Notes: generated by a model not told the origin, from the sequence alone. A stretch of DNA of 64,000 nt from an uncultured Actinomycetota bacterium (GCA_963770565.1 CAVYQE010000002.1:672001-736000), one strand, 5' to 3'. Positions 1 through 64,000 are shown, counted from the first letter of the stretch. Numbers and translations: made by a program.

Positions 1-550
1 CCAGCGGCTGCCGCTTCGCCGGGTCGGCCAGGTTGCCGCCGTACTCCGCGGCGAGCGCGAGCGCATCGGCCTCGGATAGACCTTCGGACTCGGCGATTCC
101 CGTACCGGGCAGGTAGACGCTGCCCTCGCTGACGTAGGCGGCTCCACTCTCAACGAGGGCCGCCGCGAGCGCCACCACCTGGCTGATGTGGTGACGAGCG
201 CGAGGCTCGTGATGCGGCCGGGAGACCCGCAGCGCTGCCATGTCAGCATCGAAGTGGTACTGCTGCAGGTAGGCGAAGGTGTCGTTCGGGGTGCCCGCAC
301 GGTCGGCCGCAGCGCTGAGCACGTCGTCGATGTCGGTGACGTTCCGGCAGACGATCGGGGTGGTGCGACTGTCGGCGAGCACGGCCGTGAGGACGTCGAC
401 CCAGACGTACGTCGCGGCGTGACCCAGATGCGTGACGTCGTAGGGGGTGATCCCGCAGACGTAGAGGCGCGCCCGGTCGATCATGGGCAGCGGCGATCCG
501 GCGATCGACATCGGTTCTGGCGGGGCGGCGGTCGGGTAGACGATCTGCAC
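1..550 (-). CDS. Cysteinyl-tRNA synthetase-like / MshC-like ligase (partial, runs off window)
   Basis: Manual translation from GTG at 550: ...ARLYVCGITPYDVTHLGHAATYVWVD...CRNVTDIDD (CGITPY and HLGH motifs of MshC/CysRS); absent from ORF track because it is truncated. Confidence 0.8.
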   Translation of the reverse strand, partial: MQIVYPTAAPPEPMSIAGSPLPMIDRARLYVCGITPYDVTHLGHAATYVWVDVLTAVLADSRTTPIVCRNVTDIDDVLSAAADRAGTPNDTFAYLQQYHFDADMAALRVSRPHHEPRARHHISQVVALAAALVESGAAYVSEGSVYLPGTGIAESEGLSEADALALAAEYGGNLADPAKRQPL

Positions 551-579
551 GCCCCCATGATCCTCCGCGCCGCGGCGGC

Positions 580-1035
580 TCATCGACCGGTCGACGTACT
601 TGGTACGGCAGTGAGGAGGAACTCGCGCTGCTCATCGTGCATCAGTGGCGGGAGCTCGCGGAACCAGCCGTAGGCCCGGGCCGCGTCATCCAGCTCGATC
701 GTCCCGGTCCATTCGGTGACCTTGAAAGCGATGCCCACCGGGCTGTCCAGGTTGTTGTTGTAGTGGCTGGGGTACTCGATGTACCCGAGGAGCTCGGCGC
801 GATCCACCGATATCCCGAGTTCCCCCCTCGCGACCCGGGCGACCGCGTCGGTCAGCGGCTCTCCGAATCGGACCGTGCCGCCCGGCAGGTGCCACAAGCC
901 TCGGCAGGGCTCGGCATCGCGTCTGGTGAGGAGAACCCCGCGCTCGGAGACCAGCACGACTTCCACAGTCAGCCGGGGAACCTTGCGGTAAATCGTCCAG
1001 AACTCCCGCTCGGACAGCGGGTGGTCCACGTCCAT
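580..1035 (-). CDS. NUDIX hydrolase, GDP-mannose mannosyl hydrolase-like
   Basis: WHLPGGTVRFGE...RVARGELG degenerate Nudix box; start trimmed to ATG of MDVDHPLS. Confidence 0.75.
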   Translation of the reverse strand: MDVDHPLSEREFWTIYRKVPRLTVEVVLVSERGVLLTRRDAEPCRGLWHLPGGTVRFGEPLTDAVARVARGELGISVDRAELLGYIEYPSHYNNNLDSPVGIAFKVTEWTGTIELDDAARAYGWFRELPPLMHDEQREFLLTAVPSTSTGR

Positions 1036-1086
1036 CTCATCAGTCAACGCTCGTTCGCCCCTCGCGTAATAGGGTCTTAGGTCTCT

Positions 1087-1102
1087 ATACCCACAGGGGT
1101 AT
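1087..1102. promoter_or_regulatory. CsoR/CstR-type operator 1 (upstream of sqr)
   Basis: ATACCCACAGGGGTAT palindrome; recurs at 5168, 7180, 8857. Confidence 0.75.
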
Positions 1103-1175
1103 CCCTGGTAGACCGGGGGCATCGTGAGGAAAGCCTGCCCGTTGGACGGTTGGCTCGTCCGCCAAGGAGCACCTG

Positions 1176-2636
1176 ATGGCTCGTGTCGTTGTCCTCGGCG
1201 CTGGGATCTCCGGCCACACCGCCGCACTCCACCTTCGCCGGCTCCTCGCTCGGCGCCACGAGGTCGTCGTCGTCTCACCGAATGCCGACTACAACTGGAT
1301 CCCTTCAAACATCTGGGTCGGCGTCGGACGGATGGATGTTGACCAGGTCACCTTCCCGCTTGCGCCCGTGTACCGGAGAAAAGGTATCGACTTTCGGCAA
1401 GCCCGGGCGGTCGAGCTCTGGCCAGAAGGCGACGACTCGAACGCCCAAGGTGCGGTCGAGATCGAGTACACCCTTCCCCATCGGTCCGGCGAGCATGAAC
1501 GACTCGCCTACGACTTCCTGATCAACGCGACCGGCCCCAAGCTGAACTTTGCGGCGACGCCGGGCCTCGGCCCGGAAGGAGGACACTCCCTGTCCGTTTG
1601 TACGGCACAGCATGCATCGGCCACCGCGGCCAAGTTCGCCGAGGTCATCGCGGCGCTTGAACGCGGCGAGACCCGGCGCCTCGTGATCGGGGTAGGCCAC
1701 GGCACGTGCACGTGCGAGGGCGCCGCTTTCGAGTACGCCTTCAACGTCGAGCACGAGCTACGGTCCCGCGGCCTCCGCGAGCGCGCCGAGGTGACCTACC
1801 TCACCAACGAGCACGAACTCGGTGACTTCGGCGTCGGCGGCATGACGTTCGCGCAGCACGGCTTTCTCACGACCAGTCAACTGTGGACGGAGTCGCTGTT
1901 CATGGAGCGCGACGTCAAGGCGGTCGTCGGCGCACATGTGCAGCGGGTCGAGCCGGGCAAGTTGTTCTACGAAACCCTCGACGGCGAGGAGGGCGCGCTG
2001 GAGTTCGACTTCGCGATGCTGCTGCCGCCCTTCCGCGGCCAGGATCTCAAGGCGTACGACCACAGGGGCGCCGACATCACGAGCGAGATGTTTGCCCCGA
2101 ACGGTTTCCTGAAAGTCGACGCTGACTACAGCCCAAAGCCGTACAACGAGTGGAAGGCGGCAGACTGGCCGAGGACGTACGTGACTCCGAAGTACCCGAA
2201 CGTGTTCGGTGTGGGGATCGCATTTGCCCCACCGCACCCGATTTCGAAGCCACGAACCTCACCCGGCGGCACCGTGATCTCGCCGGCTCCGCCCCGCACC
2301 GGAATGCCGTCAGGGCTGATGGGACGTCAGGTGGCACGCAGCATCGCGGACATGATCAACACCGGCGCGACGACGCCCACCCACACTGCGTCGATGGCGG
2401 ACATGGGTGCGGCCTGTGTGGCATCGGCCGGCGCTGGCTTTCGCAAGGGCACGGCGGCCTCCATGACGATGTACCCAGTCGTCCCGGACACCGACCGGTT
2501 CCCCGGCTACGGCCGCAGCCTCACCGATACGACCGGCGAGCTCGGACTAGCCGGGCACTGGATCAAGCACATGCTGCACGTGATGTTCATCTACAAGGCC
2601 AAGGGCCGTCCAGGCTGGTCCCTGATCCCGGAGTGA
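1176..2636 (+). CDS. sqr: Sulfide:quinone oxidoreductase-like flavoprotein
   Basis: VVVLGAGISG FAD motif, WIPSNIWVGVG, CTCEGAAFE, PPRTG, CVAS; RBS AAGGAG; sulfur-gene context. Confidence 0.8.
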   Translation: MARVVVLGAGISGHTAALHLRRLLARRHEVVVVSPNADYNWIPSNIWVGVGRMDVDQVTFPLAPVYRRKGIDFRQARAVELWPEGDDSNAQGAVEIEYTLPHRSGEHERLAYDFLINATGPKLNFAATPGLGPEGGHSLSVCTAQHASATAAKFAEVIAALERGETRRLVIGVGHGTCTCEGAAFEYAFNVEHELRSRGLRERAEVTYLTNEHELGDFGVGGMTFAQHGFLTTSQLWTESLFMERDVKAVVGAHVQRVEPGKLFYETLDGEEGALEFDFAMLLPPFRGQDLKAYDHRGADITSEMFAPNGFLKVDADYSPKPYNEWKAADWPRTYVTPKYPNVFGVGIAFAPPHPISKPRTSPGGTVISPAPPRTGMPSGLMGRQVARSIADMINTGATTPTHTASMADMGAACVASAGAGFRKGTAASMTMYPVVPDTDRFPGYGRSLTDTTGELGLAGHWIKHMLHVMFIYKAKGRPGWSLIPE

Positions 2637-2644
2637 GGAGCCCG

Positions 2645-2863
2645 ATGACCGAGAACAATGCCGCGGCCTCGTCCGCGCAGCCCACAGCGGGCGGGTCCGC
2701 GACGGATCACGTGCGCGCGGTCGGCGAGGTCGCTGACTCCCTGGCGCCGATGCCGACCAGACGGACGATTCGGATCCGAACGTTCCTGCCCTATCAGGCG
2801 TACCGCTTCGGTGTCATCAACCTCAAGATGCTCAAGGTGACCCGTCGCTCCCAGTCAAGGTGA
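2645..2863 (+). CDS. Small basic protein downstream of sqr
   Basis: GAGGAG RBS overlapping sqr stop, ATG 2645, 72 aa ending RTFLPYQAYRFGVINLKMLKVTRRSQSR. Confidence 0.65.
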   Translation: MTENNAAASSAQPTAGGSATDHVRAVGEVADSLAPMPTRRTIRIRTFLPYQAYRFGVINLKMLKVTRRSQSR

Positions 2864-2888
2864 GCCTGGCGACCCCGGGTCTCGACCT

Positions 2889-2935
2889 AATGTTCGGACA
2901 TTTCCTTGACCCGAGCGAGTAAATGTCCGTACATT
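2889..2935 (+). promoter_or_regulatory. Promoter with tandem GntR/HutC-type operators
   Basis: AATGTTCGGACATT (2889-2902) and AATGTCCGTACATT (2922-2935); TTGACC-N18-TACATT ends 6 nt before ATG 2942. Confidence 0.65.
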
Positions 2936-2941
2936 GAGTGA

Positions 2942-3775
2942 ATGAGGCAGGAGTCACACCCACCGGGCCTGGCCCGAATCGACCGAACCGGGTCGGTGTC
3001 GCTGTGGGCGCAGGTCCGCGCTGATCTGGAGCGACGGCTCGCGGTCGATGAGTTCGACGGTGACTTCCCCGGCGAACTGGAGCTGACCGCGCAATACGCG
3101 GTCAGCCGGCACACCATTCGGGAGGCGTTGCGTCACCTGCGCGCGGAAGGCCTCGTCATCAGTGAGCGCGGACGCCGCTCTCGCCTCGCCGACCACGCTG
3201 AAATCGAGCAACCGCTCGGCGCGCTCTACAGCCTGTTCGCCTCGGTCGAGGCCGCCGGTCTGGAGCAGCGCAGCGTCGTCCGCGCCCTTGATCTCCGCGC
3301 CGACGGAGTCATCGCGCCGCGACTCGACGTCGAGGAGTCCACCCCACTGCTCTATCTGGAACGGCTCCGTCTGGCCGGCGAGAAGCCGTTCGCGATGGAC
3401 CGCGTCTGGCTCCCCGCGTCAGTCGCCGAACCGCTGCTCGACGCGGACTTCACCCACACTGCCCTGTACGACGAACTCGCCGCGCGCTGCGGATTCCGCC
3501 TGACCGGCGGCCGGGAACACATCCGCGCGGTCCTTCCGACCACGGCCGAACGCAGACTGCTCGAACTCGACGACACCACCGCACTGTTCGCGATCGAACG
3601 CCTTGGTGAACGGGCCGGCCAGCCAATGGAGTGGCGCCACACCCTGGTCCGTGGCGACCGATTCGCCCTCACTGCCGACTTCACCGCCCACACCGGCTAC
3701 CGGCTCGAGCTGTCCGGCCCCGAACGACAGGCTTCCAACCTCGCGACCGCATCGCAAGGACACGCCCATGGCTGA
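2942..3775 (+). CDS. GntR family regulator (HutC/UTRA)
   Basis: FPGELELTAQYAVSRHTIREAL wHTH plus UTRA-like C-terminus. Confidence 0.9.
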   Translation: MRQESHPPGLARIDRTGSVSLWAQVRADLERRLAVDEFDGDFPGELELTAQYAVSRHTIREALRHLRAEGLVISERGRRSRLADHAEIEQPLGALYSLFASVEAAGLEQRSVVRALDLRADGVIAPRLDVEESTPLLYLERLRLAGEKPFAMDRVWLPASVAEPLLDADFTHTALYDELAARCGFRLTGGREHIRAVLPTTAERRLLELDDTTALFAIERLGERAGQPMEWRHTLVRGDRFALTADFTAHTGYRLELSGPERQASNLATASQGHAHG

Positions 3776-4121
3776 CCCCTTCGATCCGCAGACTCGGGTC
3801 GACGAAGTCAGCCCGGCCGCAGCGCGGGACCTCGCCGATGCCGGTGCCGTGCTCGTCGATGTCCGTGAGCCGGACGAATGGGCCGCGGGCCACATCGCCG
3901 ACGCACAGCACATCCCGCTCGGCGACCTCGACCCTGACCTGTTCGTCGGCGGCCCGCTCGTAGTCGCTGTGTGCCGCTCGGGGCACCGCTCCGGCACCGC
4001 GGCGCTGCGATTGCACGACGCGGGAGTCGACGTCCGCAACATGACGGGCGGAATGAAGGCCTGGCAGGCCGACGGCCTGCCCGTCACCCGCGACGACGGC
4101 ACCACCGGCTCAGTCGCGTGA
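3768..4121 (+). CDS. Single-domain rhodanese (sulfurtransferase)
   Basis: DVREPDEW..GHI, active-site CRSGHRS, GGMKAW. Confidence 0.9.
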   Translation: MADPFDPQTRVDEVSPAAARDLADAGAVLVDVREPDEWAAGHIADAQHIPLGDLDPDLFVGGPLVVAVCRSGHRSGTAALRLHDAGVDVRNMTGGMKAWQADGLPVTRDDGTTGSVA

Positions 4122-5041
4122 CGCTCGCCTTGGCACTTCTCCTCGGTGCCGTCATCGGGCTCAGCCTGGGGGCCCTTGGTGGTGGCGGTTCGATCCTCAC
4201 CGTCCCGGCGCTCGTGTATGCGCTCGGCGAGAAGGCGTCGGCAGCCACGACCGGCAGCCTGATCATTGTCGGGATCACCGCGCTCGTTGGTTCCTTCGGC
4301 CACGCACGAGCGGGCCGGGTGCGCTGGCGCGCCGGGTTCGGTTTCGGTCTCGCCGGGGTCGCCTCGAGCTCCCTCGGGACAGCGCTCAACCGTCATATCA
4401 ACCCGGATGTGCTGCTGCTCGCCTTCGCCGGCCTGGTGGTGATCGCAGCGTCAGGTATGTGGCGTCATGCCGGGGCTGCCATCGCGGTATCTGGTGATCA
4501 GCTCGAGCTTCGCGTCGCCGAGCCTGCTTTGGCGGTGGACGGCTCAAACGCTTCGAGGAGCGCAGCGGTCGAACTACCCGGCGACCGAGGCATCCGTCCC
4601 ACACCGGCCAGCCAGCCGGAGGGATCGATCGACTTCCCCGGTGGCTCAACCACCCACGATTCCCTGAGAACCGTCCTCAAGGTGGTCGCCGCCGGTCTTA
4701 TCGTCGGCTTTCTCACCGGGTTCTTCGGTGTTGGCGGCGGCTTCGTCATCGTGCCCGCCCTGGCCCTCGTACTCGCCTACCCGATGCCTGAGGCGATCGG
4801 AACGTCCCTGCTGATCATCGCCATCAACTCAGCAGCCGCCCTCGGCGAACGAGCCGGCCAACATCAGACAGTTCATTGGCACGTGATCGCGCCGTTTACG
4901 GTCGCGGCTGTTGCCGCCAGCCTCGCCGGCAAGCAGGTCGCCGACCGAGTCGACGGACCAAGGCTGACGCGCGCCTTCGTCATTCTTCTGATCGCGGTCG
5001 CGATCTACACCGCGGTCCGCAGCATCGTCGGCCTCAGCTGA
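4118..5041 (+). CDS. Sulfite exporter TauE/SafE family
   Basis: LGGGGSILTVP and FFGVGGGFVIVP repeats, AIGTSL; GTGA overlap with rhodanese stop. Confidence 0.9.
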   Translation: MTLALALLLGAVIGLSLGALGGGGSILTVPALVYALGEKASAATTGSLIIVGITALVGSFGHARAGRVRWRAGFGFGLAGVASSSLGTALNRHINPDVLLLAFAGLVVIAASGMWRHAGAAIAVSGDQLELRVAEPALAVDGSNASRSAAVELPGDRGIRPTPASQPEGSIDFPGGSTTHDSLRTVLKVVAAGLIVGFLTGFFGVGGGFVIVPALALVLAYPMPEAIGTSLLIIAINSAAALGERAGQHQTVHWHVIAPFTVAAVAASLAGKQVADRVDGPRLTRAFVILLIAVAIYTAVRSIVGLS

Positions 5042-5084
5042 GCAGACGGGAGACACCTGCTGTCACACGACACGACGGGCAAGG

Positions 5085-5130
5085 GTGGAGACTTCAACTG
5101 GGCACTAGCGGGGACTTCCAACTGGCCATA
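5085..5130. mobile_element. Degenerate IS21-like terminal repeat remnant
   Basis: Two 23-nt units GTGGAGACTTCAACTGGGCACTA / GCGGGGACTTCCAACTGGCCATA. Confidence 0.5.
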
Positions 5131-5166
5131 GTTGGGAATAGACGCCGGGCGAGTGCCGTTGAATCC

Positions 5167-5184
5167 TATACCCCTAGGGGTATA
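5167..5184. promoter_or_regulatory. CsoR/CstR-type operator 2
   Basis: Perfect 18-bp palindrome TATACCCCTAGGGGTATA just before RBS GGAGGAG. Confidence 0.8.
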
Positions 5185-5200
5185 CTGGAGGAGAAACGCC

Positions 5201-5410
5201 ATGGAACTCGTACGCTTTATGCAGACTTCGATAGGAAGAAGCCTTCGGGCCGTGCTCGGGGTGGTCCTGATCGCCGTCGGTGTCGTCCTTGGTGGTGCCT
5301 GGCTAGCGCTGGCTGGTATCGGTCTCGTTCCCCTTATCGTCGGATCGGCGGGTCTTTGCCTCATCGCCCCTCTACTCCACGCTCCGATCCGTGGAGCTCA
5401 GAGATCATGA
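5201..5410 (+). CDS. DUF2892/YgaP-type small membrane protein
   Basis: 69 aa, GRSLRAVLG..two TM..GLVPL...CLIAPLL; strong RBS. Confidence 0.75.
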   Translation: MELVRFMQTSIGRSLRAVLGVVLIAVGVVLGGAWLALAGIGLVPLIVGSAGLCLIAPLLHAPIRGAQRS

Positions 5411-5465
5411 GTGAGGCGCGCTCCGATTTCGGCAACTCACACATGACAGTTGACGGGACACGAGC

Positions 5466-6071
5466 GTGACCACGCTGGACCGGCAAGGGTGGGATGAGCG
5501 GTACCGGGACACCGAGCTGGTGTGGGGCTCTGGCCCCAACCGATTTCTCGTGGACCATGTGACGAACCTGACGCCAGGGACTGCGCTGGACGTGGCGTGC
5601 GGTGAGGGTCGCAACGCCATCTGGCTTGCGCATCAGGGATGGCGGGTGGTCGGGGTCGACTTCTCGTCCGTTGGTCTTGACAAGGCGCGAGGGCTGGCAG
5701 CGGAGACTGGTGTCACGGCGGAGTGGGTGCAGGGTGACCTCACCACATGGGAGCCACCGAAAAGCTATGACCTCGTCGTTGTCATGTACCTGCATTTGCC
5801 AGGCGCTGTGCGTCACAGTGTCTTTGCGCGGATGGCAAAGTCGGTGGCACCGGGCGGGACCATGCTCGTGGTAGGTCATGACATGTTGAACCTCACCGAG
5901 GGAACCGGCGGTCCACAGAATGCTGCCGTTCTCTACGGGCCTGAGGACGTTGTCGGCGATATCGGCTCGGTACTTGCGATCGAGAGAGCGGAGCGTGTTC
6001 ACCGGCCGGTCTCCGGTTCGGAGGGCGAGGCGATGGCCATCGACGTCCTGGTTCGCGCTCACCGATCCTGA
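5466..6071 (+). CDS. Class I SAM-dependent methyltransferase (TehB/TPMT-like)
   Basis: WDERY..WGSGPN, ALDVACGEGRNAIWLA. Confidence 0.85.
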   Translation: MTTLDRQGWDERYRDTELVWGSGPNRFLVDHVTNLTPGTALDVACGEGRNAIWLAHQGWRVVGVDFSSVGLDKARGLAAETGVTAEWVQGDLTTWEPPKSYDLVVVMYLHLPGAVRHSVFARMAKSVAPGGTMLVVGHDMLNLTEGTGGPQNAAVLYGPEDVVGDIGSVLAIERAERVHRPVSGSEGEAMAIDVLVRAHRS

Positions 6072-6084
6072 ACCTTTACAGGCC

Positions 6085-6798
6085 TTAGGCGGTGGCAGAT
6101 GGCGCACGGAGCCACCGCAACCATTCGGTGTCGCCCATTAGGTCCAGCCGGCGCCAGAGCACGGGGTTATCCGTAGCCTGGCTTGCGTGGAGGGCGATGG
6201 CGCGATGCTGAATAGAACGGTCGACATGAAGCACGATGTCGACCTCGTCCTCGCTGCAGCCGGCAAAGCAGGTGCCGAAGGCGGCGTTGAGGGAATCGGC
6301 CACCGAGTCCGGGATCGACCAAGCAATCACAGGCAGATCAAGTAACTCGGCCGCACGCAAGGCTGCTTCTGTCGCCCGTTGATGGTCGCGGTGTCCCGTG
6401 ATCCCACCGAGATCGAAGACAAGTAGCCCATGAGCACCAACCGCGTTGACATATCCAACGACATCGTCGACCAGGATGTCGAGTTCGATGGAGTCGAGAC
6501 TTCCATCAGCGTGGTCCAGCAGCCGCACATCGCTGACCGTGAGTGCATCGGCGGCGGCGGCAAGCTCGGCGACCCGGACGACACGAAGGTCACCTGACGT
6601 CCCGTGCAGGGCTGACGCCTCGCCGTGAGTGAAACTGAGCACGGCGGTCGATGTGCCGGCGGCCGTCAAACTAGCGATGACAGCGCCCAAGCCGAAGGAC
6701 TCGTCGTCGGGGTGGGCGCACACAGCAACTACGGACGGCAGCCCCACAGCATCCAGCGTCATATCGCAATCTGACGCGCTGGGACGCCGCGCGGTCAT
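6085..6798 (-). CDS. PIG-L/LmbE family deacetylase
   Basis: AHPDDESFG and GHRDH metal motifs, HASQ. Confidence 0.9.
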   Translation of the reverse strand: MTARRPSASDCDMTLDAVGLPSVVAVCAHPDDESFGLGAVIASLTAAGTSTAVLSFTHGEASALHGTSGDLRVVRVAELAAAADALTVSDVRLLDHADGSLDSIELDILVDDVVGYVNAVGAHGLLVFDLGGITGHRDHQRATEAALRAAELLDLPVIAWSIPDSVADSLNAAFGTCFAGCSEDEVDIVLHVDRSIQHRAIALHASQATDNPVLWRRLDLMGDTEWLRWLRAPSATA

Positions 6799-7163
6799 GA
6801 CACGACGTTGGACTTGGCGACGAGGCGGTGGATCTCGTCCATGTCGAGGTCACGCACCTTCCCAATGAGCTCGTCCAGTGCAGCAGCCGGCAGTGCTCCG
6901 GGCTCCCTGTAGACGATCACCTCGTCGCGCAAGATCATGAGGGTCGGGATCGACATGATGCCGAACCCAGAGGCCATCTCTTGCTCGCCCTCAATGTCCA
7001 CTTTGGCGAACAAGAGATCCGAGTGAGTTTCAGAGGCCTTCTCGAACACGGGGGCGAATGCCCTGCAGGGTCCGCACCACGACGCCCAGAAGTCCACCAG
7101 CACGATCTCATTGCTGGTCACCACCGTGTCGAAATCCCCTTTGGTAACAGTCACCGTGGCCAC
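6795..7163 (-). CDS. trxA: Thioredoxin
   Basis: DFWASWCGPC, IMSIPTL. Confidence 0.92.
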   Translation of the reverse strand: MATVTVTKGDFDTVVTSNEIVLVDFWASWCGPCRAFAPVFEKASETHSDLLFAKVDIEGEQEMASGFGIMSIPTLMILRDEVIVYREPGALPAAALDELIGKVRDLDMDEIHRLVAKSNVVS

Positions 7164-7179
7164 TGGCGCCCTTCCCTGG

Positions 7180-7195
7180 GTACCCCCTGGGGTAT
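7180..7195. promoter_or_regulatory. CsoR/CstR-type operator 3 (upstream of trxA)
   Basis: GTACCCCCTGGGGTAT; shorter variant ATACCCGGGGTAT at 7247-7259. Confidence 0.7.
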
Positions 7196-7319
7196 AGTCT
7201 ACAAGGACGGCCCGCCTGGTGTCATTCCCCCTCGCACCACAATGAGATACCCGGGGTATGACCGGGGTGGGGTCGCGTTGGACCGGTCGCTCGGTGGCGC
7301 TGATGGCGTCGTCTTGCTG

Positions 7320-7949
7320 CTATTGCGACGGACTAGCCGGATTCGCGGCCACGCCGAGGGTGAACCAGCTCCACGGTTTCGGTCCGTTGGCGTAGCGCCG
7401 CTCGATCCGCTCGATCACAAAGCCGGCATCGCCGACGAGAGCCGGAGCATCACGTGTGAGGTGGCAACCATCTCCCAGTCGGCGCTGCCACGGGTCGAGA
7501 CGGTATTGCCACCGGGCCACCGAGGCGTCGGGAGAGAGTCCGTGTTCGAGGAAATGGAAGCGGCCTCCCGGCCGGAGCACCCGGCGGAGTTCGGACAGAA
7601 CCTTGGTGGGGTCGGCGACGGTGCAGAGCGTGAACGTAGAGAGCGCTGCGTCGCAGCTGGCGTCGTCAAGGGGGATCGCCTGGCCGTCGAGACCGATGTG
7701 CTCGACGGGTGTCCTGCCGGCCATGACCCGCTTCGTAGCCAATCTTCGTGCGAGCGCGGCCGGTTCGACTGCTAACACCTTCTCCACTTCTGGTGGATAG
7801 TGCTCGACGTTGAGACCGGAACCGAATCCGATCTCGACGACCCGGCCAGCGAGTCCCTCCGTCACCTCGGCGCGCCAGCCTCGCAGAGCGCCCGTGCTAC
7901 ATGCCCGGTCTACCAGGCGGGGAAGGACCTGCTCGCGGTAGAAGCTCAC
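7320..7949 (-). CDS. Class I SAM methyltransferase, METTL7/MddH-like
   Basis: SFYREQVLPRLVDRAC, VEIGFGSGLN, FTLCTV, LEHG, GCHLTR; start trimmed to GTG 7949. Confidence 0.8.
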   Translation of the reverse strand: MSFYREQVLPRLVDRACSTGALRGWRAEVTEGLAGRVVEIGFGSGLNVEHYPPEVEKVLAVEPAALARRLATKRVMAGRTPVEHIGLDGQAIPLDDASCDAALSTFTLCTVADPTKVLSELRRVLRPGGRFHFLEHGLSPDASVARWQYRLDPWQRRLGDGCHLTRDAPALVGDAGFVIERIERRYANGPKPWSWFTLGVAANPASPSQ

Positions 7950-8068
7950 GGTCGCGACGCTACCGGTGCCGCCGGAGGACAACACCGCTGTGAGTGTCCG
8001 TGATCGAGGCGGGCGTCGTTTGGAGACTCCCTTGCGGTTGGCGTAGCGCGGATCTGCGCAACAAACCG

Positions 8069-8791
8069 TCAAGCGACGCGGATTGCCGCCTCGATCTCGA
8101 CTCGGGCCAGCTCCTTGGTGCAGAAGAACCAGTCCTCGCACTCGATGCCGTCGATCCCGTCGTCCATGCGCTCCTTGGCGGTGCCGCATGATCCGGCGGT
8201 GGGGACGATGACCCGCTCGCCGGGCTGCCAGTCGGCGGGGGTGGCGACTGAGAAATGGTCGGCGGTCTGCAGCGCCTTGACCACCCGCAACAGTTCGGGG
8301 AAATTGCGCCCGATGCTGAGCGGGTAGTAGATGATCGTCCGGATCACGCCCTCGGGGTCGATGACAAACACCGCGCGTACCGCCTTGGTGGAGTCCTCGC
8401 CGGGCATGATCATCCCGTACTTGCGGGCCACCTCCATCGTGATGTCCTCGATGAGGGGGAAGGTGACCTCGACGTTCTTCATGTCGCGGTAGGTGATCTT
8501 GTCCTTGATGGTGCGCAGCCAGGCGATGTGGCTGTAGAGGCCGTCGACCGACAAGCCCACGAGGTCGGTGTTGTAGGCCGCGAACTGCTCTTGCATCGAC
8601 GCGAAGGTCATGAACTCGCTGGTACAGACCGGCGTGAAGTCGGCTGGGTGCGAGAACAAGATGACCCACTTGCCGACGTAGTCGGACGGGAAGTTGATCT
8701 CCCCTTGTGTCGTCACGGCGGTAAAGGATGGCGCCGGGTCGCCGATGCGCGGCATCGTCGGGACAAGGGCAGGCGTCTCAATACTGGTCAC
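8069..8791 (-). CDS. Peroxiredoxin (Prx6 / archaeal-type)
   Basis: FSHPADFTPVCTSEF, TPADW, C-terminal CEDWFFC. Confidence 0.92.
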   Translation of the reverse strand: MTSIETPALVPTMPRIGDPAPSFTAVTTQGEINFPSDYVGKWVILFSHPADFTPVCTSEFMTFASMQEQFAAYNTDLVGLSVDGLYSHIAWLRTIKDKITYRDMKNVEVTFPLIEDITMEVARKYGMIMPGEDSTKAVRAVFVIDPEGVIRTIIYYPLSIGRNFPELLRVVKALQTADHFSVATPADWQPGERVIVPTAGSCGTAKERMDDGIDGIECEDWFFCTKELARVEIEAAIRVA

Positions 8792-8856
8792 GGTGCGGCT
8801 TCCTCTGTTCAAATCGTCGGTGGCCCCGCAAAAGGGGGATCTACTATGACCAACCA

Positions 8857-8872
8857 ATACCCATGGGGGTAT
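8857..8872. promoter_or_regulatory. CsoR/CstR-type operator 4 (upstream of peroxiredoxin)
   Basis: ATACCCATGGGGGTAT. Confidence 0.75.
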
Positions 8873-9141
8873 ATTCCGCGTGATCGCCAGTTCCGTGACG
8901 CCCGCATCCGCATCTTTGCCCCCTGCTCGTCCAGCGTTCTACGTGGCGCGGCTCCGCGGCTCTCCCCGCGGGTCAGCACTGGCTGATCCAGGCGCCCGCG
9001 GTGGTGTTCGCGGCCCTTCGTCGGGTCGCGCAGCACGATCCGCTGCTGCTGGCCAACGGGGTCAATCTGGCCGAAGCTGAGGCCGGCTTCGACGGTTTGA
9101 ACCCAAGCCCACTCTGGGATAGTGCACCTGTGGTCTGGTCA

Positions 9142-9546
9142 ATGCGGTTCGGCGCAGCGACGGCCAGGATCCCGTCGTTGAGTCGATCTGCTGCATTCGA
9201 TGGACACGCGCCGACGCTGCGCGACGGCAGGCGCTGTGGCGCCGTCGTGCTTCTCGTCGTGGCACTAGCGCTCTTCGTCCGTGACGTTCCTGCGCTTACG
9301 ACCGACAGCGGCGGTGTTCATCCGGCCGTGAGCCATGCGCAGTTCGTCGCACATGGCGCCCTCGGCGTCGACGCCGCCACCCTCACACGCAGCCTGGATC
9401 GCGGCGGCGCCCGCTCCGCGGAGCCCGCCGTTCAGGCCGATTCGCTCAGAGAACGCCCGGTCGATGCACCTTGGGCGAAACTGCCCGCGACCCAATGGGT
9501 GCCACCGCCTCGATCGTTGCCAACCGCCCGCGCACGCGCGCCCTGA
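9142..9546 (+). CDS. Hypothetical leader-like protein, TM segment and C-terminal RARAP
   Basis: Hydrophobic AVVLLVVALALFV, ends WVPPPRSLPTARARAP-stop; start uncertain. Confidence 0.4.
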   Translation: MRFGAATARIPSLSRSAAFDGHAPTLRDGRRCGAVVLLVVALALFVRDVPALTTDSGGVHPAVSHAQFVAHGALGVDAATLTRSLDRGGARSAEPAVQADSLRERPVDAPWAKLPATQWVPPPRSLPTARARAP

Positions 9547-9661
9547 AGCCGGTCTTCCTCCCTTCGTACTTAGTCACTGCGGCACTGCACGCGCACCTTC
9601 GGCCTTGGTAACGGCCAGCGTCCGCGCGGCCGGTGAATCAACTTCGCAGAAAGGACCGGGC

Positions 9662-10471
9662 GTGTCAGCTAGCAACACCACATCCCCGACGACAGACAGA
9701 ATCGCACGTAGCGCAGCTATCTCCGAGCCCGAGCGGAGCCCGACCGGTGTCTCGTCCCGCCTCGCCGCCATCCGCCGGGCCGCTCCGGAGGCGCTACTCG
9801 TTGTGGCCTTGTACATGGCATACACCGCGACCCGAAATCTCCTCCCGTCAGCACGTCGGAGCGCGATCGCGCGAGGACTGGCCGTGGAAAGGTTCGAGGG
9901 TTCGCTGCACCTTGACCCTGAACGCGCGCTCAACCAATTCGTGGCAAATCACGCCGTGTTGGCGAGCACGTGTGATTACTACTACGCGGTCGCCCACTTC
10001 GCGGTGACCCTCGCGGTGATGATGCTTCTATACCGACGAAGTCGGCCGACGGCACGTCGACTGGCAGCGGCCTGGTACGTCACCAACCTGCTGGCGCTGC
10101 TGGGCTTCTGGCTCTACGCGCTGGCGCCACCCAGGCTCCTTCCCGGCCGCGCATACGTCGACACTGTCGTCGTGTTCCATACCTGGGGGAGCTGGGGGAC
10201 GGGTGCGGTGGCGTCGGCCTCGAACCAATACGCCGCGATGCCCAGCCTGCACCTCGCCTGGGCGAGTTGGTGCACGGTCGGAATCTGGCACCTGACCCGA
10301 CGCCGCTCGGTGCGACTCCTTGGCGTCGCGTATCCCCTGGCGACGCTGTTCGTCGTGCTCGGCACCGCAAACCACTATCTGCTCGACGCCTTCGCGGGGG
10401 TCGTGGCGATGGCCATCGGGCTTGCGGTGGTGTGGTACGCACAAGAAACGATGGGGGGCTCGATCGGATGA
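9662..10471 (+). CDS. PAP2 family inositolphosphoceramide-synthase-like membrane protein
   Basis: APPRL, NQYAAMPSLH, TANHYLLD; RBS GAAAGGA before GTG 9662. Confidence 0.85.
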   Translation: MSASNTTSPTTDRIARSAAISEPERSPTGVSSRLAAIRRAAPEALLVVALYMAYTATRNLLPSARRSAIARGLAVERFEGSLHLDPERALNQFVANHAVLASTCDYYYAVAHFAVTLAVMMLLYRRSRPTARRLAAAWYVTNLLALLGFWLYALAPPRLLPGRAYVDTVVVFHTWGSWGTGAVASASNQYAAMPSLHLAWASWCTVGIWHLTRRRSVRLLGVAYPLATLFVVLGTANHYLLDAFAGVVAMAIGLAVVWYAQETMGGSIG

Positions 10472-10477
10472 GAGGGG

Positions 10478-10906
10478 GTGGGCCGCACTGACGATTTGCC
10501 AGGTGTGGTCGGGCCAATGCCCCCGACACACAGACACAGAATCCACGGACCTACCGAAGTGACCGCCCCGCAGGACACGTCCCAACAAGCGATCAAACCG
10601 TTGCCCGGGTGGCGTACCGGCGATCTCTCTTTCCGGGCGCTCGCGCTCGGTTACCTCCTGTTGGCGACTGCTGTGCTAGCTCTGGCCGCATCCGGCTCGT
10701 GGGTGGGCATGGCGGGCGCCGGCCTCGTCACCGCAGGCGAGATCGCCCTCGTCATCGTCTGGTCGGGCGCGCCGAATGCTGGTCAATTTGCCCGCTCCTC
10801 GCGACGGCCAGGCTTACCTCGTGGCGCCAAGCGGTCGCACCGAACTACCGGGTCGGGCGCCGATGCACCTGACGATCCGACAAGGGGCGGGTCGAGCCCC
10901 ACCTGA
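10478..10906 (+). CDS. Hypothetical membrane protein
   Basis: Two hydrophobic segments, directly after PAP2 gene. Confidence 0.4.
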   Translation: MGRTDDLPGVVGPMPPTHRHRIHGPTEVTAPQDTSQQAIKPLPGWRTGDLSFRALALGYLLLATAVLALAASGSWVGMAGAGLVTAGEIALVIVWSGAPNAGQFARSSRRPGLPRGAKRSHRTTGSGADAPDDPTRGGSSPT

Positions 10907-11222
10907 GCGAGTCGCGTCGGAATGTCGCGGCCGTCAGCGTAGGTGGCCGGCACGGGCAGCTCGACGGTCACGTTGGCGACGCTCTATGACTACGAGGCGC
11001 GGCCGGTCGGACGCACCATTGCGCCGGTGGGTCATCTCATTGCCCGGCCGAGGTTGAGCAGAACCGGCAAATTGTCGGTCGACGTCTGCTGCCGGGCGCC
11101 TCGCCATGCGGTCGCTGCCGTCGCTTGCCCGGTCTAATAGCGTATAGAGGCGGGGCCGATTCATCGAGTGCCCGGATCGCTCACGAAACCTCGGATGCCG
11201 GTTCCGGATCGGTCCGGGCCGA

Positions 11223-11252
11223 TCAGGTGAAGATGATCTGGCCGCCGGCGGC
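11223..11252 (-). pseudogene. Possible 3' remnant of DsrE2-like sulfur carrier
   Basis: AAGGQIIFT-stop in high-GC codons, no upstream gene body. Confidence 0.4.
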
Positions 11253-11300
11253 CTGCAAGCGAGTTACATCAGTGTGTTCAGCGAAAGCGCAGGTCAGCAG

Positions 11301-11389
11301 CGGAGGCTCCGGGATTTGAACCCGGGATGGGCGCGAACCCAAACCGCATTAGCAGTGCGGCGCCATAGACCGGACTAGGCGAAGCCTCC
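11301..11389 (-). tRNA. tRNA-Ser(GCT)
   Basis: GGAGGCTTCGCCTAGTCCGGTCTATGGCGCCGCACT-GCT-AATGCGG...GGTTCAAATCCCGGAGCCTCCG, long variable arm. Confidence 0.95.
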
Positions 11390-11419
11390 TCGCGGCGTTT
11401 ATCGGCCGCGTCGAAGAGG

Positions 11420-12865
11420 TTATCCCAGCGCGGTTTGCTGGTCCCGCGCCAACAACCGCTTGCCGGGCAGGCCCAGCGGGTTCCACTCGTCGATCCCTCC
11501 GTTGTTGGTCACGAACACCACCCCGCCCGCGGGGTCGGCCGTCATGCCCTCGGCCTGGAGCAGGCCGTCGAGCCGGGCGGTCGGCACCGGATTCCGCGAC
11601 CGCAGCGCGGCCGGCGAGTAGTACACGAGGTACGGGTCGTAGTGGAACGGGTTGTCGCTGCGCAGTGCGACGTACACGCCGTGCGTCGGATCGCCCGTCA
11701 CAGACCCCACCTCGAGCGGCAACCGGAGGGTCACACTCGGTGGCTCGTCGATCCGCGTCTGGTAGGTCAGCACCCGCCCCCGAGCGATCCAGATCCCGTA
11801 CGACGGGGCGGGTGCCATCAGGGTCAGGCCGGTCAGCCCGAGGTAGACGAACTGGCCGCTCGGCAGCACGCGCATGGTGCCGCTGCGGCCCGCGACCAGG
11901 ACCGAGGTCGCACTGAGCGGGATGACGAACCGCGCGCCTGCGACGGTCGACTCGCGGTCCGCACCAAGCACGCCGTCGTGCACCGCCACCACACGGTTGA
12001 CCGTCGGCTCAGTCAGCCAGGCGAAGTCCTTGGTGAAGGCCATGTCGTCGATCGCGACCGGTGGCGACGAGCGCAATGTGGTGATGGTGCCAACCGGAGT
12101 CACGGTCGCGATCGCGGTGTAGTGGAAGTCGGCCTCATTGTGCCAGGCCCAGACCTTGCCGAAGCCATAGCTGATGTGGTCGTCGGGCTGCGGCACGCGG
12201 TCGCGGCTCTGGATCGCGCCGGTCACCGGATTGCGCCCGACGACGTAGGAAATCGAGCCGCTCCTGGTCGCCCGGCTCTCGATCGTCCAGATGAGGCCGC
12301 CGCCGGTCGTCACCCCGCTCGCGAAGTCGATCAACCGCTTCGGGAACACCGCCTCGGTGACCGGCACAGCCCTGCGGACATGGTGCGGCTTGGGCGTGCG
12401 CGTCGACCCCGACCCGGACGAGCCCGCGGTCACCGCGACTGCAATCACCACCACGGCCGCGACCAACCCGGTCAGCACGCGGCGCTGTCTCACCAGCCGC
12501 AGCCGGCGAGCCAGGATCGCCAGCACCTGGTCGGCACCGAGCATCGCCGGCTCGACGACCACGGTCTCGGTCGCCTCGTCGACGTGTACGCCGGCTACCC
12601 CGACCTCCATCAGCTGGAAGTCGAGCGGCTCCTGCGGCTCCCGAGCCCGGTCGTGCATCCGGCAAGCGCGCGCCAGCGCCCGGCGTACCAAGGGAGCTGG
12701 GTCGTCCTTATCGCGGGCAAACCGCCAGCGCGCGGCGACCCGGGTCAATGCCGAGAGCGCAAGCTCCTGCGCGGTCCTCGAGTCTGCGTCGTCACAGCGC
12801 CGCGCCGCGTCCCGGACGAGATCGGGCCAGCGCTCCCGCACATAAGAGGTCAGCCGCTCGTCCAC
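11420..12865 (-). CDS. Membrane protein with degenerate ECF sigma region-2-like N-terminus and extracytoplasmic beta-rich domain
   Basis: N-term YVRERWPDLVR..AQELALSALTRVAARW..DDPAPLVRRAL; single TM; beta-propeller-like C-terminus. Confidence 0.6.
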   Translation of the reverse strand: MDERLTSYVRERWPDLVRDAARRCDDADSRTAQELALSALTRVAARWRFARDKDDPAPLVRRALARACRMHDRAREPQEPLDFQLMEVGVAGVHVDEATETVVVEPAMLGADQVLAILARRLRLVRQRRVLTGLVAAVVVIAVAVTAGSSGSGSTRTPKPHHVRRAVPVTEAVFPKRLIDFASGVTTGGGLIWTIESRATRSGSISYVVGRNPVTGAIQSRDRVPQPDDHISYGFGKVWAWHNEADFHYTAIATVTPVGTITTLRSSPPVAIDDMAFTKDFAWLTEPTVNRVVAVHDGVLGADRESTVAGARFVIPLSATSVLVAGRSGTMRVLPSGQFVYLGLTGLTLMAPAPSYGIWIARGRVLTYQTRIDEPPSVTLRLPLEVGSVTGDPTHGVYVALRSDNPFHYDPYLVYYSPAALRSRNPVPTARLDGLLQAEGMTADPAGGVVFVTNNGGIDEWNPLGLPGKRLLARDQQTALG

Positions 12866-12961
12866 GCTGTCCCTCCGCTCCGGACCGGCCGCCTACGGAT
12901 CAATCGTTTTCGGCCCGAAGTCGGTTCATTCGTACAACCCGACCGCGCCCACGGCAACCGC

Positions 12962-13043
12962 CCAAGCAATGTCACATCGCCCAGCCCTTTGTGGGGGTGA
13001 TGTCACGTTGCCCCCACGAAGTGCGGGGCAATGTGACATTGCT
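12962..13043. repeat. REP-like palindromic element family A, copy 1
   Basis: CCAAGCAATGTCACATCGCCC...GGGGCAATGTGACATTGCT; second copy at 19587. Confidence 0.8.
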
Positions 13044-14674
13044 CAGAGCGTGGTGACGTCGAGCTCGCCGTCCGCGTAGGCCTTGCGGAGTACCTTCTTG
13101 TCGAACTTCCCGACGCTGGTCTTCGGCACCGTCTCGATGATCGCCCAGCGCTCCGGCAGCCACCACTTCGCGACCCGGTCCGACAGCCACGCCCGCACCT
13201 CGTCCGGGTCGATCGACTGGCCCTCCATCGGCACCACGCACGCAAGCGGCCGCTCCTGCCAACGATCGTCCGGTACGCCGACCACGGCCGCCTCGAGGAT
13301 CGCCGGGTGCGCCATCAGTTCGACCTCGAGCTCGACCGAGGAGATCCACTCGCCGCCCGACTTGATCACGTCCTTCGAGCGGTCGGTCAGCGTGATGTAA
13401 CCCTGCGGGTCGATCGTCCCGACGTCTCCGGTCCGCAGCCATCCGTCGTCGAACTTCGCCGGGTCGTCGTCCTTGTAGTACGCGGCCGTGACCCACGGCC
13501 CGCGCACCTCCAGCTCGCCGACCGCCTTGCCGTCGCGCGGCATGATCTGGCCGGCGTCGTCCACGATCCGGCCCTCGACGCCGAACAGGAACCGGCCGGC
13601 CTTCGACTGGTAGTCCCACGCCCGCTCACCCGTGAGGCCGGCCGGCGGTTTCGCCACCGACGCGACCGGCGAGGTCTCGGTCATCCCCCAACCCTGAATG
13701 ATCGTGATGCCGAACTCCTGCTCGAACGCACTGATCAACGCCCGCGGCACCGCCGAGCCACCGCACAGCACGGCCCGCACCGTCGACAGGTCGTGCCCGG
13801 GATTCGCGCGCAGGTATTGCAAGATGTCGTTCCAGATCGTCGGCACCGCCGCCGACACCGTCACCTTCTCGGCCTCGATCAACCCGACCAGCGGCTCGGC
13901 CTGCAGGTGCCGGTCCGGCATGATCAGGTCCGCGCCGGCCATCACGGCGGCGTACGGCGTACCCCATGCGTTCGCGTGGAACATCGGAACGATCGGCATT
14001 GTCCGGTCGTCGGCACCGAGGCCGTTGTTGTTGGCGGTGCTGACCGACATCGAGTGCAACCAGCACGACCGGTGCGAGTAGGCAACCCCCTTCGGGTTGC
14101 CGGTCGTTCCGCTGGTGTAACACATCGCGGCGGCCGATCGCTCGTCGATGTCTTCCGGCCAGTCGAACGAGCTCGAGGCATCAGCCAGCACGGACTCGTA
14201 CGACAGGACCTGCTTGCCGGTCTCCTTCAGCGCACTGACATCGCCGTCACCCGTGACCAGCACGGTGTGCACCGCCGGCATCTCACCGAGCACCTTCGCG
14301 AGCAACGGCACGAGTGAGCAGTCGGCGATGATCACCTGGTCATCGGCGTGATTGGCGATGTAGACGACCTGCTCGGGGAACAACCGGATGTTCAAGGTGT
14401 GCAACACCGCGCCCATCGAGGGGATCGCGAGGTACGCCTCGAAGTGCTCGGCGTTGTTCCACATGAACGTCCCGACCCGCTGGTCGCCATCGATGCCAAG
14501 CGACCGCAAGCCGTTCGCCAGCTGGGCCGCGCGAGTCGCCGTCTCGGCGTACGAACGCCGCCTGCGCACCCCGCCCTCGCCCAGCGTCACGACCTCGCTG
14601 TCGCCGAAGACCTCGGCACCGAAGCGCAGGATCGAGCCGGTCGTGAGCGGAAAGTCCTGCATGGTGCTTCGCAC
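13043..14674 (-). CDS. Long/medium-chain fatty-acid--CoA ligase
   Basis: YTSGTTGNPKG, GWGMTE, WLRTGD, KSGGEWISS, KFDKK; start MRSTMQD. Confidence 0.92.
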   Translation of the reverse strand: MRSTMQDFPLTTGSILRFGAEVFGDSEVVTLGEGGVRRRRSYAETATRAAQLANGLRSLGIDGDQRVGTFMWNNAEHFEAYLAIPSMGAVLHTLNIRLFPEQVVYIANHADDQVIIADCSLVPLLAKVLGEMPAVHTVLVTGDGDVSALKETGKQVLSYESVLADASSSFDWPEDIDERSAAAMCYTSGTTGNPKGVAYSHRSCWLHSMSVSTANNNGLGADDRTMPIVPMFHANAWGTPYAAVMAGADLIMPDRHLQAEPLVGLIEAEKVTVSAAVPTIWNDILQYLRANPGHDLSTVRAVLCGGSAVPRALISAFEQEFGITIIQGWGMTETSPVASVAKPPAGLTGERAWDYQSKAGRFLFGVEGRIVDDAGQIMPRDGKAVGELEVRGPWVTAAYYKDDDPAKFDDGWLRTGDVGTIDPQGYITLTDRSKDVIKSGGEWISSVELEVELMAHPAILEAAVVGVPDDRWQERPLACVVPMEGQSIDPDEVRAWLSDRVAKWWLPERWAIIETVPKTSVGKFDKKVLRKAYADGELDVTTL

Positions 14675-14767
14675 TCGGGCCCCCAAAGGTCGCTGGCTGG
14701 ACGCTCGCGCGTGAAGTACGCGCACTGACATTGTGCGGTCAGGCGCCAAGAAGGGCCAGTAGGCGTT

Positions 14768-16405
14768 CTAGCGAACGGTGAGCTGCAACCGGTGCGAGTG
14801 CCCGGCGCCGTGCCGCTGTGTCGCCGCGACCACGATCCGGTAGACGTCGACGGTCTTGAGCGTCGGCCGGAAGCGGAAGATGTAGCGGCCATGCGGACCG
14901 ATCCGGGAGGTCGCCCACACGTGCCACGCGCCGTCGAAGAATCCTTCGCGCTCGACCCGCTGCCCGGCCCGGAACGGCGCCGCCCGGCCGCCGATCGTGA
15001 CCATGCTGCCCGACCGCACGGTGGTCGCCGAGATCGAGGCTGCGACCGTCGGCCGGACCACGTAGTTCTCGAACGCCTCGGATCGCGCGACGCCGGATCC
15101 GCCCGGGAAGACCGCCTCGAGCTCCGCATTGCGCTTCGGATGCAGGACCGCCGACGCCAGCCCGTTGCGGTCGGTCCTCAGCTTGCGGACCCGCACCCAG
15201 TTGCGGTCGGGCGCCTCGCGCCGGTAGATCAACACCCGCCGGTTGGGCAATGCGGTGTGGGTGTCCGCGCGTTGCAGGGTCGCCTGCAGTGGAAGCGCCG
15301 TACCGAAGGTGGCTGCCGATTTCACCTTTGCGGCGAGCGTGGTCGGGATCGCGGGGGTGACGGGCGCAGTCGGTGCAGTGGCCGGACTTGTACCCACGCT
15401 GTTGGTCGCGGTAACCGTGAAGGTGTAGGCCTGCGTGGTCGAAAGCCCGGTGACGGTCGCCGACATGGTCGAGCCACCGACCGTCATGACCTGCCCGCCG
15501 GGTGACGTTGTCACTTGGTAGCTGGTCACCGGGCTGGTGCCGGCGTCGCCGGGCATCCACGCAACCGTCACCGAAGTGCCGTTGACCACGGTGCGCACCG
15601 AAAGCGGTGCAGCCGGAGCCGAGGCAACCCAAGGCGTTGCGACCGTTCCGTTCGACAAGGTCGCCCACGGCAGGCCGCTCGTGCCGACAAACCTCGACTC
15701 GTCGACCCGCCCCACAATTCCCTTGATCCGGGCGGACGACGTGTACTGCCAGAGGTCGGAGACCGGGCCCTTCCGTACGCCGTACTCAGCCATCCACATC
15801 GGGTAGCGCGCCAGCGCCGACGGGTCGTTGATGTCGTTGGTCCAGAACGACGGATAGGTATAGAGCATCGGCGTCCGGCCGGTCAGCGTGCGCATCTCGA
15901 GGAGGAAGTCCTGCGCCCACGTCACGAGCTGGCCGGGGTTGAGGCCACCGGTCACCTCGAGGTCGAGCGCCGGCGGAAGCGTCCCCGCCACGTTCACCGG
16001 TCCGATGGTCTGCGCGAAGAAATTCGCCTGCGCTCGTGCGGTAACACCAACCGGAAGGCCGGGCCGCGCGAAGTGGTACGAGCCGTGCACCAGGCCGGCC
16101 GCAGCCGCATCGGCGTAGTCATTGGAGTAGGGCCCGGCGAAGTAGGGATTGACGTACGACGTGCCCTCGGTGGCCTTGACGATCGCGAACTCCTTGCCCG
16201 CCCTCTTCACCTGCTTCCAGTTGATCGGCTGGCCGTGCGGGTGCGCCTTTGTTGGGTGCGGGTGCTGGTAGGACGCGACGTCCGGGCCGTCGTACACCTT
16301 CCCGGCGGACGCTGAGGACATCGAGCCGGTCGCCACCGGAACCGCGACCGCCGCCACGACGGCGGCGGTGGTGAACACGCGGACGAGGGTGGCGCGACGG
16401 TGCAT
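14768..16405 (-). CDS. Secreted GH25 muramidase with FN3 and C-terminal Ig-like domains
   Basis: Signal peptide, GPDVASYQ, IVKATEG, GSYHFA, ALDLE, WQYTSS; FN3 YTFTVTATNSVG. Confidence 0.88.
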   Translation of the reverse strand: MHRRATLVRVFTTAAVVAAVAVPVATGSMSSASAGKVYDGPDVASYQHPHPTKAHPHGQPINWKQVKRAGKEFAIVKATEGTSYVNPYFAGPYSNDYADAAAAGLVHGSYHFARPGLPVGVTARAQANFFAQTIGPVNVAGTLPPALDLEVTGGLNPGQLVTWAQDFLLEMRTLTGRTPMLYTYPSFWTNDINDPSALARYPMWMAEYGVRKGPVSDLWQYTSSARIKGIVGRVDESRFVGTSGLPWATLSNGTVATPWVASAPAAPLSVRTVVNGTSVTVAWMPGDAGTSPVTSYQVTTSPGGQVMTVGGSTMSATVTGLSTTQAYTFTVTATNSVGTSPATAPTAPVTPAIPTTLAAKVKSAATFGTALPLQATLQRADTHTALPNRRVLIYRREAPDRNWVRVRKLRTDRNGLASAVLHPKRNAELEAVFPGGSGVARSEAFENYVVRPTVAASISATTVRSGSMVTIGGRAAPFRAGQRVEREGFFDGAWHVWATSRIGPHGRYIFRFRPTLKTVDVYRIVVAATQRHGAGHSHRLQLTVR

Positions 16406-16579
16406 CAGGCTTTCTCCGACCGTGGGGACGAGGCGGGAGCATGCGGCTTTGTCACACGCTCTCCTGTTTGTACGGCACCCCAGCCACACCACTTAACCGG
16501 ATGGACCAAGGTCATCTCCAGAACTATTAGGTCTGCAAAACAGTTTGATTGTACGAAGCAATTGTTGTACCGTGTTCGG

Positions 16580-19566
<2,987 letters not shown>

Positions 19567-19586
19567 ACCCAGGACCGTAACAAGGA

Positions 19587-19671
19587 CCAAGCAATGTCAC
19601 ATTGCCCCCCACTCCGTGGGGGCAATGTGACACCACCCCAGGAAAGACCGGGGCAATGTGACATTGCTTGG
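19587..19671. repeat. REP-like palindromic element family A, copy 2
   Basis: 22-bp perfect terminal IR CCAAGCAATGTCACATTGCCCC...GGGGCAATGTGACATTGCTTGG. Confidence 0.85.
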
Positions 19672-19676
19672 CAGGG

Positions 19677-21338
19677 TCAGACGGCGGGGTCGAGAGCGGC
19701 TCGGACCCTGGCTCGCGCCTCGGACGGCCCGTCGGCCGAGACCGCGGCGGCCGCGAAGCCGACGCAGTCGTCGTAGCTGTGCCGGGCCAGCGTCATCCGC
19801 ACGTCCGCGAGCGCCCGCGGCGTCATCGACAACGCCGCCGCGCCAAGCCCGACCAGCACCAGCGCCAGCAGCGGATCGCTCGGTGCCTCACCACACACCG
19901 TCACCGGTCGGCCCGCCATCGCGCCGGCGCGGAGCACGGTCGCGACCAGGTCGAGGAAGGCCGGCTGCCACGGGTCGAGCAGGTCGGAGAGCTCGCTGTC
20001 GGCCCGATCCGTCGCGAAGGTGTACTGCGCGAGGTCGTTGCTTCCGATCGAGACGAAGTCGACCACCCGCAGCAGATCGCCGGCCCGAAGCGCCGCGGCC
20101 GGCACCTCGACCATCACCCCCGTCGTCGTGACGCCGGCCTCGTGCGCCTGCGCGGCGAACCACGCCGCCTCCGCCGCGGTCGCGACCATCGGCGCCATGA
20201 CCCGCACCTGCGCCGCGGACCCGCGCGCGGCACTCGCGATCGCGGTCAGCTGGTCTGTGAGCAGCTCGGGGTGCCGGCGCGCGACCCGCAGCCCGCGGAC
20301 CCCGAGCGCCGGGTTCGACTGCTCCCCCAACCGCACGTACGACGCCGGCTTGTCGGCCCCGATGTCGAGCGTCCGGACCGTGACCTGCCGTGCCGGGAAG
20401 GCGTCGAACACCTCCCGGTATGCCGCTGACTGCTCGGCCACGCTCGGCGGTTCGATCCGGTCGAGGAAGGCGAACTCGGTGCGGAACACCCCGACCCCTT
20501 CGGCGCCCGCCTCGATCGCGTCAGCGACGTCGAGGCTGCTGCCGACCGCGGCCATCAGCTGCACGGGGCGGCCGTCGCGGGTGCGCCCGGGACCGCGACT
20601 GGTCGCGACCGATCCGGCCGGGGCCGACTCGGCCCCGCGGTTCGCCGCGCCGAGGGCGGCCTGGTCCGGGTCGGCAGTCACCTGGCCCGCGGAACCGTCC
20701 ACGAGCACCCGCTGCCCACTGCGCAGCGAGGCCACCCCCGGACAGCCGACCACCGCCGGGATGCCCAGCGACTTGGCCAGCACGGCGGTGTGGCTGGTCG
20801 GCCCGCCGCGCTCGGTGACGATCGCGAGCACCTGCTGCGGGTCGAGGCCGGCGGTCACCGCCGGCGACAGGTCGCGCGCCACCAGCACGTACGGCGAACC
20901 GGTGTCCGGGATGCCGGGCGGCGGCTCACCCAACAAGCGGGCGACGACGCGGTCGCGGATGTCGTCGAGCTCCACCCGGTCCGGCACCGCGCGCATCGGG
21001 TCCGCCGCGCGCATGTCCCGGTAGGCGCTGAAGCCCTCCCAAGCGGCTCGGGGCGCCGCCCGGCCGGAGCTGACGAGCTGGGTCACCAGGGACGCGAGCG
21101 AGGGGTCGCGCGAGATCCTGGCCTGCCGGACGAGGACCGCGCCGGAGGCGCCGGCCCGCTGCGCGAGCGCCTCGAGCTCACCGCCGACCGCGTCGAGCGC
21201 GTCAGCGGCCCGGTCGGCCTCCACGTCGATGTCGATCGGCGCCCCGTCCCGCGGCGGGAGCACCGGGCCGTGCACGCGCGCGACCGGTCCGGCCGCGACG
21301 CCCGCGCTGACGCCGATGCCGGAGTAGGTGGACGGCAA
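19677..21338 (-). CDS. ptsI: PEP-protein phosphotransferase (PTS enzyme I)
   Basis: GGPTSHTAV phospho-His motif, FRTEF, RTLDIGADK, IGSNDLAQY, VCGE. Confidence 0.88.
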   Translation of the reverse strand: MPSTYSGIGVSAGVAAGPVARVHGPVLPPRDGAPIDIDVEADRAADALDAVGGELEALAQRAGASGAVLVRQARISRDPSLASLVTQLVSSGRAAPRAAWEGFSAYRDMRAADPMRAVPDRVELDDIRDRVVARLLGEPPPGIPDTGSPYVLVARDLSPAVTAGLDPQQVLAIVTERGGPTSHTAVLAKSLGIPAVVGCPGVASLRSGQRVLVDGSAGQVTADPDQAALGAANRGAESAPAGSVATSRGPGRTRDGRPVQLMAAVGSSLDVADAIEAGAEGVGVFRTEFAFLDRIEPPSVAEQSAAYREVFDAFPARQVTVRTLDIGADKPASYVRLGEQSNPALGVRGLRVARRHPELLTDQLTAIASAARGSAAQVRVMAPMVATAAEAAWFAAQAHEAGVTTTGVMVEVPAAALRAGDLLRVVDFVSIGSNDLAQYTFATDRADSELSDLLDPWQPAFLDLVATVLRAGAMAGRPVTVCGEAPSDPLLALVLVGLGAAALSMTPRALADVRMTLARHSYDDCVGFAAAAVSADGPSEARARVRAALDPAV

Positions 21339-21341
21339 GGG

Positions 21342-22259
21342 TCAGCCCGGCGCAGCGGGTGGCGGAGGCGCCGGACCCACCTTCAACAACCGACGCGACC
21401 ACCAGCCGATGTGACTGAACAGGCGGGCGAGGATCACACCGACACCCACGACGGCGAACCCAGCGACGACGTCCAGCAGGTAGTGGTTCGCGGTGGCGAT
21501 CACATCGACCGAGAGCACGAACGGGTATGCCACGCCGAGATAGCGGGTGATCCGGTGCTTGCCGAACCGCAGGAGCTGCCAGCCCGACCAGACCGCCCAG
21601 CCGACGTGCAGCGAGGGCATCGCGGCGTACTGATTGGTGTCCTTGCCGAAGCCGCGCGGCGCGCTCGCCGCCTTCCCCCACCAGCCGTAATGGGAGTAGC
21701 GCGCCATCGTGTCGATGAACCCCGGCAGGAGCCGGGGCGGCGCGATCGGCAGCAGGCTGAAGCCGACCAGGCCCACGATCGTCGTGAACATCAGGACGGT
21801 GCGCGCGCTGGTGTAAGCGGGACCGTGCCGCCGCCACAGCCAGATCAGGACCAGCGGCGTCACGAGGTAGTGCAAGGTCGCGTACATGTAGTCCGCCGGC
21901 ACCGCCAGCAGGACATGCGGCGAGACCGCGTGGTTGAGCCAGTGCTCGGGCGCGATCTTGAGCCGTTGCTCGAACCGGAGCAGCTGGGCGCCGTGCGAAA
22001 CCGCACCGACGTGGTCGCCCTCGACGAAATACCGCGTGACGTCGTAGAGCGAATAGACCGCGCCGATCAGCACGATCTCGTGGAAGCCGCGAATCGCCAT
22101 CCAGGCCCTGCGGTGAGCCTGCAGATTGTCGATCCAGCCGCCGAGCCGGCTCCGGGTGTGCTCTGCGGTGGCGGCGCTGGTGACGAAGTCGAGGCGCTGC
22201 TCAGTCACAGAGCTCTCCCCTCGCCGCTTGCCACGCCGCCGTATGAGCCAGTTTGTCAC
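21342..22259 (-). CDS. PAP2 family inositolphosphoceramide-synthase-like protein
   Basis: APPRL, NQYAAMPSLH, TANHYLLD; start uncertain. Confidence 0.85.
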   Translation of the reverse strand: MTNWLIRRRGKRRGESSVTEQRLDFVTSAATAEHTRSRLGGWIDNLQAHRRAWMAIRGFHEIVLIGAVYSLYDVTRYFVEGDHVGAVSHGAQLLRFEQRLKIAPEHWLNHAVSPHVLLAVPADYMYATLHYLVTPLVLIWLWRRHGPAYTSARTVLMFTTIVGLVGFSLLPIAPPRLLPGFIDTMARYSHYGWWGKAASAPRGFGKDTNQYAAMPSLHVGWAVWSGWQLLRFGKHRITRYLGVAYPFVLSVDVIATANHYLLDVVAGFAVVGVGVILARLFSHIGWWSRRLLKVGPAPPPPAAPG

Positions 22260-22372
22260 GCTGAACGGAGTCTTCCCCAGGTAGCGTCAGCCGACCCCTG
22301 TGCTATTCCACGCGACCCTAGACCGCGCTCCGGGGAGGCTGTCCAGCGGAAATTCTGGATCGGTTGCCGACT

Positions 22373-22686
22373 TCAGCCGGTCTTGGCGGATTTGGCGGAC
22401 GAGGCCGGGCTCGTACCGACGGAGTTGGTCGCGGTTACCGACAGGTAATAAGTCGAATGGCGCTTCAGGCCGGCCACCGTCACCGTCAGCTTGGACGGTT
22501 TGACGTGCTGCGTCTTCACCTTCTCCAGCGTGCACTTCTTGTGGTGAGGCTTGCAGCGGGACACCGTCAGCAGATAGCTCGTGATCGTCGCGTCGCCGGC
22601 GCCGACCCCGAGACCGGACCGAGGCACGACAGCCCGGCGATCGCAAGGATCGCGATCACGCTGCTGCCGGGCCAAGGCCGGCGCAT
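22373..22686 (-). pseudogene. Internally deleted secreted FN3 protein
   Basis: Signal-peptide frame MRRPWPGSSVIAILAIAGLSCLG joined out of frame to FN3 tail YYLSVTATNSVGTS. Confidence 0.65.
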
Positions 22687-22689
22687 CGG

Positions 22690-24126
22690 CTAGCTCTTGA
22701 CCTTGAGCGAGTGCCCCGATGAGTAGCCGAACATCACGTAGCCGGCGTGGTCGTCGGCCATCGCGCGGTATTTGAACGTGCCGACCGCGCTTCCCTTGAT
22801 CGTGAAGGAGAACGCGCCGCTGGATGACTCCTTGGTCGAGGCGACGTTGTACCAGCGGCCCTTCCGCTCGACCTGCAGCCAGACCTTGCGGCCCTTCGCG
22901 GCCTTGCTGACCTTGCCCTTGCCGGTGACCTTGTGGCCCTTCTTGATGCTCGACTTCGACAACGAGAACGACACGCTCTGGGGGGCAAGCACCGGGTATC
23001 CACGGGCGTCGGTCGAGCCGCCCGCCCCGACGCCGAATACGAGCCCACTGCCGTTCGCGTCGAGACCGGCGTTGAAGGTCGTGTCCTTGATCGCGTTGCC
23101 CAGGTCGGTCGGGTGGGTCCAGTGCGTGCCCTTCGTCGTGGAGACCTCGAGCAGGTGGTAGATCGGAGCGACAAACTCGGATTCGAAGAACAGGTGGGTG
23201 ACGCCCGAGGAGTCACGATCGATCGTCGCCCACAGGCCGAGCGTGCTGCCTTTGTAGCCCGGCACGGTGTGCGCCGAGCCGAAGCTCGAGCCGTTGAAGA
23301 AGCGAAGCAGGATGTGGTTCTTCCCCTTGGTCTGGATGGTCAAGAGCGCTTTGCCGGACATCCCGAGCAGCTCCTCGTGCGGGAAACTCGCGACCGACGA
23401 GTACGACGACGGCGAGTTGAAGTCCATGCCCGACGGTGCGTACTGGACCTTCGTCGTGTCGTCCGAACCGAGGATGTCGTCTGCGACGAGCAACCCGCTC
23501 TGGTAGGTGCCGAGCGCCTCGGTTGTCGGCTCGGTTGCCTCGACCGTCGCCGGGCCGGCCGACGGGGAGCTCGCGTTGTCGGGGATGCTCTCGATCTCGG
23601 TCCCGAACGTCGGCGAGGCGCCGACGAAGACGATGTTGCCTCCGATTCGGACCGCGGCATTGACATCGATCGCGCTGACCTTCACACCCGGTCCGAACGC
23701 ATGTCCGCCATCGGTCGAGGTGTACAGGACATCGCCGTTCGGGTCGGCGTCGCAGCAGGCAGCCTGAAGGACGACGACGGTGTCCGAGGACAACGCGAAG
23801 ACCTGCGTGACGTCGAAGATGTCATTCGTGCCGACTGGAGCGAGCTTCACATCGCTCGTGCAGGAGTGGCCACCTCGGGCGAGCACGCACACCCTCGCCG
23901 CGCCCTGGTGATTCTTGGTCGCGACGCCGTAGGCCACGACAAGGTCGCCGTTAGCGAGGATGGCGACGTTGCCGGCCGTCTCCGACGAGCCGATCTTGAA
24001 CGGCTTCAGCTCAGGCTGCGGCTCGCCCTTGATCCCCTTGGCGTGGGCCGAGGCCGCGCCGGACATCAGCGGTACGACGCAGAGCACGCCGGCGGCGAGA
24101 GCGATGAGGGGTCGTCGTGTGCGCAT
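22690..24126 (-). CDS. Secreted protein with BNR-like motif and basic C-terminal Ig-like domain
   Basis: RBS AAGGGAG, signal peptide MRTRRPLIALAAG..AHA, YTSTDGGHAF, Lys-rich C-terminus. Confidence 0.75.
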   Translation of the reverse strand: MRTRRPLIALAAGVLCVVPLMSGAASAHAKGIKGEPQPELKPFKIGSSETAGNVAILANGDLVVAYGVATKNHQGAARVCVLARGGHSCTSDVKLAPVGTNDIFDVTQVFALSSDTVVVLQAACCDADPNGDVLYTSTDGGHAFGPGVKVSAIDVNAAVRIGGNIVFVGASPTFGTEIESIPDNASSPSAGPATVEATEPTTEALGTYQSGLLVADDILGSDDTTKVQYAPSGMDFNSPSSYSSVASFPHEELLGMSGKALLTIQTKGKNHILLRFFNGSSFGSAHTVPGYKGSTLGLWATIDRDSSGVTHLFFESEFVAPIYHLLEVSTTKGTHWTHPTDLGNAIKDTTFNAGLDANGSGLVFGVGAGGSTDARGYPVLAPQSVSFSLSKSSIKKGHKVTGKGKVSKAAKGRKVWLQVERKGRWYNVASTKESSSGAFSFTIKGSAVGTFKYRAMADDHAGYVMFGYSSGHSLKVKS

Positions 24127-24169
24127 CTTGGGACTCCCTTTGTGTGCGGCCGTGAGGCCGGCCGCCGAT

Positions 24170-24330
24170 CTGCGGTGCCGGCCGGCTTCCCACCGCTTGA
24201 CGGTGGCGAAGGAGCCCAGCACCTGGTGGGCGAGCTGTGCCTGGCCGACCCCAAGGCGATCACGGAACGCCCGAAGCCGGTTGGCCTGCTCGCTGTGGAG
24301 CGGTTCAACGGCATGCAGCCGCCGCGGCAC
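24170..24330 (-). pseudogene. XRE-type HTH remnant
   Basis: RLRAFRDRLGVGQAQLAHQVLGSFATVKRWEAG. Confidence 0.55.
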
Positions 24331-24473
24331 CGTGGCTCCTGTCTCGACCCGCGGACACATCTGCGCCGAGCCGCACCCCCGGATTGTTATAGCACCCCGG
24401 ACCGGGGTGGCGCCGCGCAACCGTCGCGCCCGTCGGGCCGTCGGGCCGTCACGTCGGGATTAGCCTCTGGCGC

Positions 24474-25412
24474 ATGACCTTACGGATATTCACCGAGCCT
24501 CAGCAGGGGGCGTCGTACGACCAACTCCTTGCCGTTGCGACGACGGCGGAGGAGTGCGACTTCGGCGCGTTCTTCCGCTCGGACCACGTGCTCAAGATGG
24601 GTTCAGTCACCGGACTACCGGGCGCCACGGACGCATGGATCACCCTCGCCGGCCTGGCCCGCGACACCGCCTCGATCCGGCTCGGAACTCTGGTCACGCC
24701 GGTGACCTTCCGCCAACTCGGGATGTTCGTGGTCGCCGCGGCTCAGGTCGACCAGATGAGCGGCGGCCGGGTCGAGGTCGGCCTCGGCGCCGGTTGGTAC
24801 GACGCGGAACACCGCGCCTTCGGCATACCGTTCCCGCCGATCGGAGCGCGCTACGACCTGCTCGAGGACCAGCTGACGATCCTGCACGGCGCGTGGACCG
24901 CGCCGGCCGGGACCACCTTCGACCACGAGGGCTTCACCTGCGGAGTGTCGATCAACCCCGACACGGTCCGGCCGGCGCAGCGCCCCCATCCGCCGATCGT
25001 GCTCGGCGGCCGCGGCCAGCAGCGCTCGGCCCGGCTCGCGGTCGCCTACGCCGACGAATACAACACTGCGTTCGTTCCGGTGGAGACGATGCGCGAGGTC
25101 CACGACCGGGTTCGTCAGGCTTGCGATGCGTCCGGGCGCGATCCCGACTCGCTCGTGTATTCGGTCGGGCAGGTCTTGTGCTGCGGCGAGGACGAAGCCG
25201 AGATCAAGCGGCGGGCGAAGGCGATCGGCCGCGACGTCGCCGAGCTCCGCGAGAACGGCCTCGCCGGCACACCGGCTGAGGTCCTCGACAAGATCGGCAC
25301 GTTCGCCGATGCCGGCGCCGAGCGCTTCTACCTTCAGGTGCTCGACCTGAGCGACCTCGACCACCTGCGGCTGGTCGCCGAGCAGGTCATGCCACACGCG
25401 CCGGGCCGCTGA
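24474..25412 (+). CDS. LLM class F420-dependent oxidoreductase
   Basis: LRIFTEPQQGA, FFRSDH, DQMSGGRVEVGLGAGW. Confidence 0.9.
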   Translation: MTLRIFTEPQQGASYDQLLAVATTAEECDFGAFFRSDHVLKMGSVTGLPGATDAWITLAGLARDTASIRLGTLVTPVTFRQLGMFVVAAAQVDQMSGGRVEVGLGAGWYDAEHRAFGIPFPPIGARYDLLEDQLTILHGAWTAPAGTTFDHEGFTCGVSINPDTVRPAQRPHPPIVLGGRGQQRSARLAVAYADEYNTAFVPVETMREVHDRVRQACDASGRDPDSLVYSVGQVLCCGEDEAEIKRRAKAIGRDVAELRENGLAGTPAEVLDKIGTFADAGAERFYLQVLDLSDLDHLRLVAEQVMPHAPGR

Positions 25413-25419
25413 GCCTCGC

Positions 25420-26160
25420 TCAGCTGAAGAGTTCGCCGAGCGGGCAGGTCGGCACCGCGATCCAGCCTTCGGTCGCGGCCGCGACCGCCTGCTCCGGATC
25501 CGGCGTCGTGACCCGGCCGAGCGCAGCGGCCCGCGCGATGAACGCGCACAGGACCGCGTCCAGCGCGTCGTCGGAGCGGCTGCATAGCGCTGCCTCCGCT
25601 GCGCCGAGCCGAAGGCCGGGTGCCGCGCCGAGTAAGTCTCGGATCAGCTCGTCGCGGGTGGCCGCGCTGCCGGCCCCTTTGTAGCGCGGCCGGTAGAGCC
25701 CCCATTGTCGCAACGCAGCGGCCGGGTAGGACTCGACCACCAGGCCGGAGCCTGCTCGGTCGACCGGGCAGCCGGCGTCGGCGAGCGCTGAGAGGAGGCC
25801 GGCGGCGCGCATCGCGGCGTGACCGATCAGGTCGGCCGAGACGCTGAGTGGTCTGATCCCGAACTGAGCGATCACGGCGAGGTCGGTCGTGCGGTAGGCG
25901 AGCCGGCGACGAGCGGCCAAGTCGGTCGGCGGGATCGGCTGGCCGGCGCGATGGGCGTTCAGGAACTCGACGAACGGCTCCGGCCAGCCGAGTGGGCAGT
26001 CGATCCCTACCTTCTCGGCGTCGCCGAGTGCCGCGACGATTTGCTCGTCGGTCTGCCCGACCACGAGCCGCTCGACCTCAGCCGAGCCGTCGCGCCAGGT
26101 GATCGCGGCAAGCGCCGTACGACGCGGCTCGGCCGCGAGGTCAACGCCGACCGTTCGCAC
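25420..26160 (-). CDS. DUF429 family protein
   Basis: GVDLAA, GIDCPLGWP, ESYPAA, DALDA. Confidence 0.8.
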   Translation of the reverse strand: MRTVGVDLAAEPRRTALAAITWRDGSAEVERLVVGQTDEQIVAALGDAEKVGIDCPLGWPEPFVEFLNAHRAGQPIPPTDLAARRRLAYRTTDLAVIAQFGIRPLSVSADLIGHAAMRAAGLLSALADAGCPVDRAGSGLVVESYPAAALRQWGLYRPRYKGAGSAATRDELIRDLLGAAPGLRLGAAEAALCSRSDDALDAVLCAFIARAAALGRVTTPDPEQAVAAATEGWIAVPTCPLGELFS

Positions 26161-26230
26161 CGCGCCATCGTCGCAGCGCCCGGGCGCTTACGGGTTCGGG
26201 CCGGACCGGAACGTCAGGCTCAAGCGTCAC

Positions 26231-27505
26231 TCAGCAGGCGAAGGTCTTCGTGGCCTGGCCGGCGAGGTGGGTCGGGTCGCCCGGATAGCGCGCGACGATC
26301 CGGCACTTGCCGGCCGACTGGCGCCTGAAGGTGGCCGACAGCTTGCTGCTGTGGCTCAGGACCTTGTGCAGCGCGGAGACCTTGCGGAACTTGCCACCCC
26401 GCTTACGCAGCAGCGTCACCACCGCGTGCCGGCCGGCCCGGCTCGGCTTGACGGTCGCCGAGACGGTCAGACTGGCCGCGGTCTTCGTCACGTTCGCGGA
26501 CACAGCGGTGCCCAGGACCTTGTGCGTGATCGGTGGGCTCAGTCCGCCACTGCCGTCGACGACCTGCAAGGTCACGGTGTAGGTCCGCACCCGCGACGGC
26601 GATGCGGGATAGACGTGCTTCACCTTCGGGGTCATCGTGGTTGCGGTCTTGCCATCGCCGAACGTCCACTTCCACTTCGCGATCTGCCCGCCCGGACTTG
26701 CCGCCGACGACCCCGATCCGTTGAAGCTCGCGGTCGATCCGGACAGCGACTGGCTGAACTTCGCCGTCGGTGGGAACAACGCGAGGTTGAGCGACACCGT
26801 GGCCGACTCGGAAACCGCCTTGGGCTCACCGGGCAGGACGTCGTCGACCTCGGTCGAGTATTCGACCGCGAGCTCGATCTCGTCGTCGGCGGGCAGAGTG
26901 AACGACTCCGCCCAGCCCTGCGAATGCGGCTTGGTCGGCGTGCACTCACCACTGAACACGTGGAAGTGCCGGTGGATGGTCGAGCCGATGAGGTCGACCG
27001 TCACCGATGCGCACGAGTCGTTGGGGTCGGTGTTGGTCGCCTGGATGAAACCACTGAAAAACACCGGCACGGGCACCGTGGTCGTGAGGTCGACGCTGAA
27101 CGAGCCGTCGGAGTCTGCGTCCGGCACCGCCGGGCCGTTCCCGGTCGCGGTCGCGTGCGAGGTCGACGTACCGTCCATCGCGATGTCGTTGATCGGGCTG
27201 ATCGGGAACGGCGGCTGACCAGAGGTCTCGAGGCTGGACGCCTGGCTGATGAACGCCTGCGCCGTCCCCTCTTGCGCCGAGGAGGCCTTAGGCGCACGGT
27301 GCGTCCCGAAGGTCAGGAAGTTGTCACCGGATACGTCGTCCTGCGCCTGATGGTTGTCGTCGGCGAACTGGAAGTAGTCGAGATCGGCTGAGTCACTCTC
27401 GACCTGCACCGGCGGGTCCGGCGCCGCCATCGCCGGGATGGCCGAGAGCGCGGGCAGGCACAACCCCGCCGCAAGCAGAATCGCGATCCTTCGACGTCCG
27501 CGCAT
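26231..27505 (-). CDS. Secreted PKD-domain protein
   Basis: Signal peptide, WKWTFGDG...HVY...YTVTLQVVD; basic C-terminal domain. Confidence 0.8.
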   Translation of the reverse strand: MRGRRRIAILLAAGLCLPALSAIPAMAAPDPPVQVESDSADLDYFQFADDNHQAQDDVSGDNFLTFGTHRAPKASSAQEGTAQAFISQASSLETSGQPPFPISPINDIAMDGTSTSHATATGNGPAVPDADSDGSFSVDLTTTVPVPVFFSGFIQATNTDPNDSCASVTVDLIGSTIHRHFHVFSGECTPTKPHSQGWAESFTLPADDEIELAVEYSTEVDDVLPGEPKAVSESATVSLNLALFPPTAKFSQSLSGSTASFNGSGSSAASPGGQIAKWKWTFGDGKTATTMTPKVKHVYPASPSRVRTYTVTLQVVDGSGGLSPPITHKVLGTAVSANVTKTAASLTVSATVKPSRAGRHAVVTLLRKRGGKFRKVSALHKVLSHSSKLSATFRRQSAGKCRIVARYPGDPTHLAGQATKTFAC

Positions 27506-27604
27506 ACCGGCCCCTCACCTAGGACCGAGCCCCCCGGCTCGCTGCGGGCAGGATAACCGCGCGGGGACCAAGACGCACTACGTTCACTCAGATCACCCGG
27601 TGCC

Positions 27605-27671
27605 CGAGTTGATCATGGCGATCCGAGCGGTCTGGCTAACGAAACGCGCGCTTTTCGCCATGATCAACTCG
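27605..27671. repeat. REP-like palindromic element family B, copy 1
   Basis: CGAGTTGATCATGGCGA...TCGCCATGATCAACTCG 17-bp IR. Confidence 0.8.
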
Positions 27672-27678
27672 TCGTGGG

Positions 27679-28059
27679 CTAGCGGCCTTCGAGCCAGCCG
27701 CCGAACGACATCACCGACCAGCCTCCGACCGGTGTCTGCGGCGTCAGCGGCTCGGGCGGGGTCATCGGCGTCTCAGGCGTCATCGGGGTGATCGGCCGGA
27801 CCGGCGGCGTCGGGGTCACCGGGATCGCGGTGCCTTCCGGCTTCTGATCCGACCCCCACGCGACCACGCAGCCCTGCCGGTCCAGACAGGTGGTTCCGTC
27901 GACCGGGCCGCACCAGCGATCGCCTTCGACCGACCAGGCGTTGCCGTCCACGACGTAGGCCACCCAGTGCATCGTCGGATCCCAGATGTCGGCCGTGGTC
28001 GGGTCGTACCAACCCACGAGATTCGCGCCAGCGTCGTACAACGCCCTCATGGCCTGCAC
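27679..28059 (-). CDS. Small protein resembling 4-fold beta-flower family
   Basis: LYD..A.LVGW, short Gly-rich beta repeats, PxTP tandem tail and GGWS..SFGGW end. Confidence 0.55.
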   Translation of the reverse strand: MQAMRALYDAGANLVGWYDPTTADIWDPTMHWVAYVVDGNAWSVEGDRWCGPVDGTTCLDRQGCVVAWGSDQKPEGTAIPVTPTPPVRPITPMTPETPMTPPEPLTPQTPVGGWSVMSFGGWLEGR

Positions 28060-28072
28060 CCTAGACGACGCG

Positions 28073-29167
28073 TTACCCGGCGCTTCCGGACTTGAGGTAC
28101 GGCGTTAAGTCGAGTCCGCCGGCGGCGAGGATGTGACCGTTCGCGACGTCTTGGCACCCCCGGGCGCGATACCAGAGATCGACGTCCGGCCCGGCGGGGT
28201 AGTGGAAGGCCACGATATCGATCGAGCCGTCGTCCATCGGGCAATAGAACACGGCGCCATCGATGTGCCCGAGCCGGATCTGCAATGCCTGCCGCGACAG
28301 TCGCGCCGCGCTGCCGGTCGACAGGACGATGCGTCGGGCCAGGCTCAACCGCGCCTTCGCGTTGAGTCCGCCGTACTCGCAGATCACAGCCGAGCTCGGG
28401 CGGGCCGACGGGAGCAGCGCCTGGTCGAGCCCTGGGCCCGGGTTGGTGACCCCGACGTCGCCCTGGTCGCTGCGCGGGCATCCGCCGGACACTGTGACCC
28501 GCAGTCTCGGGCCGGTCGCGATGTCGCGCACTGGTCGCGGGTCGATCCAGTTGCCCTCGCCATCAGCTCGGATGATCGTTCCGCCTCGGACCGTCGCGAG
28601 ACCGACGTCGAGCTGCAACTCCTGGGCGTATGAGCGGTCGGGCTCGTTCCAAGCCATTCCCTCAGTGGTGATGCCGCCGGTCACCGTTCCGCCACTCGAC
28701 GTACCGCTCTGTTCGAGACCGGCCGGCGGGTGCGCCTTGAGATAGGCGAATACGGTCGCCATCGGCATCGTCGTCCGCCAGAAGCGATGCCGGTCGACCA
28801 ACGACGACCCCTGTGGGATGCCCACCGCGGGTCCCGCCAACTGCCGTTGCGGGCCCTTGATCGGCGTGATGCCGGACGGCAACCGCGCGAGGCGGAGCAA
28901 CCGGGCCGCCTCCTTGCGGGTCGCCGCCCGGTTCTGCGCGGCGGTCGCCGTCGAGATCGGTTGAGTCGAGGCCTCGGCGCTGGCGGAGGGGCCGGTCGAC
29001 GATCCGGGCGGCACACCCTCAGCGCCCGACGACCCGGCCGTGCACCCCACGCAGGCCAAGACGGTCGCCGCAGCGGCCACGCCGAGACTCAGCCTCACAG
29101 CACTTGGACGCGGCGGAGCATCACTCGGTTCCCACTGGCGGGCCTTTCTCAGTATCGGCCGGTGCAC
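28073..29167 (-). CDS. Hypothetical lipoprotein
   Basis: Hydrophobic stretch ending LACVGC, Ser/Pro linker, paired Cys; start uncertain. Confidence 0.6.
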   Translation of the reverse strand: MHRPILRKARQWEPSDAPPRPSAVRLSLGVAAAATVLACVGCTAGSSGAEGVPPGSSTGPSASAEASTQPISTATAAQNRAATRKEAARLLRLARLPSGITPIKGPQRQLAGPAVGIPQGSSLVDRHRFWRTTMPMATVFAYLKAHPPAGLEQSGTSSGGTVTGGITTEGMAWNEPDRSYAQELQLDVGLATVRGGTIIRADGEGNWIDPRPVRDIATGPRLRVTVSGGCPRSDQGDVGVTNPGPGLDQALLPSARPSSAVICEYGGLNAKARLSLARRIVLSTGSAARLSRQALQIRLGHIDGAVFYCPMDDGSIDIVAFHYPAGPDVDLWYRARGCQDVANGHILAAGGLDLTPYLKSGSAG

Positions 29168-29172
29168 GAGTC

Positions 29173-30351
29173 TTACGGCGTTGCGCCGGCCGCCGTGGCG
29201 ATCACGCCGACCAGTCCGGCAGCGATAAGTGTGAGCACGAGGTTGCGTCGCAACGGGATCAGCGCGACCGCCGCCGCCGCGAGCACGCCGTATTGCCAGG
29301 GCTGGGTCAGGGCGCGCGCGAGTGGCACCGCCGAGCCGAGGATGGCACCGATCGCGGCGGGTCCGGCGCCTTCGAGGAAGGCGCGGGCACGCTTGTCGTT
29401 ACGAACCCGGCCGAAGCGGTCGGCGCCGAGCAGGACGAAGCCGAACGACGGCGCGAAGGCGACGAGGGCAGCAAGGAGTCCGCCGCCGCCGACGGCTGCG
29501 GCGTACCCGACCACGGCAACGGTCTGCACCACCGGGCCGGGAGTGATCTGGCCGAGCGCGACGGCGTTGAGAAACTGCCCGCCGCTCATCCAGTGGTAGT
29601 GGCTCACCGCGTCGGCCTGCATCAGCGGGATGATCACGAAGCCGCCGCCGTACGACAGCGCACCGACTTTGAACGCCACCCAGCACAGGCTGAGCAAGGC
29701 TCCGCTCCCGACCGCGCCGGCAACAAACGGCAACGGCGCGATCGCGAGGGTGCGCGCCGACGGTGAGACGGCCCGCCGCGCGACGATCTCGATGAGACCG
29801 CACGCAAGAAGCACGACGACCAGCCAGGGACCGACCGTCGCGGCCGCGACGCCGCCGGCGACGAGGTAGCCGATCCAGCGAACCCGGTGACTGCGCCGGG
29901 CCCAGCTGGACGGGATCAAACCGGTGCCCGCCTGTACGGCGACGGCCGCAACCGCTGCCCCGGTTCCGGCGCCGGCCCCGAGAACCCAGCGAGGTGGCGA
30001 GCCGGACAGGAACAGCGCGCCAAGGGCGAGGATCACCACCAGCCCCGGGACGATGAACGCGGCACCGCCGACAAGTGCGCCCACTCGCCCGCGCAGCCGC
30101 CACGCGCAGTAGATCGCGAGCTGGGTCGAGGCCGGTCCCGGCAACAGGTTGCAGGTTGCAATCGCGTCCTCGAAATCCGCGGCGTCGATCCAGCCTCGTC
30201 GGTCGACACAGAGCTGTCTCAGCAGCTTGATGTGAGTGGGCGGCCCGCCGAACCCGATGCACCCGATCCGGCCCCACTCGCGAGCGACCGTGAGCAGTGC
30301 CGGCGCGGCAGCAGTCCCGCCATCGACGAGCTCGCGTTCACTCACCGGCAC
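29173..30351 (-). CDS. chrA: Chromate efflux transporter (long-chain CHR)
   Basis: GFGGPP, LLPGPAS, SYGGG, QITPGP. Confidence 0.9.
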   Translation of the reverse strand: MPVSERELVDGGTAAAPALLTVAREWGRIGCIGFGGPPTHIKLLRQLCVDRRGWIDAADFEDAIATCNLLPGPASTQLAIYCAWRLRGRVGALVGGAAFIVPGLVVILALGALFLSGSPPRWVLGAGAGTGAAVAAVAVQAGTGLIPSSWARRSHRVRWIGYLVAGGVAAATVGPWLVVVLLACGLIEIVARRAVSPSARTLAIAPLPFVAGAVGSGALLSLCWVAFKVGALSYGGGFVIIPLMQADAVSHYHWMSGGQFLNAVALGQITPGPVVQTVAVVGYAAAVGGGGLLAALVAFAPSFGFVLLGADRFGRVRNDKRARAFLEGAGPAAIGAILGSAVPLARALTQPWQYGVLAAAAVALIPLRRNLVLTLIAAGLVGVIATAAGATP

Positions 30352-30362
30352 CGTCGCATTTG

Positions 30363-30451
30363 CGGAGGGCGTGGGATTCGAACCCACGATGACGCTTCCG
30401 CGCCATAGCGGTTTTCAAGACCGCCGCCATCGGCCACTAGGCGAGCCCTCC
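30363..30451 (-). tRNA. tRNA-Ser(TGA)
   Basis: GGAGGGCTCGCCTAGTGGCCGATGGCGGCGGTCT-TGA-AAACCGC...GGTTCGAATCCCACGCCCTCCG. Confidence 0.95.
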
Positions 30452-30490
30452 GAGTCGTGAGGCTACGGGATCGAGCTCAGGTCCACCCGG

Positions 30491-30551
30491 GTTGATCATG
30501 GCGATCCGAGCCGATTTTGGATCGGAGACCGCGCTCTTCGCCATGATCAAC
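30491..30551. repeat. REP-like palindromic element family B, copy 2
   Basis: GTTGATCATGGCGATCCGAGC...TCGCCATGATCAAC; overlaps corA stop. Confidence 0.8.
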
Positions 30552-31554
30552 GTGTCCCGATGTCTCCCTCTGGTGGCTGCCGACGAAACCACGCGAGCAA
30601 AATCACGCACGGAACGACGAGACCACCGAATCCGAGAACGGCGAACTCCCGCACGCTGTCCATGTGGCCGACCAGCCACCCGAAGTTCTGCCCGAAGAAG
30701 CCGGTGACGAACGTCAGTGGCAGGAACACGGTGGCGATCTTCGTGAGCTGCTCCATGGACGCGTTCTGCCGGACGCTGACCCGGGTCTGCTCGACCGAGA
30801 CCACGGCGATGTTCGCTTCGAGGATCGTGGTCAGCAGGTCGCGCTGCGCAGCGACCTCCTCGTTGATCAGCAGCAGGTGGTCATGGACGTCGCGGAAGTA
30901 CGGCACCAGCTCGGTCTCGCGAACGGCGCGCTCATTGATCGAAAGCACGGCGAGCAGCGGGTGCACTGCCCGGTAGAAGTCGGTCACCTCGCGGCGCAGG
31001 AAGTAGATCCGCTCGGTGGGAGCGACGGTGCCTGAGAAGACGGTGGCCTCGACCTGCTCGATGTCGCGTTCCAGCTCGGCAACGACGGGCGCGTAGCCGT
31101 CGACGATCTGATCGAGGATGGCCCACAGCGCGGAGTAGGGCCCGACCTCGAGCAGTTCGGGGCGTTGTTCGAGTCGTTGCCGTGCATCTCGCAACTCGGA
31201 CGCGACTCCCTGGCGGACGGTGATCACGAAGCTGGGGCCGATGAACACGCTGATCTCGCCGAAGTCGACTTCCTCGCGCTCATCGTCGTAACGTGCCGTG
31301 CGCAGGATTACCAGATGCACACCGCCGTCGTACGGCTCAACCTTCGGCCGTAGATGCAGCGACTGCGCGTCCTCGACCGCGAGTTCGTGCAGGCCGAAGC
31401 TCTCGCTCACCAACGCAAGCTCGTCGGCGGAGGGCTCGAACAGGCCTAGCCAGACGAACCCTCCGTCGCGACACCGCTGGGCCGCCTCTTCGAGGGACAT
31501 CGGCGGGCTCTCTTGGCGACGCCCGTCACGGTAGTGAGCACAGTCGATGATCAT
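30547..31554 (-). CDS. corA: Magnesium/cobalt transporter CorA family
   Basis: WLGLFEP, LHELAVED..RPK, YFRDVHDH, FFGQNF. Confidence 0.9.
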   Translation of the reverse strand: MIIDCAHYRDGRRQESPPMSLEEAAQRCRDGGFVWLGLFEPSADELALVSESFGLHELAVEDAQSLHLRPKVEPYDGGVHLVILRTARYDDEREEVDFGEISVFIGPSFVITVRQGVASELRDARQRLEQRPELLEVGPYSALWAILDQIVDGYAPVVAELERDIEQVEATVFSGTVAPTERIYFLRREVTDFYRAVHPLLAVLSINERAVRETELVPYFRDVHDHLLLINEEVAAQRDLLTTILEANIAVVSVEQTRVSVRQNASMEQLTKIATVFLPLTFVTGFFGQNFGWLVGHMDSVREFAVLGFGGLVVPCVILLAWFRRQPPEGDIGTR

Positions 31555-31784
31555 GGCAAACCGCCCCGGTGTAGCAGCGTGGATCCGTCCCGCTGATCGT
31601 CCCCCATGAGCGGCCCGGCTCCTAGCTCGGGAATCGGTCGCCCGTCAGGGTCGAGTCAGGGCGCCGGCGTAGCCCTGGACGGGCACCGAGAACAAGTTCA
31701 CTCGGTTTCTGACTACCCATCAGAAAGATTGGGCAGTACGTTCCCATGAGAACAGGTTCTCGTTTTCGAGACGACGGAGGATCT

Positions 31785-32261
31785 ATGCGGATCAGCAAGT
31801 TCATGGCGGTCGGCGCCGCCGGATGCGCCATCACGGCCGCGCTCACGATTCCTGCTGCCGCCGGCCCCGCCCATCACGCCGCCAAGCCGGCCGCGGCCAC
31901 GCCGGCCAGGACGAAGCAGTTCCCCTCCACGCTGACCCCCCACACGGTCAAGCCGGGCACACACATGGTGCTCAAGGGCCACGGCGCGAAGAAGAGCACG
32001 TCCTACAGCTGCGTCTTCGTCGTGATCAAGGGCTCCGACTACGCGATCGGTCCGATCAAGAACATCAAGTCGACGAAGTCCGGCAAGGTCACCTGCAAGC
32101 TGACGTTCCAGCCCTACAAGGCGTCTGACTTCGCCAACGGCAAGACCCACCACTGCCCGTTGACCGCGAAGGACAAGAAGGCGCACTGGAGGTGCGGGGT
32201 CGCGGTCTCGACGATCGACAAGTCATCCGCGACGATCCAGTACTTCACGGCCAAGAAGTAA
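31785..32261 (+). CDS. Secreted Lys-rich protein with four Cys
   Basis: RBS GGAGG, signal peptide, strong codon bias. Confidence 0.75.
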   Translation: MRISKFMAVGAAGCAITAALTIPAAAGPAHHAAKPAAATPARTKQFPSTLTPHTVKPGTHMVLKGHGAKKSTSYSCVFVVIKGSDYAIGPIKNIKSTKSGKVTCKLTFQPYKASDFANGKTHHCPLTAKDKKAHWRCGVAVSTIDKSSATIQYFTAKK

Positions 32262-32269
32262 GGACCGGC

Positions 32270-32304
32270 GATCCCGCCTCGATCACCCCGATCGAGGCGG
32301 GATC
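32270..32304. terminator. Bidirectional hairpin between convergent genes
   Basis: GATCCCGCCTCGATC-ACCCC-GATCGAGGCGGGATC. Confidence 0.65.
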
Positions 32305-32825
32305 CAATCTTCGGCCAGCAAACCCATGACGAGCTCGTCCACGAACGCGCCACTGACCCAGGCCGAGGCCCTCAGCGTGCCTTCCGGCACGAAACCTGAG
32401 TTGCGCGCGGCTGCGATCATCGCCGCATTGTCGGCAAGTGTGTCGACCTGCAACCGGTGCAGCCCGCGAACCACGAACCCGTAGTGGCACATCACCGCGA
32501 CGACGTCGGCGCCGTATCCCTTACCGCGGCAGGCCGACAGCAATGACACCCCGACGTGCGCACAGCGATTGAAGGTGTCGATCCCCCAGAGCAACGCGTC
32601 ACCGGCGATCTCGTCGTCGGCCAGCGTCACGACCGTGAAGGTCGCGGTGTCGCCCGGCCGGGACTCCACGGCGTACGGCGACGCACCTGAGTCCACCGAG
32701 ATCGGCCGCCAGGGCCGCGAGTCGGCGCGAGACCTGGTCACCACGTCGTCATAGAGGGCGGCATGCAGGATCGGGACGTCGGACGTTTGGCGGGCCCGCA
32801 GCCCGACCAGCTCTCCGTGCAACAT
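32283..32825 (-). CDS. GNAT acetyltransferase (RimJ/RimL type)
   Basis: RGKGYG, GLHRL, DNAAM, GFVPEGTLR; start MLHGELVG. Confidence 0.85.
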   Translation of the reverse strand: MLHGELVGLRARQTSDVPILHAALYDDVVTRSRADSRPWRPISVDSGASPYAVESRPGDTATFTVVTLADDEIAGDALLWGIDTFNRCAHVGVSLLSACRGKGYGADVVAVMCHYGFVVRGLHRLQVDTLADNAAMIAAARNSGFVPEGTLRASAWVSGAFVDELVMGLLAEDWIPPRSG

Positions 32826-32864
32826 CGCTGTCGCTCCTGCCCTCGGGTGTGATGAGAATGCGGC

Positions 32865-34895
32865 GTGCATCTTCCCACTCGAAGGATCCTCGCCGCCCTC
32901 GCGCTCGCCACCGCGGCCACCGTCGCCGCGGCGCCGGCCGGTGCCGCCCATCCCAGTACGGCGGCAAAACCCGCGCCCACGACGCTCACGGTCGGCTCGC
33001 TGTCGGTGCATCGGTGCAAGCTCGCGCTCGGTGTCCGCCTGACCTACTGCGGGTCGCTGAAGGTGCCACTCGACTACAACTCGGCCAAGGACGGCCTGAT
33101 CACGGTCGGCTTCGGCTGGATCCCGGCCGCGAATCCCGGCACCGGCGAGATGCCGCGCACGATCGTCGCCGAGGAAGGCGGCCCGGGCTACCCGTCGACC
33201 GGCACCGCGCCTGACTACGTCGCGATGATCGGCAACAAGCTGCTCGACCACAACAACCTGCTGCTCGTCGATGAGCGCGGCACCGGCCGCTCCACCCCGA
33301 TCGACTGCAAGGCGATGGAGCACCTTTACATCGTCACGACCACGCCCGCGTTCCTGCACACCGTTCACCAGTGCGGCGAGTCGCTCAACCACCGGTTCCC
33401 GCGCGCCGGCGGTGGGTTCGTCCACGCATCCGACCTGTTCACGACCGCGAACGGCGCGCGCGACTTGGTCGAGGTGCTGAAGGCGCTCAAGACCGGTCCG
33501 GTCGACCTGTACGGCGACTCCTACGGGACCTACTTCGCCCAGTCGTTCCTGTCCCGCTTCCCGACCATGTTGCGGTCGGTCACCCTCGACTCGGCGTACG
33601 AAGCGCGCGACCTGAGTCCCTGGTATCACTCGACCCTGACGACCGCGCGGCGCGCGTTCGACATTGCGTGCAACCGCAGCGCGGCCTGCCACAGCGCCGC
33701 ACCGGGCAAGTCATGGAAGCGGATCGCGAAGCTGGCAAGGCTCCTGCGCGCCCACCCCTTCAGCGGCACGGCACCCGGGGTGGACGCAACCGACGTACCG
33801 GTCACGATGACCATCACGTCGCTGGTCAACATCGTCAACGACGCCGGGTATGACTTCGACCCCTACCGCCAGCTCGACGCAGCGGTCCGTGCCTACCTCG
33901 ACCACCGCGACGGCACGCCGCTGCTGCGGCTCTACGCGCAGGACATCGGGTACGACTACAGCGACTACAACGCGACCGCGACCTACTACTCCGACGGCCA
34001 GTACTTCGCGGTCGGCTGCTCGGACTATCCGCAGCTGTTCGACATGCGCGCGACGCCCACCACGCGCAAGGCGCAGTTTGCAAAGGCTGAGAGCCACTAT
34101 CCGGCGCATGCCTTCGCGCCGTTCACGGTGAAGGAGTGGGTCGCGGTCAACCCGTTCACCGAGACCTACCACGCCTGCACGGCCTGGCCGAAGACGATCC
34201 ATCGCGCCGACCCGCCGGTGCCGGCCCACGTCTCGATGGACGCGACCCACGTGCCGGTGCTCATCCTCAACGGAGCGCTCGACTCGCTGACGCCGGCTGC
34301 CGGCGGCGCCCACATCCACCGCCAGATCGGCTCGGCGTCACGATCGATCGTGACCGCCAACACCGTTCACCTGGTCGCGCTCGATGATCGCTACGGCTGC
34401 GGCGCAAGCCTGTATCGCCGGTTCATCACCGCGCCGAGCACCCTGCACTCACTCAACGCCGCCTGTGCCAAACAGGTGCCGGCAGTTCAAACGGTCGGCA
34501 ACTTCCCGCTCACCGTCGCGGCAGCTGCGCCGGCCCACGGCCCGGGTGCTCGACTGATGCGGCAACGCGCCGCGGTTGCGCTCGAGGCGGCCGGCGACGC
34601 GGCGATTCGGTGGAACTACGTCGACGGAAACCGCGACGTGGGGCTTCGGGGCGGGAAGATCCGCTACCACGCCGCGCCCGGTACGTCGTACACGGCGGTG
34701 CTGGATCAGGTTCGCTGGACGGAGGACTCGACCGTGTCGGGTCACGTGACGTTCTCACCCAACGCGCTGTCTGCGAAGGGGACGGTCATCATCACCGGAC
34801 CCAGCGGTGAACCGCTGCGCTGCCGTCTGCAATGGCACGGCTCCACCGCAACCCTCATCGTCGGTGGCCGCATCCTGCACGCACCATCGCCCTAG
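32865..34895 (+). CDS. Secreted TAP-like alpha/beta hydrolase (peptidase S33)
   Basis: Signal peptide, VPLDY, GGPG, DERGTG, YGDSYG. Confidence 0.85.
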   Translation: MHLPTRRILAALALATAATVAAAPAGAAHPSTAAKPAPTTLTVGSLSVHRCKLALGVRLTYCGSLKVPLDYNSAKDGLITVGFGWIPAANPGTGEMPRTIVAEEGGPGYPSTGTAPDYVAMIGNKLLDHNNLLLVDERGTGRSTPIDCKAMEHLYIVTTTPAFLHTVHQCGESLNHRFPRAGGGFVHASDLFTTANGARDLVEVLKALKTGPVDLYGDSYGTYFAQSFLSRFPTMLRSVTLDSAYEARDLSPWYHSTLTTARRAFDIACNRSAACHSAAPGKSWKRIAKLARLLRAHPFSGTAPGVDATDVPVTMTITSLVNIVNDAGYDFDPYRQLDAAVRAYLDHRDGTPLLRLYAQDIGYDYSDYNATATYYSDGQYFAVGCSDYPQLFDMRATPTTRKAQFAKAESHYPAHAFAPFTVKEWVAVNPFTETYHACTAWPKTIHRADPPVPAHVSMDATHVPVLILNGALDSLTPAAGGAHIHRQIGSASRSIVTANTVHLVALDDRYGCGASLYRRFITAPSTLHSLNAACAKQVPAVQTVGNFPLTVAAAAPAHGPGARLMRQRAAVALEAAGDAAIRWNYVDGNRDVGLRGGKIRYHAAPGTSYTAVLDQVRWTEDSTVSGHVTFSPNALSAKGTVIITGPSGEPLRCRLQWHGSTATLIVGGRILHAPSP

Positions 34896-34984
34896 GAGAC
34901 TGCTGAACAACGCCGTCCGTCGCGAGCGACGATCCGATCCGGGCGGCGCGCAGCAGGACAGCGCGTTGTTCGGCAGCCTCCTAG
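34892..34984. mobile_element. MITE with CTAG flanks, IS1182/IS5-like ends
   Basis: CTAGGAGACTGCTGAACAACGC...GCGTTGTTCGGCAGCCTCCTAG (20/22 IR). Confidence 0.65.
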
Positions 34985-35032
34985 CGCTCAGCCTGCTACG
35001 ACGCCGCAACGTGGCCGAATCGTGACCGCAAC

Positions 35033-36079
35033 GTGCTGTCGCAAGCCTGCGTCGACGTTAGTTTCAGGCAACCGGATTCGTCGGAGGGTGTCGCGATCAG
35101 CCGCAGGCATCTCGTAGTCGTCGCTGGTATGGCGGCGGCCGTACTCTCGGCATGTGGTGGCTCCGGTTCCGCTGCTGTCTCACCGCAGCCCAGCGCCGCA
35201 ACCCCGAGTGCCAGCAGCACGTCGAGCCCGGCTTCGGCCAGCCGGTACATCGAGGCGACCGTTCACATCGGCGCTCAGCCGTGCGCGGTGGAAGGTGGCT
35301 ACGGCTCGATCTGGGTGAGCGTCTACGGCGCGAACAGAGAACTGCGGATCGACCCCGCCACTCACAAGCTGCTAGCAAGTTTTCATACCGGCAAGGCGCC
35401 GTGCGGCATCGCAGTGGGTGCCGGCTCGGTCTGGGTGGAGAACTACCTAGGAAACTCGGTGACCCGGATCGACCCGCGCACGAACAAGGTGTCAGCGACG
35501 ATCCGAACCGGGATTGCGCCATACGACGTGACCTATCTGGCCGGCGCCGCGTGGGTGACGAACTACTCCGATGACACGGTCACCCGCATCGATGCAGCCA
35601 GCAACCGGACCACCACCATCAGGGTCGGATCACAACCGACCGGAATCGCTCCAGCCGGCGGCGCAGTGTGGGTGACCAACAAGACGGACGGCACAATCTC
35701 GCGCATCACGCCGAGCACCTTGACGGTGCGAACGACGAAACTCGGTGAATCACCGAGTTGGACCGCCTGGGGCGGAGGTCGGCTGTGGGTGTCAGACGCC
35801 GGTTCGATCGATCAGGTCGACCTCGCCACCGGCAGGTTGTCCCACCAGACCGCGCTCGGCGGTCAGGCCAATGACGGAGACATTTCGGACGGCCACGTGT
35901 GGGTGAGCGACTCGTCCGGAACCTTGCATGAGGTGGACGCAGCCACTGGCAAGGTGCAGGGGTCGTGGCCACTCGGCCTGAACAACCCGTTCGTCCTCGC
36001 GGCTTACGCCGGCCGCTTATGGGTGGTCGACTTCAAGGGCACCGACCTCGAAGAGATCGACCCGGCCGGATTGACCTGA
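35033..36079 (+). CDS. YncE/YVTN-type beta-propeller lipoprotein
   Basis: LSACG lipobox; repeated G.VWV.N....V.RID; true start probably downstream. Confidence 0.8.
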   Translation: MLSQACVDVSFRQPDSSEGVAISRRHLVVVAGMAAAVLSACGGSGSAAVSPQPSAATPSASSTSSPASASRYIEATVHIGAQPCAVEGGYGSIWVSVYGANRELRIDPATHKLLASFHTGKAPCGIAVGAGSVWVENYLGNSVTRIDPRTNKVSATIRTGIAPYDVTYLAGAAWVTNYSDDTVTRIDAASNRTTTIRVGSQPTGIAPAGGAVWVTNKTDGTISRITPSTLTVRTTKLGESPSWTAWGGGRLWVSDAGSIDQVDLATGRLSHQTALGGQANDGDISDGHVWVSDSSGTLHEVDAATGKVQGSWPLGLNNPFVLAAYAGRLWVVDFKGTDLEEIDPAGLT

Positions 36080-36177
36080 CCAGGACAACCACCACGGTCG
36101 GTGGCAACACCCTGCATGCGCCCGCGCCCTAATCGGGCAGCGAGGGCGATGCAGGGCGGGCCAGCAACGCAGAGTTG

Positions 36178-36303
36178 TTATCGGCTGCTACGGCGCGTAC
36201 GCCGGTAGCAACGGACGACCGCGTTGTCGCGGTCGCGCTTGGCCTGCTCGCGCAACTCATGCGTGCGTGCGGCAGCTGCCGCTGCCATCACACTTGCGTG
36301 CAT
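36178..36303 (-). CDS. Small 41-aa protein
   Basis: AAGGAGGTG RBS then MHASVMAAAAAARTHELREQAKRDRDNAVVRCYRRTRRSSR. Confidence 0.6.
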   Translation of the reverse strand: MHASVMAAAAAARTHELREQAKRDRDNAVVRCYRRTRRSSR

Positions 36304-36346
36304 CGTCTGTCACCTCCTTCACGTTTCTCGTCGGGCATCTCTAGTC

Positions 36347-37120
36347 CTACCGAACACCTACGACAGCCGCGTCGGTGTAGCCGCGCCACACCAGTCCGGC
36401 CTCGACGAACCCGGCTTCTCGCAGTGCCGCGACATGCCACGCCGAGGACATCGTCGACTCGGTGTGTCCCGAACCGCCGCGGTCGGCGAATCGGGCGTCA
36501 CGTGCGGCCACGGCATCGGCCAACGCCGGCTCGGTGCGCAACCGTACCCACCAGCCGTCCCAGTCGGTCGCCCCCGGCACCAATTGGGCCTGCTCCTGCC
36601 GCTTCTCAGTCAACGCTGAAAGGGCTCCGGATAATCCGGTCAGACCCTCGTCCGGCATATGGTCGGCGTTGGCGAAGATCCCGCCCTGGCGAAGCACCGA
36701 GGCGGCCTCGGCATACACCCCGGCCACCCGCTCCGGCGTCAGCCAGTGGAGCGCGGTCGCGGTAAGCACCGCGTCGAACTCCGCGTCGTCGCCGAGCGCC
36801 TGCCGCCAGTCCCGGGAGGCGAGATCAGCGGTCAGGACCTGCGCCCGCTCGTCGCCCTCAAAGGTGCCCGCGGCGATCGCCAACAGGGCAGCATCGACGT
36901 CGAGGACGACCGAAGTCGCCTTCGGGAACCGGTCCAGCGCCCGGATCGTGATCGAACCGGTGCCGCCGGCCAGGTCGAGGATCCGCGGCTCATTGCCCAC
37001 GGTCGCCTCGACCGCGTCGAGGATGGCGGCGAACCGCTCCTCGCGGTCGGGAAGATAGGTCATCTGCTGGCTGTCCCACTCCTGCTGGAGGGCGTTCCAG
37101 TCCACGTTTGACCTCCTCAT
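36347..37120 (-). CDS. Class I SAM methyltransferase
   Basis: WDSQQ..YLPDREERF, LDLAGGTGS, TALHW. Confidence 0.85.
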   Translation of the reverse strand: MRRSNVDWNALQQEWDSQQMTYLPDREERFAAILDAVEATVGNEPRILDLAGGTGSITIRALDRFPKATSVVLDVDAALLAIAAGTFEGDERAQVLTADLASRDWRQALGDDAEFDAVLTATALHWLTPERVAGVYAEAASVLRQGGIFANADHMPDEGLTGLSGALSALTEKRQEQAQLVPGATDWDGWWVRLRTEPALADAVAARDARFADRGGSGHTESTMSSAWHVAALREAGFVEAGLVWRGYTDAAVVGVR

Positions 37121-37204
37121 ACAGTCATCTTCGGCACGAAGTCCGGTAATAGTTAGCGTTCCTTGTTAGCACTTACTCTACCTGAGTGTGAGTAATATGT
37201 ACAC

Positions 37205-37726
37205 ATGGACTTTGGTCATTACGCCGAACGAGCGGCCGACCTGGCGAATGCCGACCTCAGCACGGTCGAGACCCTGCAGTCCTACCTGGACGACCGGGAC
37301 TGGCTCAGCCAGCGCGTGACCGACGCCGATCTGCGTCCGCTGCGCCGGTTCACCAGCGAGCTCAGCGTCGTGATCGACGACTCGGCCGCGGGCGACGAGG
37401 TCGCCGTGGTCGACCATCTGAACGCCCTGCTCGAGCAGCACCCAGTGCGGCCCCGGATCTCCGGGCACGACTCCGAGGACTGGCACCTACACGTGAACGA
37501 CCGCAACGACGCGGTCGCGGCGATCCTGATCGGCGAGGCGCTGCTCGGGATGACCCTGGCGGTCACCGAGGTGGGCGCCGACCGGTTCGGCCGTTGCGCC
37601 GATCCGACCTGCCGTGGCGCGTTCTTCGACGGCACGGCCAACCACTCCAAGCGCTTCTGCTCCTCGCGCTGCGCCACCCGCACCAACGTCGCGGCCTACC
37701 GGTCGCGGCGGGCCCCGTCGGCTTGA
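37205..37726 (+). CDS. CGNR zinc-finger / ABATE regulator
   Basis: CADPTC..FFD....KRFCSSRCATRTNVAAYR. Confidence 0.88.
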   Translation: MDFGHYAERAADLANADLSTVETLQSYLDDRDWLSQRVTDADLRPLRRFTSELSVVIDDSAAGDEVAVVDHLNALLEQHPVRPRISGHDSEDWHLHVNDRNDAVAAILIGEALLGMTLAVTEVGADRFGRCADPTCRGAFFDGTANHSKRFCSSRCATRTNVAAYRSRRAPSA

Positions 37727-37811
37727 CCGGACCGGCCGGCAGCTCGCCGGGCAAGTCGGGAATGTACGGCGTCCGAACCGTGTCGTTGCAAGGTGAAACG
37801 ATAGGGAGGAC

Positions 37812-40800
37812 GTGACCGTTCAACCCGCTCTCCCCGCAACCGCAGACGGCGACCGCAGCGCCGGCTGGCTGCGGCTGATCTGGAGCTTCGTCGGGCCGGC
37901 CAAGCGGCTGCTGCTGGTCAGCTTCGGCGCGGCGCTGCTCACCACCGCGATCATCACCGCGACGCCCCTAGTGTCCGCCATCATTGTCGACCGCGGTCTC
38001 GACCCGCACCACAAGAGCGTGACCGGCTGGCTGGCGGTTCTGTTCGCGCTCGGCGTGCTGCGGTTCTTCGCGACCCGGGCCCGGCGCTGGCGGGCCGGCC
38101 GGGTCAGCTACGACGTACAGTTCCGGCTCCGCACCCGGCTCTACGAGCACCTGGTCGCGCTCGACCCGAGCGCGCTCGACCGGCTGCGGACCGGGCAGAT
38201 GGTGTCGCGGGCGAGCGCCGACCTGACCCTCGTCCAGCAGTTCCTGGCATGGGGGCCGCAGGTCGTGGCCAACGCGCTACAGCTGGTCGCCAGCATCGTC
38301 GCGATGCTCTTCCTGTCCTGGCCGATCGGCCTGGTCGCGCTCGTCACGGTGCCGCTGACCACCTTCATCGGGATGAAGTCGCGGGCCGGTGTCTTCGCCG
38401 CCAGCTGGGACGCCCAGCAGCGCGAGGCCGAGCTCACCAACGGCGTCGAGGAGGCGGTCACCGGTGTCCGGGTGGTCAAGGGCTTCGGCCAGGAAGCCGC
38501 CGAGACCCAGCGGGTCATGGGCGCGGTCCGAAGCATGTACGCCGGCCGGATGCGGGCCGCCCGCCAGCGCGCGTCGTTCACCTCGACCCTGCAGAGTGTG
38601 CCCGCGCTCGGTCAGTTCGGGGTGCTGCTGATCGGCGGCTATCTCGCCCTGCACCACCGGCTCTCGCTCGGTGACTTCCTGGCCTGTACGACCTACCTCG
38701 TCCAGCTCGCCGCACCGGCCCGGATGATCGGCGCGGTCATGGCGCTCGGGCAGCAGGCCCGCGCCGCCGTCGAGCGGCTGGTCTCGGTGCTCGACACCTC
38801 CGCCACGCTGACCGAGTCGCCGACCGCCCGTTCCTTGCCGGCTGGACCGGGTGCGGTCAGCTTCGGCGACGTGTCGTTCCGCTACTCGGCGGACGGGCCG
38901 CTCGTCCTCGACGGTCTCGACTTCGAGCTCGCTCCGGGCGAGGTGGTCGCTGTGGTCGGGCCGTCTGGCTCGGGCAAGTCGAGCCTGGCCATGTTGCTCC
39001 CTCGCTTCTACGACGCGACTGCGGGAGCGGTGCGCATCGACGGCCTCGACGTCCGCGACGTGACCTTCGACTCCTTGCGCTCCCGGGTCGGGATGGCGTT
39101 CGAGGAGGCATTCCTCTTCTCCGACACGATCCGGGCCAACATCGCCTACGGCAGACCGGACGCCACCGAGGCCGATGTGCTCGCCGCGGCCGCGGCCGCA
39201 CAAGCAGCGGAGTTCATCACCGAGCTTCCGGACGGGTACGACACGATCGTCGGCGAGCGCGGGCTGACCCTTTCCGGCGGCCAGCGGCAGCGGATCGCGC
39301 TGGCCCGGCTGCTGCTCGCCGACCCGGAGATCGCCATCCTCGACGACGCGACGAGTGCGGTCGATGCGGCGGTCGAGGCCGACATCCACGCCGAGCTCCG
39401 CCGGTGGAACACCGACCGCACGATCTTGCTGATCGCACACCGCGAGTCGACCGCTCGGCTCGCCGACCGCGTGGTCCTGCTCGAAGCCGGCCGGATCACG
39501 GCGAGTGGCACCCACGACGAGCTGATCGCCGCCAGCCCGCGCTATCGCGAGCTGCTCGAAGCCGCTCCGGTCAGCAGCCCGCTGCTCAGCCCGGTCACCA
39601 GCCGGGCCGACACCCCGCGTCGGCGCGGCGTACAGGCATCTGCCCCGCGCGGCGGACGTCCCGGAGCGGTCGGCCGGTTCGGTGCGACCTCGGGCGCGGC
39701 GAACCGCTGGATCGGACTGATGGCGCCGAGCGCCAACCTGCAGGCCCAGCTCGACGCTTTGCCGCCAACCGTCGACGAGCTTCCGGACGGGCTGATCGAG
39801 GAGGCGGCTGAGGACCAGGCGCCCCTGACCCTGCGACGACTGCTTCATCGCCAGCGAGTAGTCCTCGCCGTCAGCCTCGCCCTGGTCGTCGCCGACGCGC
39901 TCGCGACCCTGGCCCAACCGGAGCTGATCCGGCTCGGCGTCGACAACGGCGTCGCGCGCAACTCGCTGCACGCGCTCTTGTTGGTGTCGTTGGGCTTCGC
40001 GGTGGTGTCGCTGTTCGACTGGTGGGTGATGTGGGCCGGCGCGATCACCACCGGCCAGGGCAGTGAGCGGCTGCTCGCGGCGCTTCGGGTCCGGGTCTTC
40101 GCCCAGCTGCAGCGGCTCGGGATGGACTTCTACGAGTCCGAGCTGACCGGCCGGATCCTGACCCGGGTCACCAGCGACGTCGACACCCTGTCGAGCCTGG
40201 TGCAGAACGGCCTGCTCAACGCGGTCGTATCGATGGCAACCCTGGTCGGGATCGCCGTCCTTCTGCTGGCCACCGACCTGCGGCTCGGGCTGGCCGCGAT
40301 GTCGGTCCTGCCGGTGATGGTGGTCCTGACGATCTGGTACCAGAAGCGCTCGACCGTCGCCTACGACCGGCAACGGGACACGATCGCGACCGTCAACGCG
40401 TCGTTCGCAGAGTCCCTCGCCGGCGTCCGGGTCACTCAGGTGCACAACCGTGAGCGCGTCGACATCGCCAACTACACCGAGCTCGGCCAGGCGAACTGTG
40501 ACGCGGGCCTGCGCGCCCTTTCGATCCAGATCTGGTACGTCGCATCGACCGAGCTCATGCAGCAGTTCGCGACCGCGCTGGTGCTGACGTTGGGGATCGG
40601 GCGGCTGCGCAACGATCCGGGTTTCGCCGGCGTACTGATCGCGTTCGTGCTCTACCTCACGCTGTTCTTCGCGCCGATCCAGCAGCTCTCGCAGGTCTTC
40701 GACTCCTACCAGCAGGCCAGGGCGGGGATGCGAAAGCTCCGGACCCTGCTCAACGAGCCGATCGCGACCCCGACCGCTGCCGAGCCGGTCGACGTCGGTG

Positions 40801-41549
40801 ACCTCGACGGCGAGCTGCGGTTCGAGAACGTGCACTACCGCTATCGCCGGGCCAGCACCGAGGCGCTGCGCGGCGTCGACCTCGTGATCCCGGCCGGCGA
40901 GCGGGTTGCGCTCGTCGGCCGCACCGGCGCCGGCAAGAGCACGCTGATGAAGCTCGCCGCGCGCTTCCACGACCCGACCGAAGGGCGGGTGCTGGTCGAC
41001 GGCCACGACCTGCGTGACCTCGACCCGACGGCGTACCGGCAGCAGCTGGGCTACGTGCCGCAGGAGCCGTTCCTCTTCACCGGGACGATCCGCGACAACG
41101 TCGGCTACGGCCGGCCGGACGCGACCGATGCCGAGGTCGAGCAGGTCTGCCGCGAGGTCGGGCTCGCGACCTGGGTCGACACGCTGCCCGACCGCTACGA
41201 CACCGAGCTCACCGAGCGCGGCCGCTCGTTGTCGGCCGGCCAGCGCCAACTGGTCTGCCTGGCCCGCGCGTTGCTCGTCGACCCGGCGATCCTGCTGCTC
41301 GACGAGGCAACCGCGACCCTCGACCTGTCCGCAGAGGCGGTCGTCACCCGCGCCATCGATGTAGTGGCCCGGGGCCGTACGACGATGGTGATCGCGCACC
41401 GGTTGCAGACCGCGCGGACCGCGGATCGGATCCTCGTGGTGGACGCCGGACTGGTCGTCGAGGACGGCACTCACGACGAGCTGATCGCGGCTGGCGGCTT
41501 CTACGGCAGAATGTGGAACGCCTTCACCGCCGCGTCGCGCGTGGCCTGA
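37812..41549 (+). CDS. Fused (TMD-NBD)2 ABC exporter
   Basis: GPSGSGKS/LSGGQ and GRTGAGKS/LSAGQ with two TM domains. Confidence 0.92.
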   Translation: MTVQPALPATADGDRSAGWLRLIWSFVGPAKRLLLVSFGAALLTTAIITATPLVSAIIVDRGLDPHHKSVTGWLAVLFALGVLRFFATRARRWRAGRVSYDVQFRLRTRLYEHLVALDPSALDRLRTGQMVSRASADLTLVQQFLAWGPQVVANALQLVASIVAMLFLSWPIGLVALVTVPLTTFIGMKSRAGVFAASWDAQQREAELTNGVEEAVTGVRVVKGFGQEAAETQRVMGAVRSMYAGRMRAARQRASFTSTLQSVPALGQFGVLLIGGYLALHHRLSLGDFLACTTYLVQLAAPARMIGAVMALGQQARAAVERLVSVLDTSATLTESPTARSLPAGPGAVSFGDVSFRYSADGPLVLDGLDFELAPGEVVAVVGPSGSGKSSLAMLLPRFYDATAGAVRIDGLDVRDVTFDSLRSRVGMAFEEAFLFSDTIRANIAYGRPDATEADVLAAAAAAQAAEFITELPDGYDTIVGERGLTLSGGQRQRIALARLLLADPEIAILDDATSAVDAAVEADIHAELRRWNTDRTILLIAHRESTARLADRVVLLEAGRITASGTHDELIAASPRYRELLEAAPVSSPLLSPVTSRADTPRRRGVQASAPRGGRPGAVGRFGATSGAANRWIGLMAPSANLQAQLDALPPTVDELPDGLIEEAAEDQAPLTLRRLLHRQRVVLAVSLALVVADALATLAQPELIRLGVDNGVARNSLHALLLVSLGFAVVSLFDWWVMWAGAITTGQGSERLLAALRVRVFAQLQRLGMDFYESELTGRILTRVTSDVDTLSSLVQNGLLNAVVSMATLVGIAVLLLATDLRLGLAAMSVLPVMVVLTIWYQKRSTVAYDRQRDTIATVNASFAESLAGVRVTQVHNRERVDIANYTELGQANCDAGLRALSIQIWYVASTELMQQFATALVLTLGIGRLRNDPGFAGVLIAFVLYLTLFFAPIQQLSQVFDSYQQARAGMRKLRTLLNEPIATPTAAEPVDVGDLDGELRFENVHYRYRRASTEALRGVDLVIPAGERVALVGRTGAGKSTLMKLAARFHDPTEGRVLVDGHDLRDLDPTAYRQQLGYVPQEPFLFTGTIRDNVGYGRPDATDAEVEQVCREVGLATWVDTLPDRYDTELTERGRSLSAGQRQLVCLARALLVDPAILLLDEATATLDLSAEAVVTRAIDVVARGRTTMVIAHRLQTARTADRILVVDAGLVVEDGTHDELIAAGGFYGRMWNAFTAASRVA

Positions 41550-41588
41550 GGGATCGCCGTTGCATCTTCCGTCCTGGAAAGGCAGACC

Positions 41589-42530
41589 ATGCCGCTCGAC
41601 CCGCAGATCGCCGGAATCCTCGCCCTGCTCGAGCAGATGGGCGCGCCATCGGTAGCGAGCGGCACGCCGGAGCAGGCCCGCGCGCTCTTCCGGGCCTCGA
41701 CGGTCGGCTTGCGCGACCCCGCGTCGAACGCGGTCGTTCGCTCGGTCGAGGACTCCACCATCCCTGGGCCGGTCGGCGACATCCCGATTCGGACCTACCG
41801 CCCCGAGGTCGACGGTCCGACCCCGACGATCGCCTTCTTCCACGGCGGCGGGTTCGTGATCGGCGACATCGAGACCCACGACGACCAGGCCCGTTTGCTC
41901 TGCCGCGATGTCGGCATCGTCGTGGTCAGTGTCGACTACCGACTGGCGCCGGAGAACAAGTTCCCGGCCGGGTTTGAGGACTGCCTGGCCGCGACGCGTT
42001 GGGTGAGTGACCACGTCGGTGAGCTCGGCGGCGACCCCGCCCGGATCGTGGTGGGCGGCGACAGCGCGGGCGGCAACCTCGCGGCCGCGGTTGCGCTCGC
42101 GGTCAGGGACACCGGCCCACGGCTGGCCGCCCAGTTCCTGATCTATCCCGGCGTGGACTTCGTCGAGGACGCCGACTATCCGTCGCGGGTGGAGAACGCC
42201 GAGGGTTACTACCTGACCGCGGAGGAGATGACGTGGTTCGGCAACCACTACATCGACCCGTCAACCGACCTCAACGACCCGCGTGCCTCGCCGATCCGCG
42301 CCGCCGACTTGTCCGGGGTCGCGCCCGCAGTGATCGGTACGGCGGAGTACGACCCGCTTCGCGACGAGGGCGAGGCCTACGCCAAAGCGCTCGCCGATGC
42401 CGGCGTCGACGTCAGGTTGCAGCGCTACGACGGCATGATCCACGGCTTCTACGGCCTCGGCGTACACAGCGCGGCCGCAGCTGCCGCGGTCACAGACCTG
42501 AACCGCACCCTGCGTGACCTCCTGAGCTAA
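41589..42530 (+). CDS. HSL-family esterase/lipase
   Basis: HGGG, GDSAGG, DPLRDEG, HGF. Confidence 0.92.
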   Translation: MPLDPQIAGILALLEQMGAPSVASGTPEQARALFRASTVGLRDPASNAVVRSVEDSTIPGPVGDIPIRTYRPEVDGPTPTIAFFHGGGFVIGDIETHDDQARLLCRDVGIVVVSVDYRLAPENKFPAGFEDCLAATRWVSDHVGELGGDPARIVVGGDSAGGNLAAAVALAVRDTGPRLAAQFLIYPGVDFVEDADYPSRVENAEGYYLTAEEMTWFGNHYIDPSTDLNDPRASPIRAADLSGVAPAVIGTAEYDPLRDEGEAYAKALADAGVDVRLQRYDGMIHGFYGLGVHSAAAAAAVTDLNRTLRDLLS

Positions 42531-42532
42531 CC

Positions 42533-43618
42533 GTGGACACTGAGCAACCTTTTGGCGATCACGCCGAGCGAGCCGCTCGCACCTTCGGTGCCGCAGCCGA
42601 CCACTACACGCTGGCGACGCTGGGGTTCTGGGACCGGTTCGGGTCCGCGACCGTGTCGCGGCTGCCGCTGGCCCCAGGGATGGCCGTGCTCGATCTCTGC
42701 TGCGGCGCCGGAGCATCGGCAATACCCGCTGCGCATGCAGTGGGACCAGGAGGGCGGGTGCTCGGTGTCGATCTCGCGGCGCCGCTCCTGGATCTCGCCC
42801 AGGCCAGAGCCGCTCGCGAAGGGCTGTCCAATCTCGAGTTCCGGTGTGGCGATGCCACCCGGACCGGACTGCCGGACGGCAGCTTCGATGCCGTGGTGTG
42901 CGTCTTCGGCGTGTTCTTCGCGCCGGACATGACGGGGTTCGTCCAGCAGATGTGGCGGCTGGTGCGGCCCGGCGGCGTTCTCGCGGTCACCACCTGGGGT
43001 CCTGGCTTGTTCGAGCCCGCCAACAGCTGCTTCTGGAGTTGCGTCGGTGCGCTCGAGCCCAGGTTGTACAAGACGTTCAACCCGTGGGACCAGATCACCA
43101 CCCCTGCGGCGCTGGCCGACCTGCTCGCTCGAGCCGGCGTGCCCACACCTGCCGTAACGGCCGAAGCGGGCCGCCACGAGTTGGATCACCCGGACCACTT
43201 CTGGGACATCGTGCTCGGGTCCGGCTTCCGGGCCACCGTCGATGCCCTCAGCGCGGATCAGCGCGACCAGGTCCGGGCGAACCTGCTCGCCGAGCTTCGT
43301 TCACGTGAGGTCACTGTCGTACGAACCGATGTCGTCTTCGGCACCGCCACCCGCTCACCACGCCGGAACGCACCCTCCGCGGCCCCCGCAAGGCCGGTCG
43401 GTGAAGCTAAGCGCTACATCGCGCTGCGCCGGCGCAGCTTGTCCAGGCGCACCCGCATCGCGTCCAGCGGGCGCTTCGCCCAGGCGTACTCGGTCGCGAG
43501 GACGGCAAGACCGCCGACGATCACCAGCAGCCCAGGACCGGGCAGCACCAGCATCGCGGCGCCGACGAGCAGCAGCGAGACGCCGACCACGGTAATAGCA
43601 GTACGACGAAGGACCTGA
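42533..43618 (+). CDS. Class I SAM methyltransferase (UbiE-like), C-terminal read-through
   Basis: LDLCCGAG, SFDAVVCVFG, LVRPGG; last ~90 aa look non-coding. Confidence 0.75.
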   Translation: MDTEQPFGDHAERAARTFGAAADHYTLATLGFWDRFGSATVSRLPLAPGMAVLDLCCGAGASAIPAAHAVGPGGRVLGVDLAAPLLDLAQARAAREGLSNLEFRCGDATRTGLPDGSFDAVVCVFGVFFAPDMTGFVQQMWRLVRPGGVLAVTTWGPGLFEPANSCFWSCVGALEPRLYKTFNPWDQITTPAALADLLARAGVPTPAVTAEAGRHELDHPDHFWDIVLGSGFRATVDALSADQRDQVRANLLAELRSREVTVVRTDVVFGTATRSPRRNAPSAAPARPVGEAKRYIALRRRSLSRRTRIASSGRFAQAYSVARTARPPTITSSPGPGSTSIAAPTSSSETPTTVIAVRRRT

Positions 43619-44382
43619 CGCATCGTGATTCCTCTCTCGTCGATCAGCGACGCGCCGATCGAGCCAGCCAGGCAGGCCGCGACCGCGGCCGGCGAGACCC
43701 ACGACGGAACGTGGGTGAAGTGCTCCACGGCAAGGTCGGCGCCGATCGCGACGAGCAGAATGCCGATCCCGGCCCGCAGGTAGCGGAACCGCGCCATCGC
43801 GCCGGCGAGGACGACGTACAGCGATCGCAGGCCGAGCACCGCGAAGACGTTGGCCGCGATGATCGGGAACGGTCTCGTCGTGATCGCGAACGCGGCCAGG
43901 ATCGAGTCGGCGGCGAACGCGAGGTCGACGATGACGATCGTGAGCAGGGTCGCGGCCAGAACGTTTCGGCGCAGCCGCTCCGGCATCCACCGTGACGGCC
44001 CGGTCGTGCCGGGCTCCCTCTCCGCTCGCATCATCTGCACGCCGCTCGCGACCAGTACGACGGCGAACCCGAGCAGCACCGCGTGGACCGCGCCCACCAG
44101 CGCAAGGCCTGCGGTGATGAAGACGATCCGCAGCACCAACGCGCCGAGCAGCCCGCCGGTCAGTGCCTTTCGTTCGGCCCGGATCGGCAACGCCGCGGCG
44201 CCGAGAACCGCGGCGAACATCGCCACGTTGTCGAGCGACAGCGCCTTCTCGAGCGCGAGGACCGAGAGGTAGGAGGTCGCGTCCGATCCGCCGCTGACCG
44301 CCCAGACGACCGGCGCGAAGGCCAGCCCGAGCAGCGTCCAGCCGAGGGAGGCCGCGAGTGCCCTGCGGGTAGTGGGTGGCAA
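43414..44382 (-). CDS. TerC family membrane protein with C-terminal PGPGW domain
   Basis: EKALSLDN, DLAFAADSI, ANVFAVLGLRSLY; tail MLVLPGPGLL..LATEYAWA. Confidence 0.8.
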   Translation of the reverse strand: MPPTTRRALAASLGWTLLGLAFAPVVWAVSGGSDATSYLSVLALEKALSLDNVAMFAAVLGAAALPIRAERKALTGGLLGALVLRIVFITAGLALVGAVHAVLLGFAVVLVASGVQMMRAEREPGTTGPSRWMPERLRRNVLAATLLTIVIVDLAFAADSILAAFAITTRPFPIIAANVFAVLGLRSLYVVLAGAMARFRYLRAGIGILLVAIGADLAVEHFTHVPSWVSPAAVAACLAGSIGASLIDERGITMRQVLRRTAITVVGVSLLLVGAAMLVLPGPGLLVIVGGLAVLATEYAWAKRPLDAMRVRLDKLRRRSAM

Positions 44383-44419
44383 GAGGACCGTTTCCCTCCG
44401 GTGCTGCACCAGGCAGCTT

Positions 44420-44516
44420 CCGAAGGTCTCTTCCGCTCAGCCGAACTGAGCCGGTACGCCGGGCCCGGACACCGAGCCGTACTGACGACGCAACCGCGGA
44501 GGAATACTCCCCTTCA
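44420..44516 (-). ncRNA. yybP-ykoY (Mn2+) riboswitch
   Basis: GAAGGGGAGTA...CGTCAGTACGG...CCGGCG...GAGACCTTC directly upstream of TerC. Confidence 0.85.
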
Positions 44517-44586
44517 CGCTCGAGGCTAGCCGGCTCACCTGAGTGTCACCTGTGTGCGCCTTCAGCTCTGCGGCCGGCTCGCGCAA

Positions 44587-44642
44587 CCCCACCGATGGGC
44601 CATCGGTGGGGCTATTGCCCCACCAATGGGCCATGCGTGTGG
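44587..44642. repeat. REP-like palindromic element family C, copy 1
   Basis: CCCCACCGATGGGCCATCGGTGGGGCTATTGCCCCACCAATGGGCCATGCGTGTGG. Confidence 0.8.
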
Positions 44643-44673
44643 CACCGATGTCGGCCAGTTCTCGGTGGGACGC

Positions 44674-45558
44674 TCACCCGGCAAGGAACCCGCGGGCGCG
44701 GTCGGCGATGTGCTCGGCGAGGTCCTCGAGCGGGTCGAGCCGCTCGACGGCGGTCGCCCAGGCCACCCGACCATGGGCCGCCGACCAGCAGTCGAGCGTC
44801 AACGGGCGGGCCCTGATCGCGTCGGGCAATCGTTCGAGCTCGGCGGGCGTGAGGTCGACATGCCGCCGGTAGTACTCCAGGACCGCATCGACGAGCGCGA
44901 GGTTATGGGCACCGGCGGCGTAGAGCAGGAAACCAATAGACCACAGTCGCGGTCCGCGCCCGGAACCGACCCAGTCGACGATGGTCAGGCCACCCTCGGG
45001 AGATCGGATCGCGTTGACGGGAACGAAGTCCGGATGGACGAAACCGTACGGAAGGTCGCCGTAGTCGTCCAAGGCCCGAAGCTCGTCGCCGAGCGTCTGC
45101 CGGGCAGCAGGGTCGCCGTCGGCGTTCTCGACCATCGACAACGCGGCCGCGATCTCGTCGCGAACGGTGCCCTGCGGGACGAGGTGGTGCCAGCCGCCGC
45201 CCGGCGGCATCGTCGTGGCTGCGCGCGCGTTCAACGCCCCGAGCAGGCCGCCCAACCCGGCGAACACCCGCCGAGTCGGTGGTGCGTGCGCACCCGGCAC
45301 GAACTCGGTGACCAGGACCGGGTGATCGTCGAAGACGCTGACCGGCTCATCGTGGGCAAGGCGTTCCGCCGGGAACGGAGTGGCCGCTAGCCGGCGGAGC
45401 GTCTCGGCCGTGCTCGACACAGCCTCGACCGCTTCCGGCGGGAATCGCCGCGCAACCCATGACGGGCCATCGACCCGGAACACCTCGTGATCAAGCTCGA
45501 CGAGACGCTCGACGGGTACGCCGTACCGATCGGCGAGATGAGCCGCCAACCCGTCCAC
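44674..45558 (-). CDS. Aminoglycoside phosphotransferase / kinase-like protein
   Basis: HPDFVPVN and IVDW motifs; start trimmed to GTG 45558. Confidence 0.75.
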   Translation of the reverse strand: MDGLAAHLADRYGVPVERLVELDHEVFRVDGPSWVARRFPPEAVEAVSSTAETLRRLAATPFPAERLAHDEPVSVFDDHPVLVTEFVPGAHAPPTRRVFAGLGGLLGALNARAATTMPPGGGWHHLVPQGTVRDEIAAALSMVENADGDPAARQTLGDELRALDDYGDLPYGFVHPDFVPVNAIRSPEGGLTIVDWVGSGRGPRLWSIGFLLYAAGAHNLALVDAVLEYYRRHVDLTPAELERLPDAIRARPLTLDCWSAAHGRVAWATAVERLDPLEDLAEHIADRARGFLAG

Positions 45559-45747
45559 GCTGAAAGTGTCGCAGTCGGCAGGCGGAACAATCGGTCGTGT
45601 ACCTCGGAAGGTCAGCTCTGCCGATCCGAACCTGGATGACCGGAACCCTGGCCTACCGTCACACATTCTGGGACCACGACGTGGCCGGCTTGCGCGACCG
45701 TCAGTGACCCAATCACGGTGGTGGCTGAGCCGCCGTAGGCTTCGCTC

Positions 45748-46209
45748 GTGTTCGCGTTCCCGGCGTTCGGAGCCTTCTTCGTCTTCTTCGGGCTGATCTG
45801 GCTCGCGGGAGTCGGTGGGTTCATCCTCGGCATCTGCGCGCTGATCAGTGTCGGGCGCACCCCGACCGAATGGTTCGGGCCGTGGTGGGACAACACCAAG
45901 CAGATCTGGATGATCGGGATCGCGGTCGGCTTCGTCATACCGTTCGGCACCTTGGTCGCCGGCTACCTGTGGTTCCACTCCGGCCGGGCCCCGCTGCGGG
46001 CGGGCTACGGCGTCGCGGCTCGGCCGTTCTGGGCCGGCCCGCCGAGGCCGGTGCCCCCACCACCGCCACCGGGGTGGCCCGGCTACAACCCGGGGCCGTA
46101 CGCCCAACCGCCGCAGCAACCGCCGCCGCCGGCGCCGGCCCAGTCTCCGGGCCCGCCCCAGCCGCCGGCACCACCCGACCCGATCGCCCCCACCCCACCT
46201 CCGGTCTGA
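45748..46209 (+). CDS. Proline-rich membrane protein
   Basis: Two TM segments and Pro-rich tail. Confidence 0.6.
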   Translation: MFAFPAFGAFFVFFGLIWLAGVGGFILGICALISVGRTPTEWFGPWWDNTKQIWMIGIAVGFVIPFGTLVAGYLWFHSGRAPLRAGYGVAARPFWAGPPRPVPPPPPPGWPGYNPGPYAQPPQQPPPPAPAQSPGPPQPPAPPDPIAPTPPPV

Positions 46210-46243
46210 AGCCGGGTCGTCTCAGAGCGACGCGGTCGCTACG

Positions 46244-47233
46244 GTGGCCAGCATGTACGCCGTCGAGTGTCAGGGACACGGCGACGTCGACGTCCTGCGC
46301 TGGGAGGCCGTCGACGACCCGAGCCCCGCTCCCGGCGAGGTGCTGGTCGACGTCGTCGCGAGCGCGGTCAACCGGGCCGACCTGTCGCAGCGGATGGGCT
46401 TCTACCCGCCACCGACCGGGATCACCGAGGTGCTCGGGCTCGAGTGCAGCGGCCGGGTCAGCGCGCTCGGCAACGGCGTCATCGGATGGTCATTGGGTGA
46501 CGAGGTCTGCGCGCTGCTGGCGGGCGGCGGACAGGCGGAGAAGGCGGTCGCGCCGGCCGGGCAGTGCATGCCGCTTCCAGCCGGCGTCGACCTGGCGACC
46601 GCCGGTGCGCTGCCCGAGGTCGCCTGCACGGTCTGGTCGAACCTGGTCCTGATCGCCGAACTCCGCGCCGGCGAGGTGCTGCTCGTCCACGGCGGCGCCA
46701 GCGGCATCGGCACGTTCGCGATCCAGGTCGGCAAGGCGCTCGGCGCCACCGTGATCGTCACTGCCGGCAGCCCTGAGAAGCTCGAGCGTTGCCGGGCGCT
46801 CGGTGCCGACCGCGCGATCAACTACCACGACGAGGACTTCGTCGCGGCGGTCCAGGACGAGACCGCCGGCCATGGCGCCGATGTCGTGCTCGACATCATG
46901 GGAGCGGCCTACCTCGAGCGAAACCTGAAGGTGCTCGCGTCGGGCGGCCGGCTGGTCTGCATCGGCATGCAGGGCGGCACCCGGGCCGAGCTCGACCTCG
47001 GCGCCCTGATGCGCAAGCGCGGCACGGTCCACGCCACCTCGCTGCGCACCCGCCCGTTGGCCGAGAAGGCCTCGATCTGCCGAGCGGTGGTCGAGGGCCT
47101 GTGGCCGCTGATCGCCGACGGGCAGGTGGTGCCCGTCATCGGCGCGTCGTACCCGATGGATCGGATCGCTGAGGCGCACACCCTGGTCGCCGAAAGCGGA
47201 CATATCGGAAAAGTACTGCTGACCGTCCCATGA
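46244..47233 (+). CDS. NAD(P)H-quinone oxidoreductase (PIG3 family)
   Basis: VNRAD, LGLECSG, LPEVACTVWSN, HGGASGIG, HIGK. Confidence 0.92.
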   Translation: MASMYAVECQGHGDVDVLRWEAVDDPSPAPGEVLVDVVASAVNRADLSQRMGFYPPPTGITEVLGLECSGRVSALGNGVIGWSLGDEVCALLAGGGQAEKAVAPAGQCMPLPAGVDLATAGALPEVACTVWSNLVLIAELRAGEVLLVHGGASGIGTFAIQVGKALGATVIVTAGSPEKLERCRALGADRAINYHDEDFVAAVQDETAGHGADVVLDIMGAAYLERNLKVLASGGRLVCIGMQGGTRAELDLGALMRKRGTVHATSLRTRPLAEKASICRAVVEGLWPLIADGQVVPVIGASYPMDRIAEAHTLVAESGHIGKVLLTVP

Positions 47234-47778
47234 ATGAGGACCAACCATCGGACGAGGTGGTCCGTCTTAGCAGCGTGGATGTTGCGGTGCTCGGTGCCTG
47301 GGAGGCTGCGGAAGTGGATGCGGCGCAGCCTGCTGACGCCCTGTTCCGCCTCCACTACGCCCCGCTCGCCGGCTGGTGCCGACGGATGGTCGGCGACGAG
47401 GAGGCCGCCCATGACATCGCGGCCGAGGCATTCGTCCGCCTCCTCGGCCGTTGGACGACCGTTACCGACCCGCGCGCCTATCTCTATACGACCGCGCTGA
47501 ACCTGGTCCGCGACCGCTGGCGCCGCAGTGAGCGGGAGCGAGTGGCGCTGCGCAAGACCGTCATGACGATGACGACGGCTGCCGCGCCCGCGCCCGAGTT
47601 GCGGATGGTGGTCGCGAGCCTGCCGAAGCGGCTACAGCAGGTCGTGGTGCTTCACTACTTCGCCGACATGTCCGTTGACGCGGTCGCGCACGCCCTCGGG
47701 GTCGCGCCGGGCACCGTCAAGCGCGACCTGTACGACGCTCGCGCCAAGCTCCACGTCCTGCTGGAGGGGACGCAGTGA
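47230..47778 (+). CDS. ECF RNA polymerase sigma factor
   Basis: AHDIAAEAF region 2; VVLHYFADMS..VA.ALG..PGTVK region 4. Confidence 0.88.
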   Translation: MNEDQPSDEVVRLSSVDVAVLGAWEAAEVDAAQPADALFRLHYAPLAGWCRRMVGDEEAAHDIAAEAFVRLLGRWTTVTDPRAYLYTTALNLVRDRWRRSERERVALRKTVMTMTTAAAPAPELRMVVASLPKRLQQVVVLHYFADMSVDAVAHALGVAPGTVKRDLYDARAKLHVLLEGTQ

Positions 47779-49088
47779 GCACGCCCCGCGACGAGTTCGA
47801 CATCGACGCGCTGCTGAGGCAGGCGACCGAGCGCCTCGCGCCGCCCGATGGCAGCTGGGAGTTGATCAGCCGTCGGGCCCGGCGCCGTAAGTGGGCGAAG
47901 GCCAGCGTCGCCGTCACGGCCGGCGTGATCGTGCTGGCGGGCGCCGTGCCTGCGGTCATTGCGGTGCGCCACAACGGCGGGGAGCAGAGCGTCGCCATCG
48001 GCAAGAGCCCGACCCCGCCGACCCAACAGCGCCACCATCACGCGAGCACCCAGCCGGTGCCGACCGTCAGCACACCGTCGACGTCGCCAAGCGCGACTGC
48101 TCCGACCTCGCTCGCCGGCTTCGTCCCGGACTCGTTGACCTTCGTCTCAAAGACGGACGGATATCTTTGGGGCACGCTGCCCGGGTCGCACGCCGGCGTC
48201 GTCGCGCACACTGAGGACGGCGGCCAAACCTGGACCGGCATGCAGGCCCCGCCCGTAATGGACTCCGCAAGCGCCGACGGCATCGCCGGCGACGATCAGA
48301 TCCGGTTCGGCAACGGCGAGGTCGGCTTCGTCTACGGCGCCGTCTACTACGTCACGACCGATGGCGGGCAGAGTTGGCACCAGTACGCCGCGCCCGGCTA
48401 CATCGACGACCTCGAGACGGTCCACCAGCAGGTATGGGCCCTGGTAAGGCCGTCTCAACTGTCGCGGACTGTGGAGTTGTACTCAGCGACGACGGCAGAC
48501 CCGACCCTTCGGCGGGTCACCTCGGTCACGCTTGCGCCCAGCACGCCGGGCGCTGACTCGATCGCGATCAATGGCGGACTCGGCACCGAGGTCAGCGTCA
48601 GCGTCATCGCCGGCAAGTCGTCGTTCTGGTTCTCGCCCAACGGCGCCACCTGGAAACGGCGCACGGATCCTTGCCCGGTAGACCCGCAGAGCGCCGTGCT
48701 CTCCACTCTGGATCTGCATACCGTTCTCGCCGCCTGCGGCTGGGGGGTCGGCGGAAGCAGCGAGCACAAGCAGACTTTCGTCTCGACCAACTCCGGTCAG
48801 TCGTGGACTGCGACCGGACCGGCCCGAAGCACGCTCGGGACGCTGCAGACCTTTGCGGCCGGGACGTCCAACGACCTGATCGTTGGCACGACTCGGGGCG
48901 CCCAGCTGACCACGGACGGCGGCACGAACTGGCTACCCGCGAAGGCCAACGGGATCACCCTGGGCTTTGTCGGCTTCATCAGCCTGCACCACATCGTGGC
49001 GATCTCGGACCGGGCCGACCTCACGACCGGGGCGTTCGCGACCAGCACCGACTCCGGGCAGCATTGGCAGGTTTACAAGTTCTCGTAA
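47775..49088 (+). CDS. Putative anti-sigma membrane protein with BNR-repeat propeller
   Basis: GTGA overlap with sigma gene; RARRRK + TM; TEDGGQTW, TTDGGQSW, STNSGQSW repeats. Confidence 0.75.
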   Translation: MSTPRDEFDIDALLRQATERLAPPDGSWELISRRARRRKWAKASVAVTAGVIVLAGAVPAVIAVRHNGGEQSVAIGKSPTPPTQQRHHHASTQPVPTVSTPSTSPSATAPTSLAGFVPDSLTFVSKTDGYLWGTLPGSHAGVVAHTEDGGQTWTGMQAPPVMDSASADGIAGDDQIRFGNGEVGFVYGAVYYVTTDGGQSWHQYAAPGYIDDLETVHQQVWALVRPSQLSRTVELYSATTADPTLRRVTSVTLAPSTPGADSIAINGGLGTEVSVSVIAGKSSFWFSPNGATWKRRTDPCPVDPQSAVLSTLDLHTVLAACGWGVGGSSEHKQTFVSTNSGQSWTATGPARSTLGTLQTFAAGTSNDLIVGTTRGAQLTTDGGTNWLPAKANGITLGFVGFISLHHIVAISDRADLTTGAFATSTDSGQHWQVYKFS

Positions 49089-49106
49089 GATCCACATTGC
49101 AAGACC

Positions 49107-49152
49107 CTGACGTAGGTGGCGTTCAACCCCCTCCGAACGCCACCTACGTCAG
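49107..49152. terminator. Perfect 18-bp stem-loop
   Basis: CTGACGTAGGTGGCGTTC-N10-GAACGCCACCTACGTCAG after anti-sigma stop. Confidence 0.65.
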
Positions 49153-49260
49153 CCCACCGCGATTGCGGTCTCCGTGGCATCCGGCATCGTCGGCCGCTGA
49201 CCCGACGCGCACATCCCACTCGCACGCCCGAACCCGTCGTACCAGCGGAGTTTGCGGATT

Positions 49261-49278
49261 TGCTACTGGCGGGTAACA
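49261..49278. promoter_or_regulatory. Candidate fatty-acid-degradation repressor site
   Basis: TGCTAC-TGGCGG-GTAACA palindrome upstream of acyl-CoA dehydrogenase. Confidence 0.45.
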
Positions 49279-49304
49279 ATCCAGGAACGACACGAGGAGC
49301 CGCC

Positions 49305-51182
49305 GTGAGCCAGGTCAGCGCGAAACAAGCCCGCCAGGTCGCCGAGGCGGCCCGAGAGACCGAGTGGACGCAGCCGAGCTTCGGCAAGGAGCTGTTCCTC
49401 GGCAACTTCCGGCTCGACCTGATCCACCCGCAGCCGATGCAGCCGGCCGAGACGGTGGAGCGTGGCGAGGCCTTCCTCGCCGAGCTGCGGGCGTTCCTGG
49501 AGAACAAGGTCGACCCGCTGGAGATCGAGCGCGACGCCCGGATTCCTGACGACGTGATCGACGGACTGAAGGAGATGGGCGCGCTCGGGATGAAGATCCC
49601 GACCGAGTACGGCGGTCTCGGCCTCAGCCAGGTCTACTACAACAAGGCCCTATCGCTGGCCGGCGTCTGGCACAGCGCGCTGTCCACGATGCTGTCCGCG
49701 CACCAGTCGATCGGGCTGCCGCAGCCGCTCATGCTGTTCGGGTCGGAGGAGCAGAAGGCCGAGTGGCTGCCGAGGCTGGCCCGCACGCACATCAGCGCGT
49801 TCCTGCTCACCGAGCCGGACGTCGGCTCTGACCCGGCCCGGTTGTCGGTCACGGCGACGCCGAGCGAGGACGGCGCGACGTACACGATCAACGGCACGAA
49901 GCTCTGGGCCACCAACGGTGCATTCGCCGACGTGGTCGTCGTGATGGCGATGGTGCCGAAGCGCGAGGGGCACCGCGGCGGCATCACCGCGTTCATCGTG
50001 CCGTGCGACACGCCCGGCGTGACGGTCGACCACCGCAACGCGTTCATGGGCCTGCGCGGCATCGAGAACTCGGTCACCACGTTCGACAACGTGACGATCC
50101 CGGCCGCTAACGTCGTCGGCTCCGAGGGGATCGGCCTGAAGATCGCGCTGACCACGTTGAACACCGGCCGGCTGTCGCTGCCGGCGATCTGCGCGAGCGT
50201 GACGAAGTACTGCTTGAAGATCGTCCGCGAGTGGGGTGCGCAGCGGGTGCAGTGGGGCGTTCCGGTCGGAGAGCACGACGCGGTCGCGCAGAAGATCGCG
50301 TCGATCGCCGGTACATCGTTCGGGCTCGAGGCGATGCTCGACGTGTCCAGCCGGTTGGCGGACGAGCATCGCAACGACATCCGGATCGAGGCCGCGCTGG
50401 TCAAGCTCTACGGCTCGGAAATGGCCTGGCAGGCGGTCGACGACATGATGCAGGTCCGCGGCGGCCGTGGCTACGAGACCGCGGCGTCGCTGAAGGCACG
50501 CGGTGAGAAGGCGGTGCCGGCCGAGCAGCTGATGCGCGACATGCGGATCAACCGGATCTTCGAGGGCTCGACCGAGATCATGCATCTGCTGATCGCCCGC
50601 GAGGCGGTTGACCAGCACCTACAGATCGCCGGCGACATCATCGAGCCGGACATCCCGCTCGGTGACAAGGCCCGCACCGCGGTGAAGGCCGGCGGCTTCT
50701 ATGCGACCTGGCTGCCGAAGCTCGCGGCCGGCAAGGGCAGCAACCCGACGTCGTACGCGGAGTTCGGGGAGCTCGCCGAGCACCTGCGGTTCGCCGAGCG
50801 CAACTGCCGCAAGCTGGCCCGATCCACGTTCTACGGGATGAGCCGCTGGCAGGGCCGGCTGGAGAAGAAGCAGGCCTTCCTCGGCCGGATCGTCGACATC
50901 GGCGCCGAGCTCTACGGCATCGCCAGCGCGTGTGTCTACTCACAGACGCTCGGCGCCGAAGACCCGGCGAACACCGAGCAGTACGTCGAGCTCGCCGACC
51001 TGTTCTGCCACCAGGCCCGGCGGCGGGTGGACCGGCTGCTGCACGACCTGTGGTTCAACGACGACGCGGACAACTACGACGCGGCGATGAAGGTGCTCGA
51101 CGGCCGCTACACGATGTGGGAGAAGGACATCATCGACCCGGCTGGCGAGGGCCCGATGCTGCCGGCTCACGGCAGCGCGTAA
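49305..51182 (+). CDS. Acyl-CoA dehydrogenase (FadE10-like)
   Basis: FLLTEPDVGSD, GTKLWATNG, GGRGYE, RIFEGSTEI; RBS GAGGAG before GTG. Confidence 0.92.
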   Translation: MSQVSAKQARQVAEAARETEWTQPSFGKELFLGNFRLDLIHPQPMQPAETVERGEAFLAELRAFLENKVDPLEIERDARIPDDVIDGLKEMGALGMKIPTEYGGLGLSQVYYNKALSLAGVWHSALSTMLSAHQSIGLPQPLMLFGSEEQKAEWLPRLARTHISAFLLTEPDVGSDPARLSVTATPSEDGATYTINGTKLWATNGAFADVVVVMAMVPKREGHRGGITAFIVPCDTPGVTVDHRNAFMGLRGIENSVTTFDNVTIPAANVVGSEGIGLKIALTTLNTGRLSLPAICASVTKYCLKIVREWGAQRVQWGVPVGEHDAVAQKIASIAGTSFGLEAMLDVSSRLADEHRNDIRIEAALVKLYGSEMAWQAVDDMMQVRGGRGYETAASLKARGEKAVPAEQLMRDMRINRIFEGSTEIMHLLIAREAVDQHLQIAGDIIEPDIPLGDKARTAVKAGGFYATWLPKLAAGKGSNPTSYAEFGELAEHLRFAERNCRKLARSTFYGMSRWQGRLEKKQAFLGRIVDIGAELYGIASACVYSQTLGAEDPANTEQYVELADLFCHQARRRVDRLLHDLWFNDDADNYDAAMKVLDGRYTMWEKDIIDPAGEGPMLPAHGSA

Positions 51183-52069
51183 CGCAACCCTTCGTGCTGG
51201 ACGGTCATGCCGACCGACTGGTAGAGCCTGGTCGCTCCGGTCAGGCTGTCGGCATCCACGCCCAGGCCGACCTTGGGCAGGCCACGGCGATAGAACTCGG
51301 CAAACGCGTTGAGTAGCAACGCTTTTGCCAGCCCGCGGCCGCGATACTCCCGCAGCGTCCCGAGCACGTCGACGTAACCGGACTCCGGCAGCTCGTTGCC
51401 ATAGAGCCCTGCACCTGGAACACCGTCGACCGTGGCGAACCACCACAGCGACAGGTCCCGACACGACCCGTCGGCGGAGAGCGCCAGCCAGCGCTCGTAC
51501 GGCTCACGGATCGGATCGAAGTGGTCAAGGAACGCGATGTCGATCAACTCGTGCATCGTGCGCAGATCCGCCTCGGTGCGCTCGACCTGGCGAATCTCGA
51601 TGCCAGCCGGCAACTCGGGGACGACCGGTGGCTGGTCGAGGACGATGGCCATCCGGTAGAAACGGCGTACGACGGTGCCGCCGGCTCCTTCATACGTTCC
51701 GCGCTTCACTGTGTTCTTCGAGTTCGCGAAGACATGGGTCGGCAACCCGGGTCCGACCTCGGCTGACGTGCGGCGCAGCCAGTCGAACAAGACCTCGACG
51801 ACGGAGTCGTGGCTGCCAGGTCGCAGGATGATGTCGCCGAACACATTCGCGTGACCGGGAATCATCTCGACCCAGGAGTAGCCGAGCAGGTCTCCGGAGC
51901 CGTCCTCGACCACGGCAGCCACCAACTGGTCGTTGGCCAGATCGACGTTGATCTCGTCGATCGTCGTGTGCGGCTCGCCGACCTCGGCCAGATCGCTGAG
52001 CACCGCGAGGTCGAGGACCGCCTCGGCGTCGTCCGCCGTGGCCGCTCGCAGGTTGCCTACTGTGTTCAT
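51167..52069 (-). CDS. Tandem GNAT acetyltransferase (MshD-like fold)
   Basis: AFLDHF, YRGRGLAKALL, LGVDADSLTGATRLY. Confidence 0.8.
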   Translation of the reverse strand: MNTVGNLRAATADDAEAVLDLAVLSDLAEVGEPHTTIDEINVDLANDQLVAAVVEDGSGDLLGYSWVEMIPGHANVFGDIILRPGSHDSVVEVLFDWLRRTSAEVGPGLPTHVFANSKNTVKRGTYEGAGGTVVRRFYRMAIVLDQPPVVPELPAGIEIRQVERTEADLRTMHELIDIAFLDHFDPIREPYERWLALSADGSCRDLSLWWFATVDGVPGAGLYGNELPESGYVDVLGTLREYRGRGLAKALLLNAFAEFYRRGLPKVGLGVDADSLTGATRLYQSVGMTVQHEGLRYALP

Positions 52070-52130
52070 GTGACCAGGTTGGCGCACCCCTGCCGTGCGA
52101 CGCCAATGGATTCTCGGAGACGATAGAGAC

Positions 52131-52661
52131 ATGACTGCGCCCAGCGACCGCCCCGAACCCTTCCGCGTCGTGACCGTCGGGCCCGACGGAGCCCCGGTCG
52201 AGGACGCCCACCAGGCACCGGTCGACGAGGAGGAACAGGCCGAGGCAGTCAGCGAGATGGTCGAGCAACCCGCGAAGGTGATGCGGATCGGCTCGATGAT
52301 CAAGCAGTTGCTCGACGAAGTGCGCGCCGCACCGCTCGACGACGCGAGCCGGATCCGATTGAAGGAGATCCACGAGAACTCGATCAAGGAGCTTTCCACC
52401 GGCTTGGCACCGGAGCTCCGGGACGAGCTGGCCCGGTTGAGCCTGCCGTTCACCGGCGACGAAGTCCCGTCGGACGCCGAGCTGCGGATCGCGCAGGCGC
52501 AGCTCGTCGGCTGGCTCGAGGGCCTGTTCCACGGCATCCAGGCGACCCTGTTCGCCCAGCAGATGGCGGCCCGGGCGCAGCTCGAAGAGATGCGGCAGCG
52601 CGCGCTGCCGCCCGGTGCCGGCGGGCAACAGCAGCCGAACCAGCCCGGCCTGTACCTGTAA
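52131..52661 (+). CDS. bpa: Bacterial proteasome activator
   Basis: VEQPAKVMRIGSMIKQLL, AQAQLVGWLEGLFHGIQ, C-terminal GLYL. Confidence 0.95.
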   Translation: MTAPSDRPEPFRVVTVGPDGAPVEDAHQAPVDEEEQAEAVSEMVEQPAKVMRIGSMIKQLLDEVRAAPLDDASRIRLKEIHENSIKELSTGLAPELRDELARLSLPFTGDEVPSDAELRIAQAQLVGWLEGLFHGIQATLFAQQMAARAQLEEMRQRALPPGAGGQQQPNQPGLYL

Positions 52662-52717
52662 CCACACGCGTGGCCCATTGGTGGGGCTATAGCCCCACGC
52701 ATGGGCCATTGGTGGGG
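52662..52717. repeat. REP-like palindromic element family C, copy 2 (inverted)
   Basis: Reverse complement closely matches 44587-44642. Confidence 0.8.
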
Positions 52718-52723
52718 CGGCGG

Positions 52724-53524
52724 CTAGCGGCGGGCAAAGAGCCGTTCCAGGACCACGGCAACACCGTCGTCGTTGTTGCTCGCGGTGATCTCGTCGGCGA
52801 CCGCGAGCACGTCGGCGTGGGCGTTGGCCACCGCGACGCCGAGGCCGGCCCACGACAGGAGCTCGATGTCGTTGGGCATGTCGCCGAATGCCACCACGTC
52901 AGCAGCGCCGAGGCCACGGTCGTCGAGCAACCCGGCCAGCGTGCTCGCCTTTGTGACCCCGAGCGCGCTGATCTCGAGCAGCCCGTCAATCGAGGAGTGC
53001 GTCAGCGTCGCGACCGACTCACCGACGACTGCGCGCGCCAGGGCGAGCAACTCGTCCGCGCCCATGCCCTCGCGCCGGCCGAGCAGCTTCGACACCGGCT
53101 GGGTCATGAGTCCTTGGAGCTCACCGACCTCCGCCGGGGGTCGGGGATCCCAGCGCGGGCGGTAGCCGGGCTCGTGCGCAAAGCTGCCGTCGACCCGCTC
53201 GATCCCGAACTCGATGTCCGGTACGGCGGCCCGCAGCTGCGCCGCGATGCCGAGCGCAACGTCGACGTCCAGGGGTCGCGAGGCGATGATCTGCTCGGTC
53301 TCCAGGTCGAGGACCAAGGCGCCGTTCGCACAGATCACCAGCCCGCGGTGGCCGGTCGCGTCGGCGACGCCGGGCAGCCACCGCGGCGGGCGACCGGTCG
53401 CGATCACGATCAGCGCACCCGCATCGCTCGCGGCGGCAAGAGCATCCCTTGTGCGGGGGGAGATCGTGCCGTCGCTGCGCACGAGGGTGCCGTCAAGATC
53501 GGTCGCGACGACCGCAGGCGTCAT
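52724..53524 (-). CDS. Cof-type HAD hydrolase
   Basis: DLDGTL, ATGR, FGDMPND. Confidence 0.92.
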
Positions 53525-54783
53525 ACCGGCTCGAGGGTCGTGCGACCCCCGAGATGCGGCTGCAACGCGGCCGGCACCCGCACCGACCCGTCGGCGCGCT
53601 GGTGGTACTCGAGCAGGCAGGCGATCGTTCGCGCGATCGCGCACAGCGTGCCGTTGAGGGTCGCCACCGGCGCCGGCCCATCGTCGGCGCGATACCGGAC
53701 GCCGAGCCGGCGCGCCTGGAACGTCGTGCAGTTCGACGTCGACGTCAGCTCGCGATAACGCCCCTGCGACGGGAACCACGCCTCGCAGTCGAACTTGCGG
53801 GCCGCGCTCGCACCGAGGTCGCCGGCCGCGACGTCGATCACCCGGTAGGGCAGCTCGAGCTTGGCCAGGAACTCCTTCTCCCAGGCCAGCAGCCGCTGGT
53901 GCTCGGCCTGCGCGTCCTCGGGCCGCACGAAGGAGAACATCTCGACCTTGTCGAACCAGTGCACCCGGATGATGCCCTTGGTGTCCTTGCCATACGAGCC
54001 GGCCTCGCGCCGAAAGCAGGACGAGAAGCCCGAATAGCGCCGCGGCAGATCAGCCGCGTCGAGCACCTCGTCGGAGTGCATGGCGGCGAGGGCGACCTCG
54101 CTCGTGCCGACCAGGTAGAGGTCGTCGTCCCGCAGCCGGTAGACCTCGGGCTCGTGCGCGCCGAGGAAGCCGGTGCCCTCCATCGCCTCGGGGCGGACCA
54201 GGGCCGGCGCGATCATCGGGATGAATCCGGCGGCGACCGCCTGCTCCATCGCCAGGTTGACCAGCGCCAGCTCGAGCAGTGCGCCGACTCCGGTCAGGAA
54301 GTAGAACCGCGCCCCGCTGACCTTCGCGCCGCGCTCGAAGTCGATCGCGCCGAGCGCGGTCCCGATCTCGACGTGGTCCCGAACCTCGAAGTCGTACGAC
54401 GGCACCTCGCCGACCGTCTCGATCACGACTGAGTCGTCCTCGCCCCCGACCGGCGCCTCGGCCTCGACCAGATTTGCGATCAGGTAGGCAGCCGCGCGCA
54501 GTGCAGCGTCGGCGGCGGTCTGCTCGGCCTCCGCCGCCTTGACCTCGTCCTTGAGCTGCTTGGCGCGCTCGATCATGGCCGGCCGCTCGTCAGCCGTCGC
54601 GGTCTGGATCGCCTTGCTGGCGAGGTTCGCCTCGGCGCGCAGCGAGTCAGCGCGCGTGACCGCCGCGCGCCGGCGCTCGTCGGCGGCAAGGGCGTTGTCG
54701 ACAGCGGCCGGATCCTCGCCGCGCGCGGTCTGGCTGCGCCGGAAGTCCTCCGGTGCCTCGCGCAGTGCTCGCAGGTCAATCAC
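53521..54783 (-). CDS. serS: Serine--tRNA ligase
   Basis: [35 protein letters not shown]. Confidence 0.97.
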
Positions 54784-54806
54784 GGGAAGCCAGGTTAGTG
54801 GGACCG

Positions 54807-55742
54807 TCAGCCGGCTTCGCCGCGGCGCAGTTGATCGACCCAGGCCGCGGCATCGGTGAAGTCGACGTCGGCGGTGCCCCGGCGCTCGGTCGGCGCGCTG
54901 CCGTCGGCGGTCGGATACGAGCCGAGGAACCGTACGTCGGCGCACAGCCGGCGAAGCGCGGCAAGGGCCTCGGCCACCCGGGCCTGGGCGATGTGACCCT
55001 CGGCGTCCATCGAGAAGCAGTAGCGGCCGAGCCCAACGCCGGTCGGGCGCGACTCGATCCGGGTCAAGTTGACCCCGCGCACGGCGAGTTCGGTCAACAC
55101 CTCGAGCAGCGCGCCCGGATGATCATCGGCGATGTAGGCCACCAGGCTGGTCCGGTCGGCACCAGTCTGCGGTGGCGGCGGGCCGGGCGGTGCCACCAGG
55201 ACGAATCGGGTGACCGCGCCAGGAGTGTCCGCGATGTCGTCGGCCAGGGTCTCCAGGGCGTAGTGCTCGGCGGCGAGCGGCGCAGCGACCGCCGCGTCGG
55301 CCTCACCGGCGGCCACCGCTCGGGCGCCGTCCGCCGTACTCGACGCTGCGATGAACCGCGCGGACGGCAAGGTACGGCGCAGCCAACCGCGGACCTGGGC
55401 CTCGGCGTGCGGGATGGTCGTCACGGTCGTGACGCCGGCGAGCGTCGTGCCGGGGCGGACCATCAGGGCGAACGAGACGCTGACCTGAACCTCGCGGACG
55501 ATCTGCAGCGGTGAGCCGGCCGCCAGCTCGTCGAGGGTCTCGGCGACCGAGCCCTCGACCGAGTTCTCCAGCGGCACCAACGCGGCCGACACCTCGCCAC
55601 GGCGAACCGCGTCCAAGGCGTCCGCCACCGAGACGTACGGGAGCCGGTCCACGCCCTGCGCAGCCGGTAGCGAGCGCAACGCGGCCTCGGAGAAGGTGCC
55701 TTCGGGGCCGAGATAGCCGTACCGCGCGGGAGGCGTGCCCAT
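54807..55742 (-). CDS. pheA: Prephenate dehydratase
   Basis: [35 protein letters not shown]. Confidence 0.95.
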
Positions 55743-55745
55743 CGG

Positions 55746-56246
55746 TCAGGCCTTGACCTTGCGACCGAGCGCGAGCGCGATCGCCTGGGTCTCCTCAGGC
55801 GAGAGCACCTGGTCGCTATGACCTTCCTTGACACCCTTTGCGTAGGCGCGGGCCTCGGTGCGGCCGTTGATCGACGTGATCACGAGTCCGTCGCCGGAGT
55901 CGTCGAGCAATGCCGCCGTGAACGACATCCGCCCGCCCATGTCGCCGAACGCGTCGTATCGCACCACCGCGACATGGCGTAACGCATCGGCGAGCTGGCC
56001 GCGAGCGATGTCGAGCTCGCTCTTCGCCCGCGCCAGCTCGGACCGCAGTGCCTGGGTCTCCGCCACCCCGCGAGTCATCGCATCGAGCACGCCCTCCTGC
56101 CCGTTCGGCCCGTCGAGAACGGACAATCCGCGCCGGAGTCGCCGGATCCGGAGGTTGGCCATGAAGCCGCTGATCAGGCCGAGAACCGCCACCCCCGACG
56201 CCGCCAGAGTGATCTCGTCAAGCAGCGGACGATGCAGGGGCAGCAC
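55746..56246 (-). CDS. DUF4446 family protein
   Basis: VVRYDAFGDMGGRMSF.AALLD..GDG, YAKG, LSPEE. Confidence 0.85.
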   Translation of the reverse strand: MLPLHRPLLDEITLAASGVAVLGLISGFMANLRIRRLRRGLSVLDGPNGQEGVLDAMTRGVAETQALRSELARAKSELDIARGQLADALRHVAVVRYDAFGDMGGRMSFTAALLDDSGDGLVITSINGRTEARAYAKGVKEGHSDQVLSPEETQAIALALGRKVKA

Positions 56247-56343
56247 AGCAGGGCAGCCTAATGCCTCAACCTCGGGCTCTTGACCCGATCCACGAACAGG
56301 GCGCATCACCGGCAATCCAGCCGCCGGGATTAGGGTCGCTGCC

Positions 56344-57111
56344 GTGGACGCCGAGGAGCTACGGAGCCTGCTCGACGGCGTCGCTGCCGGCACGACGACA
56401 GCCGAAGCGGCCGCCCGGGAGCTCGCAGCCGCGCCATTCGCCGGCTTCACCGACCTCGGCTTCGCCAAGCTCGATCACCACCGGGGGATGCGCACCGGCG
56501 ACCCCGAGGTGATCTACGCCGCCGGCAAGACCGACGACCAGGTCATCGCCCTGCTGACCGTACTGCAGCAGGCTCCCGGCGACCGGCCGGCGATGGCCAC
56601 CCGCCTCACGCCCTCGATGCTCGCGCGGGTACGGGAGGCGTTCCCGGACGCGACCGTCGACGAGACGGCCGGCTGCGTCGTACTGGGCCCGATGCCGGAG
56701 CCGAGTGGCGAGGTCGTCGTCGTGTCCGCGGGAACCAGCGACGAGCCGGTCGCGGGCGAAGCCGCGCTGGTCGCGCGCGCCTTCGGGGCGGACGTCCGCC
56801 GGGTCTGCGACGTCGGCGTGGCCGGCCTGCACCGCCTGCTCGCTGAGCGCGACACGCTCGCCGGTGCCGACTGCTTGGTCGTCGTCGCGGGCATGGAAGG
56901 AGCACTGCCCAGCGTTGTCGGCGGGCTGGTGGGCACCCCGATCGTCGCGGTGCCGACCAGCGTCGGGTACGGCGCCTCCTTCGGAGGAATCGCGGCGCTG
57001 CTCGCGATGCTCAACTCCTGCGCTCCCGGCGTCACAGTTGTGAACATCGACAACGGGTTCGGGGCCGGCGTCTTCGCCGCCAGGGTGGCGCGCCGGAGCA
57101 GCGCCCGATGA
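56344..57111 (+). CDS. larB: Nickel-pincer cofactor biosynthesis protein LarB
   Basis: AGTSD, DVGVAGLHR, AGMEGALPS, PTSVGYG, VNIDNGFGA. Confidence 0.92.
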   Translation: MDAEELRSLLDGVAAGTTTAEAAARELAAAPFAGFTDLGFAKLDHHRGMRTGDPEVIYAAGKTDDQVIALLTVLQQAPGDRPAMATRLTPSMLARVREAFPDATVDETAGCVVLGPMPEPSGEVVVVSAGTSDEPVAGEAALVARAFGADVRRVCDVGVAGLHRLLAERDTLAGADCLVVVAGMEGALPSVVGGLVGTPIVAVPTSVGYGASFGGIAALLAMLNSCAPGVTVVNIDNGFGAGVFAARVARRSSAR

Positions 57112-58292
57112 GCCGAGCCGGCTGGCTGGACTGCTCAAGCGGCGTCAGCGGCGACATGCTCCTCGGCGCGTTGCACGGCCTCGGCACCCTCGCCGAACTG
57201 CCCGCGCTAGTCGCCTCACTCGCGGATCTCGACGTCTCATGCACTCCGGTCGAGACCACGCGGCACGGCCTCGCCGCGATCTCCGTCGAGGTGGCGTCGA
57301 GCCCGGACCAGCCGACGCGAGGTCTCGACGACGTACTCGGGATCGTCGGTCGCGCCGCCCTACCGGACCCCGCCCGGCTTCGTGCCGCCGCGGTCTTCCG
57401 GCGACTGGCGGCAGTCGAGGGCGCGATCCACGGGGTGGCGCCCGAAGCGGTGCACTTCCACGAGGTCGGCGCGGTCGACTCGATCGTCGATGTCCTGGCC
57501 GGCTGCCTCGGTCTGCATCAGCTCGGGCTCGACGAGCTGGTCGTGTCACCGATCGCGCTGGGTGGCGGGACCGTCGCCGCCGCACACGGACGACTGCCGG
57601 TGCCGACGCCGGCCGCCCTCGGCCTGCTGGCCGGCAGCCACCTGGTCGGTCACGGCGGCCCTGTCAACGTCGAGCTCGCGACCCCGACCGGGATCGCGCT
57701 GCTCGCCGAGTGGTCGACCGCGAGCGGTGCCATGCCGGCCTTGGCGGTCGACGCGATCGGCGTCGGAGCAGGCTCCCGCGATCTCGACGACCGCGCCAAC
57801 GTCGTACGGCTCGTCGTCGGCACCCGCGCGGCCGAACCGACCGGCGAGGGCGGGTGGGAGGTCGTCGCCGCCAACGTGGACGATCTCGACCCCAGGTTGT
57901 GGCCGGGCGTGATCGACCGCTTGCTGAGCGCCGGAGCCGCGGACGCCTGGCTCACCCCGATCCTGATGAAGAAGGGCCGACCGGCGCACACGATCAGCGC
58001 GCTCGTCGCCACCGAAGCCGCGGAGGCAATCCGTACGGTGCTCACGACCGAGACCTCGACGATCGGCGTGCGGACCGGGACGGTCACGAAGCACGCCCTC
58101 GACCGCAGCTGGATGACCGTCGACGTCGACGGCCAGCAGATCCGGGTGAAGCTCGCGCATCGGGACGGGCAGCGGACCAACGTCACGCCCGAGTTCGAGG
58201 ACGTCGCGGCGGCCGCGCTTGCCCTCGGGGTGCCGGCCAAAGACCTGCTGGCGCGGGCGACCTCGGCCGCCCTACGCGCACTCGACGGCTAG
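57108..58292 (+). CDS. larC: Nickel insertion protein LarC
   Basis: GVSGDMLLGAL, HFHEVGAVDSIVD, PVPTPA, MKKGRP, ETSTIGVR, PEFED. Confidence 0.92.
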   Translation: MSRAGWLDCSSGVSGDMLLGALHGLGTLAELPALVASLADLDVSCTPVETTRHGLAAISVEVASSPDQPTRGLDDVLGIVGRAALPDPARLRAAAVFRRLAAVEGAIHGVAPEAVHFHEVGAVDSIVDVLAGCLGLHQLGLDELVVSPIALGGGTVAAAHGRLPVPTPAALGLLAGSHLVGHGGPVNVELATPTGIALLAEWSTASGAMPALAVDAIGVGAGSRDLDDRANVVRLVVGTRAAEPTGEGGWEVVAANVDDLDPRLWPGVIDRLLSAGAADAWLTPILMKKGRPAHTISALVATEAAEAIRTVLTTETSTIGVRTGTVTKHALDRSWMTVDVDGQQIRVKLAHRDGQRTNVTPEFEDVAAAALALGVPAKDLLARATSAALRALDG

Positions 58293-58295
58293 CCG

Positions 58296-58901
58296 ATGAG
58301 CCTTTCCGTCATCGCGACCGTGTTCGCGCTGATCGTTCCTGCGGAGCTGCCGGACAAGACCTTCATCGCGTCGCTGGTGCTGGCGACCCGATTCCGCGCC
58401 GGCCCGGTCTTCATCGGCGCCGGGCTCGGCTTCGCGGTCCAGTGCGCGATCGCGGTTGCCGCCGGCAGTGCAGTGTCGCTGCTGCCGGCCACTCCAGTGC
58501 ACGCGGTCAGCGCCGCGATCTTCGCGTTAGGTGCGGTCGTGATGCTGCGGGAGAACTCCGACCCGCGCGAGGAGGAGAGCAGCGTCGAGGCGGAGATCGC
58601 CGAGGTCAGTGCGGAGCCCAGCGCCCGGCGGGTGATGCTGACCAGCTTCGTCGTACTGTTCGTCGCCGAGTGGGGCGACCTCACCCAGCTGCTAACTGCA
58701 TCGCTGAGTGCGAAATACCACGACCCTGCTTCGGTTTTCACCGGCTCGCTGGCCGGGCTGCTGCTCGTTGCCGCCGTCGCGGTCGTGGGTGGCAAGGCGA
58801 TGCTGCGGGTGATTCCCCTGGTCTGGGTACGCCGGATCGCTGCGCTTGCCTTTGCCGTCGTCGCGATCATCACCGCGCTCGAGGCGGCGAAGGTCCTGTA
58901 G
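58296..58901 (+). CDS. TMEM165/GDT1 (UPF0016) transporter
   Basis: AELPDKT and AEWGDLTQ motifs. Confidence 0.9.
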   Translation: MSLSVIATVFALIVPAELPDKTFIASLVLATRFRAGPVFIGAGLGFAVQCAIAVAAGSAVSLLPATPVHAVSAAIFALGAVVMLRENSDPREEESSVEAEIAEVSAEPSARRVMLTSFVVLFVAEWGDLTQLLTASLSAKYHDPASVFTGSLAGLLLVAAVAVVGGKAMLRVIPLVWVRRIAALAFAVVAIITALEAAKVL

Positions 58902-58920
58902 CGACCGGCGACGAGTCGGC

Positions 58921-59433
58921 CTAGCGCCCCGAGATCCGGGCCAGGAAGGTGATCGAGCCGAGGATCTTGCCCGCGGCGTCGCGGATCGAAGCCGACGATG
59001 AATCGAGCGTCACGATCGCGCCGTCCGCGTGCCGCACCCGCATGAGGCTCCGTGCCAACCCGGGTGAGTTGAGGACGACCAGCGGCGTGATCCGGGAGGC
59101 GTACTCAGGGTGCGCCGTACCGGTCTCGAGGTCGACCAGGTTGACGACATCGAGGATGCTCCGGCCGATCACGGTCTCGTCGCCGCAACCCAGCAGCTCG
59201 ACGCCGGCGACCGACACACTGATCACGGCGCCATTCGCGTCAAGGGCGAAGCAGGCGTCGTGTGCCGCAGCGACCGCGGCGCTCCATCGGCTCAGCGACG
59301 TCGAGTTGTTCGCGCGCTCGGTCGCCGGCGGCTGGGCCGATTCGACATCGGGCATCGTGAGCACGGCGGGCTGCTCCGCGGGAGCGGTCGTCGCCGGCTC
59401 GAGGTGCTCGAGCCGCAGGATCAAGCTGGGCAA
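58921..59433 (-). CDS. Stand-alone PAS-domain protein
   Basis: ALDANGAVISVS..ELLG...IGR; IRDAAGKILG. Confidence 0.7.
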   Translation of the reverse strand: MPSLILRLEHLEPATTAPAEQPAVLTMPDVESAQPPATERANNSTSLSRWSAAVAAAHDACFALDANGAVISVSVAGVELLGCGDETVIGRSILDVVNLVDLETGTAHPEYASRITPLVVLNSPGLARSLMRVRHADGAIVTLDSSSASIRDAAGKILGSITFLARISGR

Positions 59434-59569
59434 TGCCGATGTCCCCCGCTCGTGACGTCGTGGTGGGTTTCACGACGACTGACTGCGTGGTCAGTTCTCG
59501 ACCTCAGTATGAATGGGTTTTGGTGACCCGGTTACGCCGGTTGGTGCAACCGGAACTACCGCATAAGGG

Positions 59570-60469
59570 TCAGTCACCACGCCCGGTCATGGAGAATCGC
59601 AGCTTTGCCATCATATTCTCCGCACCGGGCTCGATCCCCGACTCGTCGAACAACCGTTGCGCCGCCTCGACGAACTGGCCGGGATCCCAGCGCTGACCGC
59701 CGTTCTGGATGACCGCCACCGAGGTGTGCGGGCGATAGATCTCGACCGAGTCCCCCTGCACGCCGAACACCTTGCCGGAGATGTGCGCGGACGCATCGCT
59801 GCACAGATAGGTGACAAACGGAGCGACGTTGTCCGGGTGCCAGAAGTCGAAGTCGGCGTCGTCGCGCTGAATCTCGCCGTACGCGCCTTCGGTCATCCGG
59901 GTGCGCGCGGCCGGCGCAATCGCGTTGCAGGTCACGTTGTGGCGCTTCATCTCCTGGGCCACGATCGTCGAGAAGGCCGCGATCCCGGCCTTGGCCGCCC
60001 CGTAGTTCGTCTGCCCGAAGTTGCCCAGCAACCCGGAGGTCGACGCCGTGCAGACCACGTGTCCCGGCCGGGCCTCGGTCTTCCAGTAGTCGCACGCCGC
60101 GTGGGTCAACCCGTAATGTCCGCGCAGATGCACCTTGATGACGGCGTCCCACTCCTCGGGCGTCATCTTCACCAAGGTCCGGTCGCGCAGGATGCCGGCG
60201 TTGTTGACCACCGCATCGAGGTGGCCGAACTCATCGATCGCCTGCTGCACAAGGCCACTGGCGACCTCGATCTCGCTGCAGTCACCGAGTCCGACGACCG
60301 CCGAGCCACCGGCCGCCCGGATCTCCGCGACCACGTCGGCGGCGGCCGCCTCGTCGACCTCGCCGACCACCACGGCCGCGCCCTGCCGAGCGAGCTCGAT
60401 CGCCTCGCCCCGGCCGATCCCGCGGCCGGCGCCCGTGACGATCGCCACCTTGTCCTGCATCAACGTCAT
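59570..60469 (-). CDS. SDR family oxidoreductase
   Basis: TGAGRGIG, NNAGILRD, NYGAAK. Confidence 0.92.
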   Translation of the reverse strand: MTLMQDKVAIVTGAGRGIGRGEAIELARQGAAVVVGEVDEAAAADVVAEIRAAGGSAVVGLGDCSEIEVASGLVQQAIDEFGHLDAVVNNAGILRDRTLVKMTPEEWDAVIKVHLRGHYGLTHAACDYWKTEARPGHVVCTASTSGLLGNFGQTNYGAAKAGIAAFSTIVAQEMKRHNVTCNAIAPAARTRMTEGAYGEIQRDDADFDFWHPDNVAPFVTYLCSDASAHISGKVFGVQGDSVEIYRPHTSVAVIQNGGQRWDPGQFVEAAQRLFDESGIEPGAENMMAKLRFSMTGRGD

Positions 60470-60534
60470 GGGCAGACATTCAACCGGATCGACCGAGCGG
60501 GCCCGTGGCCGCACCACAGGACCACGAGAACGGC

Positions 60535-60699
60535 CTAGTGTCCCGTCTTCGAAGTCCCTTGCCACGATGCGGCGTCCAGGTGTGCGCTCGCAAGGCGGAG
60601 GAGGAGTGCAATGGCAGCGTCATTGCCGACGACGACAACGCAGCGAGCGTGCATCTGGGCGCCGCAGGAGGCAAAAGGACTTCGGAGACGGGGCACTAG
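60535..60699. mobile_element. 165-bp CTAG-flanked MITE-like hairpin
   Basis: CTAGTGTCCCGTCTTCGAAGTCC...GGACTTCGGAGACGGGGCACTAG (21/23) plus internal IR. Confidence 0.75.
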
Positions 60700-60708
60700 G
60701 CTGCCGAC

Positions 60709-61914
60709 GTGGCCGAGCCCAACCCGTCGTACGGCGCGAACAGCGAAGTCGGCCGGTTGCGAACCGTCATGCTGCACCGTCCGGGGCCAGAGCTCGCCCG
60801 CCTGACGCCGCGGAACTCGGCCGATCTGCTCTTCGACGGAATCCCGTGGGTGGGGCGGGCGCAGCAAGAGCACGACGAGTTCGCGGGTGCGCTCCGCGAG
60901 CACGGCGTCGAAGTCCTGATCCTCCGCGACCTGTTGATCGAGGCCCTGAAGGTCGACGCCGCGCGCGAGACGCTGATCGCGCACACCTTGGCCGACCAGC
61001 GACTCGGCGACGACCTGCGGCGGATCATCGCCGACCGGCTGGCCGGATCGAGCCCGACCGAGCTTGCCGACGTCTCGATGGCCGGCCTGACCAAGGACGA
61101 GCTCCGGGCCGACTCGGGCATCGTCAGCCGCTTGATGGATCCGCACGACTTCGTGCTTCCACCGCTGCCGAACCTGCTCTTCACCCGCGACTCATCGGTC
61201 TGGCTCGGCGGCGAGGTCGCGGTGACCAGCCCGAGCATGCCGGCCCGGCGGCGTGAGACCTGGCTGACCGATGCGATCTACCGGCACCACCCGCGGTTCG
61301 CCGGAGTGCCGCTGCTCTACACCCATCACGACGAATGGCTCGAGGGCGGCGACGTCCTGCTGCTTGCCCCGGGCGTCATCGCGATCGGCGTCGGGCAGCG
61401 CACCAGGGCAGCCGGCGCCGAAACACTGGCCAACCGCGCCTTCGCCCGGGGCTTCGCGCACACGGTCCTCGTCGTAGCGATTGCCCAAGAGCGCGCCACC
61501 ATGCACCTCGACACGATCGTGACCATGGTCGATCTCGACGCGGTCGTGATGTATCCGGCGGTCGCCGACTCGCTGACCGCGCTCGTGCTCACCAAGCAGG
61601 ACGACGGCCCACCGCTCGTCAGCGAGCCGCGACCCTTCCTGCGCGCGGCCGCTGACGCGATGAAGATCGACGTCCTGCGGGTGATCGACACCGGCCTCGA
61701 CCCGGTCACCGCCGAACGCGAGCAATGGGACGACGGCAACAACACGCTCGCGATCGGACCGCGGGTGGCGGTCGCCTACGAGCGCAATGTCGAGACCAAC
61801 GCCCGGCTCGAAGCCGCCGGCATCGAAGTCGTTGCCATCGCCGGCAGCGAGCTCGGGAGCGGCCGCGGCGGGCCGCGCTGCATGTCCTGCCCGGTCCGGC
61901 GGGACTCGGTCTAG
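60709..61914 (+). CDS. arcA: Arginine deiminase
   Basis: SEVGRLR..LHRPG, LLFD, PLPNLLFTRD, LEGGD, MHLDT, GRGGPRCMSCP. Confidence 0.95.
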   Translation: MAEPNPSYGANSEVGRLRTVMLHRPGPELARLTPRNSADLLFDGIPWVGRAQQEHDEFAGALREHGVEVLILRDLLIEALKVDAARETLIAHTLADQRLGDDLRRIIADRLAGSSPTELADVSMAGLTKDELRADSGIVSRLMDPHDFVLPPLPNLLFTRDSSVWLGGEVAVTSPSMPARRRETWLTDAIYRHHPRFAGVPLLYTHHDEWLEGGDVLLLAPGVIAIGVGQRTRAAGAETLANRAFARGFAHTVLVVAIAQERATMHLDTIVTMVDLDAVVMYPAVADSLTALVLTKQDDGPPLVSEPRPFLRAAADAMKIDVLRVIDTGLDPVTAEREQWDDGNNTLAIGPRVAVAYERNVETNARLEAAGIEVVAIAGSELGSGRGGPRCMSCPVRRDSV

Positions 61915-61916
61915 GT

Positions 61917-62756
61917 CTAGGTCGCGGTGCGGGCTTGCGGAGACTCGGCGAGGTGCGCAAGGACGGCGGCCGGCTGGTTCGTGATGAGGACGTCGACTCC
62001 CAGGCGGACCATCGCGTCGACGTCGTCCGGCTCGTCGACGGTCCACACGTGCACCTGGTGACCGCGCGCGTGCGCGCGCTCGACGTACGACGGGAAGGCC
62101 TTCACGCCTTCCAATGACGGCCCGGCGATCGTCGCGCTCGCCGAGATCGCGCCCTCGCGCAAACGCAGCGGGATCCGCTTCATCAGATGGACGGTGGGCA
62201 GGTCCGGGGCGAGCGCCTTGATCCGACGTAGCCCGGTCGGCGCGAAGCTCATCACCTGCACGCGCACCGAGGCATTGTCGGAACCGCCCGCGAGGCCGAA
62301 CCGTTGCAGCGTCTCGACCAGGGTCAGCTCGACCAACCCGGCGTACCGGGTCGGGTGCTTGGTTTCGATCGCCAGCCGGAGCGGACGGTCGACCGCAGTG
62401 ACGACCTCGAGCAGTCGCTCCAGGGTGAGGACGCTGGTGCGGTCGAGGTCGGGGGCCTCCCAGCTCGCGGTCAGAAGCGGGTCGGGCGCGTCTTCACTTG
62501 ACCCGTTGCGCCACGAGCCGAAGTCCAGCTCGCTGAGGTCGGCCAGCTCCAGGGTGGACACCACGCCGCGGCCGCTCGAGGTGCGGTCAACCCGGCGATC
62601 GTGCACGCAAACCAGGACGCCGTCCCGCGTCAGCCGGACATCGCACTCCACCCCGTCGGCGCCGTCGTCGAGTGCGCGCCGGTAGGCAGCGAGAGTGTGT
62701 TCGGCTTCGACCGCCGACGCCCCGCGATGAGCGACCACTTCGGGGCGCATTCGCAC
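61917..62756 (-). CDS. Glycerophosphodiester phosphodiesterase
   Basis: AHRG, EHT, ECDV..T.DG..VCVHD, IETK, WTVD. Confidence 0.92.
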   Translation of the reverse strand: MRMRPEVVAHRGASAVEAEHTLAAYRRALDDGADGVECDVRLTRDGVLVCVHDRRVDRTSSGRGVVSTLELADLSELDFGSWRNGSSEDAPDPLLTASWEAPDLDRTSVLTLERLLEVVTAVDRPLRLAIETKHPTRYAGLVELTLVETLQRFGLAGGSDNASVRVQVMSFAPTGLRRIKALAPDLPTVHLMKRIPLRLREGAISASATIAGPSLEGVKAFPSYVERAHARGHQVHVWTVDEPDDVDAMVRLGVDVLITNQPAAVLAHLAESPQARTAT

Positions 62757-62860
62757 AGCTCACTGTGACACGGGCGCTGCGCCACAACCTGGCAAAGAGG
62801 TGAACCTAGAGTGAAGGTGTCGCCGCGCCGTGCGGGCGTGCCGACCCGGAAAGGGCGACG

Positions 62861-63406
62861 ATGACGACCCGCGACGAGACGCTCGCGCCGGCTGACCGCC
62901 GCTTGTTCTGGCGGTGGGTGGTCGACATCGCCCGGCCCTACCTCGGCTGGGCGCTGCTGGTGCTGGGCGCGATCGCCATCTTCCTCGGTTGGTACGGCGT
63001 CTCCGGCCAGGCGCTGACCGCGAAGCAGCTGCCCTATCTCATTTCGGGCGGGGTCAGCGGGATCGCGCTCGTCCTGGTCGGCGCCGTCGTCCTGGCCACC
63101 GGCACGCTTCGGCGCGAAATGAGCCGGCTCGACGGGGTCGAACGCAAGGTCGATGACCTCTACGCGCTGCTCGTCGCCGAGCCCGTGGCGCCTGATGCGG
63201 CGGAAGACGCGGAGGCAGCCCAGCCGGCTGACTCCGCGCCGGAGTCATTGGTGGCGTTGCCGGACGGGAGGACGTACCACCGGTCGAGTTGCGCCCTCGT
63301 CGCGGGCAAGTCCGACCAGGTGGTCGTCGACCAAAGCGAGATAGCCGCTCGCTCCCTGCGCCCCTGCCCCGTCTGCGATCCGGGTCCGTCCACCGCGAAG
63401 GACTGA
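62861..63406 (+). CDS. Membrane protein with C-terminal HxxxC...CxxC motif
   Basis: Two TM, QLPYLISGG, YHRSSC...PCPVCDP. Confidence 0.7.
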   Translation: MTTRDETLAPADRRLFWRWVVDIARPYLGWALLVLGAIAIFLGWYGVSGQALTAKQLPYLISGGVSGIALVLVGAVVLATGTLRREMSRLDGVERKVDDLYALLVAEPVAPDAAEDAEAAQPADSAPESLVALPDGRTYHRSSCALVAGKSDQVVVDQSEIAARSLRPCPVCDPGPSTAKD

Positions 63407-63407
63407 C

Positions 63408-64000
63408 GTGCTCGCCCTCAACTACGCGTTCGCGGGGCTGGCGCTCGGGGCGATCGCCTCGCTCTCGGGCGTCGGCCTGATCATCACCTACCGCGCGACC
63501 GGGGTGTTCAACATCGCCCAGGGCGCGATCGCGATGATCGCGGCGTACCTGTTCTGGGAGGCGGTTGACGACTGGCACGTGCCGGTGGTCGTCGCGGCGA
63601 TCCTGGTGTTGCTGGTGTTCGCGCCCGCGCTCGGCGTACTGGTGGAGCGGATCGTGTTCCGGCCGCTGCAGCGACGTGACGCATCGCCGGCCGAGTCGCT
63701 GGTCGCCACGATCGGCCTGACCGTGCTGCTGATCGGGATCGCGTACAAGGTGTGGGGGCCGCAGGCGCAGTCCGCACCATCCCTGCTGCCGCAGCGGGTC
63801 TGGCAGATCGGCTCGATCACGATCCACGCCGACGCGATGAGCGACCTGGCGATCGTCGTCCTCGGCACCGTCGTGCTCGGGGTGATCACCCGGCGCACGC
63901 TGCTCGGCACCTCGATCCGGGCCGTCGTGGACCGGCGCGACCTGGCTCAGCTGGCCGGCATCGATGCCGACCGGGTCGCTGCGATCGGCTGGGCTACCGG
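63408..64000 (+). CDS. Branched-chain amino acid type ABC permease (partial)
   Basis: GLALGAIASLSGVGLIITYRATGVFNIAQG...LGTSIRAV; runs off window. Confidence 0.85.
   Translation, partial: MLALNYAFAGLALGAIASLSGVGLIITYRATGVFNIAQGAIAMIAAYLFWEAVDDWHVPVVVAAILVLLVFAPALGVLVERIVFRPLQRRDASPAESLVATIGLTVLLIGIAYKVWGPQAQSAPSLLPQRVWQIGSITIHADAMSDLAIVVLGTVVLGVITRRTLLGTSIRAVVDRRDLAQLAGIDADRVAAIGWAT

Follow-up and report, generated by a model that had tools for sequence, protein, structure and literature searches.

A common repressor site of a known persulfide-sensing type heads sulfide-stress genes and an unusual accessory gene set in an 8-kb actinomycete stretch

An 8-kb stretch of actinomycete DNA carries sulfide-stress genes that share a repressor site of a known persulfide-sensing type. 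Its bounds, positions 1087–8872 of the 64-kb window (the whole stretch of 64,000 nucleotides analysed), coincide exactly with the first and the last of these sites. Within the CsoR repressor family, CstR forms the branch that senses persulfide, and the shared palindrome, ATACCC-N4-GGGTAT, is a known CsoR/CstR-type operator, which the earlier note on this DNA did not notice; the island therefore falls within a described kind of system. The accessory gene set of the island is unusual and so far unstudied. We judge it probable, and the best explanation, that the island serves an actinomycete as a CstR-type regulon against sulfide and reactive-sulfur stress.

All 11 genes named in the earlier note were recovered by Pfam and NCBIfam; the Pfam scan covered 65 (22 + 43) ORFs of the window. 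The features are as follows.

2–583, minus strand: 5′ part of a MshC/CysS-family cysteine ligase gene, cut by the window edge (Pfam tRNA-synt_1e, E 8e-26)
580–1035, minus strand: NUDIX-family gene, divergent from sqr (Pfam NUDIX, E 8e-13)
1087–1102: operator 1, ATACCCACAGGGGTAT, upstream of both the sqr ATG (by 74 nt) and the NUDIX ATG (by 52 nt)
1176–2636, plus strand: sulfide:quinone oxidoreductase (SQR), 486 aa, matching the solved SQRs 3hyv and 3sx6 (E 1e-37)
2645–2863, plus strand: microprotein (small ORF) directly 3′ of sqr, core APxPTxxTxRxR...Q..RF..N.KM
2889–2935: two GntR-type palindromes AATGT-N4-ACATT (2889–2902 and 2922–2935) ahead of gntR
2942–3775, plus strand: GntR/HutC-subfamily regulator with UTRA (Pfam UTRA 1.5e-29, GntR 1.6e-10)
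3768–4121, plus strand: single-domain rhodanese (Rhodanese E 1e-16; active-site loop CRSGHRS)
4118–5041, plus strand: predicted TauE/SafE-family anion exporter (Pfam TauE, E 3e-43)
5168–5183: operator 2, ATACCCCTAGGGGTAT, a perfect palindrome; DUF2892 starts 18 nt further on
5201–5410, plus strand: YgaP-like transmembrane protein/DUF2892 (PF11127, 27.2 bits, cut-off 25.3)
5466–6071, plus strand: SAM methyltransferase 1 (MT1), 201 aa, TPMT/TehB/UbiG-like (Methyltransf_25; weaker TPMT and TehB)
6085–6798, minus strand: PIG-L/LmbE-family deacetylase or amidase (PIG-L 3e-23; AHPDDE and HRDH motifs)
6795–7163, minus strand: thioredoxin (WCGPC; TIGR01068, 102.1 bits, cut-off 96.8)
7180–7195: operator 3, GTACCCCCTGGGGTAT, with the trx start 17 nt downstream
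7320–7958, minus strand: SAM methyltransferase 2 (MT2), UbiE-like (Methyltransf_11), start uncertain, 7958 to 8066
8069–8755, minus strand: 1-Cys-type peroxiredoxin (AhpC-TSA 1.7e-31, 1-cysPrx_C; NF009668, 329 bits, cut-off 211; PVCTSE)
8857–8872: operator 4, ATACCCATGGGGGTAT, with the prx ATG 102 nt downstream

Searching the 64 kb with ATACCCNNNNGGGTAT and up to two mismatches returned four matches, at 1087, 5168, 7180 (one mismatch) and 8857; 0.42 were expected, and four were reached in one of 100 shuffles. All four are intergenic and confined to the island, and each is located 5′ of a transcription unit: nudix-mshC and sqr-microprotein, which share a divergent region, duf2892-MT1, trx-pigL and prx-MT2. 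This arrangement supports the earlier proposal that a common motif makes the island genes one co-regulated sulfide/persulfide unit. The same search returned no site for the gntR-rhodanese-tauE unit. Promoter-like hexamers overlap operator 2 (5159–5186) and abut operator 3 (7225–7196, minus strand); these are consensus matches only.

The motif also recurs in related loci. Among 80 related SQR loci, 75 were used for the upstream count; 59 of them carry the motif in the 300 nt ahead of SQR (mean 0.04 in shuffled windows), and 16 lack it there. The 80 loci contain 117 motif sites, and the downstream ORFs are SQR (59), CsoR-family (13), MMPL (11), Trx (8), PIG-L (3) and DUF2892 (3). In Streptomyces coelicolor, the CstR-like protein ScCsoR is reported to bind an EMSA-defined 16-bp site, ATACCn6GGTAT, and to be freed from DNA by polysulfide through Cys37 and Cys66 (PMC7533328); the four island sites fit this form. 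They also resemble the core of the S. mitis cst operator (PMC8643695). Similar palindromes are described for the copper-sensing CsoR and RicR (PMC7533328), so the motif alone cannot fix the signal.

PF02583 CsoR-family genes are located near SQR in 32 of the 80 loci. Two cysteines lie 29 residues apart in 36 of the 37 proteins, and none of the 37 has the copper-ligand His, the position being occupied by Ser (24), Gly (9) or Asn (3). These two-Cys, His-less proteins show the x-C-x-C pattern that is described for candidate persulfide sensors in PMC8643695, where the actinomycete 'Cluster 3' is given with 3,175 largely uncharacterised members. In the 64-kb window, tblastn with the 37 relatives, a regular-expression scan and Pfam on the 65 ORFs found no CsoR/CstR gene, and thus no cstR (PF02583 with two Cys and without His) within or next to the cluster; for this reason, a CstR-like regulator has to be inferred. 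The island is likely a sulfide/persulfide regulon of the CstR type, the repressor of which would be encoded outside the window. GntR was rejected as the general operator binder, because it is found in just three of the 80 loci and has its own conserved palindrome.

That palindrome, AATGT-N4-ACATT, also precedes gntR in three related loci (L010, L042 and L050). The GntR protein reached no NCBIfam equivalog cut-off. The rhodanese start overlaps the gntR stop, and the GTG start of tauE overlaps the rhodanese stop. The best match of the rhodanese is the C-terminal rhodanese domain of persulfide dioxygenase (PDO)-rhodanese fusions, with 50% identity to that of L012. A promoter-like site (consensus match only) 5′ of gntR overlaps the palindromes.

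SQR has the flavoprotein disulfide-reductase fold, a redox Cys pair and an FAD-linked Cys. Three of its cysteines, Cys142, Cys180 and Cys414, match the catalytic and FAD cysteines of solved SQRs in the alignment, with residue roles as in the A. aeolicus structure; Cys142, Cys178, Cys180 and Cys414 are invariant in 22 relatives. The protein has 7390 relatives, many called SQR by JGI. The conserved microprotein after SQR is a new lead. It is present in 41–44 of the 80 loci, with a start that ranges from 18 nt ahead of the SQR end to 47 nt past it; its alignment has nine invariant columns, it has 442 cluster representatives at E ≤ 0.001, and no Pfam family matched it. Binding of the microprotein to SQR has weak support.

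Another new lead is that a TPMT/TehB-like methyltransferase is linked to SQR in an operon. In six of the eight loci having MT1, it follows SQR on the same strand at a distance of no more than 475 nt. Its PDB matches are Slr1183 (3e-27), a plant thiol methyltransferase (9h0d, 1.6e-9), methyl chloride transferase (3lcc, 2.9e-9), halide methyl transferase (8ajp, 6.7e-7) and TehB (4e-6); as judged from these sequence matches, MT1 is a candidate sulfide/thiol S-methyltransferase. JGI labels its relatives as UbiG-type 'benzoquinol methylase', the label of COG2227. MT2 sits downstream of prx, and has homologues of 205–212 aa with 63–65% identity in L044, L048 and L050. Methyltransferases recur near SQR: 28 of the 80 loci have at least one at a distance of up to 10 kb. 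DUF2892 homologues occur in nine loci, and an ICMT-family MddA-like gene in four.

Actinomycete MddM1 and MddM2 are reported to methylate H2S and MeSH and to be induced by H2S and H2O2 (PMC12904073); mammalian TPMT is reported to methylate HS−, polysulfides and GSS− (PMC13089183). MT1 is similar in size and class to MddM1 (210 aa, cytosolic, UbiG COG2227 class; PMC12904073). Like MT2, MddH and MddM2 are UbiE-like (PMC12904073, PMC11445057). The likeness of MT1 and MT2 to MddM1, MddM2 and MddH is one of size and COG class; for Mdd membership, the threshold was E ≤ 1e-30 against the founding proteins (PMC12904073). The main text of that paper mentions neither SQR, quinone, operon, gene adjacency or neighbours nor CsoR.

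The PIG-L gene is translationally coupled to trx. Its product belongs to the PIG-L/LmbE superfamily (PF02585, 83 bits, cut-off 28) and has both metal motifs, AHPDD and HxDH. The motifs of the rhodanese, thioredoxin and peroxiredoxin are intact as well. Like MshB/Mca and BshB2, the PIG-L protein has the PIG-L fold and metal-binding motifs, and an mshC-like ligase gene lies 5 kb off; however, it scores far below every equivalog cut-off. It was rejected as an orthologue of Mca (25.9 bits, cut-off 277) and of MshB (32.3 bits, cut-off 224), reached 44 bits, again far below cut-off, against BshB2, and matched no characterised orthologue group in NCBIfam. Its closest solved relative is LnmX (PDB, 6e-9), and its closest named relatives are Acidimicrobiales (86% identity). 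Due to the low Mca and MshB scores, the 'thiol-conjugate repair' of the earlier note is a guess.

The enzymes and transporters belong firmly to the families listed above, and we infer their roles as follows. A CstR-like repressor, encoded outside the 64 kb, would bind the four operators; persulfide or polysulfide would modify its cysteine pair, and the repressor would leave the DNA. SQR, probably with the microprotein, would convert H2S to sulfane sulfur, with quinone as the electron acceptor. Movement or export of the sulfur may be the task of the rhodanese, the DUF2892 protein and TauE; the two methyltransferases may turn HS−, thiols or persulfides into volatile or inert methylated products. 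Thioredoxin, peroxiredoxin and the PIG-L hydrolase may repair persulfidated or oxidised thiols, possibly in a mycothiol-linked way via the neighbouring mshC-like gene. As a second layer, gntR-rhodanese-tauE would be separate and autoregulated through its own AATGT-N4-ACATT sites.

Two other regulons could be read from the same genes. The resemblance to CsoR and RicR sites (PMC7533328) would suit copper-sensing operators and a copper or general metal-stress regulon, but the island has no CopA, CopZ or multicopper oxidase (Pfam, NCBIfam), its gene content is sulfur-related, and the copper-ligand His is missing in 37 of 37 CsoR-family proteins adjoining related SQR genes; we consider this reading highly improbable. 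A general thiol/oxidative-stress regulon (Prx, Trx, NUDIX and mycothiol ligase), with SQR as one member and with unrelated methyltransferase and PIG-L substrates, is slightly more credible, yet still improbable. Prx and Trx are generic antioxidant proteins, Prx is scarce near SQR (3 of 80 loci), and H2O2 is reported to induce mddM1 and mddM2 as well (PMC12904073). Against this, the operator is followed by SQR far more often than by any other gene (59 of 117 sites), and the neighbourhood consists of sulfurtransferases, TauE, fusions of persulfide reductase and CstR-like genes.

It had also been proposed that Trx/Prx reduction, S-methylation and the PIG-L amidase dispose of SQR-derived sulfane sulfur instead of PDO. 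Within the 64 kb, the local absence of PDO was confirmed: tblastn with four relatives' PDO-rhodanese proteins hit the rhodanese domain only, the 22 + 43 ORFs contain no Lactamase_B domain, and there is no CoA-disulfide-reductase (CoADR)-rhodanese fusion, so neither the PDO (CstB) nor the CoA persulfide reductase of cst-like systems is present. In relatives, the PDO-rhodanese fusion adjoins TauE or GntR (L004, L012, L042 and L050), the place held in the window by the bare rhodanese, which is like the fusions' C-terminal domain. Methyltransferase recurrence near SQR and the reported non-oxidative methylation of reactive sulfur species by mammalian TPMT (PMC13089183) point in the same direction. 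However, all seven PIG-L loci have Trx, and they comprise one with a PDO-rhodanese fusion, three with a CoADR-rhodanese fusion and three with neither; of eight MT1 loci, three have PDO and one has CoADR. The accessory genes therefore travel as readily with PDO or a persulfide reductase as without. Moreover, neither fusion is found within 10 kb in 50 of the 80 SQR loci, so that local absence is uninformative. We thus regard a PDO-independent pathway as doubtful; Trx, PIG-L and the methyltransferases are accessories recurring with SQR rather than demonstrated PDO substitutes. The combination itself recurs in part: among the 12 island families, L044 shares nine, L050 eight, two loci six and six loci five, whereas the full set is found in none of the 80 loci, and 51 have at most two. 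Taken together, the earlier interpretation was partly supported, in co-regulation, partial recurrence and local PDO absence.

For the CstR-type regulon, a wider and tentative reading, about as doubtful as PDO replacement, is that many Actinomycetota use a CstR-controlled, largely non-oxidative sulfide route. If so, SQR bound to a previously unnoticed subunit of ∼50 residues would supply the sulfane sulfur, TPMT/Mdd-like methyltransferases from the same transcript would turn HS− and persulfides into volatile methyl (poly)sulfides, and a Trx-PIG-L pair dedicated to a persulfidated low-molecular-weight thiol would strip or recycle it. The recently found MddM-type DMS-producing enzymes would gain a regulator and a physiological partner.

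The Staphylococcus aureus cst operon comprises cstR, cstA, cstB, sqr and tauE. Like it, the island has a CsoR-family-type palindromic operator, SQR, a sulfurtransferase, TauE and a putative persulfide-derepression logic. Different from it, the window has no cstR and no CstB, a PDO-rhodanese fusion (PMC12934615); it has a single-domain rhodanese in the place of CstA, four dispersed operators, and the additional microprotein, two methyltransferases, PIG-L, Trx, Prx and NUDIX-mshC. The S. coelicolor circuit, described as csoR, pdo-tauE and rhod (PMC7533328), shares with the island the 16-bp operator form, the actinomycete host, rhodanese and TauE, and repressor release by polysulfide, which is putative in the window; it has PDO, whereas the window has SQR and no PDO, and its authors contrast it with SQR-possessing circuits. 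The cst-like operon of Enterococcus faecalis and streptococci (cstR, rhdA, rhdB and the CoA persulfide reductase gene coaP; PMC8643695) is described as CstR-controlled, as the island would be, and like the window has no PDO; compared to it, the window has SQR and lacks the CoADR-rhodanese fusion, which adjoins SQR in 26 of the 80 relatives.

The truncated ligase gene is co-directional with the NUDIX gene. Its best NCBIfam score is for MshC (TIGR03447, 104.7 bits), compared to 88.5 bits for cysS; both are below cut-off owing to the truncation. The NUDIX gene did not match the canonical Nudix-box pattern, the box being degenerate; it has homologues with 56–59% identity in four of the 80 loci. 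As noted earlier, the island has more A/T at third codon positions: GC3 is 0.777 for 12 island genes, compared to 0.861 in the backbone (37 ORFs; Mann-Whitney p = 2e-4), and is lowest in DUF2892, MT1, PIG-L and MT2 (0.57–0.74).

In 580-8872, twelve genes are arranged as five or six transcription units, and Pfam and NCBIfam scans confirmed all those named in the earlier note. The island and the start of its left neighbour are laid out as follows.

Genes of the sqr island (coordinates, strand, product)
2-583, minus strand, start of an MshC/CysS-family ligase gene, left of sqr and divergent
580-1035, minus strand, NUDIX gene, left of sqr and divergent
1176-2636, plus strand, SQR (Pfam/NCBIfam, solved-structure match)
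2645-2863, plus strand, small ORF of no family (the microprotein), after sqr
2942-3775, plus strand, GntR/UTRA regulator (Pfam/NCBIfam)
3768-4121, plus strand, rhodanese (Pfam/NCBIfam)
4118-5041, plus strand, TauE (Pfam/NCBIfam)
5201-5410, plus strand, YgaP-like TM/DUF2892 protein (Pfam/NCBIfam)
5466-6071, plus strand, MT1, TPMT/TehB/UbiG-like methyltransferase (Pfam/NCBIfam)
6085-6798, minus strand, PIG-L hydrolase (Pfam/NCBIfam)
6795-7163, minus strand, thioredoxin (Trx; Pfam/NCBIfam)
7320 to about 7958, minus strand, MT2, Methyltransf_11 enzyme (Pfam/NCBIfam)
8069-8755, minus strand, 1-Cys peroxiredoxin (Prx; Pfam/NCBIfam)

At the sequence level, the SQR assignment is solid. Its matches to the solved SQR structures from A. 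aeolicus and A. ferrooxidans reached E 1e-37 and aligned three cysteines, which were also invariant among 22 relatives. Rhodanese, Trx, Prx and PIG-L each have an intact active-site motif; enzymatic roles past the family level are putative throughout. The two halves of TauE are joined by one Pro/Ser/Gly/Ala-rich loop of ∼60 residues.

The palindrome ATACCC-N4-GGGTAT is present at 1087 (between the divergent sqr, 74 nt away, and NUDIX gene, 52 nt away), 5168 (18 nt before the DUF2892 gene), 7180 (one mismatch, 17 nt before trx) and 8857 (102 nt before prx), and the 64-kb window has no other copy. Only 0.42 sites were expected, and 1/100 shuffles reached four. Promoter-like hexamers, which are consensus matches only, overlap three of the sites; the half-site spacing variant TACCCNNNNGGGGTA gave 0 matches. 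The earlier note regarded the motif as common to the island; this holds for the four sites ahead of genes, but not for the gntR-rhodanese-tauE unit, which carries no copy. Within this unit the stop and start codons overlap, and two AATGT-N4-ACATT palindromes lie over its own promoter-like site; this palindrome is also located ahead of gntR in three loci from other genomes (L010, L042 and L050). At 7246-7258, flanked by the promoter region of trx and the stop codon of MT2, ATACCCGGGGTAT carries the operator half-sites with a spacer of 1 nt instead of 4.

How proteins of the CstR family sense persulfide has been elucidated for Firmicutes and for a single Streptomyces circuit. In our best reading, the island is a CstR-type sulfide/persulfide regulon, of a kind already known. 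Its motif fits the 16-bp site ATACCn6GGTAT, which was defined by EMSA for the CstR-like repressor ScCsoR of S. coelicolor; hydrogen polysulfide frees the DNA from ScCsoR via Cys37 and Cys66 (PMC7533328). The operator core of streptococcal cst also resembles the island motif (PMC8643695). To these likenesses we can add conservation across 80 loci (L-numbers) around SQR relatives of 63-82% identity, taken with 10-kb flanks where the contig permitted; 44/80 are at least 15 kb long. Upstream DNA was sufficient in 75 loci; 59 of these carry the motif no more than 300 nt ahead of SQR and 48 have the strict 16-mer there, compared to a mean of 0.04 for the motif in shuffled windows. All 80 loci together hold 117 motif sites, and the ORFs behind them encode SQR (59), CsoR-family proteins (13), MMPL (11), thioredoxin (8), PIG-L (3), DUF2892 (3) and others. 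Of 103 unlabelled ORFs next to operators, 85 were scanned, duplicates and the majority of the very short ones being set aside; a Pfam family was found for 16/85, and most of the family-less ones are probably not genes.

By ORF clustering and scanning of representatives, a PF02583 CsoR-family gene was detected in 32/80 loci. Two cysteines stand 29 residues apart in 36 of the 37 CsoR-family proteins, and the copper-ligand histidine is present in 0/37; these proteins match the x-C-x-C pattern of candidate persulfide sensors in PMC8643695, where an actinomycete 'cluster 3' of 3,175 members is termed largely uncharacterised. In the window, a regular-expression scan of 399 small ORFs for the CsoR-like C...HxxxC pattern returned implausible frames only. 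Because the 64 kb contain no two-Cys CsoR-family gene, we infer that a CstR-type repressor is encoded elsewhere in the genome, beyond the window; its inducing signal would be sulfide or persulfide. GntR was ruled out as the binder of the shared motif, since only 3/80 loci have GntR and it has a palindrome of its own.

MMPL transporters lie directly behind the CstR-type operator at 11 sites, and 11 loci hold an MMPL gene; operator-preceded cases are found in L005, L017, L028, L029, L042, L044, L048, L050 and others, the operator of L044, L048 and L050 being the variant ATACCCACCCAGGTAT. The island itself has no MMPL gene. SLAC1/TehA-family anion channels are also located directly behind the operator and beside SQR (L012:8781-9872 and L075:2381-3415); with the TehB-like MT1, they are reminiscent of the TehA/TehB pairing.

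The gene combination singled out in the earlier note recurs in part: up to nine of the twelve families share one locus, but the full set was found in 0/80. In this tblastn comparison (E ≤ 1e-5, query coverage of 50% or more), the small ORF was matched in 41 of the 80 loci, rhodanese in 29, Trx in 19, DUF2892 in 9, MT1 in 8, PIG-L in 7, NUDIX in 4, GntR, MT2 and Prx in 3 each, and TauE in 2. Nine families are present in L044, eight in L050, six in L017 and L028, five in six loci, and two or fewer in 51/80; the loci sharing most families are Acidimicrobiaceae MAG contigs. Trx is present in 7/7 PIG-L loci, in several of which PIG-L or Trx lies directly behind an operator, and MT1 follows SQR on the same strand within 475 nt in 6/8 MT1 loci. 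No description of this gene and accessory set was found in the literature searched. Together with the 80 related loci, the window gives an outline of the genes under control of the actinomycete CstR branch: SQR and its conserved microprotein, thioredoxin, a distinct PIG-L hydrolase, DUF2892, MMPL transporters, CoA-persulfide-reductase fusions and several methyltransferase families. L042 also encodes another SQR-like paralogue, shorter at 419 aa (L042:17905-19164) and followed by one DsrE-family protein (19482-19964), both downstream of gntR-mshC-nudix.

As the earlier note had it, no PDO is encoded locally; the 64-kb window contains neither PDO nor a fusion of CoA-disulfide reductase (CoADR) with rhodanese. 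Near the related SQRs, a PDO-rhodanese fusion is found in 4/80 loci, a CoADR-rhodanese fusion, of the persulfide-reductase type known from the cst-like operon in E. faecalis (PMC8643695), in 26/80, and neither in 50/80. The counts of 4 and 26 are from strict clusters; relaxed-coverage labelling gave 8 and 31, which are inflated because lone rhodaneses are included. With a PDO fusion in 4/80 loci and neither fusion in 50/80, a local lack of PDO is thus normal for these loci. The earlier note went further and proposed that Trx/Prx reduction, methylation and an amidase handle the sulfane sulfur instead of PDO. A PDO-free reading gains from the rhodanese: in relatives, the PDO-rhodanese fusion is paired with TauE (L004 and L012) or divergent from GntR (L042 and L050), and in the window a bare rhodanese occupies its position, with best matches to the C-terminal domains of such fusions (50% identity to that of L012). 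However, PIG-L and MT1 do not avoid PDO or CoADR in relatives. PDO is present in 1/7 PIG-L loci, CoADR in 3/7 and neither in 3/7, while 3/8 MT1 loci have PDO and 1/8 have CoADR; a replacement of PDO by the accessory genes is the less likely reading, and we retain the CstR-type regulon. CoADR-rhodanese fusions adjoin SQR and cstR, for example at L021:12303-13931 and L017:15971-17614, and the gene after them often belongs to a third methyltransferase family (∼259 aa, 21 loci).

For the island methyltransferases (METHYLTRANSFERASES), the nearest match of MT1 is Slr1183 (3e-27); plant thiol, methyl chloride and halide methyltransferases and TehB also match. MT1 relatives carry a UbiG-type name in JGI labels, which we take to be COG2227. 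MddM1, a cytosolic COG2227 enzyme of 210 aa, and the UbiE-type MddM2 (204 aa) are described as methylating H2S and MeSH, as induced by H2S, MeSH and H2O2, and as predicted in more than half of Actinomycetota (PMC12904073); the main text of that paper makes no mention of SQR, operons or CsoR. In mammals, TPMT disposes of HS-, polysulfides and glutathione persulfide non-oxidatively by methylating them (PMC13089183). Taken together, the resemblances of MT1 and these reports make MT1 and MT2 good candidates for sulfide/persulfide S-methyltransferases, the likeness to the Mdd enzymes being one of size and class; the names of the best 120 MT1 matches show no link to MddM1. At least one methyltransferase (MT1, MT2, the third family or an ICMT/MddA-like one) lies within 10 kb of SQR in 28/80 loci. 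If these enzymes S-methylate H2S, thiols or persulfides, sulfide detoxification would be tied to methanethiol and dimethylsulfide output in soil and freshwater actinomycetes, and the production of both compounds would gain a testable regulator.

The PIG-L protein has intact metal motifs and scores far under the MshB, Mca and BshB cut-offs; its nearest solved relative is LnmX, and its nearest named relatives are from Acidimicrobiales (86% identity). Its family and the mshC-like neighbour, which shares the divergent operator region of sqr via the NUDIX gene, hint at a role in low-molecular-weight-thiol metabolism. The NUDIX gene runs in the same direction as the mshC-like gene; its product has a degenerate Nudix box (RVARGELG, REUxEExG being expected) and best matches the NCBIfam GDP-mannose mannosyl hydrolase, far under the cut-off. 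Four SQR loci from Acidimicrobiaceae have a NUDIX gene of the same family, which in L042 is directly 3′ of an mshC-like gene.

The small ORF behind sqr represents a genuine gene family: 41-44/80 loci have it after SQR, its start ranging from 18 nt before the end of SQR to 47 nt past it, and nine of its positions are invariant. It has no Pfam family, and the ESM Atlas returned unnamed actinomycete clusters only (scores 0.87-0.89, under the 0.9 lead level); 442 cluster representatives match at E ≤ 0.001, nearly all of 33-121 residues. Complex prediction gave SQR and the microprotein a score of 0.60 (runs 0.64, 0.60 and 0.56; best of three controls 0.01), with at least 81% of contacts shared between runs and partner pLDDT of at least 65. 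The mark used is passed by 116/157 solved complexes and 2/215 mismatched pairs, and at scores of 0.60 or lower it takes in only 18/157 solved complexes and both passing mismatches; the prediction is weak support for binding of SQR by the microprotein.

The earlier note's higher A/T content in third codon positions is seen in GC3, which is 0.777 in the island and 0.861 in the backbone (p = 2e-4) and lowest in DUF2892-MT1-PIG-L-MT2. The low GC3 and the Acidimicrobiales-like best PIG-L matches make the island compatible with acquisition by transfer. One tRNA-Ser(GCT) is located at 11300-11389, 2.4 kb right of the island. No 13-mer of this tRNA or its flanks is repeated in the window as an integration scar, no integrase or att-like repeat was found there, and Rfam detected no riboswitch or other RNA family besides the tRNA in 1-12000. 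The backbone encodes a chromate transporter, two further class I methyltransferases and TerC (29173-30414, 36347-37165, 42518-43618 and 43414-44436), none of these stress/metalloid-type genes having the operator. Two PAP2_3 paralogues are present in the window, at 21342-22286 and at 9335-10471; the latter, with an N-terminal extension of ∼180 residues belonging to no family, adjoins the island on the right.
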